Shown: positions 1 through 64,000 of the stretch, in pieces | How the letters are laid out: every line of letters begins with the position of its first letter | Position numbering within the stretch: the stretch's first letter is position 1 | Assembly: GCF_038025025.1 (NCBI RefSeq) | Contig: NW_027117348.1 | Location: forward strand, 186,001-250,000 | Reading direction: 5' to 3' | From: Phyllosticta citribraziliensis | Lineage: Eukaryota | DNA: 64,000 nt | Program-made: the position numbers and the translations under genes | Notes under the pieces: generated by a model | Seen by the model: only the letters and a program-made list of their open reading frames with translations | The model's database searches: none | What the model was told of the DNA's origin: nothing

Positions 1-2
1 AA

Positions 3-1013
3 GAGGAAAAACCAGGATACTTTGATAGACTACCAAGCCTCTACGCCAAGTTTGCGCCTTCTTGGACGAGCAAGTGGCTGGAACGGAAGAGAAGGAGGAT
101 GCAGATTTGCTCGGTGTTGGTGCCACATCTTGCTTACTTTCAGGACTATGTTCGGATCGTGATTCTCAGCAATGAGCATCTCCGAGCCGCGGCGCGAGGA
201 GTAGCGGAGTTGACCGGGGTTGATGATTCTCCAGTCAGTTTCGACGACACAATCCCACCACCTGTCATCGTGACCAGCGACGATCTCAACTTGCCGACGA
301 TTTCCTTGACCAGTCATGATGAAGGTGCAGCTGAAGCAGCGAAGACTTCTTATCCCGCTGAGGGAGTTGAGGGAAACCAGACGTCCACCACTCCAATATT
401 GCCGAATCATTCCCCCCGGGGGCCTGCTTACCGGGCAAGTGTTTGGAGTCCTGTGCACAAGACCGATGAGGAGGCGTCGAAAGAGGCTCTGGGCGAGAGT
501 CAATCGGACACGACACCGCAAATCGCCGGAACGAGTCCAACTGCACCTACTGAACCGAGGACCGGAGGAGACGCATCAGCTGAAAAAGGAAAAGAAAACA
601 GCCCCGTTGAGAACGAAGCGCCGACAGTCGATGATGCCAGTCTGACGTCGAGTCTGGAGCCAAGCACCAACGAAGTCGCAGCGCAGACAGAAGCTGAAAA
701 CGTCTCGCCTTCTCCTCATCAAGCTGTCCCTAGCTGCGAACCTGGATCAACTTTACCTTGTGATCTTCCGGTCCAGACTGGAGGGGTTACATTGCCAGAA
801 GCCGAGGAGAGCATCCCTCCCTCAACCAGCAGCATCAACGAAACCCCGTCGCAGCGCAACTCGCATCTCGGAAACGCGGCACGAGAGGCCAAGAAAGAAG
901 GCTCCAAACCTGCCACTCCAGCTGCTCCGGCGACCATTGACGACATTTTCCGGGCTTGGGACAAGATTGTGGGAGGCATCAGCTTGGTTATTGAGAGGGA
1001 GTTTAGGACTTGA
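3..1013 (+). CDS. 3' part of a hypothetical protein with a long low-complexity S/T/P/E-rich tail (5'-truncated by the window edge)
   Basis: The frame is open from position 3 (EEKPGYFDRLPSLY...MQICSVLVPHL) to TGA at 1011-1013. No domain recognised. Confidence 0.55.
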   Translation, partial: EEKPGYFDRLPSLYAKFAPSWTSKWLERKRRRMQICSVLVPHLAYFQDYVRIVILSNEHLRAAARGVAELTGVDDSPVSFDDTIPPPVIVTSDDLNLPTISLTSHDEGAAEAAKTSYPAEGVEGNQTSTTPILPNHSPRGPAYRASVWSPVHKTDEEASKEALGESQSDTTPQIAGTSPTAPTEPRTGGDASAEKGKENSPVENEAPTVDDASLTSSLEPSTNEVAAQTEAENVSPSPHQAVPSCEPGSTLPCDLPVQTGGVTLPEAEESIPPSTSSINETPSQRNSHLGNAAREAKKEGSKPATPAAPATIDDIFRAWDKIVGGISLVIEREFRT

Positions 1014-3525
1014 TTTGTTTGCAAGGCCTGGTAATGGATTTGTTGACGTTTGTTGCTTGATGGCGGCGAAGAATACAGAAAGGCGTGATCTAGTTTGTTT
1101 TCGGTCGAATTCTCAGCTCTTTCGCAATGTCTGCTCCAAACCTAGGTGTATCCGCGTTCCATTGATTTTTTCAAAGAAAACGTAGTTGTGCAGCTCCAAG
1201 AAAATAGCCACATGGCTCGTCCTGCCGCTTGTTGCTTGTACGTGTTCAACATGGCAGTGTTACTCAACGACTCCAAATGTAAAAGCCACCACGAAATATA
1301 TCGCCAACCCCAAGCTCCTGGATTTCACGACACGTAGCCACCGGCCTGAAACGTGGATCCGCCATGAAGCCGGTAACAAAACCTGATGTTTTCTCGGCGC
1401 ATCGACAAGACGCGGTTGTAGAGGATTGTCGCGAGCAATACTTCGAGCGTGACGTACTGGCCTTGATCTACGCTCGGTTGGCACCTTGCGTTGTCGAAAT
1501 TCTGTGGAGTGGGGAACAAAGCGAGTATTTCGATCAGGACAGTGAACCGAAGAGTCGCCCGCCTGGTGGATGAATGAGCTACTTTCGACTCTCGGTTTTG
1601 TTGTGACACTCACCTTGAACGATGCGCTGCAAGCCCGAGATACTAAAGAGCATGTGGATGTCGTGATACTTCCCGGCTCAACAGCGCAGTGGTCAAATTG
1701 CGTAAGAGTAATGTGCGGAGTCGACGAAGACGAGCTGCGCAAGACGGGGCTGCTGGCGACAGAGCAGCAGAATGCAAAGAGGAGACATGCAGCAGAAGGG
1801 TGTGGCCGCAGTGAGATACGTGTAATGATTGGGTTTGTTATCCAGCCGGCAGCCCGTTCGGAAAAAGATGCACCGCAGCACTCGGCCATCTATCCTCGGC
1901 CTCGGTCCTCTCACGACTCCCACTAGCTAGAAAGACAAATTAGAGGGATAATTTATCCCCGGGTGTAAAGCTGCACCCTTTGCGAGCTAGTTTGGCAGCG
2001 TTGGCGACCCTTCCCACTGAACATTCTCCAATTGTCTATGCTTTGCTGACGGCATTCCCGCAGATGTTCGTTCCACCGCATCGTAACCTTTCTTGCGAAC
2101 AACCTCCGTCGTGATCACGATACCCAAACTGCCACTATCCACCTGGCGAACACGTCGAATGCCGTAGATATAAATACTTCCAAGAGATACAATTTTGGGA
2201 ATGGAAAATTCCAGGCTGGCGTCCACAGTACGGGTGATGCTTGCAGGCCGCTCGAAACGCAGGAATGACACTTCCAGCGGCGCAAGGCGCGCCTCACAAG
2301 TCCACGTCGTGGCCCAGGAGCTGCTGCGCTCATCAAGGCCGGCCCTTCACCTCCCGCCTAGATTATGATTTCCTCCTTCGTATCGTCCTCGCAGTATCTG
2401 GGCCTTGAGGGCAAGCAACGCGCAAATCCACATTCGCCCGTACACGAAGGAAAGTGCACGATGTGGACCTTGGGTGAATCGCACTTTGCGGCCGAAGTAT
2501 GTATCTCGGGGAAATCTCATAGACGAGGGTCGAGGGGACAGTTCTCTCCGCAGCAATGGAGAAGCGACACGGCTTGCGGGACTCTGTTCGATGGTTTGTA
2601 CTAGCTTGGATGGGCTTGGAGTGTTGGGTCTTTGGTGGCTTGTCACTTCGTCGAGGACACTGACGGCTGGGCCGCTCGCGCCGCGTCCATTCAGCGCGAT
2701 GTTTTTCAGAGGCAGTCCTTCAAGTCGAATAGGATTGACCGTCTGCTTTCGCCCCGTTCTGCCCCCGCTGAAGCCCAGAAAAGCGTGAGGGTCAAGGATG
2801 GAAGAACGAGAAGCATTCGGGATGGCTTTGTGACGTCTCCGCCCGCGAGCATCTCTAGAGAGCCAGTGATTCGCGTCCATTGCGTGCGCGAACGCGCAGA
2901 CGATCGACTTGCTGCTTGGCTCTGGTGTTCGAACTGTATCGGAACTATGCGCGTGGTACTGAAACGGCCGTCTTCAACACCAAGCCGAGGGCAGCCCCAG
3001 AGGTAAACAAGAGACACGACGAATCGAGACCGACCCTTCTTTGAACGCCGGCCTGAAGCCAACGAATCAACGAAAAGTGAGTCGCGTCAGCCCGAAGTAG
3101 TGCTAGCCGGGCGACACTGCGAGAGAAGCGGGTAGGCAAGCCCAGAGCCACTCCCCTCAATGTTCAAAAACTGAGTAGAGCTTTTGCCCGGAGGCAGAGC
3201 AGCGTTTTAAGACTGCTTAAACTATATATTGCACACAGTCTAAGCCAAATGGCAAAGGAGCTGAAGAGGAAAGGAAGAGGAGCGGAGGCAGAGCGCAAGT
3301 GTTAAAAACAGCGCCCAACACACGGACCTCCGGCGCCCGGCCGGAAGTATCGCATCGTAAAGCAGGCGGTCCGGTTTCGGTTGCTTGGTGGGCGTGGGCG
3401 CCGTGGTGTTTACAGTCTGCGGGCGCTTCCTCTGTGACAACATCCAAATATCACCTCAGAATTCCTGGTGCATCTCGACAAATGGTATAACAACTTTGCA
3501 CACATCTTGGTAGTCTTGAGGCTGA

Positions 3526-4435
3526 TCAAACTACAAGCAAAGCAAAGAACCAGATTTGGCCATGTCCACTCGACGCGGGAATGATGCCGACGTGCAGAGG
3601 TCGGCCGTCGTCGTCGAGGAAGCCTTTCAAGAGTACTTCAGATGCCACGAAGTTGATGACGGTTGAAAGCCTTTTCAAAAGATTCACATGAGCGGGGATG
3701 AGTTTCTGGCTTTGAAGGTCAAGTGCAACCCGAAAATTTGTCACTCTACGCAGCACCGGGAAAAACTATGTGAGCTTTTGCCAAACCCCAGACTCAATGC
3801 AAGAGCTGACACCAGCCAGGACCATGGGCTACGTGGTGAACCAAGGCGGAATGCTCCCACACCACCGCACACACTTTCATCTCAACCGGACTGGCCATGT
3901 CGTAGACTGAGGTGCCAGATACGCACCAGGTGCAGCGCAAGAGTCAAGATTTAGACCGAGGGATTCCACCGCAATCGGGAGCTGGAGCATGTCACACCGA
4001 AGCGCAGATGCCCGTATCCGCCTAGAGACTTTGGAGGTTGCTCACAAATCCAGCCACGAGGGCACCGTCTTGAAGAGAATGTTGCGGGAGGACCTGAGGT
4101 GTCGCAGGTGTCGCAGCTGCACCATGTACTTTGCCATCAGCCTGGATGACGAGACGAAGCTCGTCTCGTGCACCATCATGGTCGGCTGGTGGTCGATACG
4201 GAGTCGCCCTCGCGATGACGACGTTCCCCGAACGCACGCGACGATACACACCAAGTTTCTTAGGAACGAGACCCGGTCCCTGGATCTGTTCGACAGCCCC
4301 CTCAGAACATTCTCGGCAGATAAGTTGTCGGCAGGGCATTTTGACGCAGACCAGAACTTGTCTCTGGGCTACCATCAATGGTGTTGTACAATCTGGATGG
4401 ACGGACGGCCGCAGAGGGTTCGATGACGTTGGCAT
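3526..4435 (-). pseudogene. Probable degraded gene next to the AT-rich island
   Basis: Protein-like segments occur in shifting frames (3526-3756, 4042-4254, 4022-4435 with CVKMPCRQLICREC) and are separated by stops. No consistent intron model found. Confidence 0.25.
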
Positions 4436-5530
4436 AAGGTTTAGCTATATAAGGAGTAACAATTGATATAAGTAAAGGCATAGAACTAGATGTAATATAT
4501 ATACGAAACTGATTATCTTTCTTTTTTTATAAAGTACAATTTAAACTATAACGAATAATTAAAACATTTATTAACCTAACTACATCAGATATAATAAAAT
4601 AATTAGTATAAATAGTTAAACTAAAGTCTCTAGTAGAACCGTCCCCTATAATAAGATGCGCTAAAGCTATTAGAGTTAAAAGTTTATAAATATTAGCTAG
4701 AATAGTTTTTAAAGTAGGACGGGCCCTATTAATATAGAATATAGAATAAAGTTTACTAATATAAGGTAAGGCTCTTATATAAAACTCTAATTCTAGAGTT
4801 TTAACTCTAGCTCTTTCCCCTTTAACTAAATAAGGTAAATGAGAATAATAATAAGCTAATATAGAAAATATAAATTATATATATTTAGACTTTTCTAAAT
4901 ACTATTTAAACTATAAACTTTTATTAATACTATAATTTATAGTTATAAAGCTACTATTAGATAAAAGAAGACCTATTATAATACTTATATAAAAAGGGGA
5001 TAATTTTATTATATTTCTCTCCTCTTTTATAAATATACTGCCTACTATGCTATATAGATTAGAACCTTAAATTACTAAGGCTAAATAAGTTAAATAGCCT
5101 AGGTTTTTAAATAAATAAAACTATCCTAATTCTATTTTAAATAGTATTCCTTTATTTATAATATAAAGTATATATTATATATTCTTCTTCTTTTTTAAGT
5201 TAGAATTAGAAATATTTATACACCTTATAGGTATTAATATATAGCAAGCCTTTATAATATTATTAAAAATATAAGCTATTATTTATTTATCTAGTTCCTT
5301 TTTTATTTTATTATTTCTAATAAAATAAAAAAGGAATAAAGTATAAAAAATAAATAATTTATTTAAAGGTAAAGTATGCTTATTTATACTAATATTAGAC
5401 CTAGTAGAATTAGATAATACTTTTATTTTAGATATTTTAACACTTATTAAATACTGATCTTTATATAATGTATTTAACCCGAATTTACTTTTAGATAAAA
5501 TATGATTATTAATAGATTTTACATCTACAT
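4430..5530. repeat. AT-rich island with RIP-like signature (mutated repeat relic; origin unidentified)
   Basis: There is an abrupt drop in GC relative to the flanks, a visible excess of TpA and scarcity of CpA/TpG, and many stop codons. Confidence 0.8.
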
Positions 5531-6093
5531 TAAGATCAGATGCAGCTTTACGTGGGACGGAACGGGACGCAACTACGAGTGCCACCTTCCCTATTTGTCT
5601 TTGCTGGACCAGGGTAAGTACGAGCATCCCCGCACACTACAAGCCCTCGATTTCTCCATCAACCACGGCGCCTGTTCTCTCGTATTTGCGACCAGGATCG
5701 GGAGTTCCGAGTGCACTGTCAGCATGGAAAGCAGCTTTTCTGACTCGACGGAAATGGCTAACAAGTTCCAGGAACACGGTCACGATTCACGAGCCGAACG
5801 CGATTCCCCAAATCTGGTTCATTCAGGTAGTGATCAATTGATTGTCTCAGTGTTGTGCAAGATCTGCACCCCATACGAGCCGCGTGAAACTGAAAAGCGG
5901 AGAAAGCGTTCGCGAGACCGGGGAGAGGGCCTGTTTCGGCGATACAGCCACCGGCGGTTATGCACGAAACACTGCACGGCTGCGAGGCGATCAGGCGAGA
6001 CCAGGGGTACCGCCAACACAAAAGGGGTGCCTTCGCTGCACTCTCGCTCCGACGGGCTGTCGAAAGCGCAAGTAACAAAAGACAGTGAACACC

Positions 6094-7520
6094 ATGCGGC
6101 AGTCTCTCGCGCTCACTGCAGCGCTCGCCGGCCTCGCACGAGCATCCCTGCAAATCATCCCTGGCGCAACATGGACCGTCCAAGACACAGGTGAACACCT
6201 GCAAGCGCACGGCGCTGGCGTCATCCAGGTTGACGGCACATTCTACATGATCGGCGAAGACAAGACCGACGGCTCCAACTTCCAAAACATCAACTGCTAC
6301 TCTTCGACGGACCTGGTGGAGTGGAGCTACGTGGGCGCGCTTTTGACGTTGCAGGACAGCGGCGATTTGGGACCAGACCGCGTTGTCGAGCGGCCCAAGG
6401 TCATCTACAATGATGACACGAGCACATATGTCATGTATTTGCATATCGATGACTCGAGCTACGCCGAAGCAAAGGTTGGCGTCGCGACTTCGTCGAGTGT
6501 CTGTGGGTCCTACGATTATCAGGGCAGTTTTCAGCCGCTGGACCATCAGAGCCGGGACATCAATTTGTTCAAGGACGACGATGGCACGGGGTACCTGTTG
6601 ACCGAGGATGTAAGCATCCTTTCGATACAACCCGATATGGGTTTTGCTAACAAAGCCAGCGCGAAAACGGACTACGCATCGAAAAGCTGAGCTCAGACTA
6701 TCTCAGCGTCGAGAACAACACGTACCTCTTCTCCAACAGCGACTTGGGCATCGAAGCATCCGCCTTACTCAGGATCGACTCGACCTACTACCTCTTCGGC
6801 TCGCAACTCACCGGCTGGGACCCCAACGACAACTACTACGCCACAGCCACATCGCTCTCCGGGCCGTGGTCCGACTGGGCCCTGTTCGCCGACTCAGGGA
6901 GCAACACGTACAGCTCGCAGACGAACTTTGTCCTGAAGATCGAAGGCAGCTCGAAGACGACGGCCATCTACCTGGGAGACCGGTGGCACAGCGACGCGCT
7001 CTTTTCGAGCACGTATGTGTGGCTGCCTTTGACCATCGACGGGACGTCCGTCAGCATGAAGAACCAAGTCAACTGGGTCATCGACACGGCGACAGGCGAG
7101 TGGAGCGCCGGGCCCAGCGAGACGGAGTACGAGGGCGAAGACGCAACGCTTTCCAACGACGCCTCGTCCGTGAGCTGTGATGGATGTTCGGGAGGCAACG
7201 CGGCGGGGTACATTGGCGGCGACTCTGCTCCGGGTGGCACGGCGACTTTTAGCAATGTCAGCAGCCAGGCCTCTACGACGACGACGATGAGGATCAAGTA
7301 CCAGAATTTGGATAGCACCGCGCGGTATGCGGCTGTGTCGGTGAACGGAAAGGAGGTCGGTACGCAGGTTGCTTTTCTCCCGACTACCCAGGGCACGCCG
7401 GGGACAAGTGTCGTTCATGTGAAGTTGGCCGAGGGAGATGCGAATGAGGTTGTGCTTGCCGGGGTTGAAGGGAAGGGATACGGCCCGGATGTTGACAGAT
7501 TGATGGTGCCAGTGTCGTGA
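6094..7520 (+). CDS. Secreted GH43 glycoside hydrolase (exo-beta-1,3-galactanase-like, GH43_24) with a C-terminal CBM35/CBM6-like module, ~458 aa
   Basis: Exons are 6094-6609 and 6660-7520 (GTAAGC..GCTAAC..CAG intron). It has signal peptide MRQSLALTAALAGLARA and motifs LQAHGAG, FYMIGE, VVERPKVIYN, SRDINLF, GWDPNDN, YSSQT and YLGDRW. The CBM begins YEGEDATL..C..CSGG.AAGYIGG. Confidence 0.9.
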
Positions 7521-7982
7521 GTTCTCCAAGGGAGGCTCAGCAGGATGCGAAGGAAATCGAGAAACTTGACGACTCTTCTCTCGCTCTACTTATCCGTCAC
7601 TCCCAAATTCCCATCCAGCTCGTCACGGTTGAACAAACAATGCTTCAGCCCCGCTCTTTGGACTTACTAACTCCTTATCTGGGGAGGCTTTAGTCGGCTT
7701 CGTCAAAGCAATACTGTTGAGTCTCGTCTTTCGACCCCTATCACTTCAGTAGCACTCAAACAAGAGCGTGTTACCTGTTCTTGGGAACATGGAACCAGAC
7801 GGAGCACAAAGTCTTTGTTTTCCAGTGTTGCTCTCAAAAGCCTATTGTCCAACTCCTTCCCGGAACTGGCTGCTTTGTTCAAATACAATCGACCACAATG
7901 GCGATTGTATAAGAGTCAAAAAGAAGACTTCTCGGATTTCAACAACAAACACCATCCGAAACACTTTCTGCCATCTTCCAAC

Positions 7983-8735
7983 ATGTTTTCCACCAGGCCT
8001 AGCAGTTTGCAGCATGAAAATGGTGCCGCAATTAACCTTGCGCGTGGCCGTGCCGCCGAATTTATCGACCGGCCGCTCGAGGAGGGTGAAGAACTCGATC
8101 GAGCTGCCATGGGCGCGATAGATGAAGATTTCGATGACGACGCAACTGAGTTGCAGTATGAAGACTCCGACGACGACGCAATTTACTACGACTATGACCA
8201 CTTCGGACCCTCAGACCCCCACGTCAGAAGCATGTCAGCGATGAAATTCATCAAACTGCTGTGGAAACGCATTGTAGAACTCCCAGGCCGCAGCACTTGG
8301 CCAGACCTGGTCCGCACACAGTGTCATGCTGTGTTCTTTCTAGTGGTAGCCAAGGGAGCCTGTGAACACGACGATCTAATTGCGAGTTGGTACAACCGCT
8401 GGTATAGAGACCTGGAGCATTACCGTAACAATATCGTCATCCAGGGCATCCCCGATCGCGATGTTAATATGCTAGAACTCGCCGACCGCATCTACTATGA
8501 CACTGTCCGCGAGGTGGATTCCTTATCGATGGAGGATGGCAATCCATTTTCCTCAGGGCGAGCGGTTCAGCTGCTGGAAGTTTATTCTCTGCTTTTCTCT
8601 GCTAGATTCCTCCGGAGGGTCGCTCGCATCGATCCTTCGCGCAATATGGCCTTTGCCGGGTTCCAAACTGCTGTCATGCGGAGAGCGGTCGATCTTGGTG
8701 GCGAACTTGCCGAACCTATCCTCCTCCAGATGTAG
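7983..8735 (+). CDS. Hypothetical protein (~250 aa) with an acidic N-terminal stretch
   Basis: Long ORF open from 7815, first ATG at 7983, with protein-like composition. No domain recognised. Confidence 0.5.
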   Translation: MFSTRPSSLQHENGAAINLARGRAAEFIDRPLEEGEELDRAAMGAIDEDFDDDATELQYEDSDDDAIYYDYDHFGPSDPHVRSMSAMKFIKLLWKRIVELPGRSTWPDLVRTQCHAVFFLVVAKGACEHDDLIASWYNRWYRDLEHYRNNIVIQGIPDRDVNMLELADRIYYDTVREVDSLSMEDGNPFSSGRAVQLLEVYSLLFSARFLRRVARIDPSRNMAFAGFQTAVMRRAVDLGGELAEPILLQM

Positions 8736-9196
8736 TGGTGAGCAAGAAAGCAGTCTGAAAGCGTTGTTCAGCTATAGCTCCAATCAAAAGATAGAAAATT
8801 TTCCACGTCCTTCCCTGTCCAGCGTGAAAGGTGCCCAGTTTGGTGAGCCCCCTTTGTCAGATATCGACTCCCCTCCCTAATTAGGTGCAGTACACATCTG
8901 CTTTATCCACTCACCTACTACTTACCTGCGCCTTGCGACGTTAGTTACATTATTGCCCCATTTAGCCGCGATGTATCGCCCACTGCCCACCCACCGCGTC
9001 GACCACCCACGTCCACTGACCCACGTCCACTGCATCGTCAGCCGCGTCAATACCAACCGAGACTGTGGGACAAGGTAGACTTGTATGGAAGCAACGCGAC
9101 ACACAAAATCATCAACAAATGTTCGATTTCTTGTCAACTCGTTCTCGTCCAAATCATTCTGACACCATCCAACCAGCTCCAACCCTATCTCCAGCC

Positions 9197-10654
9197 TCAA
9201 TACCGACACCGGCCGCAGTACCCACATGAATCCGACGAGCAAGCAGTGTAGTCGAGCTCCGACTGCTCCGACTCTCCGTCCGAGTCCGAAACAATGACAC
9301 CCCCGATGGGACTCGCCGGCGACGAGTAAAACTCCTCATCGCTGCCATCCTTCCCGGACGACGCCTCGCTGTGAGGTTTGCTGACCGCTGCGCCATCGAT
9401 CCACCACTCTTTCACATCCTCTGGCAACACCTCCACGGCATTGCTCGCCTGCCCCCGAATCTCCAACACATCCAACTCCTTGCGGCGGACCTCCAGCTTC
9501 TTGTCCGGGTGCGCCTTCGCCAGAGCCGAAATCTTGCGCAGGACCGCCGCCAACTGGGCCAGCTTGTCCTGGTGCTGGTCCTCGAAAGCGTCAAGATTCT
9601 TGCGCACGTCGTCGACACGGATGTCTTTGAACGTGCCCCATTCATGGAAGGCGAGAACAAAGTTGGGCGTTTGCGAGAGCCACAGCCGCTGGACCTCTTC
9701 GCCCAAGACGTCCTGGTCCATCCGCTTGACCGAGCGCGTCTTCAGGTCGAACACGGTGCCTTGTGCAATTTTTCGACCGCCCGTCACCACTTTCAAGCTC
9801 GTGCCGGTGTCGATGGTCAGATGCGGGTACTCGTCGTCACAGTCGTCGCCTTCGGGATCCAAGTTCTTCAAGTACCCGTCACTCTCGTACCGGACGACGC
9901 AGTTGAGCCCAGCAAAGTCGTACTGCACGATGCGCTGATGAGACTGGGAGCCCTTGGTAAGTCCTTCCCACGTCGTGTATGCCTCGGGAAAAGTATGACC
10001 GAACCCTCTGACGCCCTGAAGTGTTTCCGTGGGCGAGTTTTCGTGTCGCACGAAAAAGACGGTGTTGCCGACGACTTGTACAAGGAACCGAAAGGGCCGA
10101 TCAGACTTGCGGACGAAGCGGAGAAGGTTTCCCAGTGTGCTCCCACAGGCGAAAATGTCGACGTTACCAGACGCAAACTCGCGATTCATGGCAAATATCG
10201 CGCGCACCGATGGCTCCGTTGGATGCTTGGGGTAGCGTGCGGCGTTGGCGTCACGATAGTAGACGCCCGCGTCTTCTTGCAATTGTTTCGGTTCCTCGAG
10301 AGGTGTCCAGGCGGGTGGAGATCCTGAACTGTCAGTTTGAAAGAATATGCTAAGATTTGAAAACTTGCCTGGTATCATGATTGTTGGGCTTTCCCCTTTC
10401 TCAATCCAGTTGTACGACGAAATATATTGGCAATTGGTAATCTTGGCCAGGCTGCGCTCATCCGGCTTAGAGTCCAAGTCCAGCTCGATGGTGTTCAAGA
10501 TGGGTCCCACCGGCGGAGACGGTGGTCTCGATTGCTCCTGTGGCTTTTCCCTCCGCGAAGTGTTGCTGTATCCGGACCCACCTCGGCCCCTACCACGAGT
10601 ACGACCGTATGGACGCCCACGCAAGTTTCCACGCTGCAAAAACTGGTCAGTCAT
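9197..10654 (-). CDS. DXO/Rai1-like PD-(D/E)XK nuclease-fold protein (~470 aa) with an RG-rich N-terminus and C-terminal Cys cluster; resembles fungal proteins often labelled 'geranylgeranyl pyrophosphate synthetase'
   Basis: Exons are 10654-10369 and 10323-9197, with a 45-nt in-frame GC-AG intron. Motifs in order are VDIFACGSTLGNLL, GFGHTFPE, VRYESDG, FDLKT and RLWLSQTP. The N-terminus has RGRPYGRTRGRGRGG and the C-terminus is DYTACSSDSCGYCGRCRY. No DDxxD prenyltransferase motif pair is present. Confidence 0.7.
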   Translation of the reverse strand: MTDQFLQRGNLRGRPYGRTRGRGRGGSGYSNTSRREKPQEQSRPPSPPVGPILNTIELDLDSKPDERSLAKITNCQYISSYNWIEKGESPTIMIPGKFSNLSIFFQTDSSGSPPAWTPLEEPKQLQEDAGVYYRDANAARYPKHPTEPSVRAIFAMNREFASGNVDIFACGSTLGNLLRFVRKSDRPFRFLVQVVGNTVFFVRHENSPTETLQGVRGFGHTFPEAYTTWEGLTKGSQSHQRIVQYDFAGLNCVVRYESDGYLKNLDPEGDDCDDEYPHLTIDTGTSLKVVTGGRKIAQGTVFDLKTRSVKRMDQDVLGEEVQRLWLSQTPNFVLAFHEWGTFKDIRVDDVRKNLDAFEDQHQDKLAQLAAVLRKISALAKAHPDKKLEVRRKELDVLEIRGQASNAVEVLPEDVKEWWIDGAAVSKPHSEASSGKDGSDEEFYSSPASPIGGVIVSDSDGESEQSELDYTACSSDSCGYCGRCRY

Positions 10655-11390
10655 GGTCTGAAAGATACGCAGAGCTTCAGGAATCCCAGCAACTGGCACG
10701 TGTGGATCATATACAGCCCTGCAGATCAAGTGTTCGGCGCCCTGTGGAGCGGGGAGTAGCATGGTTTGACCCAGTTTGGTCTCACGTCCAAACACAAGCC
10801 TTTGTCACAAACGCTGCCACGACATCCATTCAGGCTCTCGGGCGGGAGTGGAAGTCCCCGTTCTGCAGGGATACTGGGGGCGGTGACGAAACTCTGATCA
10901 ATCATCTCCAATCGATAAGCAGTTTCAACAGTGGTCAAGGATCAGAACGTGCTTTGCTTTTCCGCGATTTGCTCCCCTCTGCAACTAAACTTTGGTGCAA
11001 CGCGAACGGCAATCGAACTTGCCACCGCATTTGCGGCAGTCCAAGCAAAGGCATGATCAATCATTGGGTGCCTGCGAAGAATTCGCACTCTTGGCCACAG
11101 CCAGAACGGCAAAAGAAGGTTCGAGGAGCAAGAAAAGCGCAGAACTATCCCGATGCCTCGAACGGAAACGCCAAAAATGGCTCATTGGAAGCAAACAAAC
11201 TCATACTCAAAGGCCGATGCGGAATTGCTCTCGAGCCCACCAGAGGGCTGGCAGGGTAATGAGTCACCTTGTCCTATCGCATCCTAAACTCCCTTGGGAT
11301 CTCCTCCCGTTCGCTTGAGTCCTCTTTTTGATGCACCATTCCATTCACAAACCACCTATATTTGATCCCAAAGAATTACCAAACTCAGCC
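10655..11390. promoter_or_regulatory. Probable bidirectional promoter between the divergent nuclease-like and helicase-AAA genes
   Basis: 736 bp separate the two divergent ATGs. TGATCAATCAT occurs at 10895 and 11054; GAACGG(C/A)AA occurs at 11004, 11104 and 11160. Confidence 0.5.
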
Positions 11391-14300
11391 ATGGCGGCTA
11401 CTCCTGACGCAAAAACAACACGTTCGTCGCGACTGGCAACCTTCTTTTACGCTGTTCTCGACGGCAAACGCGTGGTTTCGTCTGCTCGAGAGGGCCAGCT
11501 TTTCATCGACGCCATTTGCGAGAGACCCAACCGCAAGGATTGCGTTGAGCGTCTTGTGGCCAGCCAGCCTGCAGCAAACGCTCTGCGAGCCGGCGTGCGA
11601 TTCGACACTTCGATCAACTTCATCAACGGCCACTTGGAGCGACTTCTAGCCTATCTCCGGGACCCTTTGCTGAAACAGCTTTGTAGCGGCGAGATCTTAC
11701 GTCGCCTGTTGCTTCTCATCGTTGACCCGCCAACCCTTTGGAATGTCTTTGTCGGTACTCAGAAAGAAGGACAACTGACGCCTGAATCAGAGCACGCTTT
11801 CGCATGGCTTCTGCTGGAGCTTTTGTCCTGGAATTCCTCTCCACCCGTTAACGTGCTGCCAATTGCTGAGGAGATTGTCTCCCGCGAGGCGTTGTCGAAA
11901 GGCTCGAATCACGAAGTCCGTGCCCTCATCTACCGAGTCAAACAAGCATTTAACGCTAGACGTCACAATGTATTCATCCCGGACTGCACCCACGATGGGC
12001 CCGGCGGCAGGCATGACAATGATTTTGTCGATTTCCGCGAGATTGCCATATACCCTACAGAAGATGAGCTGGAAAGCAAGGACAAGCCCTATTACCAACG
12101 GGCCGACGCAATCGACGATACACCCAGTGACCAACGCGTGGCCATGCTGCTTGACAACCAGTTTAGACTGCTGCGGGAAGACATGCTTGCAGAGCTCCGC
12201 GACGATCTTAAGGCTTCCCGGGACAAGAAGGGCCGACGCAAGAACATGCGTCTCCGGGGCATCAAGCTGGCTGGATTGTACGTGGGCACTTCGAAGTGGA
12301 GTACTCCGTTCTGCCTGACGGTCACGTGTGAAGCTGGCTTGGAGAAGCTCACTGAAATGAAAGGGGTACAACGCAAGTCATTTCTTGAAAAAGAAAAACG
12401 GTTCCTCAAAAACAACAGTTTTGGTTGCCTGATGGAAAGCAATCGCGTCGTTGCCTTTGCAACTCTAGAAAGGGTTGAAGAGAAGTTGCTTGTGGATCCG
12501 CCCCAAGTCACGCTTCGCATTCCAGACTCGCGAGCGTTGGAGGCGGTGTTGACCAAGTTGAAAGACAGGAAGAGTGAGGTCGACTTTGTCGTTGTGGATA
12601 CTGCTATGTTCGCGTATGAGCCGTTTCTGGAGCGTCTGAAGCGCCAGGTCGAACTTCCCCTTGCGCAGGAGATTTTGGGCGTTGATGGAGACGGCCGCGG
12701 ACGAGTGATTGAGTCTCCGATTTGCCCATCCGCTACCGCCGATTCCATCAAGGAGTCAGATGGCAGGAATTTGCAAGACTTTCTTGCCTTGCCGAATGAA
12801 GTCAACCTGGACCCATTGCAGCTGGAGTCATTCATATCCGGTTTGCGACAGACTGTCAGCCTCATTCAAGGACCTCCGGGTAGGTAACATTCATTTTTCA
12901 CGTACGAAACTGGCTAATTGGAGCCCAGGCACCGGTAAATCCTTCATCGGTGCTCTGATTGCCAAGGCTTTCCAAAAGTACACGTCTCACAAAATTCACG
13001 TCATTTGTTGCACCAACCACGCCTTGGATCAGTTTTTGGAAGATATGATGAACGTCGGCATTCCCGACGACATCATGGTCCGACTTGGATCAAAGTCCAG
13101 CTCGAGGACGGAACATGTCAACCTGCACCACGTTGCACAAAGTAAGCAGGCAAGGCGTAGCCAAGCAACCTGGGCGTTGATAGACAAGCTTCGGGAAGAA
13201 GTCGAGGACTACGAGGACATTTTGCGAAGACTTTTGGCGTCATTCAAACACGCCACCGTTGGAATCGACGAACTCTTCAACTTTCTTGAATTTGAGGACG
13301 AGGACTTCTTCGAGGCTTTCCAAGTGCCTGAAGAAGACGATGGGTTCACCAGGATGGGAGGACAAGGAGACATAGTCACCAAAGACTACCTCTACGAGCG
13401 CTGGCGTCGGAACCTCAATCCAGGAGTCTACAAAGACCGCACTACCCACTCTGCGATTTGGAACCTTTCTGCGGGCGACCGAGGATCAAAAATTGAGCAG
13501 TGGACAAGGCAGATCACGCAGGAACAGCTCACTGCAATCATCCAAGCGGTGGATTCCTACAACGCGTCCCAATCGCAGTTGAAGAAGACGCTGGACGAAC
13601 AGAAAGCCGCGATTCTCCGTTCCAAGCGGATCATTGCATGCACAACAACGGGGGCTGCAATGTATACGGAGCTACTCCAAAATGCCTCTCCGGATATTAT
13701 TTTGGTAGAAGAGGCCGGAGAAATACTGGAATCACATGTTCTGACTGCCATGACCCCAGCGACAAAGCATTTGATTCTGATTGGAGACCACAAACAGCTA
13801 CGCCCGAAGGTCAACAATTTTGCGCTCACGGTCGAGCGAGGCGATGGATACGATCTGAACCGGTCGCTTTTTGAGCGCCTTATTTTGGCTGGCTTCCCTC
13901 ACACCACGCTCAGCAGCCAGCACCGTATGCACCCCGAAATCTCGAAACTAGTCCGTCATTTGACTTATCCAAACCTGCGCGACGCACCGCGCACAAGCAA
14001 CCGACCCCCTCTGCGTGGCCTTCAAGACCGCGTCATATTCCTGAACCACAGCCATCTGGAAGACTCTGAGAATCGGACTGGGGAACGTCGCGAAGAAGGC
14101 TCCAGCGTTAGCAAGAAGAACGACTACGAGGCCGACATGGTGCTGCGGATTGTGCGATATCTGGGCCAGCAAGGATACGGGACAGGGGAGCAGGTCGTAT
14201 TGACGCCATATCTCGGCCAGTTGGCGTTACTGCGCGACAAGCTGAGCCAGGAGAATGACCCAGTGTTGAACGACCTAGACAGTTTCGACCTGGTCAAGGC

Positions 14301-17300
14301 GGGTCTGATTGCGCGTGAGACTGGGGCACACAGCAGGAGGAAGATCAAGCTCTCAACGATCGGTATGGTATTGGAAAGCTTTCGATGGCAAGGGCTGACG
14401 ATGCGACAGATAACTACCAGGGCGAGGAGAGCGACGTTGTAATTGTCTCTATGACGCGAGCAAACTCTAATGGAGACATTGGATTCATGAAGTCTCCCGA
14501 ACGCGTGAACGTGCTTCTATCGCGCGCAAGAAATGGACTTATCATCATTGGCAACTCGAAGACCTTTCTGAGCAGTAAGCAAGGCAAAGAAACTTGGGCC
14601 CCGCTCCTTGATTTCATGAGCAAAAAGGGGCACGTCTATGAAGGACTTCCGGTGAAGTGCGAGCAGCATCCTGACAAGAAGATGGTTTTGAAGAACAAGA
14701 AAGACTTTGCCAAACTTTGCCCTGACGGTGGATGCGAGCAGCCTTGGTAAGTCACCGCAACCGTCCTCCGCGCTGTGCCCCTCACTGATTAGAATCCAGC
14801 GGTGCAAAGCTCAGCTGCGGCGTCCACGAGTGCCCACAACGTTGCCACCAAATATCTGACCACTCGAAGATGGATTGCGAAAAGATGATGTCAGACACAT
14901 GCCCACAGAAGCACAGAATGACCTGGCGCTGCCAAAACGGCAGGCCCACAGCATGCAAGCAGTGCGACTTTGAGGCGAAGGAAATGGAGAGAAAGGTTGA
15001 GCGCGACTTGGAACTGGATATAAGGCGCCAAGAGCAGCAAAGACTTTATTCGTTGCAGCTGGTTGAGCTGCAGAATGAACTCGACTACCAGCGCCGGCTG
15101 CGTCGCGAGCAGGCGGAGGAGGCGGAGCATCAAAAGGTTCTGCAGCAGCATAAGGAGGACTTGGAGGATTTGAAGAGAGTTGGTACACGGACTGTTCCCA
15201 ACGGGCAGAACTCACACCTGAACGGAAGTGCGACGCAGATAGCAAGTCCGCCTCCAGCGGCTGCAAGTTCTCCTGGCAATGGGACCCTCAGCGAGCAAAC
15301 ATCCTCGGGACAAACGCCTGGGAGCTACCCTGCTGCGACCCCTGCAGATGAGACTGGGAGTGAATCCCCAAACAGAGATGACAAACGGCGAGGCAGTCAG
15401 CAACATCAAGGCCCGGGGAAAGGTGAGTGGCAAATGACATGTTCAGCAGCCAAGGACGAGTGGAAGTACCAAAAGCAGTACGAACGAGCGTCCAACCCCG
15501 CCCTCGACCAGTTGATGGACATGATTGGCCTCGAAAACCTGAAAGAAGAGTTCCTTGCCATCAAGACAAAGATTGATACCGCAGTCCGCCAAGGCGTGGC
15601 GATGAACAAGGAGCGCTTCGGCACAGCGCTGCTGGGGAACCCAGGGACAGGCAAGCCAGTCCCGAGCCATTCTGTCGTGGGACTTCACTGACAACCGAAC
15701 AGGAAAAACGACAGTCGCACGAATCTACGCCAAGTTCCTCTGCTCCGTCGGCGCACTGCCCGGGAACTACTTTGTCGAGTCTAGCGGGTCCGACCTCGCC
15801 AACGACGGCGTTTCCGGCTGCAAGAAGAAGCTTGAAGACATCCTGAACAACGGTGGCGGCGCCCTCTTCATCGACGAGGCATACCAGCTGGCCTCTGGCA
15901 GCAGCGCCGGCGGCAAAAACGTGCTCGACTTCCTGCTCGCCGAAGTCGAGAACCTCACCGGCAAAGTCGTCTTCATCCTGGCTGGGTACAACAAGCAGAT
16001 GGAAGCTTTCTTTGCGCACAACCCAGGCATTCCTAGTAGATTTCCTCGGCAGCTGCAGTTCAGGGATTACAAAGATGAGGAGCTGCTAGAGATTCTGATC
16101 TATGGCATCAACAAGAGATGGAACGGGAGGATGCAAGTGGAGCTTGGTGTTAGGGGACTGTATGGTCGCATCGCAGCCCGTCGGATTGGACGCGGAAGAG
16201 ATCGCGAAGGATTCGGGAATGCTCGCCAGGTTGAGAACGTTCTCACTCAGATCTCTGACCGCCAGGCCAAGAGACTTCGTCGTCAGCGCAGGGCAGGCCA
16301 AGCACCGGACGACCTGCTGCTTACCAAGGAAGACATGCTGGGTCCTGAGCCAGCGGACGCTCTCAAAGACAATGCTTCGTGGAGCAAGCTACAGACCCTG
16401 ATTGGACTAGGCTCGGTCAAGGATTCGGTCAAGTCCCTTCTCGACAGCATTCAGTACAACTACACGCGCGAGCTCGACGAAGAGCCCTTGATCGAGTTCA
16501 GCCTGAACAAGGTCTTCTTGGGGAACCCAGGCACGGGGAAGACAACAGTTGCCAAGCTGTACGGCCAGATCCTCGCTGACATTGGCTTCCTCTCCAGCGG
16601 CGAGGTGGTGGTCAAGACGCCAGCAGACTTCGTCGGCAGCGTCCTCGGCGGCTCCGAAGCAAATACCAAAGGCATACTTGCAGCCACCCTGGGCAAAGTC
16701 CTCGTCATTGACGAAGCGTACGGTCTGTACGGCGGCAAAGGTAACAGCTCTGGTGACCCGTACAAGACCGCCGTCATCGACACCATCGTCGCCGAAGTGC
16801 AGAGCGTCCCGGGCGACGACCGCTGCGTGCTCCTCCTGGGCTACCGTGAGCAGATGGAGGAAATGTTCCAAAACGTCAATCCCGGCCTGACGCGCCGGTT
16901 CCCGCTCGACTCGGCCTTTTCCTTTGACGACTTCTCCGACGACGAGCTGGCGGCCATCTTCGCCCTGAAGCTCAAACAGCAGGGCTTCAAAGCGACGGAC
17001 ACAGCTAAGAAGGTCGCCCTAGACATTCTGTCGCGGGTCCGCAATCGTCCGCACTTTGGCAATGCAGGAGAGATTGACATTTTGCTCAACGACGCCAAAA
17101 TGCGGCATCAGAAGCGCATATCCAAGGGCAAAGGCTTCATCACGGCGACTTTTGAGGCGGAGGACTTTGATTCCGATTTCGACAGAGGCGAGCGCGCGAA
17201 TACGAATGTGCTGAAGCTGTTTGAGGGCGTTGTGGGATGCGACGGTGTCATTGCACAGCTGCAGGGATACCAGCGGACAGTTGCAAATATGCGCGAGCTG

Positions 17301-18730
17301 GACATGGATCCGCGCGAACAAATCCCCTTTGCTTTTCTCTTTCGCGGTCCTCCTGGTATGTGGCTTCTCCACTGAACGAACGAAAGCAAGCTGACGGCAG
17401 CACAGGTACAGGTAAAACGTCCACAGCCCGCCGAATGGGAAATGTCTACTACGACATGGGCTTCCTATCCACAGACGAAGTGAAAGAGGTCTCGGCCACT
17501 GAGCTCATCGGCCAGTATATCGGCCACACGGGTCCCAAAGTACAAGCGCTCTTCACCAACGCCCTGGGCAAAGTGTTGTTCATCGACGAAGCATACCGTC
17601 TCGGCGAAGGCCACTTTGCCAAGGAAGCCATCGACGAGATCGTCGACTGTCTTACCAAGCCACAGTTTGCGCAGAAGCTGGTCGTCATCCTGGCGGGATA
17701 CACGCAGGACATCAACCGGCTCATGGCAGTGAATCCGGGACTGACGTCGCGCTTCCCGGAGACGGTGTGTTTTGAGTCTATGACGCCGGAGGAATCATTG
17801 GAGCTGCTCACGCAATGCCTGAAGAAGAAGAAGGGGCTGGATCTGACTGTGCTGGATCCGCCGAACGGCGCATTCCGCGCCCAGGTATTGCAGCTGTTCA
17901 CCACGTTGCGCGGCTTGCCGAACTGGGCCAGTGCAAGAGATGTTCAGACTATTGGCAAGGCTGTGTACGGGAACATCATGAAGTCTGGCAAACCGTCCAA
18001 ACAAGCTCGGCGCGTGACTGAAGCCGACATTGTCGTGGAGATGGAGAAGATGGTGAAGGAACGGACATCGAGAGGACAACACGCGCACGCTGTCCATGCT
18101 CCGCAGCAGCTACAGCCAACCATAAGCCTCGACCGCTCCTGTGATCCTCCGCCGGCAGTAAACACTTCTACCACGTCTGCGGTTGAGTCTGCGGTTGACA
18201 GCAATAAGGGCGAAACGAAGCCAGAAGACCCACCAGTCGACGAGGCGCCATCCGACACCACTGCCAGCGACAAGAGAGACGCCGGCGTAAGCGACGCCGT
18301 GTGGAACCAATTGCAAGAAGACGCACGCAAAGCAGAAGCCGCTGAGCACGAGTTCCAAGCCACAGCCGAAAAGGAGAGAGAACTCGAAAAGCAGCACGAG
18401 GCCGCCAACAAGGAGTCAAAAGAAGCCAACGAAAATGAGAAGCACACCGATAGCAGCGACAACGACGACGCCATCAAACGCGAGCGCGAAAGACGGCGTC
18501 TGCAAAAGATTCAGGAGCAGCGACGGCGAGAGGCCGAGATGGCTGAGATCCGGCGAAAGAAGGCGGAGCTGGAGAGACAACGCGAGAAGGAGGCGAAAGA
18601 GAGGAAGGCACTGCAGCAGATGGGCGTTTGTTGTGCGGGCTTCCGGTGGATCAAGCAGGCGGGTGGGTATAGGTGTGCAGGTGGTTCGCATTACGTGTCG
18701 GATGCGCAGATTCATGCCCATTTGCATTGA
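11391..18730 (+). CDS. ZNFX1-like (NFX1-type zinc finger) SF1 RNA helicase fused to three CbbX/SpoVK-family AAA+ domains, ~2362 aa
   Basis: Exons are 11391-12879, 12929-14362, 14410-14746, 14800-15650, 15703-17355 and 17406-18730 (7089 nt, frame-consistent). ZNFX1-type motif: GGRHDNDFVDFREIAIYPT. SF1 motifs: QGPPGTGKS, VEEAGE, LIGDHKQLRP, SLFERL, QHRMHPEI, LTPYLGQ, STIDNYQGEE, RVNVLLSRAR. NF-X1 finger: CGAKLSCGVHECPQRCH. Three AAA modules of pattern G(N/P)PGTGKT..(F/V)IDEAY..(A/L)GY..NPG...RF. Confidence 0.9.
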
Positions 18731-19270
18731 TTGGGTACGGAGATGTAGTGTGGTCCTGGGGATAGAGGGACTCACGTCGCAAGAATGGCGAGGGCTACAT
18801 CAATATCGAACCAGCCTTGCAGATATCAAGATATCCTGAAGCGCAAGTCATATCAGAGTCGACATACCCGACCCGTACGCAAGAGTTGGCGAAGATTGAC
18901 GGAGCCGCATCGATTACACAGAAAACGGTCGAACGCATCTTGGAAGGACACCTCATATTTATCCCGGTAAAGTACGCCGCTGCCGCAATTTTGAAGCTTC
19001 TCTCCTCCAAAGGCAACCCTTCTGTGTCTGTGATATTGTACATGTTTTCAAAACCTCCCTTAAATTCCCATTCCCCCATCATCAACTTCGTTTACTGCAC
19101 GCGGAGATTTACATAGTTGTACGCAGCCCGGCGTCCTGGGAGACGCTGTGGTAGATCCAAGAGGAACAACCTTTCCGCATCTGCATGGGCTCCAGCTCCT
19201 TCGTCTGTGGATGAATTAGCATAGTGCCCAACATCATCTTCATTTGCCAGAGGAATACCTACGTCATCTC

Positions 19271-20543
19271 TTAGGCGGGCCCTTCAGTCGACGGCGACCA
19301 TATCAAATGGTTGTCTGAAAGGAGGAAAAGCTCCGCAGAATACCGGCCAAATACGTAGTTCTCCCCATCATCCTGCGCGGTCGCCATCCACGACAGTTCT
19401 GCTTTATGAGCGCTGTGACGGTTGGCTCTTTTGGCACACGTCAGGATGATGGCGTCGAGGTTCGTCATGATATTGAGGAAGTGCACAGCACAGAGCGTGG
19501 CCTTCTCCCTGTCCTTGAGACATATCCAGGCCCTTGTCGGGATGTGGCTGCTGGATGTGACGACAATGTGGAGCGTTTTGACGTTGGGGAAGCTGTCTCG
19601 CAATTCGTATGCCACCTACAGCAGGGATTAGATTTGAAACAGCGCAAATGTTCATGGCAGACGTACGAGAGGCATCAGCCTGGAGTCTCTGAAAGAGCAC
19701 TTCAGCGTGAGATGGGTCACTTGTGGAAGTGGAACTGTATGTCCCAATAACCCGAAGCAGCTGGTCTCCAACTCCAGATACCTGAGTCGAGCGAGGGACT
19801 GAACCTTTTGGAGTATCCAGACCAGATCGCGAGGCTGTCCTCCGTGCGCAGTGTAGACGCCGAGCGTTGGATCGTTGATGTCTTGGGGGAAGACTTCATA
19901 CTCGACGGCAGCAAGTGAGACGACGTTCTCACAGTGCACCAGAAGGAAGTTCGACGCGTGGTTGACGACGAGCTCTCGGACGTGGGAAAGGCGGAGACCT
20001 CCAGCGCTCGTCGTGAGATGCGCCAATTCGGCGGCGTGTCTGCTGTCAGGGACAATCACGACGAGCTTCCGCAAACGACTGGCCACAGAGGCGACGTGGC
20101 TCAGTGTGGTCGCTGCTCCATGGAAAGCGTGCAGTGAGCGAGCAACCCAGTCGTTGAAGGACGTCGCTGTGGAGTTGTCCAAAGCAAACGACCTTTTCAT
20201 TTGTCAGCGGCAGTCATATACTCGTAAAAATGTCCCTGGCTTACCGGAGATTCTTCAGCATGCTCGGCAACTGGGAGTTCAAGTCCGCGTGGTGGTCAGC
20301 AACATCTTTCAGCTTTCCGTGCCAGCCAAAGTCTCCAAAGTGGAGCTTGACTGCCCGGAACAAAAGCGTCAAGCAGGCGTTGTTGAGAACCTTGTTGACG
20401 CGCGAAAGGCTGACGAGATCGCTGGCACCTGCTTTGCTTCCGACTGGAGAGTCCTTTCCGACCAAGTGGACGACCTTCAGCAAGACTTCTATTGGGAGCC
20501 TGTCGAGGCTAAGACCTGTAGCTTGTGCCGTGGTGAAAGGCAT
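19271..20543 (-). CDS. F-box-like array member 1 (~389 aa)
   Basis: Exons are 20543-20245, 20192-19667 and 19615-19271. It has LDRLPIEVLLKVV..LVSLSRVNKVLNNACLTLLFR and ends WSPSTEGPA. Confidence 0.75.
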
Positions 20544-20933
20544 TGTAGGCAGCTGGAGGGAAAGAATTGGCGCTGAGCTGCTGGGTGGAACTGAAAGGTT
20601 GAAGGGGGGCAGATATACTGTTATTGTTCTGCTTCGGGGTACCACATCAGCGCGGCGCTGTGGTGGTCAACAGTGCACGTGGTTGGCGATGACGGTCCGC
20701 GCTCGATGGCACGGCCAAGCCACTGCTTTACAAAATGAAGGCCAAAAGATGGTTGTGTCATATTTTGGACTGCAAAGAAAGCCTTAGTGTTAAAAATCCG
20801 ACTGGAACCTTCCCCCCTCCAAGCCAGCAAGCACGGCCTTTTTGCGGATTTCCGCAATCGAATTTGTCAATTCGACATACGGTAGTTCTCCATTGACGTT
20901 GCCAAAGTAAATTCACAAGTATGAGGAGGTCGT

Positions 20934-21350
20934 TCATGTGGCATCAAAGGTGATGGATTTCAGCACACAATATACGCGACAAGAGAGCAAAAAGACTGTG
21001 TCGCAGTCTTTGATTGCGCAGACAGGGTCAAAGGCCGCAACCATTGCAGATAAGCGCTTTGGATTCGATACCACCGAGTGTAGTCTTCCCATTGAAGCAG
21101 AAACTGCGCACACTGCCGTGGTCAGGGACATGATGTAATTACTTGATCCCGACTCAGGTGGTCCTTCATTCTCGTGTGACCATTCTTTGCGTACCCCACG
21201 TATCGCAGCGGAGAACCCAGCGGCTTGTCCATAGTGGCAGGTTCCAAGCCATGTGAATTGTCTTTAAACAATCGCTCCCATACCAGTCCTTCAAAGTTCC
21301 AACTCTGAGCGGGCTTGGAGGCAGAGAACCAAATATACCACGTAATCTTT
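20934..21350 (-). pseudogene. Frameshifted relic with a GIY-YIG-like YVG..N...R...H motif
   Basis: PLRYVGYAKNGHTRMKDHLS continues after a frameshift near 21150 as GSSNYIMSLTTAVC. Confidence 0.3.
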
Positions 21351-21360
21351 TCCCCTTGCA

Positions 21361-22806
21361 TCACGCTGGGCCTTCAGAAGCAGGAGTCCATTCCTTGTAT
21401 CGAACACTCCCCAGCGTGAGACCATCAAGTGACTGCAGCTGCGAGTTCTACTTTTCGCCGGCAGGTCGCGTTGCTTTCCAATACGAGTTGAAGCGGGGCT
21501 CGTTGACACGTCCACGATTGTAGAACATGCACGCGATACCAAACTCCTCCAATCGTGGATGAAATCTGAAGAACCCCCTGGCCCAATGCGAGACGATAGC
21601 CTCTTGTTGGAATAGCATTGGTGCTGGAGACGCGTGGCTGAAGCGTCCAGTCACAACTAGGGTGAGCGACTTGATTTGCGGCATTTTGGTGGTCAGTTCG
21701 AGTCTGATCTGCAAAAGGTCAGCCTCCATTTTCGATGTGGGACTGTGGGTTGGCTCTCTCTCTTACACTCCAAAGATGCGTTAGGCCGAAGCGAGGAAGC
21801 TCGCCGACCAACACCAAGCGCTGAAGGTTATCCATTCTTGGAAACGCTCCCCACATATCGTCGAATGCGCAATCTATTTCCAGGCTCCGAAGGTGCTTCT
21901 TACTGGCGACACGTTCGAGGTATTCCATGAAACCATTTGGTTGCGGGTTGAGTGTTGAAAAGCCGACAAGTGTCAGGGAGGTGATGTTCGGGCACCAGTC
22001 CAGAAGAAAATGCGCACATTTGTCGACAACCAAATCTTTTACGAATGGAAGCTCAGGGGCGCCTTCAGAGTCCGCTGTAACGACAAGTTGCCGGAAATTC
22101 CTAAAACCAGGGGCCAGAGTGACGGTGAGCTGTTCCAGCTTTCTTGACGTGCGGAGGACCCGAAGCAGAATTAATCCTGCCCTGTTGATCTTCAGGAGAC
22201 TGGGCGTCCGGGGTCTGTTGTGCCGTCCTTCGCGCGCCTTCAGGGCAAAGGACCTCGAAAGCGGTTAGGAAGTGGAGTATTCAATCGGAGTGATGGGTCA
22301 AACCTGATGCTTCGGAAATCATCCGGCGTCTCGTGCATCGTCATGTCGGGAGGGAAAAGGCCGGCATATTTCCCTGGCTGATACAGGTCGGTGAAGTCGA
22401 CAACTACGGCACGGAATAGCTGTCTCCGGCACAACTCCCTCATTTTGTAGCTGGTCCGAGAGAGGTTGACCAGGGAGCTTTCTTCCGTTCGATGGACTGG
22501 AGACATGGCTCCGACCCAGCCGACGATCTCCAAAATCATCTCTCCAGGAAGCGTCGCGAGGGTCTTTATGGTTTTCCGCCCGGTGGGGATCTTGGCGGGA
22601 GCAGAGAGAGCGCGGCGGCGAGACGTGTCGCGGTCAGGCATCGGAAGGCCAGATTGGAGAGATGACTGGAGCGAGAGCGAGCGGCGTTGAGTGTGAAGAA
22701 CCGGAAGGTCAACTCTCGAAGGACGAGGGAACAGTTGGTCGGTCCGGGAGGAGGCGATGGGAGCGGCGTCTTGAAGGCTCGTGCGGCGGCCAAAGACGAA
22801 AGGCAT
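21361..22806 (-). pseudogene. F-box-like array member 2 with a premature in-frame TAG (truncated allele or pseudogene)
   Basis: Exons are 22806-22304, 22253-21767 and 21708-21361. It has LATLPGEMILEIVGWVG..LVNLSRTS. TAG at 21448-21450 is followed in frame by NSQLQSLDGLTLGSVRYKEWTPASEGPA*. Confidence 0.75.
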
Positions 22807-23189
22807 CTCTTCGATGCTGGAAAAGCTCGACACTGTGATGGAAAGGTCAGCAATGGGTTTTTGCTGTCAAGCTGGCCTCGGCGTCGGCGAAGACTCACTG
22901 AAGTTGAAGGCGAGAAAGAGAGATTTATAGACGAGCCGGTATTCAGCAAGATCGCAGAGTGGGCGAGGACGCTGAGGAATGTAAAGTCCAGAGGGCTGTG
23001 AAAGGAGCAAAGTGCAGAAGGAGGTACTGTTTCTTGGTCGTTGAAAAGCGACAGAGGTTGTTGGACGCCCACCGTTGGGAACAGTGCACGTGATGTGTTG
23101 AAACAATCGGTGCACTGGCGACTCTGCGCCCGCAAAGCAGCGCCATGCCAAATTCGGATCGCTCTCACTCAGTAGTGACAGGCTGCAAT

Positions 23190-23385
23190 TAAGATCGCGG
23201 GTTTCGAAGCGTGAGCTAACGTCTTTTTTCATGGCGTTGACACCCACCATCGAAGGGTGGAAGTACAGCAAATCGTCGACGTAGATGACCAGATATCCAG
23301 CGTGCGGAGTCTTGAAAACGCAAGGATCGGCTTCCAAGGTGGTGTATCCTAGCGAAATCATGTATTCAGTGAACTCCTTTCAACC
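23190..23385 (-). mobile_element. Ty1/copia reverse transcriptase fragment
   Basis: The translation *KEFTEYMISLGYTTLEADPCVF..YLVIYVDDLLY..KKDVSSRFETRDL has the copia RT features D.CVF, YVDD and F...DL. No LTRs or other pol domains are visible. Confidence 0.8.
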
Positions 23386-23495
23386 TTGCGCAGTTGCAAT
23401 TATGTACTTCTTTGATAGGAAGGTCTTTGATAACAGCGACCGGTCGCGAGACTGGGAGAGATTTAATCCTTGATAGACCAGCACTTGGAACAGGC
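23386..23495 (-). pseudogene. Short duplicated fragment of F-box-array exon 3
   Basis: LNLSQSRDRSLLSKTFLSKKYIIATAQ matches member 3 (DRSLASKTFFSKKYIIATAQ) and the neighbouring fragment (LKISQSQDRSLASKTFRAKMYTTGTAQ). Confidence 0.75.
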
Positions 23496-23588
23496 TATTT
23501 AAAAAAACCATGTGCATATGGATCTCCGACCGTAATGCCTGAATGAGAAATATACATTATCGTCCTAATCTTCCCACTCGGCCGGTGA

Positions 23589-23930
23589 CTACACTGGCCT
23601 CTCATGGCTTTGCCTCTACGTCTTCCAGCCGAACACGACCAAGTCGAGGGTATCTGGCGAACTGAGTTGCAGCCGCCTGGTCCGATATCTATTGCCTGGA
23701 TGATACCCTGGCGGTCTGCTGGGCTTCCAAAATGACGAGAGACGCGGCTCATAGATCAAGCCGTCAGGGTGGGCAATACAGGCCAGACTAAACTCCGTAA
23801 GTCTGGCATGGTTGATGAAGAAGCTCTGAGCCGTGCCTGTAGTATACATCTTTGCCCTAAAGGTCTTCGACGCCAAAGACCGGTCTTGAGACTGAGAAAT
23901 CTTTAATCTTGAAAAGACCAGCGTTGTGGA
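23589..23930 (-). pseudogene. Orphan copy of F-box-array exon 3, closest to member 3
   Basis: Translation is DRSLASKTF..EFSLACIAHPDGLIYEPRLSSFWKPSRPPG..RTRRLQL..GWKT*RQSHERPV*. The internal stop replaces the conserved Trp, and exons 1-2 are absent. Confidence 0.75.
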
Positions 23931-24023
23931 GAAGCTATTTGACAAAAATACATATGAATGTCCAATTGAACTGCCTGGATCAGAATATACAACGTCTGCC
24001 CAACCTTCCAGCCCGGCCTATGG

Positions 24024-25557
24024 CTAGACAGGTCCCTCAGAGCTCGGCCTCCATGACTTGCAGTCTACCATGCCCAAGTTTAGCGTGTCCACAGATTGAA
24101 GCTGCAATCGCCGCGTTCGAAAGCCTCGGAAGCCTGGGGGCCGGGTGGCTTTCCAGAATGAGAGGAGACGCGGCTTGTAGATCGATCCCCCGGGATGGCC
24201 AACGCAGGCCAGACCAAACTCCTTCAGCCCTGGATTCCGTCGGAAGAAAACTTGCGCAGTCGCAATTATATACTTCTTTGAGAAGAAAGTCTTCGATGCC
24301 AGCGACCGGTCATCGGGCTTTCCGGTGACGACGAGCGTAAGGGATCTCAGCCTCGGGAACCGCTCCTCCATTTCGGAGTCCATCTTGAAATAATCAGCCA
24401 CAGTTGTTGCAGGAGGAGATTTTGGGTTTACCTACGAAGTAAAGGTTGAGTCTGTTGCGCCCGTGGATCTGACCCACCAAGGTCAGGGACTCGATGTTGG
24501 GCATCTCGACGAACTCATTCCACATGGATGAGAACGTCATGTCGACCTCGAGAGATCGCAAGCTTTTGAGACCGGCCGCGTATACCAGTTCCTCCGGGAG
24601 AAGAGTGAGATCAGGGCCTCTCGTTGGAAATCCCACCAGGGTAAGTGACGAAATGTTTGGGCAGTAGGTGATCAGAGAAGATGAGACCGGATCGACGACG
24701 AGGCTCTTCACAAATGGAAGTTGGGGAAGGCACTGGAGGTATTTGTCGAAGTCCGTGAGCTTGGCGGACCTGGGCAGAACGACCGAAAGCTTTTCGAGCC
24801 TCTCTGTACACGACAAGGCGTCGTGGAGACGTCGTCCAGCTCTCTGTATGATGCTTCCAGGTACCGGGGGTCTCGAAGAGCTATCTCTGTGGCTCGTTAT
24901 AGCGAGGGATCTTTGGGACCATTTAGCTTGTAAGCCGGGGAACTTTGGGGAGAGTAAGTCAAACCTTGTCTTTGAGATCGCTTCAGGACCGAATCGGGCC
25001 AAGCCTGCGCAGTTGAACTTTTTGATTGGGAGAGAATGCGGGTATGGCCATGGGTGGTCCTCCACATCCACGACGATTCCGCGGTGCAACAGTGGGAGGC
25101 ATATGTCTCTCATTGTCCTGCTTGTCATTGAGAGATTGACAAGGGAGCTGGGACCAGGGCTATGGCGGACAGGATCCATGGTACCCACCCAACCAGCAAT
25201 CGCCAAAAGGATATCCACATTGAGAGTGTCGAGCGGCGTTGGATCTCCTGGACAAACCATGTTTGCCGCCTCAAAGAGACCAGAGAGCCGCAGCATTTCA
25301 TTTCCAGCGATATTCTCGGCGTGGTCAACCTCAATTGGGAGGCGCTTCGTGGCGTCTGGAAGCTTGCTGGAGCTTGCTGAGCGAGTGCGATGGTGGAATG
25401 GGCGACCCATAGAGCAGGAAACACACGCAAGGCCTGCCTGGGGGGGTGTCGCAAGGCAGAGAGTGTGGCCGGATGGACGGAATCCGTCGGTCTCGCAAAG
25501 CACAGGTATATTGGTGCGTGGGGGGCTCGAAGCTGAGCGCGATGCTCGAGGTCCCAT
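24024..25557 (-). CDS. F-box-like array member 3 (~475 aa, extended N-terminus; start uncertain)
   Basis: Exons are 25557-24965, 24910-24436 and 24383-24024; intron 1 is 54 nt and in frame. It has LDTLNVDILLAIAGWVG..LVNLSMTSRTMRDIC and LPFVKSLVVD..CPNISSLTLVGF, and ends WRPSSEGPV. Confidence 0.75.
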
Positions 25558-27206
25558 ATTTCCTGGACCGAAAAGACTAAGGACAGCCGGGTCGCTTACC
25601 GAGCGCAAGTGGCAAAGCGTCTGTCCAGCTTGGCTGACCTTTTCCACAGCCTGGAGATGGGAAGACACTGTGGAACAAAGGTTAGTGGCGAAGATCAGTT
25701 GCGCGGCTGGGCAAATTGTTGTTGGAAACACCCACTGGTTAGGTTTGTGATGGAAAATCCTGCAAAAGGTGCTGTGTACGACTTGAGTTGTCGAAGGGTC
25801 GAGAGAGGATGCGAACGTCGAGGGCTGGGACTTTTTCAGACGATGGAAGATGGGAAGAGAGAGTGGTGGTGTTTTGGTGGGCGGCGGGGCGATGGACCTT
25901 GGAACCCATGGGTCGGCGTTGCACGTGACGTGGTGTCAATCTCGGCGCAGAGGCGCTTGGACGCGTAGTCCAGGGACTCGCCAAAATGCCCAGGGGCCTG
26001 CCAAAATTGACAATAAATATAGCCAGAAAGCCGCACAAGTGTTAAATATGCGCTTCCCTTGTTTTTGAACAATGCGTTGAACATCGATACACCAAAGTGA
26101 AAGAAGCAAAAGCGAACATTACGTTAATCGTAAAAAGCTGCTATGAAGAGGGCGAAAGAATCAAAAGAGCCGCCGAAATACCAGGCTTCCATGTCCCATG
26201 CATGTCCCATGTTGTTTTTGAGCGTTTCGAGTTGCAGCCGCCTTCCATGATAGTGGAGAGAAACCCCTTGCGGCTTTTGTTTCTTTTCACTTTCATTCAG
26301 GAGGTGACGCGCTTGGCTGACTGTAGCGAATAGGCCCGGTCTACCAACTACCCGAACTTGCCGTCGACATCGTCTGTTATACCAGCTGCCGAGTATATTT
26401 CTCTACTCGCTGCTTTCCAAAACGATCCAGAGTCAAGAGACCCGTTGAGAGCAATCTGGCAGCCCAAGTCTGGCTGGACACGGGAAGAACGTGCGAAATT
26501 GGGTTGGGACAAGCCCGAAAATACCGACATTACGGACAAGGCCACTGTTCTTATTCGGTTTGCAGCTGACCAAGGTGACTGTGTGGTGGGAAGACAAAGA
26601 GGGATAAAGAAAAAGATGTGAGCTCAACACATGAGCGGATGATAGAGTTGTAGAATTGCTGAGTCTCCCTCTTATGCTCAACCTGTCCAGATTAGTTTGA
26701 GTAGAGTAGCGCCGGGAACGCTGAACGCTAACGTACTTGTCTTGTTGAGTAGAGGGCCATCCTGACGTGCGTCTCGTAGTTACAAGAGCGTCTAAATTCT
26801 TGTAGCCCTTCTCTATCAGATCGGATAGACTGATGAGTCAGATGGGTAAAGAACTCATAGTCCTCCTCCAGACAGGAAACAGAGACAGGTTGAACTTGAG
26901 CCTATCAATGGCGCTGGGCAGTGGGTGGCAGACGAAATAGTTGAGTTTAACGAGAAAGCATTCGCTATACTGAGACTGATAGCTTTGTAAAGAAGAAAGA
27001 AAGAGCCATCCATCCCGTATACCCCAACACTGCCGCGTGACCTCCACTCTGACGTTGTCATGTTACGACTTCCCTTCGCTGTTGGGCTCTGGATGCTTGG
27101 TAACTGTGCATTGGATTGCTCGAGGAGAAAGTGGCCGTGACGATGCCGCTGCGAAATCGCGACACCGCCAACAAGTTGTGTCCCTTCGACCCTGAACCGT
27201 GGCTAC

Positions 27207-28461
27207 CTAAGGGGGTCCCTCGAGAGACGGACGCCATTCTCGGTAGCTGAACGCGCCGAGTTCAAGTTCACTTTCTTGCTCAATCGTAAATGCCGCAAAG
27301 TAATAAAGCGCAACGCCTGGTTGGCGTCGAGCCCTCCAACATGACAGCAGGGTTGGCGGGTTGATGTGGTAAAACGTAGGGGGGCCGTGGGTGATGCAGG
27401 CAATCGTGAACTCTTGGAGGTTGTGAGCCCTTTCGAAGAAGAGTTCGGCCCAGCGACTGGTGGTAATGCGTCTCCGAAAACTTCTCCAGGACGCTGTTGA
27501 GCCAAGCTCAGGCCCAGTGACCACGAGAGTCAACGACTGAACATTTGTCATTCGGCTGCGGAGGGCGTGCGCCAGCTGGGTAATGTTAGAAACAGCCTAC
27601 GAATGAATTTTGTGATTCATTGCCCAACTTACATGGTGAAGATCTGCGCGGTTATTGCCCGGGAGCTGGCAGACTACGGTCAAAGACGTGATCTGATTCA
27701 TTGTTGGGAGAGGGTGGACCATCGCGCCTCGAGCGGTATTGATCTCCAAAGCTCGCAGGTTCGGCATGTTGGCAGCGCGCGCAATCAATTGGCTCAAATT
27801 GCGAAAGCTAGCTCCAGGGGACGTCGTAAACCCCGTAAGCGTAAGGCGTTGGATATTGGGGCAGAAGTCGAGAAGGAATCGAGAAGTGTTGTCAATGACC
27901 AATTCTTCAATGAGCGGGAGACTGAAAGCGCCTTGTATGCCGGCAGCATTCTGCAAGTTTTGGAGAATGGTTGGCGTCGTGACAGTCAACTTGCGCAGTC
28001 CTGGTGCATTGGAGAGCACGTGAGACAAGATTGTTCCGGCCCTCTGAATCATCAAGTTGAGATCGAAATTTCCTGCGCGAGGCTGACCGGGCACCGTGAG
28101 AGCGAACGATCTAGAGCGAGTGGTCAGCAAAAGCACACTTTCTCAGGAAAGTTCGATCAAACCTGGTCCATCGAATGCCGTCTGGAAGTCCTCGCATGAC
28201 TTCCCGGGCATGGTTGGCTTGCCGCGAGAATAAATAATCAAGTCTTCCCACATGGCTCAAATCGTCAAAGTTGATGATGATGCCTCGGAAGCGCAGTTTC
28301 TGGCATGCAGTCCTCATTATACGGCTTGTCGACGCCAGGTTGACGATGTCGTTTTCGCCAGGCTGACCGCATACCGGCGACAGTGCTCCAACAGCACCGG
28401 CGATCTCCAAGAGCGCGTCGAATGGGAGAGCATCTAGGGGAGTGGAGTTGGGAGCGGCCAT
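27207..28461 (-). CDS. F-box-like array member 4 (~381 aa)
   Basis: Exons are 28461-28163, 28110-27633 and 27575-27207. It has LDALPFDALLEIAGAVG..IVNLASTSRIMRTAC..FRGIIINF and ends WRPSLEGPP. Confidence 0.8.
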
Positions 28462-28936
28462 TTTGGATATACGGAGAGAGTCGAGATCAGAAGGTAGGGG
28501 TTCCGCTGAAGGTTGGTGGTAAGGTGGGATGGAAAGAAGTCAGTGGTAGTTGTTTGGACTGCGCCGCAGCAAAACGTCCAGTCGGTATTCCAGCACCAGA
28601 AGCGATGGCGCACGTGGCATGTCATCAAAATGATTGGCGCCGGCATCCGAAATTAACACACTGCTATACTGAAGTGTTACGGGCAAAGAAAGATGATTGG
28701 CATTTTTGTCTCAACTGAAGAGATAAACATAAGAAGCAAATCAGAGCCAAGGAAAGTGTCACACTGTCCCTGCTAAAAGCTTTCTTCCAGAACTCCTCTG
28801 ACATTGCAAAGAGGCAATGATGAGTGAATAGAACTTAGGTATTGAGCTATCAATTTGAATTGGCAATGGGTAGTAGAAATGCGCAAACCAGACTGGCTGC
28901 TCCCAATCAATCTCCTTCTGCTGTCCCCTGAATCAT

Positions 28937-30175
28937 TCATGGTGGGCCCTCGTGCGATGGACGCCAGAGCTTGTAACGCACAAGACCAAGATCAATCTCG
29001 TCCCGTCGGTTGAGCCAGAAACCCTCCGCATAATGTCCAATCTTGGAGTTTCTATCGCGGCGACCCTCCCAACATGACAGCAGCTTTGGGTAGTGTAGGT
29101 ATTCCTCAGAATAGGTGATGCAAGCAAGAGAGAACTGCTGGAGATGTGGAATCTCCTCCAGGAAGGTCCGGGTCACATTTTCCGCCACCCTCTCGGTCTG
29201 GAATTTCCTCAGCGCCATCGATGGGGCATGCTCTAGTCCCGAGACCACCAAAGCCAACGAGTGGAGTTGAGGCATCCGCTCGTACATCGCAGCCGCAGCC
29301 TATGCAGATTAGCTTTTGTTTCCATTGGATCGAATGTGGCAACTTACTCGATAAAGGCCGCGCCAGTCTTTGCCTGGCATCGTACCAACCACCTGAAAAT
29401 GCTTGATCTGTGGCATGTACGGAATTTCGAGTTGCTGGGTGCAAAACTTGTAGTGCACCTCCAACTTCTCGACCTTCTCCATTTTTGCGATGCGCGAGAG
29501 GATATCCGCGAGAATGCCCGTGGCGGTGGCTTTTGCCAGAGAACCCAAGATCGTAACCGAGGTGACATTTGGACAATGCTCCAGCAGAAAATCCGAAGGT
29601 TGGTCGATCACGAGCTCCGTCACGAGAGGGAAGACGGGGACGCCTCCAGCAGCGTTCACGGCATCCTTGAAGTTGAACCTGGTTGCTGTGTCTGGAAGCG
29701 TGACCGATAGCTTGCGAAGTTCGGTCGGCTTGGAGAGCACGCGAGAGAGAAAAAGGGCCGCTCTCTGAATGCTTTTTTCGGTCACCGGGGAAGACACCGC
29801 GCGTGTCTCGCTGCGCGCTACGAATGCGAAAGACCTGCGGTGGGTTTTAGCAACTGGAGAGTCTCTTGAGGGCGAGGATTGAGAGCGAGGATCTTACCTG
29901 GTCCATTTTAGGCCCTCCGGAACGTCTTGAATAGCCTCGCTGGAGTTACCATCGCGCGAGAAGAGTCTTTGGAACTTTCCCAAAAAGTCTGGCAAGTCTT
30001 TCCAGTCGACGATGATGCCACGGAACTGCAAGCGCTCGCAGACCTTCTTCATACCCTTGCAGGTCGACGCAAGATTGACCAGAGGACTGGCTTCAAGAAG
30101 GTCCCGATGGATTGGCGCGGTCGCTCCAAGGTAGTGGACAATGTTTTCAACGAGTTCGACTGGAAGCTTGTCCAT
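28937..30175 (-). CDS. F-box-like array member 5 (~375 aa)
   Basis: Exons are 30175-29898, 29834-29348 and 29299-28937. It has MDKLPVELVENIVHYL..LVNLASTCKGMKKVC..FRGIIVDW and ends WRPSHEGPP. Confidence 0.8.
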
Positions 30176-30545
30176 GTTGGCACTGCTCGAGTTCGCTGCT
30201 GCGGAAGAGGCTCGTTGTGGGAAGGGAAGTTGATCGGGGGAGGAAAGCTTGTTGCGAAAGTGAGGTATCGAGAATAAAGGCTACCGTAAGGGAGATTGGG
30301 GGTTCGAGCGACTTTTATAAGTAGGGCTGTGATGGATGGCAAGGGTTGAAGACTGGGTGCTATCGGACCCTCAGGCGAAACTTTAATTCAACCATGTGCG
30401 CGCAGAACCGCGAACCACACTTTGACTGAGCACTGGACCAAAAATGAACCCCCCCAACGGTCAAAACCTCAATAGAAAATTCGCATGATCAATACGCGAG
30501 TTGAGATCCTTGTGAAGTATCCTTTAGATCTGAACCATGGTTCTG

Positions 30546-31786
30546 CTAAGGCAGACCCTCGGATGTCGGGGTCCACTCCTTGTAGCCGATACCACCAAAG
30601 GAAAGCTCGTTTCGTTCGTAGAGCGGAGAGTCTTCCAATTTTCCGTGTCCACGCTGGCGCTCCCAGCAATTAACCAGCTCCGGATCGTGCATGTGCTCGT
30701 CCCTGTAGAGAATACGGGCCATGGTCACTTTCTGGAGCGCGGGATGCTCGCGCAGAAAGCCGGCGGTGAAGTGCTTGGCGATTCTTTCTTTCCCCAGTTT
30801 TTTCCACGCCCTTGACGGAGCATGCTCGTGCGCGTGAATGACGATGGTCAAGGAGACGAGATTGGGCATCGTACTTGGCAAGCAAGTCGCGAACTTGACT
30901 TCAGTTAGCTAGTCGTCATGATTGATCTTGGCCTGAGTGCATCTACTTACATCCGCATAATGCCGCATCCAGTAGTGGCTGACCAGCGCGCCAACTACCC
31001 TGTAGTGGCGTACGTTACTCATGGTGGGAAATGGGAGCAAGGTCTCGTCGAATGTGGAGTTGTGCTCGACGGTATTCACTTTCTCCATGTTGGCAATCTG
31101 CGAGAGTAAATTATTGGAGGCGTTGTAAAACGAGCCATGTCTCGAGCAGCCCATGATTGTGACGGAAGTGACGTTTGGGCAACTGTTGAGGAGGAAGCCC
31201 GAGTGGAGATCAATCACCAGCTCTTTGACGAATGGGAGCGCTGGGATGCCGTGAATGCCCATGGCATTTTGGATTCTGAAGTCCTTCGCGGCGATGGGCA
31301 ACAGGACCGTCAGTTTGCTCAGCTCTGTCGCAGCAGAAAGCACGTGCGAAAGGAAGAGTCCGGCTCTCTCAATTGATTGGTTGGTGACTGGCACAACTCC
31401 AACACGGGTCTCGCGGCCTGCCTTGAAGGCGAATGACCTTTGGAGAGCTTAGCAATGGAGAAACTTCAAGCGGAGCGCATTGCGTACCTGGTCCATCTCA
31501 CATTCTCTGGGACACCCTGGGACGCCTGGGGGGAGTTGTTGCTGGGAAAGACGCCTCGGTGATGTCCTGAAGAGTTGATCAAGTCGTCCCAGTCGACGAC
31601 AAATCCGCGAAAGAGGAGTCGGTGGCTCATGTCTCTCAGTCGCTGGCTGGTGACATGGAACCTGACCAGGCTGTCCTGGCCTGGGTCAAGATAGATTGGC
31701 GCAAGTTTTCCGACCTCTTCAGTAATCTTGAGAAGAAGCTCATCCGGGAGCTCTTCAAGCTTGCTGCGGCTTGCGATGTCAGCCAT
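30546..31786 (-). CDS. F-box-like array member 6 (~377 aa)
   Basis: Exons are 31786-31488, 31437-30951 and 30893-30546. It has LEELPDELLLKITEEVG..LLFRGFVVDW and ends WTPTSEGLP. Confidence 0.8.
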
Positions 31787-33683
31787 GGTAGAGAATTTCA
31801 CGTTTGGAGTGCGTTGAGAAGAAGGTGGAAGCTGGTGCTGTGTTTTGGTTGCGTAGGGCGACGCATGGAAGGTCTGGTACCGCTGGCACCACCGCCGCCT
31901 CAAGCACCACATGATCTGATTTCACAATGAGCGCGCAAAACCACCCAAGCTTTCACGGAGCGCTATGCCTAAAATGGATTCCCAACAGCCAGAAAATGGG
32001 CAGAACAACGTTCCGCTCAAGGTGCGAGCATAGACCCCTCCCAAAGTTACGAAGCGGCATCTTTCCCCCTAACAGACGACCTGGAATACACTGACTTTGA
32101 AAGTCTCTGCCTGGCACGAAGAAGGCCTGAAGCACCTCTTTATACCTTGGGAAAGGCAAGATTTCCAGGCCGACCAACTCAAACAATTCCAAACGTCATG
32201 ATGATTGTGTTTTGCACAACTAAAGGCCAGCAATTAACGGTTGGACTTTCGACTACCGTCGCAAACGGGGAATGTTGAGTAAGAAACGCAGCAAGCGTGC
32301 AGCTTTCACGTGTTTCTTTCGTCAGTCTCATTCGTCCCGCACCGCAAGAGCGCCGAGAAATCAACACTGCCCTGACTACGGCCCTGGCAAGACCCCTTTC
32401 ATTGAGCAGGTGGAGGTTTGCTACGTGCCACACTAGATTGAGCATTACCAACGGCCACTTTTGACCCTTTCGAACCGACCCTGTCCAAGCATCAAGACAG
32501 TTTGCAAAGCCGGCGCAAATGTAAGACCTACCACGCTGCGATTCTGGCCAAGCGCCTCCAGGTGGGACTGAACCGCCCTTGATGTTTCCTGGCCAGTACA
32601 GCAATCTTGTGAAGCCTGTAGCTATGCTCCAGATATCAGAAATCGACAATCGCTTGTGGCAGGGCCAAAGTGGTCGACGTTCAGCAGCGAGGGCCGGCCC
32701 CCTGAAAGCGAGACGCAGCATGACAATCGTGCCTGGCCAAATAGATTGCCATTCTGACATCGTAAACTGTCTATCATGTATTTTGAAAGGTCGCAAGAGG
32801 CAACAGTATAAAGGGGTGAAGCGCCGCGGTCCAGTGTCTGCTTTCGAGAAGCCATGGCCGGCGTGATAGAGATTCTTTCCTCTTTCTCTGCGACTCCTAG
32901 TTGGCAGCCATGATCTTCCATGTTGTCCCTTTTGTATAGGTATCTCCTGGGGTACCTCGAGCCAATCCTCTAGCAGAAATTGTAAATATTCTCATCAGCA
33001 ACCACTTGGCAATACACTGTGGGTCTTGCCGCGCCGTGTTCCCTTTCTCGCAGAATTGTTGACCTTGAGCCACAAGTGCGTCTCGAGTTGTATCTGCTTC
33101 CCTGCATGATTTCCGATGCCATTACTGGGCGACGTTGCTCCGCTCATGCGCTGAATTTGGAAAGTGTTGGTGGAATTACTATAGCACCGGGCTCTCTTCT
33201 TGTTGGTTTCAGGAATCTCGGGCTTTCGAAGTCTTGTATAAGGGGAGAATTGGAAAATATTCATCCGTGTCGAGATACTGGAGTAAGTCGTGGGAATATT
33301 GTGTTTTGTCAGCAGCGCCGAGCTGGTGCGCCGCGCACTCCAGCCCGACCCTCAGCCAACACTATGCACCATCCAACATTATCACACCCACGCAACACGA
33401 AACTCTACACCAACCTCGCTTCTCCACAGCTGAAAGTCTTCACCTCGCCTTCTCATCCCAAGACGCTCCTCTTTTCTTGTAAGATTCCTTTGCGCATGGT
33501 CTATGGCCTCATTCGACCTCGCTAACAGGGAACCAGATCGAGACTCTGAGGCGACCACATCCGCCTTCGAATCCTTGCTCCTCATCAACCTTCATAGCTC
33601 CAAAAGTAAGCACCAATCCCACAAGACTATCTCGCGGTAAAGAGCTGGCGCTGACTAGCATCAAGCAGAGGCCAGCCAACAAG

Positions 33684-33899
33684 ATGCCGACTTTCCAGGG
33701 CAACAGCGACACGGTACTTATAATTTCGATCATTGTCCTCATCCTGTTTGGCGGGGCGTTCTTCATGGCGAGCGGCTATCGCCTGTTCCGAAACTTCGCC
33801 CTCGCAAACATGGTCCCAGCCGACGAGGAGGAATGGGTGGAGTTGCAGGACGAGGTGCCCCCGCTGCCCGCGTTACTCGACAGGTTGTTACCAGCGTAG
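33684..33899 (+). CDS. Possible small single-pass membrane protein (71 aa)
   Basis: ATG-initiated ORF with hydrophobic segment VLIISIIVLILFGGAFFM, followed by basic residues and an acidic tail. Confidence 0.35.
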   Translation: MPTFQGNSDTVLIISIIVLILFGGAFFMASGYRLFRNFALANMVPADEEEWVELQDEVPPLPALLDRLLPA

Positions 33900-35819
33900 C
33901 GGAGAGGATGGAGCTTGAAACCAAGCACGATTTGGAGCTGGATGGCGGGATAGGGATTTCTCGCAGACTGTCGCGATTGATGAAGAACTTCTCTGCGACG
34001 AGCTCTTAGCCAAATGGAGCGTTTGAAACCCGTGCCTAGTTTCCTTTGAATGCTTCTCAGTGACAAGTACAGCGTACCTCGAGTGATCCCGGATTTGCAG
34101 CAGTCTCGCATTGTTCAGTGTTTACCCCAGCCATCCCCACAAGTCCAAAATCGCAACTGCCATGGCCAAAACGCAGCCAGCACAAGGGTGACATGTTCTG
34201 TCCTCGTTAAATAAAGCCATCCAGCGCATGTAATGGAGGTTGTTCTGCCAGAAGGTGATCCAGCTGCGCTGTATAGCCAAGTGATGACATGCCATGCCCA
34301 CCGCCATCGTAGGGCCCTGTGGTTTTGCTCAGCAGCTTTGAAGTAGTCAGAGCGTGTGTTTCATGGAATAGTAGCACGTCCATGGTGTTAATTCAAGCCC
34401 TCACCTCGCGTGGCGCTGAGACCCATCCCAAAAAATAACCACTGCCACGACATTCCACGGACAGGAGGCGCTCGGACCACCACCGCCTGGCGCGTTTTGA
34501 TGCATCCCGTCGCGTCCATCGCACCTCGTACCTCGAACTTCATCTTTATTTCTTCCATCAACGCCTCTTCCATCAATTCCAACGTACCACGTGCCGCCTC
34601 AACTCTCTCTTCGTGAAATCGGACGATGCTGCTGCTGGCGACATGAACCGCGGCATTGTGCATCTCAGGTTCGTCGCCATTCCCAGGGAAACCCCCACCA
34701 CGTTCCATTTCATCGCGGGCTTCAACCGTCTGCATTTGACCACTCGCTGACAAGCCGCAGAAGCAAGCCGTGTCCCACGTCGCGTTGGCTTCAACATTGA
34801 CAACCCACGGCGGCCGAGGTCGGGTCCCATGAGGCATCGTCAGCGAAAAGCACTCGTGTTGTCGCATCTGAGCGCATTCGCCGACAAGATAGCTGCTGTA
34901 AGTCAAGCCCAAGTCTTCCTCTTGCTCCTCTCACTCGTTGAAGTACGCCCTGCCTGGGACGCGTTGAAGGTCGACCCAGCCCTCACAATTCCCTTCATCT
35001 GACGATGGGTCAACATCTCTTCCATCTCTCCTCGTCGCGCTGCGACACATCCCCACCTTCGCGTGGCCTGCTTTGCGGCATGGCAGCGTGGCACCTCGTC
35101 GACGACGTGCCGCCTACGGTAAGCAGCCTACGCGTGGCCCAGATCCAAAGTGCTGACCTTCCCAAAGACTCCGTTCACGCTCTTGCTGTCGGGCTGGCTG
35201 CATTGGCTCCATGCCGAAGCAGGCGCATGCCGTTGACAAGTGGGCTAGCAGCCATGTTGAACACCGCAAGTCAGTTGCCCCCTCCTTTCACTTGTGATAT
35301 TGTGTTTTACTGACAGATGAAAGCTTCAAGGATAAAAGCCAACAGGCCCGGCCTTTTCGAGAAGAAGCTGCGCAGAACCTGTTTACAACAGAGGCGAAGT
35401 CAGGTATGTGCCGGCTTCCACTTCACAATTGGACGACTGCTGACATGGAACGCAGCCACAACAACCCCGATTTCCGCGCGGTGCCGCACAAGGCTTGTTG
35501 GTTTTTGGACCTCTTCCCACGGAGCGCAAACACGGACAACCGGCAGATACAGAAAGCAGCCCAGGGTCCAAGGTCCGACAGGTTTGGGAACTGGTGCAGC
35601 TCAAAACCTCAGCATGAAACAGCCAACTCCATCGAGGAGAAGCAGACTTCCGGGGACGAGTTCCGTTGTGGCGTAGTGGAGTACGTTCCAGTCCACACTT
35701 TTCCAGGAGACTCATGCTGACTTTAGTAGAAGGTAGCTGCAGCAAGCCCGACATCCGTCTCGCCCTACCTCAACCAAGTCACGCTCAGACTGGCCAACAC
35801 CCCTCCACATTGTGCCAGA

Positions 35820-36350
35820 AGCAGCAAACGACAAATGACCCTACGCCCTCGGTCTGGGGCAGTGGCTCCAGCGCCCTGTGTCCAGACGATGCTCAAGGCC
35901 ATTGTCAAGGCAAGGCCCAGGGTTACGTTCCCTCCTCACACTCTCGAGGGGAGGCGTCGCCGAGCTGTCCTACCCCGAGCACTATTCGTGGGATGGATTC
36001 TTCCATCTGGATGTCTACGTTTGGAGACCTCTACAACACTCCTTCTCTCATTCGCCGCGGAACCTACTGGTTCAAAGAGGCATGCCGTGAGCGCCAGTCA
36101 GACTCCACCCTCAGCCTTCTCCTCGAAGTGGTCCCGTACATATACGCCTTCATTCCCGAGGGAGCAGCGGACGACAAATGACCACGCGCTCTCAGTCCGA
36201 GGGCAGTGGATACAGCGCCAAGACGATTGGCACGCGTTACAGGCGCATCAGACTGGTCAAAATGGCCGCCAACGACGACGCTCTCGACTTGAAGGAGAAG
36301 CGTCGCCATGTCTTACTACGCGGCGCTCGAATTCCTCGATGGACACCTCG
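35820..36350 (+). repeat. Diverged direct duplication with a period of about 340 bp
   Basis: AGCAGC..ACGACAAATGACC..GGGCAGTGG.T.CAGCGCC..AGACGAT..CTCTCGA..GCGTCGCC..GATGGA occurs collinearly from ~35820 and from ~36163. Confidence 0.6.
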
Positions 36351-36733
36351 GTCGCAACCAGATGCGCGCCTTCATTCGTATCCCTGAAGTCCCCGGTACA
36401 ACTTTCGAGAACGACTGCGCGGTTGTCTGTTGCGTGCTCGAAGATTGTGGTCTGTTTGTCCGTCATTCACCTTTCGCTCTGAATACCAGGGCGACCCCAA
36501 CGCCGGCTCTTGAATTCCCGTCATTCGCCGTGCCATCGTTCAGCGTCCAAGACGGGCGCTTCGTTGTCGTCAAAGAAGAGGCCGATAATGACACCCACGC
36601 CCACTCGCTTCCTCCTTTACGGCTTGCGGGATGCCTACCTCGCTTAGGAGGCCGAGCCTACTGCCGGCGCGAGCAGCTTCACCAGGAGCAACACGAGATC
36701 CCCTACATGTACTTCAATCAGCAGCAAGACTGC

Positions 36734-37035
36734 CGCCGCTCGTTCTCCGCCGGCCAGTACAAGTGCTCATTCTACAGGCCTCCTACGGAGAACACGCCGT
36801 CGCACAGAAGGTCTATCATCTCCAGAACGGCGCCGGTCCCGACGGTGAAGCTCAAGGTCACCAAACACTGATGCCGCTCGTTCTCTGACGGCCAATACGA
36901 GTCCTCATTCTTCATGCGTCGAGGCCGAGATCGACAGCCAGCCTGGTGAGAGCAGTGATGTTGGCGCGGAGGACGTCGACTGAAGAGTATCGCCGCTCGT
37001 TCTCCGGCGGCGACTGTGAATGCTTATTCTTCACA
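36734..37035 (+). repeat. Three dispersed copies of a ~40-bp motif
   Basis: GCCGCTCGTTCTC(C/T)G.CGGC..T..(A/G)A.T.CT.ATTCT occurs near 36735, 36873 and 36992. Confidence 0.65.
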
Positions 37036-39150
37036 CGTCGCTCTGCCGCGCCTCCCACTGCCGCCACCACCTCCACTGCGACGCAACAGCAGCAGAAACA
37101 GCCACCACCAGCCATCCAACTCACTCGTTCTGCGCAAGGCCTGTCCAGCAGCAGGACCGGCTGAGCCCAGCCGTTCAAGTGGCCCCCTTTCCCCTCAACG
37201 TGTCCAGGATCCAGTTCTCGCCTCGCCGTGTCGCGGTGGAGAACACGCAGAAGGTCCACCATCTCGAGAATGAGCCTGGCCCGGGGGCGGACGAGAAGGC
37301 GGAGACGACGGGCTGGCCGAGCGCGACGCGATGCCAACAAGCAGGGCCGCGGAGGGGCAGAGGACGCAATGGGTATATAAGAAGTCGGTTGGTTAGGCGT
37401 AAGGCAGATCCAGCAAGTAAGCAAGCAAGCAAGCGAATAATGGTACACTTTACCCAAGGCTTCTAGCCACTCGGATCGTGATCCCGCCGCGAAATCTCAA
37501 AACTGTGGCAGGTAAGGTGAGCAGATCTAGCCAAACTCGGGACGGAGCCAGAAAGATGACGACGTAGGAAGAAAACGGACCGAAAATGCAGACGAACGCG
37601 TCAAAAACGACGAGAAGGCAGGGTGTAGACTCGCGGATCCGTTTTGCGCGAAGCAAAAGCAAAAGCAGACGCTAAAGGAGCACCAGACGGACAGACTCGC
37701 GGATGAAGCAAAGGAAAAGGCAAGGTTTCTCCCTCCTACCACAATGACGAGGACGATGCTGACAAGTAACAAGGAACGAAAGCGCAAGCATGAAGAATAA
37801 AACGGCCGCAACCAGACGCGCCTGGAGAGAAAGCAACACTCGACGAGGAAGAAGGGAGCAAAAAAACTAGAGTGAGACAAGAACGACGCAACAGAACCGC
37901 AAGGCAAAGCGACGCAAGAGCAAGCAGATAGGAAGTTCTGCCTGCGAGGACGACGCGGAGACCGAGACGAAAGAGGGACAAAAAGAAAGGAGAAGAAAAG
38001 TCGGTGGAAGCCACCCTCCCACCCGACAAAGACAGACGCGCAAGACCAGGGGGTCAAACAAGACAAGACGACGCGATGCAATCCGACGCGCAGAGATGAG
38101 AAAGAGAGAAAAGTCTGGACACACGGCAGAAAAAGCAAGCAATCGACGACATCCAAACAACACCAAAAGGCCCCCAGACCCCACAGCAGCCGGCCCACAG
38201 TCCAGCGCAACGACGGCCATCAGCCAGTCACCGCACGGACAGAGCGCGACCAACGACCATCGACCGCCGCCGGAGCAGCGCTCACGACGGACAGCCGGTG
38301 GTCAACCCTCAAGAGACTGAACTTCGCCCTCTTCCCTCCCACCAAAGCGCAACAGCCGCCAGCAGCAGCTCCGCGACGATGGCAAGCAAGACCGAAAGCG
38401 ACGTGCCTGCGCGCCAAAGCACGGCGGACACGGTGCGCTGCGGCAAGCCAACAGTGTATGTGTACCCTCAAGAGACTGATTGCGGCATTGTGTATGTTTA
38501 TACGCTGCCAGCGAAAACCCACGACCCACGGCCCACACCCCACAAGTTGCAACGACGACGGCCAGCAGCAGAAGTCCGAATGCAACGGCGCGCCGGCAGG
38601 AGCTGCATGTGTGGTGCAGAGGCTCCGCGGCGCGGTTCCCGGAAGAGACTGGATTGGGCATGCACTGCGAGGAGGTCAGTTGGTTGAGAGGGCCGCTGTG
38701 CCAGAGAGAGAGAAGTAAAAAGCAGAAAATGACGGAGAGAAGAGACAAGACTCGCGGGCTAGAGAGCCGAGAAAGGGGGTCTGCGAGAGTGGTTTGACAA
38801 GAGCTTGGAAGACGACGAGAGAGGAGAAGTAGAGAAGATGAAGAGGGACCAGGGGCTGCTGCAGGCCAACCAGAGACGAGTGAGACGTAAGGAGAAAGAG
38901 AGCCCAGAAAGGATGACGACAGGGTGGAACTGCTAAAAGAAAGGAGAAGAGAAAAGAGAAGAGAAGGACGCGCAAGAAGAAGACAAAAACAAGACGAGAA
39001 AGGAAAGATATCCAATCCAACAGGGGTGAGAGCTCACCATCCTACCATCCCACGCCCAGCACCGCCCCCCGACACCACATATCAAGACGCAGAAGCAAAA
39101 TCTCAGAGCGATCCAACACTGTCGCATTCCAACTGCAGTACACAAAAACC

Positions 39151-39857
39151 TCACCCCTCCGTCCTGGCCCGCCTGACCATAAAAGTATGCGTATCCGTCC
39201 CCTCGAGCCCGTACTTGGCCAGGTCAAACGTGTGGCTCTCGAGCGGCTCGAAGCCGGCCTTGACGTAGACGGGCAGCCCCGCCGGCGTCGCCTCGATGTA
39301 CACGGGCAGCCCGGCCGCGTCGGCGCGCGCGAAGCCCCACCGCAGCAGCAGGCTGCCGGCGCCGCGGCCTTGGTGCGAGGGGTGCGTGACGAGGAGGTGG
39401 AGGACTGGCGCGTACGTTAGCACCAGCGACGCGCATTGAGGAGGGAGGGAAGCTCACTGTAGTGCGGCGTCTTGCCCACAATACGCGCGCGCGCATTATA
39501 CAACCAGCCAAAAAAGTCGCGCTGGGCCTCGCCATGCCGCGCCTCCTCCTCGGGGATGACGGCGTAGGGTTCGCGCAGCGCAGCGAGGGCGGCGTCGTCG
39601 CGGCCGGCCTCGAGCGCCTCCCAGTGCGCGCCGGCGACGAGGCGGTCGTCGTCGTCCGTGTCCACGACCTTGACCATGGTCGCGTGCGGGTTGGCCAGCG
39701 CTGCCTCGACGCGCCGCGCGCGGTGCGCCAGGTACGCCGGGTGCGCGACGCGGCTGTGGCAGGCGAGCCCCATGCCGGCCTGGCTGAGGGCGTCGTGGGC
39801 GACGCGGGCGAAGGCGGGGACGTCGGCGGGCGTCATGGGGCGGAGTTCGAGAGGCAT
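39151..39857 (-). CDS. GNAT family N-acetyltransferase (~217 aa)
   Basis: Exons are 39857-39458 and 39404-39151. Motif A is LVTHPSHQGRGAGSLLL and motif B is YIEATPAGLPVYVKAGF. Confidence 0.9.
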
Positions 39858-42181
39858 GGCGGCGGTGGTGGTCGTGGTGGAGGTTGTTGCGTGGTGTTGA
39901 GTCTCGGAGGGGCGAAGGACGGACGGGTTTTCTGTCGTGACGGCAGCGAGGCCGCGAGGCCGCGAGCGCTCCTGTTATGGCGACTCCTCTCGGCATTCAC
40001 GACGGCGGCAGAGGCCGATTTCTAAGCACGCGGCCGCATGAAGAGGCCATTGGATGCAGCGGTGGAGACGGCGACGAGGGCGTCGACGGCGCGCCCTGTG
40101 ACAAGCAGGACGTATCCAAAGTGCACAGCACGGGGGTCGAGTCTGCCAGTATCGTGAGAAGAGGAAGAGGAGGAAAGGACCAACATCACAGAGTTCAAGC
40201 GGCCAGCCATCAAACACGCTCAATTGAACGAACCATTCTATCAACCGTCTTCTCTCAGGGACCAAAAACATCAAAGTCCGCCAGTCAAAGCGCAGGGCCA
40301 TCCCAGCGCGGATCCCCCACTCCCCAGCATTCTCCACTCTTCCATTCAGCGGACCCACGGCTCCACCAAAGGGCGTGCAATCGACAACCCACCAAGCCAG
40401 CGGCCTTGGGGAGAAGCAGTATGAGACGCAGTGATTGATGTCTAGCAACAGACGGCGGCCGGTGGTGAGCAGTCATCCCCCTAATACCCGTCTCTCAATT
40501 CGTACAGAGAAGGGCAGTCTTATAGGTCTCTACCCTTAATTTCAGTCCCTTTCTCTCCTTTCATATCATACGGTCCTCAATAGACTCTTCGCTTAAGAGT
40601 CGTTGACTACTTCAAGCGGAGTACCGTAGAGGGAGCAGAGCACGGCAGCGGGGCGGAGCGGAGCGGACGGTAGGAGCGGGCCGGCGCACGTGTGGGGGTG
40701 GGGCGGAGCGGGGGATCTCCGCTCACGTGCTCGCGTGCCACGCTCTTCCCCCTTACGACCAAACACACAACAAACCCTTCTCGCCAGCCAGCCTTGATAT
40801 GCCGTACTGACTGCTATCCTGTCAAGGTAGCCAGTCGCGCAGACGGAAGGAGAGACTCTTTTTTTAGCACGACGAACGGATGGCGCGCATACATTCCCGT
40901 TTCCCGTTCCCCAGCCTCCCTCGTGAATTGCCCGCCGCACTGATGGCCAGCCAGCCACTACATTCTCCCCCTACTCACTAGGTCGACCTGTTTTTATTTG
41001 GTGTTGGCAGCTGTCATCGCATCCCACGCAACGCGACCGGCAGCTGGCGGCTCATCCCGCGCGGGATGGATGCCGTTGTGAGGGAGCCAGCCACACACGT
41101 GACGCCAGCGTCAATCTGTAATTAACATGAGGAGATCATTAGGGAAAAAGAAAAGAGAAAAGAAGCGAAGAAATTGCGCGCTTGGCTGCCTGTCCACGCT
41201 TTGGAGTGGTATGCGGGGCAGGAAGGAATGGAGGGGTACATAGAAAGACACATGGACAGTTCACATGCCGAGCGCGCTCCTCTCCAACGACAAGCTTCCG
41301 GGTGCTGCGCTGGCAGGCACGACAGGCACGGCGCCAGGAGCATCAGGAACACTGTTGCCGTGCTGCTATAAGCGGCGGCGCTATAGCGACGGGGAGAGGG
41401 TGCACCCCAGCCCAGCGTGAAGCCCTAGTACTGTAGGCGACCCACCCCCTCCCGTTTCGAAACGCAAGAGAGACGGACGGGGCGGCAGGGCGCGGGAGGG
41501 AGGGAGGGCGGGCGGGCAGACGGCAAAAAGGAAAGGGAAATGGAGCGAGATTTTTGTATTATTGTGTGGCTGTGCGCAGAGAGGGCATCCCCGCGTTGTC
41601 GGCGGGTGTGCGGGCGGTGTTCTACCAACGATGGGGAGGGGATGGGGATGATGGGCACACTGCATGTGGTGTTGTACGGGCGAGGGGCACGGTTTCACGA
41701 CGGCTGCACACTTTTTGCTGAAACGGGGGGATGCAAAGGGGATAGAGGGAGGGAGAATTGGGCGCGGCAGAGAACTGTAGGGAGGGCGTTGGGTTGGGTG
41801 TTGATGATCTGATCTAATGATGGTGGCTCAAAATAGCCGGCCAATGGGAAGCATCCGCCAGATGTATGTCGTCCATCCACCCATCCATCCACAGCTGTCA
41901 GTGTATAACCACCAGTCGACTCGGTTGGGAGTACTGAATTGGACGCAGGAACTGCCATCGACACAGCAGGAGGCATCGATCCAGTGACTGGTGGCTGCAT
42001 TTTCTTCGTCGCATTCCCCCGTCACCGTCTCCGCATTGGGCCTGGCGGGACGACTGCAGCGGTCCCCAGTCCACGTCCGTCGTACTGCTGCACATCCTAG
42101 GTATACTACACCTCGTCTCCCTCGACCCATTGACGCTCGCCCTCTCCCGTCCACCTCACCTGCAATGCGATAGTCGGCACC

Positions 42182-44420
42182 ATGGCCCCCCAGGCGCCCC
42201 TCGCGCTCCTCTTCGTCCTCGCCATCGCCCTCGCGGCCGTCCAGGCCCAGCAGGTGCAGCTGCTCAACTACGACGCCCTGCCCGGCTGCGCCAAAGGCTG
42301 CACCAACCTCAAGACCGCCCAGGACGGCTGCATCCCGCCCCAGGCCGGCGTCAGCACCCAGCAGACGTACGTCAGCTGCTTCTGCCAGAGCGCGTTCCTG
42401 GTCAACCTCAAGACGACGGCCCAGGGCCTGTGCGACGCGGCGTGTCCGAGCACGAGCGACCAGAATGGCATCAAGGACTGGTACAACAAGTTCTGCCAGA
42501 GCGGCGGCACCGAAGGCGCTGCGGGAGGAGGAGGACAGAAGACGGAGCCGTCCAAGACGGCTGGATCAGCATCGACGCCGAGTCCCAGCACGGCCAAGAA
42601 TAATAATAATGAGCAGGGCGTGGTGAGCGACAAGACGAGCTACCAAGGGAGCTGGTGCGTACACATCCAATTCCAATTCCAATTCCACCCCACAATCCAC
42701 TAACGCCCCCAGGATCTCCGCGCACTGGCGCTGGATCGTCATGATTGTCGTCATCTTCACGGGCCTGATGCTGCTCACGCTGCTCGGCCTGTACCTCAAA
42801 CGGCGCTCGCGCGCCCGCCACGACGCGCGCCAGGCCAACGTCGCGGCCCCCGAGGCGGCCTTTTCCGCCCCCTTGCCGCCCGCCGCGCCGCCCATGGCCC
42901 ACGCCAAACACACGCCCGACGACAGCGGCACATTGACATCCACCATCGACTTTGGCAGCACCAGCAGCATCACCGCCGCCGGCCCCAACTCGAGCGTGGG
43001 CAACATTGCCCAGAACTTCCTCGGCCGCAACCGCTCGCGCAGCAACCCGCTCGGCCGCTTCCCCAATACTTCTCAGAATAATGTCGTCCAGCCCGTCCCC
43101 AACCCGCTCAATGTGTGGGGCCCGCACCAGCACCAGGCCGCCACGCGCGGCTACGAGTATCCCACGTACCAGAATGGCAGCGGACGAGCTCCGAGCCGCA
43201 GCGACCCGCGGCTGAACGGCTACGGCGCGAGCCCGTCAACTGACGCCAGTCCCGTCTCGCCGAGTCCGGGGACGGGCAGTCCGAATGCCAGCTTCCCGCA
43301 CATTGCGGCGGGTGCTGCTGGCGCTGCATTCCCTTCTTCTTCACCTTCCCATGGCTACGGTCACAGCCATGGCCCTGGCCCCTCGCCCCTGGGAGCGGGA
43401 GCCGGGACGCCACGTAAAAGCAGCAGTCGGGGCGAACTAGCCAACAAGGCGGCCGGAATGCCACCACAGCCGCTCATCGCCGCCGCCGGCAACGCGCCAT
43501 CGCCGAGCACGCCGCCCTCCGCGTCGTCCAAGCAGGCTCGCGAGCGCACGCCGCCGTCCGCCGGGTCTGGCGCGCGCTCGACGGGTTCGGCCTCCTCGCG
43601 GCCAGAGGTCCCGCGGCTCAACACGGCGGTGGGGAATGCGTCGAAGGCGAAAGCGCTGCCACCGACGCCACAGCAACCGACGACACCACCGCGGCAGACG
43701 ACGCCCAAAACACCACAAGCACAATCGCAATCGCAATCGCAGACGCCGCCAGCCGCCACGGCCGGCGCAACCGCCACCCCGCCCTCCTCGTCCAGCAAAC
43801 CAGCCGTCGTCTCGCGGCCCCCGCCCGCCAACGGCTCCCGCAGCGTGCGCGAGCGCGAACGCCTCGCCGCCTACGATCTGGAGAGAGGCGAGGCAGAAGG
43901 CGCAGGTGAACGACACCACTACCGCACGCGCAGCCAGGAGTACGGCGCCGCGGCGTCGTATCACAACGCGGGGTTTGCGACGGGCGGGAGCGTGTACAGG
44001 CGCAACAACAATAAGAAAGAGAACGCAGAGAAAGAAGGAGGCGGTGAGGTGCTCAGGGGTAGAAGTGTCGGCAGGGGCGGCGCGTTGGTTGCCGGTGACG
44101 AGGCGGAGGTGCAGAAAACAGGCGGCGGTGCTGGTGGTGGTGGGTGGGCGGACGTCTCGGACGCCGTGGCCGGCGCTGCGAACATGGTTGCAAGGAGTTT
44201 TGACGATTTGCATGCGCGGGCGGGGGCGGGTGGGATGGGCGTCGGTGGAAGCGGCATCAACCGCGACGGCCTCGGCAGCCATCGCCGCGTCACGAGCCCC
44301 CTCTCGGCGGACAATGCGCGCGAGAAGCTGCGGCGGAAGTTGAGTCGGCAGGGGAGCGGGTTCTTTGACCAGGATGGTGTTGAGGGCAGGGGGGAGAGGG
44401 AGGGGTTTGAGGGGCTTTAG
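42182..44420 (+). CDS. Single-pass membrane protein: signal peptide, Cys-rich CFEM-like ectodomain, TM helix and long P/S-rich cytoplasmic tail (~726 aa)
   Basis: Exons are 42182-42654 and 42713-44420. The Cys pattern is LPGCAKGC..C..SCFCQS..LCDAAC..WYNKFC and the TM segment is WRWIVMIVVIFTGLMLLTLLGLYLKRR. Confidence 0.8.
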
Positions 44421-46387
44421 TTGATTGGTTGGTTGGTTGATTTGGTGATGATGAGGGGGATGGGGATGGGTAATTGCGGAGTAATGCGGAGGAAAGGGGG
44501 AAGGGATGGGAAAGGGTGTGTGTATAGTTTGCGTGGTATGGATATGGATATGGATAGGATGGGATAGTCGTACTGTAGTTATGAGGCAGCAGTTAAGAAG
44601 TAGTCGGTCTATAGGAAGTGAAGAGAAAGGGGCAGGAGAGAAAGGGGGAAGGGAAGGGAAGGGAAGAGAGTAATTCGTTATATACCTACGTCCAACTCTA
44701 CCTCCTACCGCTAGTATCACGTTCTTCGCTCGCCCGTCTCGTCAGGGCACCCTTCTCTAAACAACACTTCCCCTTGTTTTCAGCGCAGCCGAACACATCA
44801 ACAGCAATTCCGGCGTCGTAGGCTTCTCGCCCTGCCATCCTCGCCGCCGCTATAGCAATCGCGCGCACAGAAGCCGCCCCAAAAGTATCTCCTTGCCCTT
44901 ATTCAGCGCACGCACGAGCGACCGCTCCGTCGTGCGCCGGCCTTAAGTTATGATGAAGTGAGTTTGAGCGAGCGAGGCCACGGCGTAAGAGTCCTAGGAT
45001 CGATTGCGCAGTTCGTGAGCCTCCCTGCGTGCCTAAAAGCCATGTCCAACGCTCGCTGCGTCGATGGGCATCACTGAGGCCCCCAAGCAAGGCCCCAGCG
45101 CACATGTGAATCCGCGACGGAAGGGATGAAGTCAGCGTGTATAGAGGCGCGAAACGGGCTGCTTCGTCGCGAATGCTGTTTGGGGCAGCCGTGGGCAGTC
45201 CGCGCTGGCACGGCGCGGCCTTGGTGTTGAAATTTTGTTCTTCGGGGCTCGTCGCGGGCGGTTTCTGGAGACGGATTTGAGCATTAGCATTTAGGCGCCA
45301 CTGGGAAAGTGAGAGAGAAGACGCTGAGTGGGCTGGGCGGGATTGCGGCGGAAGTGTTTGCTTGTTTGTCTTCTGCGCTGGAGGGGAAGTAGAGGGGGAG
45401 ATGGAATGTCGCCGAATCGTTGGGACGCTTGGATGGTGCCTGGTATCATGGCAGCGCCTTCGAGTTTGTGTCTTTGATGTCTGGCATTCATGGAAAGGGA
45501 TCTCTCGTGGTTGGAAGTCTGGGAGAGGATGCCAAATGGGCGGGCGGAAAAGCCATGCGCGCCCAAAAATCAGCTTCGTGCGGCAAACTGAGGTCCCGCT
45601 GCTAAAGTGACAATGATACTTTCTCCAGGAGAGAAGAAGCCTCTGGAATGACCATGAACACGAGTCTAGAAATCGAAGTGACTGCAGCCTGTCTAGACGT
45701 CACTGGTTCGCCATCAACTAACAGAGAACATGCGGGTGCACTGCAAGACTAATGGGAACCCGCATCAGGCTTAGCGCCATCATGGTTCTGGCGTTGTTTA
45801 CCTGGCCGGATTAATTTTCGCGTGGGCGCTGCCTGGGGGATACCGGTGAAGTCGTCTCGCGTCGCGTAAATCTCAACACCACACAACGCCTCCAGCATCA
45901 AAAATCCACACCCCAACCCCTCCCCACCTCACCGTTGCGTGATTCGTCCCAATGGCCATCACACGCCCTCACGTCTGCTCGTCCAACTCTGTTTGGGACG
46001 GCGGGACCGCCTATATTGCACAGTCACCACGCTCAACCCAGCGCAAGGCCGCGCCAGCTAGAGGACTCAAAGCTTCAAGCTCTGGTCCTGTCAAGACTCT
46101 CTTCAGGGCGCGACAACGGTACGGAACTACCTTCCTCTTGCGTCAAACGATGTGCTGACCTCCCTGCGCTGCAGAATCCCTCGCCCTCCACGCGGGCCAC
46201 TCATCCGCTCGCTTCTCGCCATCAAGGCAGAGGCCCACCAGTGCTGCGCCTTGCCAACAAGATCGCTTGCGCTGGCTGGCTCGCGCTGTCTACACGCGCA
46301 GAGCCCAGCGGCCTCGGACTCATCATCGTGTGGCGGGGCCATGCCAGCCCTGCGCCGACACTGCGGTCAGGGATCCTGCAAGCGCCG

Positions 46388-46738
46388 TGTTTGACTGGAG
46401 CTCTCCCCCACCGAGAGCCAGCCAGAGCATGGTGCCTCAGCAGTAAGTACTACATCACAATCATCTTGATTGACTAAATGCTAACACTTCTCCAGGTCTT
46501 CACGTCCAATAGGCTTGAAGTCAGCCCGACTGAAGCACAGCACGACTTCACCGAACCCGCATACGCCATGTTTGACTGGAGCTCTCCCCCAACGAGAGCA
46601 AGCTAGAGCATGGTGCCTTAGCAGTAAGTACTACATCAAAATTGTCTTGATTGACTAAATGCTAACATTGTTCCAGATCTTCACGTCCCATAGGCTTGAA
46701 GTCAGCCCGACTGAAGCACTGCACGACTTCACCGACCC
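46388..46738 (+). repeat. Tandem duplication (period 181 bp), each unit containing an intron
   Basis: TGTTTGACTGGAGCTCTCCCCCA..GTAAGTAC..GCTAACA..CCAG..CACGACTTCACCGA occurs at 46388 and 46569. The introns are 46443-46495 and 46624-46676. Confidence 0.9.
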
Positions 46739-48760
46739 TAAGGCCGCCAAACATGCAACCACGCGCGTGCGCCTGCTTGGTGATTTCACCCCCGTCGCCC
46801 CAGCCGTTGCAAAGTCCACCGCCCGTGAACCGGTATATCCCTGCCACACTAGTACGGCTTCGGTGGACATGGTCCCTCCCACGCAGAAGACCCAGCTCAC
46901 GGCGGCGGCTGTCCGGCATACTCTGGCCAAGACAGTCTGGACTTCACCATCCTCTACGATTTCGAAGCAGCCAAGTTTGCAGACCGCACGGTCACTCGGA
47001 TTGCACTCCTTCCCCCAGACCAACAAGTCCATCATCAAACAGAGCTACACGGCCACCGGCGCCCGCCCCCGTCCCCCGCACGCTCAGCCATCCCCGGGAG
47101 CTCCGCATCCAGCTAGGATACATGTTCAACGAGCCGTTGGGTATGTGTTGCTCGACGACCCGGAGCTTGGGGAGAGGACGATCCGGATTACTTCCCGCGC
47201 TCGTGGTCCGCACTTGATGCTCCTGTCTATCCCGTCCCCAGACATGGACGGGACCCCGCAAGCTTTCTTTCGGCAGGTACGACTTTTTGTACCTGCGCAT
47301 TGATTTCCGCAACGGATACAATGTTGGATACGCGTTCGTCAACTTTGCCACGGCAATGGACGTGCACACATTCTGCGAGAGACTTTTTCCTCGCCGTCCA
47401 GAATGTGTTCAAGACCTGGACAGTGAGGGAGTAGTCAAGGGCACATGGTTGAAGAAGCTTCTTGGTGCTCCTATCCAATCCATCCTATGATGGACGGGGG
47501 ATATTGGCTATGCGTTCGTCAACTTTGCCACGGCCATGGACGTCCACACATTTTGCGAGAGACTACTCTCTCGCCGTCCAGAATGTGTTCAAGACTTGGA
47601 CGGTGAGGGAGTAGTCAAGGGCACATGGTTGAAGAAGCTTCTTGGTGCTCCTATCCAATCCATCCTATGATGGACGGGGGATGTTGGCTATGCGTTCGTC
47701 AACTTTGCCACGGCCATGGACGTCCGCAACTTCTGCGAGCACCAAGACCTCGCGGACAAGGGGGCTCAGCGAATCAAGATCGCACTCTCTCGCCGTCCAA
47801 AACATGCTCACAAATTGGACGGCGGGAGAGTAGTCCAGGACACGCGTTTGAAGAGGTTTCTTGGTGCTCCTATCCATTGCCCATCCTTTTATGGACGGGT
47901 GCTCACTTTGCTTCTCTGCCTGCGTGTGCCCCTTCATCCATCCTCCCTCCTCTTCGTTTCGCTTCTTCCGTCACCCACCTCTCACTACAACACCATGGCC
48001 CGCGATCTGTACGCGTCGTCACGCTCCTCCAAAGCCATGAATAAGGGGGCGCAGAAGATCAAGATCGCACTCTCTCGCCGTCCAAAAAAGGTTCACGACT
48101 TGGACGGTGGGAGAGTCGCCCAGAACACACGTCGAGATGGCTGGCTTCTTGGTGCTCCTATCCAATATCCATCCTCAGATGGACGGGTGCACGCCAATTG
48201 TGCACTCAACTTTTTCTTCCTTCCCTGTCGTGTCTTCACCCCGCAAGGGCCGCGACACGACCCCGTTTCGCTTCTTCCATCCTTTCAGACGTCCACCCAC
48301 CTCTCACCACAACACCATGGCCCGCGACATGTACGAGTCGTCTCCCTCCTCCAAGGGTCGCGACACCACCCCAGTCACAAGCCCCATCATCACCTTTGAG
48401 AATGAAGGCTTCGGCACCAACGGCACTGCTCCTGCGGTGCAGCCAACTACTCAAGGTCCCAATGGTGTCGTTCGCGTCGGTAGCCAGGACTCAGTCGGCA
48501 ATGGCCGCCTAAGCCCAGTCAGTTGGCCTCTTGGTGCTCCTGTCCAATATCCATCTTTTGATGGACGGGTGCGCACGAATTGTGCACTCAACCTTCCTTT
48601 CCCTAGTCTTGTTGTGGCTCTCTTTCGTACTGGTGTCGTTCGCGTTGGTGGCCAGGACTCAGTCGGCAACTCGCGCCTCAGCCAGCGCTTCTCCACGGAG
48701 ATTGCGACGACGCGCTACGTCCTCGTCCGACTCCACGACTCTTACGACCGCATTGGCGAG
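46680..48760 (+). pseudogene. Scrambled mei2-like RNA-binding protein relic (C-terminal RRM3/RRM_2 fragments, amplified)
   Basis: SFGRYDFLYLRIDFRNGYNVGYAFVNF (~47265-47346) closely resembles the Mei2 RRM3 signature FGKYDFMYLRIDF.N.CNVGYAFINF. GYAFVNF recurs three times. Frameshifts and stops prevent a full CDS. Confidence 0.7.
47323..47900 (+). repeat. Tandem array of three ~180-bp units (third unit with an insertion)
   Basis: AACTTTGCCACGGC occurs at 47341, 47521 and 47701, exactly 180 bp apart. Units 1 and 2 are nearly identical. Confidence 0.95.
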
Positions 48761-50595
48761 CATGTTCTGCAGCCAGTCATTGTGCTCGCCTCTGCGGTCA
48801 TTCTCGCGCATCCCTTCTCCTATTTACAGCTTGGTGCTCCTGACCGAACCAACCACTCGTGGTTGGATACACTTCAGCGTCTCTCTGGAGGCGGCAAAGG
48901 CTCACCTAAAAGAAGCTGGCGAGCAACACTTCCGCTGGCTCATGGTGTTTTCCCGCCATGTCCAGGACCGGAACAGCGCGGCAAACCCCAATGGCATGCT
49001 GGCCGTTGGCAACGGCGAGCAGTACGGCCGGGAGGGCCGCCTCTTCTGAGTTCCGTGGGCGATGACCTTCGCCCAAAGATGCTCAAGCGCCTCGCGCAGG
49101 GCCATGAAATCCAAATCCCTGGCAGAAGAACTCGCCGTGTAGATTCTCGACACACTCTTCAACGGAGGAGCGCCGGGAAGAGGCCTGAACACCATCACCC
49201 GGTTCAGATCGAAAACGAGCCGCCTGATCGCCTTCAGCTTTGACTGTTCGGCGGTCGTTTTACGCTTGATGCTCCTGACCGACTTGCGTTGACCCAAAGG
49301 TCTTCAAGAAGGCCACCATGCAGACATCTTCTGAGCCAACGGCACCGGGAAACCGGGGCCAGGCAAAAGCGACTCCGCACAGCCCAACCATCCCCTCCCA
49401 AACTCGACGAGCTCCTCGCCCACTTGAACATCAAAGACGACGACGGTGGCGAAGAAGAAGAAGAAGAAAGGTCACCGTCCGTCTCCCCTCCCTGTTGGAC
49501 GGACCCGACATGGCAGGCTTGAGGGTGCGTCCGTGGCATGGGAGCGCCTTGCTTGCTCCCTACCGCTTCTTTGAGGTCCAGGGTCAACACCAAGCAGCTC
49601 CCAAGGGCCACTCGCTCATCAAGCGGCAAACTCGTCTGCACCAATCCCGTCCGTGGCCTGAAGGCAGTGCGACATATGATCGACGCCATCGTCGAACCAC
49701 AAAGAGAGGTCCACGACCAGCACTCCAGCAGCGACAGCCTTTGACCTTGAGGTCATGGATGTACAGCAGGCTCGCTGAGGGTTACAGAAGTCATACATGG
49801 GGAGGGTCGAGTCAGGCCGGTGGCAGACAGAGCGAGGAGCAGCTGAACAATATCAGTGTCGGAAAGGACTTCCTGATTTCTGGCGTTTTCTGGTTGACGA
49901 TCAACACCTCACCTCTCACATCTTGCCCAGCGGCACAGAAGCGTCTGAATCCGCGGGACTGAGTGCACCCCGGCCAATTGCATTGATTCAGTACGACAAT
50001 GCTGGTCTCTCTGTTCTCGGGTGCAGTCGAACGGAGCGCGCGAAGGCTCCAAGTGCGCTTTTGGCGAGTCTACACTTGATGCTCCTGTCTATCTTGTCCA
50101 ACAACTACCAAATTGTGGTTCGTTGGTCAAGATCGCAGTGTCTGATGGAGGGTGAGTGCTTCGAAAGAGGTGGAAAAGGGGTGCTCTTCGCAGGGCATTC
50201 GGATGGATTGACGCTTCTGCGCTTGGTGCTCCTGACCGATACCCACGCGCTCAGCGGGAGGAGGCGTGGCAGAAAGAGTGGGAGGATGGAAAGGAGGATG
50301 ATGGGACAGCAGCGGCGCAAGATAGACAGACAGACAAACAGCGCAGAATGGAAATCTCCTCCCCGACTTACTGCATCACCAAACCACCATACCCCTTCCC
50401 ATCCAACCGCCCATCCCCCGCCAAGGGAACCACGCCAAGCCATCGAAAAAATCTTCGTGCTCCATCTCTCCATCCATCAATCGAATCCGACAAACGCCCG
50501 CAGCCAAGCAGCCAAGCAGCTTCACGACGTTCAATCTTCGTCGGCAGCGAGCGCCAGCACCAGTCCGGTGTCAGGCGGCGGCCAAGCGGCGAATG

Positions 50596-53350
50596 CGACG
50601 TTCGAAGTTGCGTCGGCTGCGGTTAGTCGAGCCGATTCTGCTGCGGTGGCGTGACGTGAGCACCTGGGAGAGCCAGGGCGCGAGGCGGGATACTGGATTA
50701 GGGAAGGAGGACGGTCAAGAGTCGGTTATAGGGTCAAGGCCGCGGTGGGCCCGATGCCTGGTTGCTGGGTATCGCCGAGGACGTGTCGGACATACCGACT
50801 GTGATGGACGGGGGAGTTGTTGGAGAGATGCGAGAAGATGGGAGAAACAGGGGGGTGCCAACCACACACACACTCCCCGTCTAAAGAAGTGTCAAAAACA
50901 AGCCTTCGGGAGGATCAAAGGCACGTCCACACCTACCGCACACCTCATCCTCCAGTTCAGTCCAATTCTGCTACCTACCCGGCAATTCAACCGGTCGCCC
51001 CTCTACCACGGTTCCGGTTCCATTTCACAATGGGGTACGCCACAGGCGCCGCGCGCCGGCGCGAACCAACCCACGCAGCAGTCGCGCCCGCGACAGCCCA
51101 GTCGCCAAGCGCATGGCACGACGTTTGAAGTTGCAATTTTTTTCCTCCGTCGGTCGGTCGGTCGGCCGGTCGGTCGGCGTGTGGCTGACAGACACCCACC
51201 GGACCATGCCGTACGTGGCTGACGTCGGCCTGGCGGACCGATTGGTTGCTTGGCCGAGCCGAATGGCGTGGGTGGATACACACCCGGCGAGTATTGCGTA
51301 CGATGGAATATGGATGTGATGGACTGATGGGTTTGTTGGAGAAGGTTAGGGGGTTTGGTTGATTTGCTGTTTCGTCGGTGGTCAGACGCAGTAGTTCTGG
51401 CGCCGGGGAGTGGTCCTTGTGGCATTCATGTGTACTGATTACTTCTTCGCCATTTTTCCTTCTCAATCGCTCAAAAGAGCTATGCTAAATTGACAAAAAT
51501 CGCCAGTCCATAACGAGGAAGATTTAAACGAAATGTAGAGACGAGAATGCAGAATGAAATCCCAGAAGCAAAATACAGTAACCAGCCAACTCACCAACTC
51601 CACCCGTATACGCGGAATAGACATCAGACGCAGAATATCCCTTCTCGCCTCTTCCACTTTCTTCTTTCCATGTCTGACCGACCACCGCCCCAGATTAAAG
51701 ACAGTAAAAGCTCTGCGAAAGAGAGTTCAGATAGATAGACAGATGCCAGCACGGTGCCCCCCGCTTCATCCTCCAACATATGTAAGCGCCGGAAATAACA
51801 AACTACACAGGGAGGCGTCGTCATACAGCCGGCCGTGCGTAGGTGCGGGCGGGCGGTTGTACCCGGCCAAGGCAGGGGTGGAGTGGGTCAGATCGGTGTG
51901 GCACAGCATAGCGCAGCGCAGCGAAGTTTGGGGTCCAGTGCATGACGGCGCGGGAGATGATGATGAGGGCAGAAGGAGAATATGCAAAAGAAGGAGAGGG
52001 AGAAGACCGGAGAAAGAACGGAGGCAGGAGTGCGACAAAACTGTTAAGTGAGCAACGCGCCTCAGAGGAGTGGACGCAGACAACAGCGCCACGCCACGCC
52101 ACTCCACTCCCTCCACTCACTCCCTCCCAAGCAGCGCGATCGCGATCTCAGGGCGCCTCCTCCCGGACCCACACCCCATGTACACACCAGCCGTCCAGCA
52201 TGGGTGCGCATCCTCCGCTTCCCCTTCTAACCGTGCCAGGCAGTCGTCGCCGCAACTTCGCACGTAGCTGAATGACTCTACTCCGTGTTTGCGATAACGC
52301 GGTGGAGCCGCCGAGGCCTGGCGGTTTGGTTCGCTCTGCGCATCTCTCCCCGACTCTCTGCCTGCCGCTTCCCAGCGTCCACCCTGGAATGGACAGGGTG
52401 GGTGGAGACGCAGGGGCTGGTTGGTTGATTGGCGTGTGTGGAGGACTGGAGCGGAGGAGGCGTTGTTTGGCTGCATATGTGGACTGTGGTTCATGCTGTA
52501 GTGGTGCTGGTGTCACAGGCCACGCAAGGCTGACGAGGGGAGAAGTTTGAGTCCACTTCCCATATGCTGTACACATCAGTCAACAACCGTGTCGATTCGC
52601 CTCTGCTTTGGTCGGCGCTGCAAAAGCAACGCAAGACCATTCAAACAAAAGTTTAATCCTGCGCTCTATTGAAAGCCCGCAGTGCCAGAGTAGACCCCCT
52701 CTCTTGACGCCACTGTCCTGGCATCTTTGCCACGCGCGCGCCAATCGCCACATACACACATATACTTGTGCCGTCACCCTTGCCTGACTGCACGCCGCCC
52801 CCGCAACTTCAAACGTCGCAACATGACTTGCATCACAGACTGCCCATGAGGGCGGCGTGGTGGCTGTGGTGGCGGCGGCAGCGGCGGCGAGGAAAAGTGA
52901 CGTCAGCCGGTCGGATACTTGTCCACGGCGCGCTCGTGTGGCGCGGGACGAGGAGGGAGGGAGGCAGGACATCGCGTCGAGGCACCTCAGCGGGCTGACT
53001 GACGGGCTCGAGTCAGGAATAGGATACCTAAGGCGGACTCCTGGACTGCAATGGTGGAGCCAGCAGCGGCACCGAGTGAAGATGGACGAACTGAGGACAT
53101 CGCATCCCACGAGAAGAGTGCGGGAAATGCAAAAAGTCAGACGGAATGATGGACCACCGTCTCCCTGTCACACTGTCAGCGACACTGACTGATTGACTGA
53201 CGTCAAACGGGTCGATCTCCCGCCCGCTGCGGCTATGTCGTCACTCGCCTCCCGCGCTCCCGTCTGGTCGCCCACCATGCGAGACGAGACGCGCCGCAAG
53301 CAGCAGGGCGCGACGTACGGCCGCCCGGCGATTTGCAACTTCAAACGTCG
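50596..53350. promoter_or_regulatory. Four copies of the 16-bp motif CGACGTTYGAAGTTGC (candidate cis-element)
   Basis: Forward copies are at 50596-50611 and 51119-51134. Reverse-complement copies are at 52803-52818 and 53335-53350. The regulatory role is inferred. Confidence 0.5.
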
Positions 53351-55803
53351 AACCCGCGACTCGAGGTATCTTCGGCGGCGCCAAGTGGGTCCGGCGCGTC
53401 GCGGTTCGAGGCGAGGTGTCGAGGAAGTGGAGCGACGACGACAATCTTGGGTCGGTCCAGGGAAGCGTTGTGGTGATTCCTGTACCGGGCGGAGAATCAC
53501 GAGATGGTGTTGGCGGACGACGGTGTGGTGTTGGACGGACACGCGGACGACGAAGTTTCGGAACCGCGCCAAACAGGACCGACCGGCGTGAGGAGACAGA
53601 GTTTGACTGGACAAGACGAGGAGAAGGATTCCCAAGACGTGAATACGACTGGCGTGGTACAGAGTTGGGAATAAGCAGACAAGTCCCTACCTACGGATTT
53701 TCGGCTTGGCTCTGCACCACGGCATCCGGCGCGGTACCAAAGACATCTTGTCATCGAGAAAGTCGTCGCGACGAGCAGGCCATGTCTGTCAACCGCGTCG
53801 ACCATCTCGACAAGCTATGCGCCGGCCGTGCACACGATGTTGCGGCCTGAGGCTCACATTCCCGGCGTCCATGGAACAGTCGGCAGAAGCAGCAGGAAGA
53901 TTCCAACGCGCGCTGGCGACCCCTTTGCATCCAGAGGCGCCGACGCGACGGCCGGCCGAACGAGCGACACTGATCCAACGCATCCATTCCAGGAGTGAGT
54001 GGCTCAGACGACAGTGGGCAATGCCACAGCCATGCCACGGACCCTGAGGCGCAGTCGCCGTCGTATCCGCGTAAGTTGCCGTGCAGTGGGTGGTCCAGTC
54101 CAACAGCGTCGAGAGTACGCAGAGTCGACAGAAGAGCGGGGACAAGAAGGACGGATTTCTTGGCTGCTGTCGCGCAACGAGAAGAGGCAACGTGGCCTCT
54201 TCGAAACGAAACGAGACGAGACGAGACGACGGAGACGAAACGAAATGGAGGCCTTGGCGTCTGCAGGTCCGTCGCCGTGAGCTGCCTCGTGGTGGACCGA
54301 CGCCAGGGGCTGAACTGAACTGACGGATTGACTGATCGATTCTCCAACCAAGGAGGGGCAAACAGGTCACCTGACGCGGTCGATGGATTGACGAACATCA
54401 GATCCTGTGTCCAAACAAACAAACAAAACAAACATCACAGAGAAAAAAAGGAGCGAGTGACGCACATCACCGCCACCGCGCCCCCTTTTCCCCTGATGGA
54501 CAGAAAGATGGACGCTGGGCTAGAGAGTGGCAGCTCGTATATACTGCTGCATTCTACCCCTCCTCGTACTCCCACTCGCACGCACGTCATCCCCTGCCAT
54601 GGCCAGAGCTTCCCTCACCCCCTCCGTGCCAGCGTCATAGCTCCCACCCCGTTTCGTCCTGGCCGGACCTAGCACTGGAACGCCCTACCATCAGCATTTG
54701 CTACGCAGCAAAGCACGCAAGCAAGCAAGCGACATGTAAACAACAGCAGCAGCAGCAACAGCCGCTGCCCAGAAGCACGCCAAATGAACCCGGCCCTGAA
54801 GTATCACTTCCCAGTCCTAGTGGGAGGGCTGAAGTTGCAGAACGAACTGTACCCAGCTAGACCGGACCAGGCGCGCCGCCGCCGCGCCGTCGAACGAGCC
54901 GGCCCGGCCGCTGCCACTAGGTGCTAGTCAGCCAAGCAGGCAAGGTGGCACCCTGGACCGGCGGAGAGGAAGGACACGGCGAGGGTGAGAGACGCCCTGC
55001 AGTGCAGCTCGTCATCAGCGCAGCAGCGCGTGTGAAGCCGCCGCTGTGGTCGGTGGATGAGGAGCGAGGAGCACAGGATCAAGTCCCTGAATTGCTGCTG
55101 CTGATTGGCGGGGATCAGCAGTGCTCCTGTACATCCGTCGTGTTGATCATGTCCCAGGGCGAGTTGGGGGAGGGGGGATTGGCGTGGCGTGGCGTGGCTT
55201 CTGGAAGGCCATCGATCCGTAGGCAATTGGTAGGCAGCCCTGAGACGAACTGAGACGAAGCGAGTGGATGAGAACACGTTCCAGAGCGCCAGTGGATAGG
55301 AATTGAAACGACACACCCAATCCCTCTCCACACAGAACTAACCATTCAATCCCTCCATCCACCCACCGATCCATCAAACAGCAAAACAAGAGGAACCCCG
55401 CGGCGTTTATTGCGTCAGCGGGGTGAGCTGCTGGCCGCCTGGCCGCCGCCGCCGTTGGTTGACCCTGAAGACTGACCACTGCCCTGGCCAGCGGTGGACT
55501 GTGACTATTGGACAGTGTGTAGGTACGAGTAGTGGAGGCAGTGGAGCTACGGGCCACGAGTGGTCCAGGTGTCCGTCCGTCAGTCCGTCATCACGAGCTT
55601 CCATCAGTTCCGGCCGGCCCTGCCTGTGCTGTGGCCCCTCCCCTACATGTATGCATGTATACATAAACCCCCTCCCCTCCCCATACACCCTATCCCTTTC
55701 TCTCCCTCATCAACCCTACATCCAACAAACCAATCCAACAAACCCTCCTCCAAACCCACCCAAACCACACATACCTAGCTCGCTTCGCTCGCTAGCATCC
55801 AAC

Positions 55804-56266
55804 ATGTCCTTCCACCTCTCCGCCGAAGACATCCGCATCGACGACAACCACATCCTCCGCGCCCGCCTGCGCACCGAGTCGGGCGACTGGAACGACGCCG
55901 AGATCGACCTGGACCAGCATTTGGGGAACCAGGATGGTGTGTACCCCTATCCCCTTCTCTACAAACCCCATCCCCACCCCTCGTCTCCCCCTGCCCTTCC
56001 GAAATGCCTGCTCAGCAGAAGCTCGTTCGGCTAGCGCCTCACTCGCGAGCTCCGACTGACGCATCCGCTCGCTCACAGGCATGATCCACTGGGACGGCGC
56101 CAACTTCAGCCACAGCGCCGAGAACGTGACCTTCAGCATCGAGGGCGGCGGCGAGGTGCCCGTGCTGCGCGCCTACCTGCGGTCGATCGAGGGCGAGGAG
56201 TACAGCCGCGACGTCAACCTCTCCGAGAGGATCGAGAACCACGATGGGCGGTTTGTCTACACTTGA
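55804..56266 (+). CDS. Cyanovirin-N homolog (CVNH) lectin, cytoplasmic type, 106 aa
   Basis: Exons are 55804-55936 and 56079-56266. The translation MSFHLSAEDIRI..ILRARL..AEIDLDQHLGNQDG.IHWDGANFSHSA..VLRAYL..DVNLSERIENHDGRFVY is a typical two-repeat CVNH. Confidence 0.92.
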
Positions 56267-56428
56267 TTTGTGCCTATGATGGCACAGGGGGGAGAGGAGG
56301 ATGGTAGGGGGAAGCGGTAGCAGACAAGAAATCAAATCAAATCAGAATACCAGTGATTGGGTCTCCGTATCTACACGTGTGTGTACAGTACAGTGGCTCT
56401 ACATGTACGTTGGGTATGCTAGGCTCAC

Positions 56429-58051
56429 CTACGCCGCGGGCAACACCGCTCTGAACACCAACGCCTGCGTATCGACACTCTGCCCGCTGCCGTCGCTGTA
56501 GCGGAACGATCCGCCGTCGAGGTAGCCGTCTTGCGTGATGAAGTCGTTGTCGCTGAGCGAGAGGATGTAGACGTCTTGCCCGCCGTCGTCGCCATCACCC
56601 TCTTCAGTATCCCCCCCGCCCTCCCCATCCCCACACCCCCCACCCTCCAGCACAGGCACCACGACCAAACTCTCCCACTTCTCGCTCAACAGCCCCTCGC
56701 TATCCTTCCCACCGTTGCGCAGCCCAAACCGCTTTAACTCCTTGTCAACATTGTAGTCCAACCACGGGCAATAAGCCGCCGGCACGACGTCCTCCCTCAG
56801 CACGCCGTCGTCTGAGACGACAGACCCGCCCGCGGCGTCGACGCCATCCAGCGAACGCAGGTCCGTAGCGTCAGCAACGTCAAACACGTCGACGTGGCGG
56901 TACACGGATTCCGTCTCGTCCTGCGCCCGACCAGCGCCCGAGTCGCGTGCCAGCACCAAAAACTGTGTCTCTGAGAGGGCGACGATGCTGCTCTGGCCCG
57001 CGACGCGCGTCTTGCCGTCGGCGTTGGTGTAGAGCGGGAGCGGGACGACGAACTCGGCGGCAAGCACGGATGGGGAAGATGTAATGTCGTATTGTACGAG
57101 GCGGGCGTAGCGGGAGGTGCTTTTGGCGGTGCCGCCGTCTTGGATCAGAGCCGATTGGAGCAGCGCCGAGAGCGTGGTGCCCGACGGGGAGACGGTAAGG
57201 CCTTCGAAGCCTTGGTTGTTGGTGCGGCCGGAGGAAGGGTCGGGGGGGACTGGGGCGAGCGAGGGGGCGTAGAGGGGCGGCGAGTCGGCGGAGAAACTAG
57301 GCGTGGGAGGTTAGCAACGATGTTTCTGCGGGGGACATGTGAGGTACCTCTCGCTGCCGTTGCGGATGGGAATGTATGCCTCTGGCGGCCGAATCGCTTC
57401 CTCCATGCGGCCCTCGGACGAGAATTTGTAAATGTACGGCCCGTATTCATCACTAACCCAGAACCCGCCGTCGGATGCGAGCACCAGGCCCTCGGCGTCG
57501 ACCGGGACGCGTCGCCCACCGCTGCCACTCCGTCCAAAGCCGTCCCCCGTGTACGTCGCGACGGGGAGGTCGGGGAAGCCGGGGAAAGATATGGTGCCCG
57601 AGGCGTCGGCGTCCAGGCCCGTCAACGGCGCGCCATCCGGGGCCTGGTATAGTATCGTGTCGAGGTACTCGAAGGACAAATTCGGCGGCGCCGGGTCGTC
57701 GGGCGAGGCGCTGGCATTGGGGGCAAACGCGACGGCAAACTTGTGGACGCGCGGGATGTAGTTGAGCGTGCCGTTGGTGTTCCACCCGCGGTCCGGCTGG
57801 GTCCACAAGACGCCGTTGTACGCGTGGGACGACGAGTTGTAGGTCCAGCTGCCGGGCTCGAGCGCGACGGCGGAGCCCAGGCTGCCGAGCGTGTCGCCGT
57901 ACTTGTCGCGCGCGGTGCTGGGGACGGTGCCGAAGCCGGCGAGGGCGCGGTACGTGTATTTCTGGCCGTCGCAGGTGGTGGTGTTGACGAGGGCGTCGTG
58001 CGCAATGGAGCAGCCTGCCAGCGCCAGGGCTGAGAAAAGAATCGTTAGCAT
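56429..58051 (-). CDS. Secreted phytase-like/esterase-like beta-propeller protein (~523 aa)
   Basis: Exons are 58051-57348 and 57296-56429. It has signal peptide MLTILFSALALAGCSIA and motifs QPDRGWN, DAEGLVL..FWVSDEYGPYIY, NNQGFEGLT, FLVLARD, EKWESL and LSDNDF. The 5' end could have an extra exon. Confidence 0.85.
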
Positions 58052-58497
58052 TGCGGCTGCGGTACAATGAGACAACGTACCTCACGGCGCGCTCGCGCTT
58101 AAGAGGTACATGGCGACTGCTGGAGTGACGGCATCTCAGCTGAGGCGGTGCGGCGAATTGGTGAGATTGGCTGGTGGTAATATCCAGGTACGCGAGTGCC
58201 AGGGTGCTGCGGCTGGGCTAAATACGCGACGGCCAGACGATTCAGCATGTTGTCCAACGTCGCACGCGTATTGGTCGTTGGCAGACGTGGGGGCGGCGCT
58301 GTTGTCTCGATGCGGGTGAAGAGATGGAGATGGAGTCGTGGTGTTGAGGTTGGAGGCCGGCCACGACTTTTCCGTCTGCCATATCAGACCATGACATTCG
58401 CAGGGCGTGCAAGACTCCAGACGCTGAGCCGAATGCGAAAAATGTCCAGCAAACTCTGCACAATGTAGTCCTCCTCATCCTCACCATCTATCTCATC

Positions 58498-59085
58498 ATG
58501 ACCGTCGCAGCGACCCCCACGCCCTTCACCATCCACCCCGCGCGGACCCCCCACGACTTCGTCGCCGCCGCCACCCTCTTCCGCGCATATTACGAGTGGC
58601 TCAACGTCGACCTGACATTCCAAGACTTTGCGGCTGAGCTCGCCTCACTCCCCGGAAAATACGCCCCGTCACGCGGCGGCGAGCTCTTCCTCGCCCTCCT
58701 GACGCCCGCCGACGGCTCCCCCAGCGACCCCGTTGGCTGCATCGCCCTGCGCGACATCAGCGGCGTCGTTGCCGACTATCGAGCCCGGACGGGCGGCAAC
58801 GGCGCCGTGGCGAAGACGCCCAGGGTCGCCGAGGTCAAGCGCCTGTATACTCTGCCGGCCGCGCGAGGGCTGGGCGTCGGCTCGGCCCTGGTGGCCGCCA
58901 TTATGGACGTTGCGCGGCGCGAGGGCTACGACGAGGTGCGGTTGGATACGCTGCCGCACATGCAGGGCGCCATCAAGCTGTATTCGCGAGAGGGTTTCGA
59001 GATGGCCGACAAGTACTATGACACGGATCTGGAGGGCACCATTTTCATGAAGTGTCTGCTCAAGGGTGAGGGAGGTCTCTCGTAG
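58498..59085 (+). CDS. GNAT family N-acetyltransferase (195 aa)
   Basis: Motifs are FQDFAAELASLPGKY, VGCIALR, AEVKRLYTLPAARGLGVG and VRLDTLPHMQGAIKLYSREGF. Confidence 0.92.
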   Translation: MTVAATPTPFTIHPARTPHDFVAAATLFRAYYEWLNVDLTFQDFAAELASLPGKYAPSRGGELFLALLTPADGSPSDPVGCIALRDISGVVADYRARTGGNGAVAKTPRVAEVKRLYTLPAARGLGVGSALVAAIMDVARREGYDEVRLDTLPHMQGAIKLYSREGFEMADKYYDTDLEGTIFMKCLLKGEGGLS

Positions 59086-59935
59086 GGTCGGCCGTTTTCG
59101 CAGGCTAGAGGACGATGCCAAACGATGTCAAAGAGCCTCTGCTTGCTGTTAGATGCTGCGTTTGCTCGGTAGAAAGAGTTGGGGTCACCAGAAGGTAGAG
59201 CTGTGAGTATCTCCAAACTTCAGCCAAGAATTCTGCTGAGACAGCGCAGAGAGGAATTTCAGCGGCATTATAGACGTGATAGACGAGCGCATGTGCGAAT
59301 GTGGGCGTAGAGAAGTCGTCGAGGGAACAATGGTGGTGGTCGATGGGGACAGTCCCGTTTGGGTTAGCGCCTTTTGCACCTTCCTCAGTCGACTCAACAC
59401 CATCAACTTCATCTCTTCATTTCCAACTTCTTCTGTCTCTCTCTCTCTTCTTCCTCACCACCTCTCCTCTGTCTTCTGTGTGGCAGCTCGTGTCTCTTCT
59501 TCTTGCGGCTTCGCATCAGGCCGTTCTTCACCTCTTAAGCCTGTCCGCTGCTCGCTGCTACGACGGGCACCTCGCGCTGCCTCTTTTGCGCCTCTTCACG
59601 CCAGCCATCCTGCTTCTACCGCCTCTCGACGCCTGATTCTACGCGTCTCGCTGCTCGCTTACGCGTCGGGCTCTTCGCGCTTCACCGTCTCTGGCCGAAT
59701 CACGCGAGGAATTCCTGTTTTTTGCCCCTGCTTCAGCTCCGCAAGCGTCTCTTAGACAATTTACAGACCGCTGTGCATTCTTGACGGCTTTCCTCGCATG
59801 TGTTGACTTCGAATTGTCGATTGAGCGGAATCCAAACAGAGCGTGTTCTGACGCTCTTCTTCCTCGACCCTGCATGGCCTGATCTGCTTTGCTTTCAGAA
59901 ACGCAGACAACTTTCTCCGGGAACTGAACAGGGCA

Positions 59936-61155
59936 ATGTCAGACTATGAATCAGACTCGGACTTGGGTCCAGATGGAATGGTAGGACAATCATAGCATCC
60001 CGAAAACCTACCACACAATTTGCTAATGCTCAATGTGCGCAGAAAGGCTTTTACGACTGGTTGTCTTGGAAAGGATCTGTGACTCGTTTTGTGTCACCCG
60101 GTGAAGGCGGCGAGCCCGAGGATTACGATTTATCCCGCTGCCAAAACCCCCACAAGGGACCGCCTTTTCGATTTCTTGATCTCCCCAAGGATGTCAGATT
60201 GCTCATCTACGAATTGGTCCTTGGAAGCCAAATCATCAGAATGGGTTACTACTACTCGATTTACTCGTGGAACATGGGTAGATGCTTTTACTTCACGGCC
60301 CCACGCCTGGGTGGTGGGTTGGTCGTACCCGAGGACCATCTCGATCTGCGCAACGAATACAGAGGACCCTACGCCTCGTTTATCGGATCCCCCCCGCACC
60401 CAGCGACGCCCTGGCTAGAACTCAGTCTTTTGAGCGTGTGCAGGCAGATCCACGAAGAGGCCCGGGAGATTCCGTTCAGGAAGAACATATTCGTCCCTCT
60501 TGGGGCCAAGTGCTACGACGCCTTCTTCCAGAGGATCATGTCTCCCATTCAGAGCGGCTGGATCCGGTTCCTCACAATCGTCGTCTGTCTTGACTACTGC
60601 GGTCCTCCGAAGCCAGGATTGTGGTATGGAACAGCTCGCTCACTCCCAAATCTCGCCAGCGTTCATTTCGTCATCAAGATCGACTTCACCTACGATTGGG
60701 GTGATGTCACTTACAGCCCGGCTTGGTGGGCTGATGATAAGAACTACGATTCCGAGTGCTATCCTCTCCTCGCCGAAGATGTCCATAAGATTCCAAACTT
60801 GTTTCGTCTTCTCGCTCATTCCAATGCCGATACGAAAGTCTCCATCAGCATTGACGACACGGCGGTAACAAGACGGATTCGAAATCCGCAATACGGCGTC
60901 GAAGACATGGATGACGACAAGCACATCAAGTTCTGGATGTCTCGAGTGAAAACCCTCGATAAGCCATTTGAGAAGCAGCTTGCCAAGGATGGACTGCGGC
61001 GCGGAACTCTGCCGTGGATCGACGCCTATGTCATGAAGTTTCTGTCCTTGACCGAGGCAGATAAAAAGATCTACGTCGACGAGTTTCAACGTCGCTTGAC
61101 CGAGAGACCGACGATCCTGCAAGAAAAGGTGAAGGAGGCGGGAGAGGAAGAGTGA
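59936..61155 (+). CDS. Hypothetical protein with an F-box-like N-terminal motif (FLDLP.E/D.R..IY family), ~385 aa
   Basis: Exons are 59936-59980 and 60043-61155. Motifs: PFRFLDLPKDVRLLIYELVL..LSLLSVCRQIHEEAREIPFRKNIF. Confidence 0.75.

Positions 61156-64000: not shown

Follow-up and report, generated by a model that had tools for sequence, protein, structure and literature searches.

The locus raises the question of whether two neighbouring, divergently oriented genes, here called A and B, work together, and on what. They lie in the window, that is, the whole analysed stretch of 64,000 nucleotides, whose sequence is close to Phyllosticta citribraziliensis. The original prediction described them as a DXO/Rai1-like nuclease and a ZNFX1-like helicase with a role against viral or aberrant RNA, and stated that no functional description of such a pair was known to it in fungi; the literature search found none either. 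Animal ZNFX1 is intensely studied for its antiviral RNA helicase and its RNA-ubiquitin ligase functions, whereas the counterparts in fungi are so far uncharacterised.

Structure and transcription of the two genes

Gene A occupies positions 9197-10654 of the minus strand and is interrupted by a single 45-nt GC-AG intron, while gene B occupies positions 11391-18730 of the plus strand and encodes a product of 2341 aa. The predicted divergent arrangement was borne out when the coordinates were re-read from the sequence: the ATG of A is at 10654-10652 of the minus strand (MTDQ...), that of B at 11391 (MAATPD...), and the two start codons are 736 bp apart (10655-11390). The features of the locus are the following.

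9197..10323, minus: gene A exon 2, with the stop codon at 9197-9199; from the open reading frame, its translation and tblastn of the database protein P0001 (470 aa)
10324..10368, minus: gene A intron, 45 nt, GC..AG, in-frame; read from the sequence
10369..10654, minus: gene A exon 1; ATG at 10654, disordered RG-rich N-terminus, first part of the folded core
10655..11390, no strand: region between the divergent ATGs, 736 bp; bidirectional promoter and 5' UTRs
11391..12879, plus: gene B exon 1; ARM-like domain, ZNFX1-type pre-helicase domain, start of the SF1 helicase
~11451-11978, plus: ARM-like domain of B, within exon 1
~12024-12683, plus: ZNFX1-type pre-helicase domain of B, with an invariant GGRHDND motif
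~12819-14624, plus: UPF1-like SF1 helicase core of B (Pfam AAA_11/AAA_12), followed by the start of the NFX1-type fingers
12929..14746, plus: gene B exons 2-3, with an intron at 14363-14409; joints in X3 contigs
14800..15650, plus: gene B exon 4 region; fingers, coiled-coil/low-complexity linker, N-terminal part of AAA+ module 1
to ~14944, plus: NFX1 fingers of B, by alignment to ZNFX1 fingers
15396-15449, plus: putative gene B intron, 54 nt, from database annotation only
15651..15702, plus: GC..AG intron of gene B, 52 nt; splice joint seen in an X3 contig
15703..17355, plus: gene B exon; remainder of AAA+ module 1, AAA+ module 2, AAA lid
~16452-16934, plus: AAA+ module 2 of B (PF00004)
~16998-17168, plus: AAA lid of B (PF17866, AAA_lid_6)
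17406..18730, plus: gene B last exon; AAA+ module 3, charged low-complexity region, stop codon at 18728-18730
to ~17812, plus: AAA+ module 3 of B (PF00004), its first residues ending the preceding exon
~18617-18697, plus: C-terminal Cys/His motif of B, conserved in homologues

The gene A intron is supported by the length of P0001, which falls 15 residues short of the read-through product, and by a spliced contig of sequencing run X1, which spans the intron and skips 45 nt there. This intron was missing from the original prediction. The bulk of the DXO/Rai1-fold core is encoded by exon 2, as are an acidic disordered linker and, at the C-terminus, the four-Cys motif. In gene B, the exon 4 region, for which gene models were compared with homologues, reaches the Walker A GNPGTG of AAA+ module 1. 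The database model P0121 puts the following intron at 15584-15644 instead of 15651-15702; with the latter position the frame restores GNPGTGKTTVARIY, as in 13 of the 13 homologues listed, and the Walker A of module 1 requires this position. The last exon was placed by exon chaining.

Four gene B introns are spanned by spliced contigs of run X3, which represents a relative 90-95% alike, and a contig of run X1 covers positions 10758-10989 of the intergenic region. Both genes are transcribed and spliced, the RNA nature of the contigs being presumed; expression levels and co-regulation are beyond the reach of the two runs.

Fold, motifs and domains of the products

The AlphaFold model of A (pLDDT 77.7) is confident for core residues 50-410; residues 1-34, within the RG-rich N-terminus, have a pLDDT below 50. 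By using this model as the query, Foldseek returned DXO1 (6dkn, E 1.9e-13), Rai1 proteins, mouse DXO and Dxo1 as top matches, and in the structure comparison DXO/Rai1 enzymes outscored eIF3d by about 9 Z units. On the evidence of the predicted model, the gene A product has the DXO/Rai1 three-dimensional fold. The ESM Atlas assigned A to a RAI1-bearing cluster at 0.89, which is taken as a lead only. Among sequence searches, Pfam gave no family for the 521-aa gene A ORF at E<=0.01 and did not reach RAI1 (PF08652) with P0001 at E<=1; the A family profile, compared with PDB sequences at E<=10, matched no DXO/Rai1 chain. Membership of the DXO fold alone is not proof of a nuclease, eIF3d being a non-nuclease with this fold.

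Six motifs are described as conserved in the active site of DXO/Rai1 proteins (Wang et al. 2015, PMC4513879): I, Arg; II, G-Phi-X-Phi-E; III, EhD; IV, EhK; V, KX4-Phi-hQ; and VI, GhR. They were mapped on A by sequence pattern and predicted secondary structure, not by residue-level superposition. Among the PD-(D/E)XK/DXO-type motifs, A contains E-x-D, D-x-K and Q, and its catalytic-type residues follow the helix/strand order of Rai1 motifs II-V (PMC4513879). R119, found in 224/236 relatives, is the candidate for motif I. Motif II appears as a variant, G204-H-x-F-P-E209, one residue longer than the reference (GHxFPE vs G-Phi-X-Phi-E), with E/D209 kept in 242/260 relatives. Motif III corresponds to E242-x-D244, where D244 is kept in 258 of 261 relatives and E242 in 218, being replaced in the other 43, and motif IV to D/E288-L-K290 (255/260 and 258/260, respectively). 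In motif V, Q313 is kept (255/261) and the Lys is missing at the expected spacing; motif VI (GhR) is not recognisable in A by the same mapping. The C-terminus carries a C-x4-C-x2-C-x2-C cluster, each Cys of which is kept in 201-206 of the 210-223 relatives covering its column, within a 59-residue tail of low model confidence.

The RG-rich N-terminus, Cys cluster and PD-(D/E)XK-type motifs that had been predicted for A are seen in its sequence, the last two also in its relatives, and the proposed DXO/Rai1-like nature agrees with the fold match of the model and the conserved catalytic-type residues. The A family comprises about 3,000 cluster representatives and is not covered by Pfam; many of its entries carry the wrong label 'geranylgeranyl pyrophosphate synthetase', and a corrected annotation can now be offered for it.

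For B, Pfam reported AAA_11/AAA_12 (SF1 helicase), PF00004 (5e-38) and AAA_lid_6 (PF17866, 3.1e-17). Human ZNFX1 (9q9z) was the best match in the PDB sequence search (E 2.6e-81), with Upf1 at ~1e-30; the same search matched residues 1581-1823 to CbbX (3zuh/3syk) at ~2e-30 and the AAA+ module 3 region to EccA1 at 6.8e-25. All three AAA+ modules keep the Walker A sequence GTGKT and the Walker B sequence IDEAY in 35 homologues. The Cys/His residues between ~1055 and 1132 align to the first ZNFX1 fingers and are conserved in the 35 homologues, without Pfam support, as no zinc-finger model matched B at E<=10. Judged from its sequence, B belongs to the ZNFX1-type helicases, its ARM domain, UPF1-like core and ZNFX1-specific flanks being colinear with human ZNFX1, and carries a CbbX/SpoVK-type AAA+ core (Walker A/B) with AAA_lid_6. 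The earlier description of B as a ZNFX1-like SF1 helicase with an NF-X1 finger and three AAA+ modules is upheld by Pfam, the PDB match, the finger alignment and the three Walker A/B sets. An E3 ligase module (RZ finger, Z-ring) is not among the Pfam families listed for P0121 (25 of 29), and searches of Pfam and PDB sequences with the final 80 residues brought no relevant match; the conserved C-terminal Cys/His patch may hold a diverged E3 motif. The output end of the Pezizomycotina ZNFX1-type protein appears to be a different one, formed by three AAA+ modules.

Conservation of the pair and its possible role

Consecutive A and B locus tags, within the same assembly, were found in 11 named species from at least five classes, or six if one species sharing a 17.3-kb contig is included, and tags two apart in one further species. 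In 12 further species the contigs carrying A and B have the same length, in some cases as short as 12.2 or 17.3 kb. The classes are Dothideomycetes, Orbiliomycetes, Geoglossomycetes, Lecanoromycetes, Sareomycetes and Sordariomycetes, the last assigned only through the shared 17.3-kb contig. In metagenomes, B was found at 54 of 80 loci, in all 54 on the opposite strand with its N-terminus facing A; the estimated gaps range from 276 to 887 bp (median ~480), and 37 of the intergenic regions are non-redundant. When only the 46 informative loci (at least 2 kb of upstream sequence) are considered, B is head-to-head with A in 41, and an A homologue is present without B in 5, so that A can persist unlinked. 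As a control, the ORFs surrounding A and B in the window were compared with the 80 metagenome loci, and none of the 81 matched; since the head-to-head pair recurs in other fungi and the flanking genes do not, the pairing is beyond chance. Full-length homologues of B listed for other families and classes are 65-76% identical in the AAA region. The search for proteins fusing A and B found none, as only 4 longer matches turned up, none with a helicase, and none of the best 150 A profile matches exceeded 798 aa.

A and B are a two-gene module conserved across Pezizomycotina, divergent from one short shared promoter region, and the DXO-fold partner of B has been adjacent to it since the classes diverged. 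The survey proposed with the original prediction confirmed head-to-head linkage in other fungi. The patchy presence and absence expected there was not seen in the loci examined, where the pair is instead widespread and strongly conserved.

The folds, motifs, conserved linkage and spliced transcription of A and B are what the analysis established. The pair is most likely a co-expressed helicase/remodeller and 5'-end nuclease acting on RNA. That a ZNFX1-type helicase with AAA+ modules and a divergent DXO/Rai1-fold enzyme act on RNA jointly we hold to be on balance probable; catalysis, joint action and the target RNA are what we infer. B would bind the target RNA and then translocate along it, its UPF1-like SF1 core presumably moving 5'->3' on single-stranded RNA, and the ATP-driven AAA+ modules would displace or remodel the proteins on it; as a dimer, B would provide six modules, enough for one ring. 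A, as a divergent DXO/Rai1-fold enzyme with an RG-rich tail of RNA-binding type and a terminal four-Cys knuckle, would then process the 5' end of the same RNA, by removing an abnormal cap or triphosphate and/or degrading the RNA 5'->3'.

What such a machine would be for can be argued in more than one way. A possible but doubtful reading, that of the original prediction, is dedicated innate defence, with B, like animal ZNFX1, as the sensor of viral, transposon or double-stranded RNA and A as the effector destroying uncapped or foreign RNA, a eukaryotic analogue of helicase-plus-nuclease anti-phage systems. It is nested within joint action on RNA and does not exclude surveillance. B is colinear with ZNFX1, described as an interferon-stimulated antiviral helicase (PMC13710534), and its helicase matches the Mokosh MkoA profile at 9.4e-78; human MkoA matches are reported to include ZNFX1 itself (Cury et al., bioRxiv 10.1101/2022.12.12.520048), and incompletely capped RNA to be attacked by DXO-type enzymes (PMC4513879). 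However, A has no PADLOC family match, a literature search on ZNFX1-like genes and mycoviruses found no link, and the pair, with the identity of the B AAA region given above and near-invariant catalytic positions in A, appears neither patchy nor fast-evolving. Patchy presence is the expectation for many defence systems. Since the distribution is wide and conserved, constitutive surveillance fits at least as well as defence, and we lean towards surveillance of aberrant or foreign 5' ends.

The incomplete motifs V and VI and the variable E242 would also suit a non-catalytic A, which would bind caps or 5' ends as an adaptor, bring B to the 5' ends of RNA and use its DXO fold as eIF3d or Arabidopsis DXO1 do, a function of DXO1 independent of enzymatic activity having been reported (PMC6511851). 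This is improbable: D244, D/E288, K290 and Q313 persist in 255 or more of some 260 relatives, which would be difficult to account for if A neither catalysed a reaction nor bound a metal, and eIF3d scores about 9 Z units below the DXO/Rai1 enzymes. CbbX pulls the C-terminal tail of the Rubisco large subunit. With CbbX closest to the B AAA+ modules (~2e-30), A might by analogy be a client or regulated substrate of the B ring, engaged through its acidic disordered tail and conserved terminal Cys motif and thereby activated or recycled; being pure analogy, and leaving the conservation of both a helicase and a nuclease-type active site unexplained, this is very improbable. Least probable of all is that A and B share only a promoter, adjacency being held by overlapping regulatory DNA with no common pathway. 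The evidence is one of co-location, A is unlinked in five loci and fusions were not found, but the head-to-head order recurs in at least five classes against none of the 81 flanking ORFs, and both products are RNA-enzyme types with known pairing elsewhere.

A neighbourhood kept across filamentous ascomycetes suggests an undescribed RNA-surveillance machine. That it is a lineage-wide machine of innate RNA immunity or 5'-end surveillance, in which an AAA+ ZNFX1 homologue captures RNAs (mycovirus, transposon or mis-capped transcripts) and a separate DXO-like nuclease destroys them, is a tentative and rather unlikely extension. If true, three CbbX-type AAA+ modules would replace the RNA-ubiquitin-ligase effector arm of animal ZNFX1, two B chains would form one six-module ring and, by extension, ZNFX1-type sensors in general may partner 5'-end nucleases. 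The finding offers a testable hypothesis, a helicase sensor tied to a 5'-end nuclease, and tractable model organisms for asking how ZNFX1-type helicases affect RNA.

Comparison with known systems

Members of the DXO/Rai1/Dxo1 family (mammalian DXO/Dom3Z, fungal Rai1, yeast Dxo1, plant DXO1) share 9-15% identity with A in structural alignments. A differs from them in being missed by Pfam RAI1 and by sequence profile, in the motif II insertion, in the lack of the motif V Lys and of a recognisable motif VI, and in the extra RG-rich N-terminus and terminal four-Cys motif. Its genomic partner is a ZNFX1-type helicase, whereas the partner of Rai1 is the exonuclease Rat1 (PDB titles).

Animal ZNFX1 corresponds to B, colinearly, in the ARM domain, the ZNFX1-specific pre-helicase region, the UPF1-like SF1 core and the first NFX1 fingers. 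ZNFX1 is described as binding ssRNA, unwinding RNA and dimerising on RNA (PMC13710534). The human protein has twelve fingers (PMC13710534), of which B aligns to the first ones only, and ends in an E3 module comprising RZ and Z-ring elements (PMC13710534; bioRxiv 10.1101/2025.09.05.674436, 10.1101/2025.10.14.682297). In B, for which no E3 match was found, three AAA+ modules of CbbX type stand after the fingers, and the small Cys/His motif at the C-terminus is a different one.

Mokosh (MkoA helicase and MkoB PLD nuclease), whose animal analogue is given as MOV10L1 and PLD6 (Cury et al., bioRxiv 10.1101/2022.12.12.520048), is likewise a two-gene unit of a UPF1-like RNA helicase and a nuclease-type protein. 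Assignment of the pair to Mokosh was rejected, as the MkoA profile was matched and the MkoB PLD nuclease is missing: A has the DXO/Rai1 fold and no PADLOC profile match, B adds ARM, zinc-finger and AAA+ parts, and the locus is eukaryotic, intron-containing and divergent. The analogy with prokaryotic helicase-nuclease systems, as originally proposed, has the MkoA match of the B helicase (9.4e-78) as its one concrete support.

The arrangement is also comparable to Rat1-Rai1 and to helicase and PD-(D/E)XK nuclease machines, such as Dna2. Rat1-Rai1 acts with an exonuclease (Rat1), Dna2 and AddAB/AdnAB act on DNA, and Dna2 and AddAB combine the parts in a single fused polypeptide, whereas A and B are two genes, one of them for a ZNFX1-type helicase. 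The AAA+ modules and lid (PF17866) of B are most similar to CbbX (red-type Rubisco activase), SpoVK and EccA, from which B differs by joining three tandem AAA+ copies and a helicase in a single polypeptide.

Gene models and protein architecture

The DXO/Rai1-like gene (A) and the helicase gene (B) are separated by 736 bp between their start codons, as originally predicted. The top database matches to each gene come from Phyllosticta citribraziliensis, a Dothideomycete. Their database proteins are referred to as P0001 (470 residues) and P0121 (2341 residues); X1, X2 and X3 denote contig sets from three sequencing runs, compared with the window.

Features of the A-B pair
9197-10654, minus strand: gene A, ATG at 10654 and stop codon at 9197-9199, from ORF and translation
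10324-10368, minus strand: intron of gene A, 45 nt, GC..AG, skipped by one X1 contig
11391-18730, plus strand: gene B, seven exons, from mapping P0121 (2341 aa) onto the window
15651-15702, plus strand: corrected intron of gene B, 52 nt, GC..AG, from sequence, reading frames and a spliced X3 contig

The read-through ORF of gene A encodes 485 residues and is identical to P0001 except for the difference in length (485 versus 470 residues), which is due to the 45-nt intron, the only one in the gene and of the GC..AG type. For gene B, the intron placed by P0121 at 15584-15644 destroys the Walker A motif of the first AAA+ module. The intron at 15651-15702 restores GNPGTGKTTVARIY, present likewise in every one of the 13 homologues printed; P0121 therefore misplaces this intron, and 15651-15702 is the supported position.

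Pfam identified in B both parts of an SF1 helicase (AAA_11 and AAA_12), PF00004 AAA and AAA_lid_6, with no match in the N-terminus. By far the best solved structure was human ZNFX1 (9q9z, E 2.6e-81), followed by Upf1/Nam7 and Aquarius (1e-25 to 1e-30). The alignment to ZNFX1 consists of two stretches, residues 212-574 and 659-1132 of B, so that B is colinear with ZNFX1 over its first 1,130 residues. The second stretch takes in the Cys and His residues that pattern the first NFX1-type fingers, a region where the Pfam finger model found nothing even at E<=10. Beyond the fingers, a coiled or low-complexity linker leads to three AAA+ modules, closest among solved structures to CbbX (about 2e-30) and EccA1 (6.8e-25). 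Each of the three modules keeps its Walker A (GTGKT) and Walker B (IDEAY) in an alignment of 35 homologues, where a small C-terminal Cys/His motif is conserved too. The predicted architecture of ZNFX1-type helicase and three AAA+ modules is borne out by sequence matches to solved structures and by Walker motifs; the predicted finger has a counterpart in the alignment, with its Pfam model silent. An E3 domain was not found in B by Pfam or among PDB sequences, although a diverged one is possible; in the PDB search its last 80 residues met nothing beyond chance coiled-coil similarity. The end of B (window 18617-18697) reads C-x2-G-x2-W-x5-G-Y-R-C-x-G-G-S-H and has no Pfam match.

For protein A, 867 relatives were retained at E<=1e-3 among 8,000 candidates scored, and a profile search with the family returned 2,978 cluster representatives. 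PODANS_3_10420 of the laboratory ascomycete Podospora anserina is one of the A homologues. Most relatives carry the database name 'geranylgeranyl pyrophosphate synthetase', an identity supported by none of the present results. The AlphaFold model (pLDDT 77.7) has a confident core at residues 50-410 and disordered N- and C-terminal ends. The predicted RG-rich N-terminus and C-terminal Cys cluster are both present, and the alignment of relatives shows them to be conserved, the latter as a terminal C-x4-C-x2-C-x2-C motif. This small Cys-rich motif, at window 9200-9240, has no Pfam match. Within the core, Cys155 is near-invariant (256/258 relatives).

Searched by structure with Foldseek, the model of A matched DXO/Rai1 enzymes, with Arabidopsis DXO1 at E 1.9e-13; a RAI1-bearing cluster of the ESM Atlas (0.89) is a lead only. 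By sequence, no Pfam family was found in A, and a profile of 34 homologues retrieved no DXO/Rai1 chain. Six Rai1 motifs, with the secondary-structure elements bearing them, were defined by Wang et al. 2015 (PMC4513879, sections consulted). On the basis of motif pattern and predicted secondary structure, residues of A may be assigned to these motifs: G204-H-x-F-P-E209 at a helix start, E242-x-D244 at the end of a strand, D/E288-L-K290 on the next long strand, and Q313 at the end of the following helix (P0001 numbering). In an alignment of 261 relatives, conservation is 258/261 for D244, 258/260 for K290, 255/260 for D/E288, 255/261 for Q313, 242/260 for E/D209 and 218/261 for E242. Motif VI is unrecognizable, and motif V is without its Lys. 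The description of A as DXO/Rai1-like is supported by the fold match and by near-invariant residues of catalytic type; on the other side, the sequence test failed and A lacks two of the six motifs.

Conservation of the head-to-head arrangement

Linkage was evaluated by comparing the source names of the best 120 matches for A and the best 120 for B, which constitute a sample rather than a census. Among the matches listed, the locus tags of A and B follow each other directly within an assembly in at least 11 species: Diplodia seriata, Sarea resinae, Recurvomyces mirabilis, Teloschistes hypoglaucus, Trichoglossum hirsutum, three Arthrobotrys species, Orbilia ellipsospora, Dactylellina haptotyla and Plenodomus lindquistii. 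In a Teratosphaeriaceae sp. the two tags are two apart. In at least 12 more species among these matches, the contig given for A and that given for B have the same length, including those of Glonium stellatum (12.2 kb) and Colletotrichum somersetense (17.3 kb). Geoglossum umbratile, whose fragmented assembly has A and B on separate small contigs, is uninformative. The species looked up belong to Dothideomycetes, Orbiliomycetes, Geoglossomycetes, Lecanoromycetes, Sordariomycetes and Sareomycetes, and the evidence from names leaves out Eurotiomycetes and Pezizomycetes.

Metagenome contigs were scanned with the profile of family A, yielding 80 loci (labelled L). B was detected by tblastn with P0121 in 54 of them; in all 54 the two genes are on opposite strands, B being upstream of A and turned so that its N-terminus is the end closer to A. 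Where 2 kb or more of sequence lies upstream of A, 41 of 46 loci contain B, and where 1 kb or more does, 52 of 59; B is near-full-length in 32 loci. After removal of near-duplicates, 37 A-B intergenic regions remained, and the ATG-to-ATG gaps, which are rough estimates, range between 276 and 887 bp (median about 480). As a control, the ORFs flanking the pair (window 1-9150 and 18750-32000) were compared with the same 80 loci, and none of 81 matched at E<=1e-8. General synteny has decayed while the A-B pair has been kept. Names, DNA and control are three independent lines, and all agree that the predicted pairing is conserved in other fungi.

Five of the 46 loci have unrelated genes upstream of A in place of B. 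The nearest relatives of these B-less copies are linked copies, at 50-74% identity, which gives no support to a single ancient paralogue clade; they look like scattered relocations or duplicates. Two of the five B-less copies have upstream neighbours of mobile or incompatibility type, namely an ORF for a reverse transcriptase (RVT_1, 7.4e-19; L078:3535-4995) and one with a HET domain (7.6e-26; L072:348-992). Locus L020, which has a normal head-to-head B, contains at its very contig end (3-236) an extra short plus-strand match to the AAA region of B (residues 1409-1486), which rearrangement or faulty assembly may explain.

Intergenic words and transcripts

Counting either strand, 15 of 28 A-B intergenic regions contain the word CAAGGCTG, as compared to 1 of 28 equal-length 3' flanks (loci within L003-L076). 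Some 10 loci have it in the form CTCAGCCTTG, about 100-190 nt ahead of the estimated start of A. GCAAACA and GCCTGCA are likewise enriched in the intergenic regions of these loci. AAGGCTG, the 7-mer core of CAAGGCTG, is absent from both strands of the 736 bp of the window. A composite element of the window promoter, a forkhead-like word beside CCAAT, lacks conservation, its best matches in 37 other loci being barely above shuffles.

The three runs consist of contigs whose RNA nature is presumed, and they are uninformative on level, strand and co-regulation. Exon-exon joints were found at the 45-nt intron of A in X1 (contigs at least 99% alike to the window) and at four introns of B in X3 (a relative, 90-95% alike); since these coincide with annotated introns, the runs contain spliced transcripts of A and B.

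Within the region 9120-10021, contigs of X1 and X2, from different studies, skip 65 nt at 9956-10020, bounded by GT..AG on the plus strand with a GTAAGT donor and falling antisense inside the most conserved coding block of gene A. X1 also skips 9121-9176, again GT..AG on the plus strand. This suggests a spliced transcript antisense to gene A, possibly read-through from a plus-strand gene with high contig coverage whose end lies near 9.1 kb. The 9956-10020 joint and the sense intron joint of A occur together in one X1 contig, perhaps a chimera produced in assembly. X1 depth is 681 over window 8800-9140 and 1251 at joint 8841-8890; the ORFs of the plus-strand gene under this coverage, just past the 3' end of A, have no Pfam match. 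In composition, window 4001-6000 is AT-rich (GC 0.36) and 42001-44000 GC-rich (0.68), the rest being about 0.53-0.58.

Possible joint action and known systems

UPF1-like SF1 helicases move 5'->3' on RNA. ZNFX1 is an ssRNA-binding protein that unwinds RNA and dimerises on it (PMC13710534, in the portion consulted), and DXO/Rai1 enzymes use a single active site to remove aberrant 5' ends and degrade RNA 5'->3' (PMC4513879, same sections). Beyond the folds, motifs, linkage and splicing, which are shown, the simplest joint mechanism that we infer is one in which B would capture RNA and translocate on it, its AAA+ modules would remodel proteins bound to the RNA, and A would process or degrade the RNA from its 5' end; two B chains would bring six AAA+ modules.

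Joint action of A and B on RNA, with A as nuclease and B as motor, appears somewhat favoured. Against it stand the failed sequence test and missing motifs of A, the ability of A to occur without B, and the absence of an A-B fusion from the searches made: the top 150 profile matches to A (311-798 aa) include none, and 4 longer matches resemble adjacent gene models run together (P450, 2EXR, '3'-5' exonuclease'). Nested within the nuclease-plus-motor reading is the defence role of the original prediction, with foreign RNAs as targets, which we regard as rather improbable; endogenous aberrant RNAs are the alternative targets. A constitutive role accounts at least equally well for the wide distribution and strong conservation. 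Among the matches listed, the AAA region of B is 65-76% identical in full-length homologues from other families and classes.

In the full-text literature searched, subscription-only papers and preprint supplements lying outside it, neither the fungal ZNFX1-AAA+ architecture nor the fold of family A nor the A-B linkage was found described. The sole fungal mention found, in the part of PMC11091397 consulted, is Magnaporthe MGG_11779, an entry in a differential-expression table and a candidate orthologue only. On the PADLOC profile for MkoA, which is the helicase of the Mokosh system, the helicase of B reaches 9.4e-78, and ZNFX1 is among the human MkoA hits (Cury et al., bioRxiv 10.1101/2022.12.12.520048, as far as consulted). 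Human ZNFX1 carries twelve fingers and an E3 ligase module after the helicase (PMC13710534; bioRxiv 10.1101/2025.09.05.674436 and 10.1101/2025.10.14.682297, in the passages seen), whereas fungal B has the linker and three AAA+ modules instead. Pairs of a helicase and a 5'-end nuclease in RNA surveillance are a kind already known; what is unusual here is the ZNFX1-AAA+ fusion, together with a eukaryotic two-gene arrangement that is unusually conserved.

What the first reader, a model, noticed from the sequence alone, without database searches (positions are those of the whole stretch)
9197..10654. Protein resembling the 'GGPP synthetase'-labelled hypotheticals looks like a DXO/Rai1-fold nuclease
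Seen, in order: GFGHTFPE (~9983-10006), RYESDG (~9875-9892), FDLKT (~9737-9751) and RLWLSQTP. Established: DXO/Rai1 catalytic motifs are GxxFE, EhD, EhK and a later W..Q motif in this order. Differences here are D instead of E in the EhK motif and no obvious motif-I Arg, which suggests altered specificity. No prenyltransferase DDxxD pair is present. The link to the 'GGPP synthetase' label is from memory, not a search.
Basis: partly seen in the sequence, partly recalled or inferred. Interest (0 to 1): 0.75.

Follow-up and report, generated by a model that had tools for sequence, protein, structure and literature searches.

The report
Hidden DXO-like nuclease paired with helicase
A mould protein that databases label as a terpene-building enzyme has, in a predicted model, the shape of the RNA 5'-end nucleases DXO/Rai1, and its gene sits head-to-head with a giant ZNFX1-type RNA helicase gene in many distantly related moulds, which suggests an undescribed two-protein RNA-surveillance unit.

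Summary
The fold call is right; the motif reading is partly wrong. The gene (9197-10654, minus strand, one 45-nt GC-AG intron) encodes a 470-aa fungal protein labelled 'geranylgeranyl pyrophosphate synthetase'. Its AlphaFold model (pLDDT 82) matches DXO/Rai1 structures at Z 20-26; the first chain outside that fold scores 5.1. The genome holds a separate canonical Rai1. The metal/catalytic core (E242, D244, D288, K290) is conserved. By sequence register the 5'-phosphate pocket is rewired: motif-I Arg to Gly156, motif-V Gln to Arg308, motif-II Glu shifted behind Pro208, GhR to AhH. The gene lies head-to-head (736 bp apart) with a ZNFX1-like helicase/triple-AAA+ gene. That pairing recurs in 49 of 53 informative metagenome loci (31 of 34 after dereplication) and in 17 assemblies with consecutive identifiers; no other neighbour recurs. 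Neurospora tags NCU09356/NCU09357 co-vary in expression (r 0.91, n=8). Best reading: an RNA 5'-end nuclease working with the helicase. An antiviral role is plausible but unshown, and activity is untested. I found no paper on the family or the pair; this scan noted the same pair before in five other-genome windows.

The parts
9197..10654 (-). Gene for the 470-aa DXO/Rai1-fold protein (two exons; folded core about residues 46-408)
10324..10368 (-). 45-nt in-frame GC-AG intron
   Evidence: sequence; 485 vs 470 aa; skipped in an X1 contig
10130..10153 (-). Motif-I-equivalent strand-to-helix segment FACGSTLG; Gly156 (10144-10142) where Rai1/DXO has Arg
   Evidence: position inferred from model secondary structure; R in 3 and K in 1 of 343 members; the ungapped register test was inconclusive for this motif
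9983..10006 (-). Motif-II-like GFGHTFPE; Pro208 at the Glu position, E/D209 next (325 of 345 acidic)
9875..9892 (-). Motif III, E242-x-D244 (D in 343 of 346, E in 296 of 346)
9737..9751 (-). Motif IV, D288-L-K290 (D/E in 339 of 345, K in 342 of 345)
9644..9688 (-). Motif V-VI region: R308 at the Gln position (R 302, Q 7 of 345), conserved Q313 at the helix end, A320-h-H322 in place of G-h-R
9200..9253 (-). Conserved C-terminal Cys4 motif (DYTAC-x4-CGYCGxC) after an acidic, low-confidence linker; possible zinc knuckle; absent in some members
10655..11390 (.). 736-bp divergent intergenic region, presumed bidirectional promoter
   Evidence: match-to-match gaps of 248-1031 bp in 56 related loci
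11391..18730 (+). Partner gene, about 2350 aa in six exons: ARM-like helical domain, ZNFX1-like SF1 helicase, Cys/His-rich stretch, three CbbX-type AAA+ modules, C-terminal Cys/His motif
   Evidence: four introns joined in run X3 of a related organism
9957..10021 (+). GT-AG intron of an antisense transcript running across the motif-II codons
   Evidence: skipped in contigs of runs X1 and X2, two studies; GTAAGT...CTGAC...AG on the + strand

Best explanation
The protein is a DXO/Rai1-fold, PD-(D/E)XK-type RNA 5'-end hydrolase or exonuclease, separate from the housekeeping Rai1, that works with the head-to-head ZNFX1-like helicase/triple-AAA+ protein. SHOWN by computation: the fold; conservation of E242, D244, D288 and K290; a separate canonical Rai1 in the genome; conserved head-to-head linkage; intact Walker motifs in the partner. 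INFERRED: D244, D288 and E209/E242 bind divalent metal and K290 supports hydrolysis, as in DXO. The 5'-phosphate pocket is rewired, with the Arg moved from the motif-I site (G156) to the adjoining motif-V site (R308), so the preferred 5' end probably differs from Rai1's. One bidirectional promoter co-expresses both genes. The helicase loads on single-stranded RNA, the AAA+ modules strip or remodel bound proteins, and the nuclease removes the 5' end and degrades the RNA or hands it to Xrn1. The likeliest substrates are foreign or aberrant RNAs with non-canonical 5' ends. My odds: fold about 0.97, catalytically active about 0.7, functional partnership about 0.8, antiviral role about 0.4.
For: Fold: VIA-align Z 25.7-20.0 (rmsd 3.2-3.9, 275-316 aligned) to seven DXO1/Rai1/Dom3Z/Dxo1 chains, eIF3d Z 14.8-16.1, next chain Z 5.1, of 48,161 chains; Foldseek top hit DXO1 at E 5.8e-14. 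Core residues conserved. In mouse DXO, Asp236, Glu253 and Glu192 bind metal and Arg132 plus Gln280 hold the 5' phosphate (PMC6943137 passages). Canonical RAI1 at G000:C12. Linkage: 56 of 80 loci carry the helicase, all upstream and divergent; 49 of 53 with at least 1.5 kb upstream flank; 31 of 34 after dereplication; 0 of 6 other window neighbours recur; consecutive identifiers in 17 assemblies. Partner's best PDB sequence hit is ZNFX1 (E 2.6e-81; Upf1 1.5e-30). N. crassa NCU09356 is a family member; NCU09357 is an uncharacterised SAD-3/Hrr1/RnhA relative (PMC5384783) listed among fast-evolving genes with qde-2 and an RdRP (PMC3571971). The two co-vary, log r 0.91 over 8 samples. Precedents: C. 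elegans EOL-1/DXO acts with the helicase DRH-1 in RNAi (PMC7735679 abstract); OLD-ZAO is a conserved adjacent antiviral gene pair in fungi (PMC12754623).
Against: No activity data. Four of six Rai1 motifs differ from the definition (I, II, V, VI), including the position of the motif-II metal ligand. The register rests on sequence and secondary structure, not on inspected coordinates, and the motif-I test was inconclusive. Three of 34 informative clusters lack the partner yet keep the same motifs. Co-expression is weak evidence: n=8, Spearman 0.62, no genome-wide background, and the next gene NCU09358 correlates nearly as well (r 0.88). The only regulation found in print is developmental (conidiation). 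Neither gene is named among virus-induced genes in PMC7648066 text or supplements. NCU09357's sequence and orientation were not checked here.
Confidence: 0.55

Rival explanations
1. Non-catalytic DXO-fold 5'-end or cap reader/adaptor, like the eIF3d cap-binding domain or Drosophila Cutoff, that recruits or regulates the helicase-AAA+ protein without cutting RNA.
For: Motifs I, II, V and VI are altered. eIF3d shares the fold (Z 15-16). Cutoff is described as having lost catalysis (PMC11571810 passage). E242 is replaced by G, A, Q, K or other residues in 50 of 346 members.
Against: D244 (343 of 346), K290 (342 of 345) and an acid at 288 (339 of 345) and 209 (325 of 345) are kept in proteins averaging about 46% identity, which is more than a dead enzyme usually keeps. 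The model is closer to the enzymes (Z 20-26) than to eIF3d.
Confidence: 0.2
2. The pair is an endogenous RNA-silencing or developmental RNA-turnover module (SAD-3/Hrr1-like, conidiation or sexual stage), or acts on DNA, rather than on foreign RNA 5' ends.
For: NCU09357 is related to SAD-3/Hrr1/RnhA, rises during conidiation and depends on ADA-6, and is listed among sex-associated genes. The Thermothelomyces family member MYCTH_2313154 rises 2-3 log2 in later cultures. PD-(D/E)XK folds include DNases (weak hits at Z 5 or less).
Against: [quoted passage not shown] The fold match is specifically to RNA 5'-end enzymes. This reading overlaps the best explanation in mechanism and differs mainly in substrate.
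Confidence: 0.16
3. The linkage is passive: two unrelated genes held together by a shared bidirectional promoter.
For: Head-to-head pairs are common in compact genomes (general knowledge). Three of 34 clusters are unlinked.
Against: Spacing and orientation are kept across six fungal classes (class names from my own knowledge) while no other neighbour recurs. Both proteins belong to RNA-acting folds.
Confidence: 0.08
4. It is a geranylgeranyl pyrophosphate synthetase, as labelled.
For: Database names only.
Against: Mixed alpha/beta model with 14 strands and 8 helices; no Pfam family for P0002; DDxxD-like strings fall mostly in the acidic tail and loops, with no conserved pair in the core.
Confidence: 0.01

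Closest known systems
DXO / Rai1 / Dxo1 / Arabidopsis DXO1 (Pfam RAI1, PF08652)
   Same: Whole-domain fold (Z 20-26, about 300 aligned residues); order of motif elements; E-x-D and acid-h-K-T core.
   Different: 9-15% identity; below the Pfam cut-off (1 of 100 members at E 0.029); motifs I, II, V and VI altered; coexists with canonical Rai1; RGG-like N-terminus and Cys4 tail; tied to a helicase gene.
Pet127 mitochondrial 5'-3' exoribonuclease
   Same: PD-(D/E)XK RNase with a DLK motif (PMC9014873 passages).
   Different: No significant sequence match (2 of 100 members at best E 0.19); much longer protein; mitochondrial targeting was not tested here.
eIF3d cap-binding domain; Drosophila Cutoff
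   Same: DXO fold reused outside capping quality control.
   Different: Lower structural score for eIF3d (Z 15-16); this family keeps the acidic and lysine core.
Human ZNFX1; fungal SAD-3, Hrr1, RnhA (for the partner gene)
   Same: ARM-like domain, 1B barrel, SF1 helicase, Cys/His-rich stretch; best PDB hit by sequence and by fold.
   Different: Three CbbX-type AAA+ modules stand where ZNFX1 has its long zinc-finger stalk and E3 ligase module; linked to a DXO-fold gene.
C. elegans EOL-1/DXO with DRH-1; fungal OLD-ZAO pair
   Same: A DXO paralogue working with an RNA helicase in RNA defence; a conserved adjacent gene pair in fungal antiviral defence.
   Different: Different helicase class and no gene linkage reported in what I read (abstract only) for EOL-1; unrelated proteins for OLD-ZAO. 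These are analogies, not homologies of the system.

Membership tests
DXO/Rai1 | Overall fold: two mixed beta-sheets surrounded by helices | tested here: met
   (predicted model)
DXO/Rai1 | Motif I Arg | tested here: not met
   G, S, A, N or T at 156 in 332 of 343, R in 3; position inferred from secondary structure, register test inconclusive
DXO/Rai1 | Motif II G-phi-X-phi-E | tested here: inconclusive
   G204-H-T-F-P208-E209: Pro at the Glu position in 327 of 345, acid one residue later in 325 of 345; second-best ungapped placement; coordinates not available
DXO/Rai1 | Motif III EhD | tested here: met
   E242 in 296 and D244 in 343 of 346; the middle residue is small rather than hydrophobic
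DXO/Rai1 | Motif IV EhK | tested here: met
   Met with the conservative change D for E: D 302, E 37, K290 342 of 345
DXO/Rai1 | Motif V K-x4-phi-h-Q | tested here: not met
   Best ungapped placement puts Q on R308 (z 4.1); matches the 14-residue Q-to-R spacing in CaRai1; Q in only 7 of 345; a non-significant hhalign instead paired the Trp residues by opening a gap
DXO/Rai1 | Motif VI GhR | tested here: not met
   A320 in 319 and H322 in 339 of 346
DXO/Rai1 | Pfam RAI1 score above cut-off | tested here: not met
   0 families for P0002; 1 of 100 members at E 0.029
DXO/Rai1 | Decapping, pyrophosphohydrolase or 5'-3' exonuclease activity | not testable with these tools
   needs an assay
DXO/Rai1 | Rat1 binding (fungal Rai1) | not tested
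   a canonical Rai1 exists elsewhere in the genome
GGPP synthase (trans-prenyltransferase) | All-helical isoprenoid synthase fold (definition recalled) | tested here: not met
   14 strands and 8 helices in a confident model
GGPP synthase (trans-prenyltransferase) | Two conserved DDxxD motifs (definition recalled) | tested here: not met
   no conserved pair in the core over 392 sequences
ZNFX1-type helicase (partner gene) | SF1 helicase motifs, ARM-like N-domain, closest to ZNFX1 | tested here: met
   GPPGTGKS in 66 of 66
ZNFX1-type helicase (partner gene) | C-terminal E3 ligase module (Miz-like plus RZ finger) | tested here: inconclusive
   three AAA+ modules found there; the short C-terminal Cys/His motif was not folded or compared

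The most novel reading that the evidence does not exclude
A two-gene, cell-autonomous antiviral RNA-destruction system of filamentous ascomycetes: a ZNFX1-like sensor-motor whose output is a triple-AAA+ remodeller, plus a dedicated DXO-fold nuclease whose rewired pocket recognises uncapped or abnormally capped viral RNA. It would be organised like a bacterial helicase-nuclease defence operon and act beside RNAi.
Probability: 0.3. Interest if true: 0.88.

Novelty: new variant of a known kind. Interest (0 to 1): 0.68.

Why it matters
It re-assigns a large fungal family (2827 representatives at E up to 0.001, 877 at 1e-30) from a false terpene-synthesis label to the RNA 5'-end nuclease fold. Eukaryotes are described as typically having one DXO/Rai1 gene (PMC11571810), so a second, widespread branch with a rewired 5'-phosphate pocket is news to the RNA-decay field. 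Operon-like pairing with a ZNFX1-type helicase gives the uncharacterised SAD-3 relative NCU09357 a candidate partner, and makes a non-RNAi RNA-defence route directly testable in Neurospora.

Tried and rejected
Sequence searches alone do not reveal the fold: Pfam 0 families, PDB phmmer 0 hits and hmmsearch 1 chance hit, hhalign to the genome's own Rai1 exons not significant. No relative was found in viral contigs (0 of 57 pattern matches) or prokaryote genomes (0 of 36), and no viral structure at E up to 0.001; these searches are tuned to close relatives. Complex prediction of helicase residues 5-470 with the DXO-like residues 46-470 gave no answer (score 0.01, alignments not used, only one fifth of the partner tested). 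No third conserved gene: among 806 flanking ORFs from 38 loci nothing recurred in more than 3 loci. A promoter 8-mer (CAAGGCTG) occurs in 14 of 35 intergenic regions against 1.1 expected, but it was chosen after the fact, about 8 carriers look like one clade (several with alignable promoters), and the window's own promoter lacks it; kept as a weak lead. The correlation of pairwise identities between the two genes (19 pairs) is expected from shared descent and is not used. No run was on record as RNA; the three laid runs are contigs and give no expression level. NCU04472, a virus-induced helicase I first suspected from memory, is not adjacent by tag to NCU09356. Pa_3_10430 appears in one table as unknown function; not informative. 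The supplements of the CHV1 transcriptome paper gave 0 hits for six annotation terms. The reverse question, how often the helicase has the nuclease beside it, was not tested, and distant (non-Pezizomycotina) family members were not retrieved.

Full report
OBSERVATION. The ORF 9197-10654 (minus strand) translates to 485 residues and holds the four motifs at the coordinates given. The window is fungal. The best database hit, P0002 (470 aa, record labelled 'geranylgeranyl pyrophosphate synthetase', Phyllosticta citribraziliensis), matches the locus at 100% over 1-470. The 15-residue difference is an in-frame 45-nt GC-AG intron at 10368-10324, which a contig of run X1 skips (the run is only guessed to be RNA, but spliced joints point to RNA). 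The gene gives one match in the 31-Mb genome. A canonical RAI1 lies elsewhere, at G000:C12:337641-339012.

FAMILY. The search found 867 relatives among 8000 scored candidates, of which 120 were listed, none with a Pfam domain. A profile of 100 of those 120 found 2827 representatives at E up to 0.001 and 877 at 1e-30, of which 150 were listed. All named relatives I saw are filamentous ascomycetes; distant members were not retrieved, so every count below describes this branch only. Pfam gives nothing for P0002; 1 of 100 members touches RAI1 at E 0.029 and 2 touch Pet127 at E 0.19. The language-model atlas ranks 'GGPP synthetase' clusters first and a nematode cluster (49% RAI1) at 0.89, which is a lead only. 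One member carries the automatic UniRef name 'Decapping nuclease' (P0251), so automated annotation has touched the link at least once.

FOLD. The AlphaFold2 model has mean pLDDT 82.4, with 14 strands and 8 helices and low confidence at 1-32 and 418-470. Against 48,161 PDB representatives the top seven chains are DXO1, Rai1, Dom3Z and Dxo1 (Z 25.7-20.0, rmsd 3.2-3.9, 275-316 aligned, 9-15% identity), then eIF3d (Z 14.8-16.1); the next chain scores 5.1. Foldseek agrees (top E 5.8e-14). The prenyltransferase label is refuted: the model is not all-helical, and DDxxD-like strings sit mostly in the acidic tail and loops.

ACTIVE SITE. Motif definitions are from PMC4513879 (passages). Counts are from 392 family proteins of at least 300 aa, dereplicated at 90% to 346. 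Kept: E242 (296), D244 (343), D/E288 (302 + 37), K290 (342), T291 (345). Changed: motif I has G/S/A/N/T at 156 (R in 3, K in 1); motif II reads G204-H-T-F-P208-E209, with Pro at the Glu position and an acid one residue later in 325 of 345; motif VI reads A320-h-H322. Against this: a non-significant hhalign paired the Trp residues by opening a gap; the motif-II placement ranked second, motif IV fourth, and motifs I and III were not placed by the same test; and I could not inspect model coordinates. In mouse DXO, Arg132 (motif I) and Gln280 (motif V) hold the 5' phosphate, and Asp236, Glu253 and Glu192 bind the metal (PMC6943137 passages). Losing Arg at one site and gaining it at the other is therefore a plausible compensating swap (inference). 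D for E in motif IV says little, since active Pet127 has DLK (PMC9014873 passages).

NEIGHBOUR. 736 bp away on the other strand starts a six-exon gene (11391-18730) for about 2350 aa. It has an ARM-like helical domain, a beta-barrel and an SF1 helicase (model of a relative), a Cys/His-rich stretch and three CbbX-type AAA+ modules. Its best PDB sequence hit is ZNFX1 (E 2.6e-81; Upf1/Nam7 1.5e-30; CbbX 2e-30). The helicase Walker A is identical in 66 of 66 aligned relatives (66 of 120 listed), and the three AAA+ Walker motifs are intact in the commonest forms.

LINKAGE. Of 151 metagenome stretches encoding a relative, the best 80 were kept. 56 of 80 carry the helicase gene, always upstream and on the opposite strand (one locus also had a plus-strand hit), 248-1031 bp between matches. 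With at least 1.5 kb of upstream flank, 49 of 53 are linked. After clustering at 80% nucleotide identity, 31 of 34 informative clusters are linked; the three unlinked ones keep the same motifs. None of six other window neighbours occurs in any of the 80 loci, and no third gene recurs in more than 3 of 38 loci. Reading the listings by eye, 17 assemblies have consecutive locus tags or accessions for the two proteins: SLS55_003157/8, LTR86_010454/5, GP486_002828/9, LTR53_005068/7, Q9212_002191/0, TWF481_002392/1, TWF694_004980/1, H072_1968/9, TWF506_010362/3, Q9157_006552/1, LTR85_000449/8, KAK7531992/3, EKG10224/3, EME81373/2, KAL4786944/5, OCL14802/1, KAF2139492/3. Only assemblies present in both lists could be compared; a second family member in one of them (LTR53_001355) has no listed partner, and one Penicillium glandicola pair of records lies on contigs of different length. 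The reverse direction was not tested.

NEUROSPORA. P0188 is NCU09356. NCU09357 is described as an uncharacterised relative of SAD-3/Hrr1/RnhA outside their cluster (PMC5384783 passages), as an ATPase/helicase among rapidly evolving sex-associated genes listed with qde-2 and the RdRP NCU08435, significant on one branch only (PMC3571971 table passage), and as a conidiation-induced 'stage V sporulation protein K' (PMC6468284 passages). I did not check its sequence or orientation. In that paper's supplement the two genes co-vary over 8 samples (log r 0.91, Spearman 0.62); NCU09355 does not (r -0.07), but NCU09358 (0.88) and NCU08435 (0.85) also do, so this is weak. The Thermothelomyces member rises 2-3 log2 in later cultures (PMC11708020 passages and supplement rows). 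Virus induction was not found: neither tag is in PMC7648066 (passages and three of four supplements).

MECHANISM. Shown by computation: fold, conserved acidic/lysine core, separate Rai1, linkage, intact partner motors. Inferred: a metal-dependent 5'-end hydrolase with a rewired phosphate pocket, co-expressed from one promoter with a helicase that loads on single-stranded RNA and an AAA+ unit that strips proteins, together removing foreign or aberrant RNA. Analogies: EOL-1/DXO acting with the helicase DRH-1 (PMC7735679, abstract only); human ZNFX1 clustering single-stranded RNA in antiviral defence (bioRxiv 2025.10.14.682297 passages; bioRxiv 2022.12.12.520048 passages); the conserved adjacent OLD-ZAO antiviral pair (PMC12754623, first third of the text). 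Main rivals: a non-catalytic 5'-end reader (0.2), a developmental or silencing role (0.16), passive linkage (0.08).

MEMBERSHIP AND NOVELTY. It works like a DXO/Rai1 enzyme by fold and core, but it fails motifs I, V and VI and the Pfam cut-off, so I file it as a DXO/Rai1-like branch, not as a member. Eukaryotes typically encode one DXO/Rai1 (PMC11571810 passages). Searches that found no paper on the family or the pair: label plus DXO, 0; label plus NFX1, 0; NCU09356, 0 main-text mentions; five orthologue tags and NCU04472, 2 papers, neither on this pair; ZNFX1/fungi/CbbX, none holding CbbX among 15 listed; the DXO/Rai1/fungal listing of 10 showed no title on it. The library lacks most subscription papers, and bioRxiv supplements were closed, so unseen tables may bear on virus induction. 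I stated the fold and pair reading before looking at earlier scan notes. Those notes show the same pair reported from five other-genome windows and once on this window; they are unchecked AI notes and add no independent support. Verdict: real, new variant of a known kind, interest 0.68.

Noticed in passing
window 8843-8890, 9121-9176, 9957-10021 (+): Three canonical plus-strand GT-AG introns are skipped in public contigs (X1; the last also in X2), so a spliced antisense transcript appears to run into and across the DXO-like coding region. The joint at 8843-8890 sits on a contig of depth 1251. The longest ATG-ORF of the joined transcript is 214 aa, probably a shadow frame. It may damp the gene's expression; untested.
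   Followed up: partly
intergenic regions of loci L007, L009, L012, L019, L025, L026, L027, L029, L030, L035, L036, L037, L063, L069: CAAGGCTG occurs in 14 of 35 shared promoters (1.1 expected from flanks) and a related (A/T)GAGGCCTA in 7; partly one clade, absent from the window's promoter. Possible shared regulator site.
   Followed up: partly
window 9200-9253 (-): Conserved C-terminal Cys4 motif on a long acidic linker; missing in some members (for example several Penicillium-like ones) whose helicase partner is still full length.
   Followed up: partly
window 10559-10624 (-): Arg/Gly-rich low-complexity N-terminus (RGRPYGRTRGRGRGG), typical of RNA-binding or granule-forming tails.
   Followed up: no
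G000:C5:604078-772024: Five AAA_12 (Upf1/ZNFX1-type helicase) matches cluster within 170 kb on contig C5, one with an internal stop; none has a DXO-like match by the single-protein search.
   Followed up: no
window 19271-25731 (-): Several similar F-box-like, leucine-rich ORF fragments in a row (F-box_4 at E 0.001 for 24394-25731), suggesting a local tandem expansion, some copies apparently broken.
   Followed up: no
window 6085-7520 (+): Secreted GH43 glycoside hydrolase with a CBM13-like domain; ordinary, and not linked to the pair elsewhere.
   Followed up: partly
window 4001-6000: GC drops to 36% against about 54% around it; possibly a RIP-mutated repeat remnant.
   Followed up: no
window 7815-8735 (+): 306-aa ORF with no Pfam family, convergent with the DXO-like gene; not found in any of the 80 related loci.
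   Followed up: partly
P0263 versus P0521 (window about 15640-15705): One public gene model of the partner loses the first AAA+ Walker A by a different splice choice; the other model and an X3 joint keep it.
   Followed up: yes
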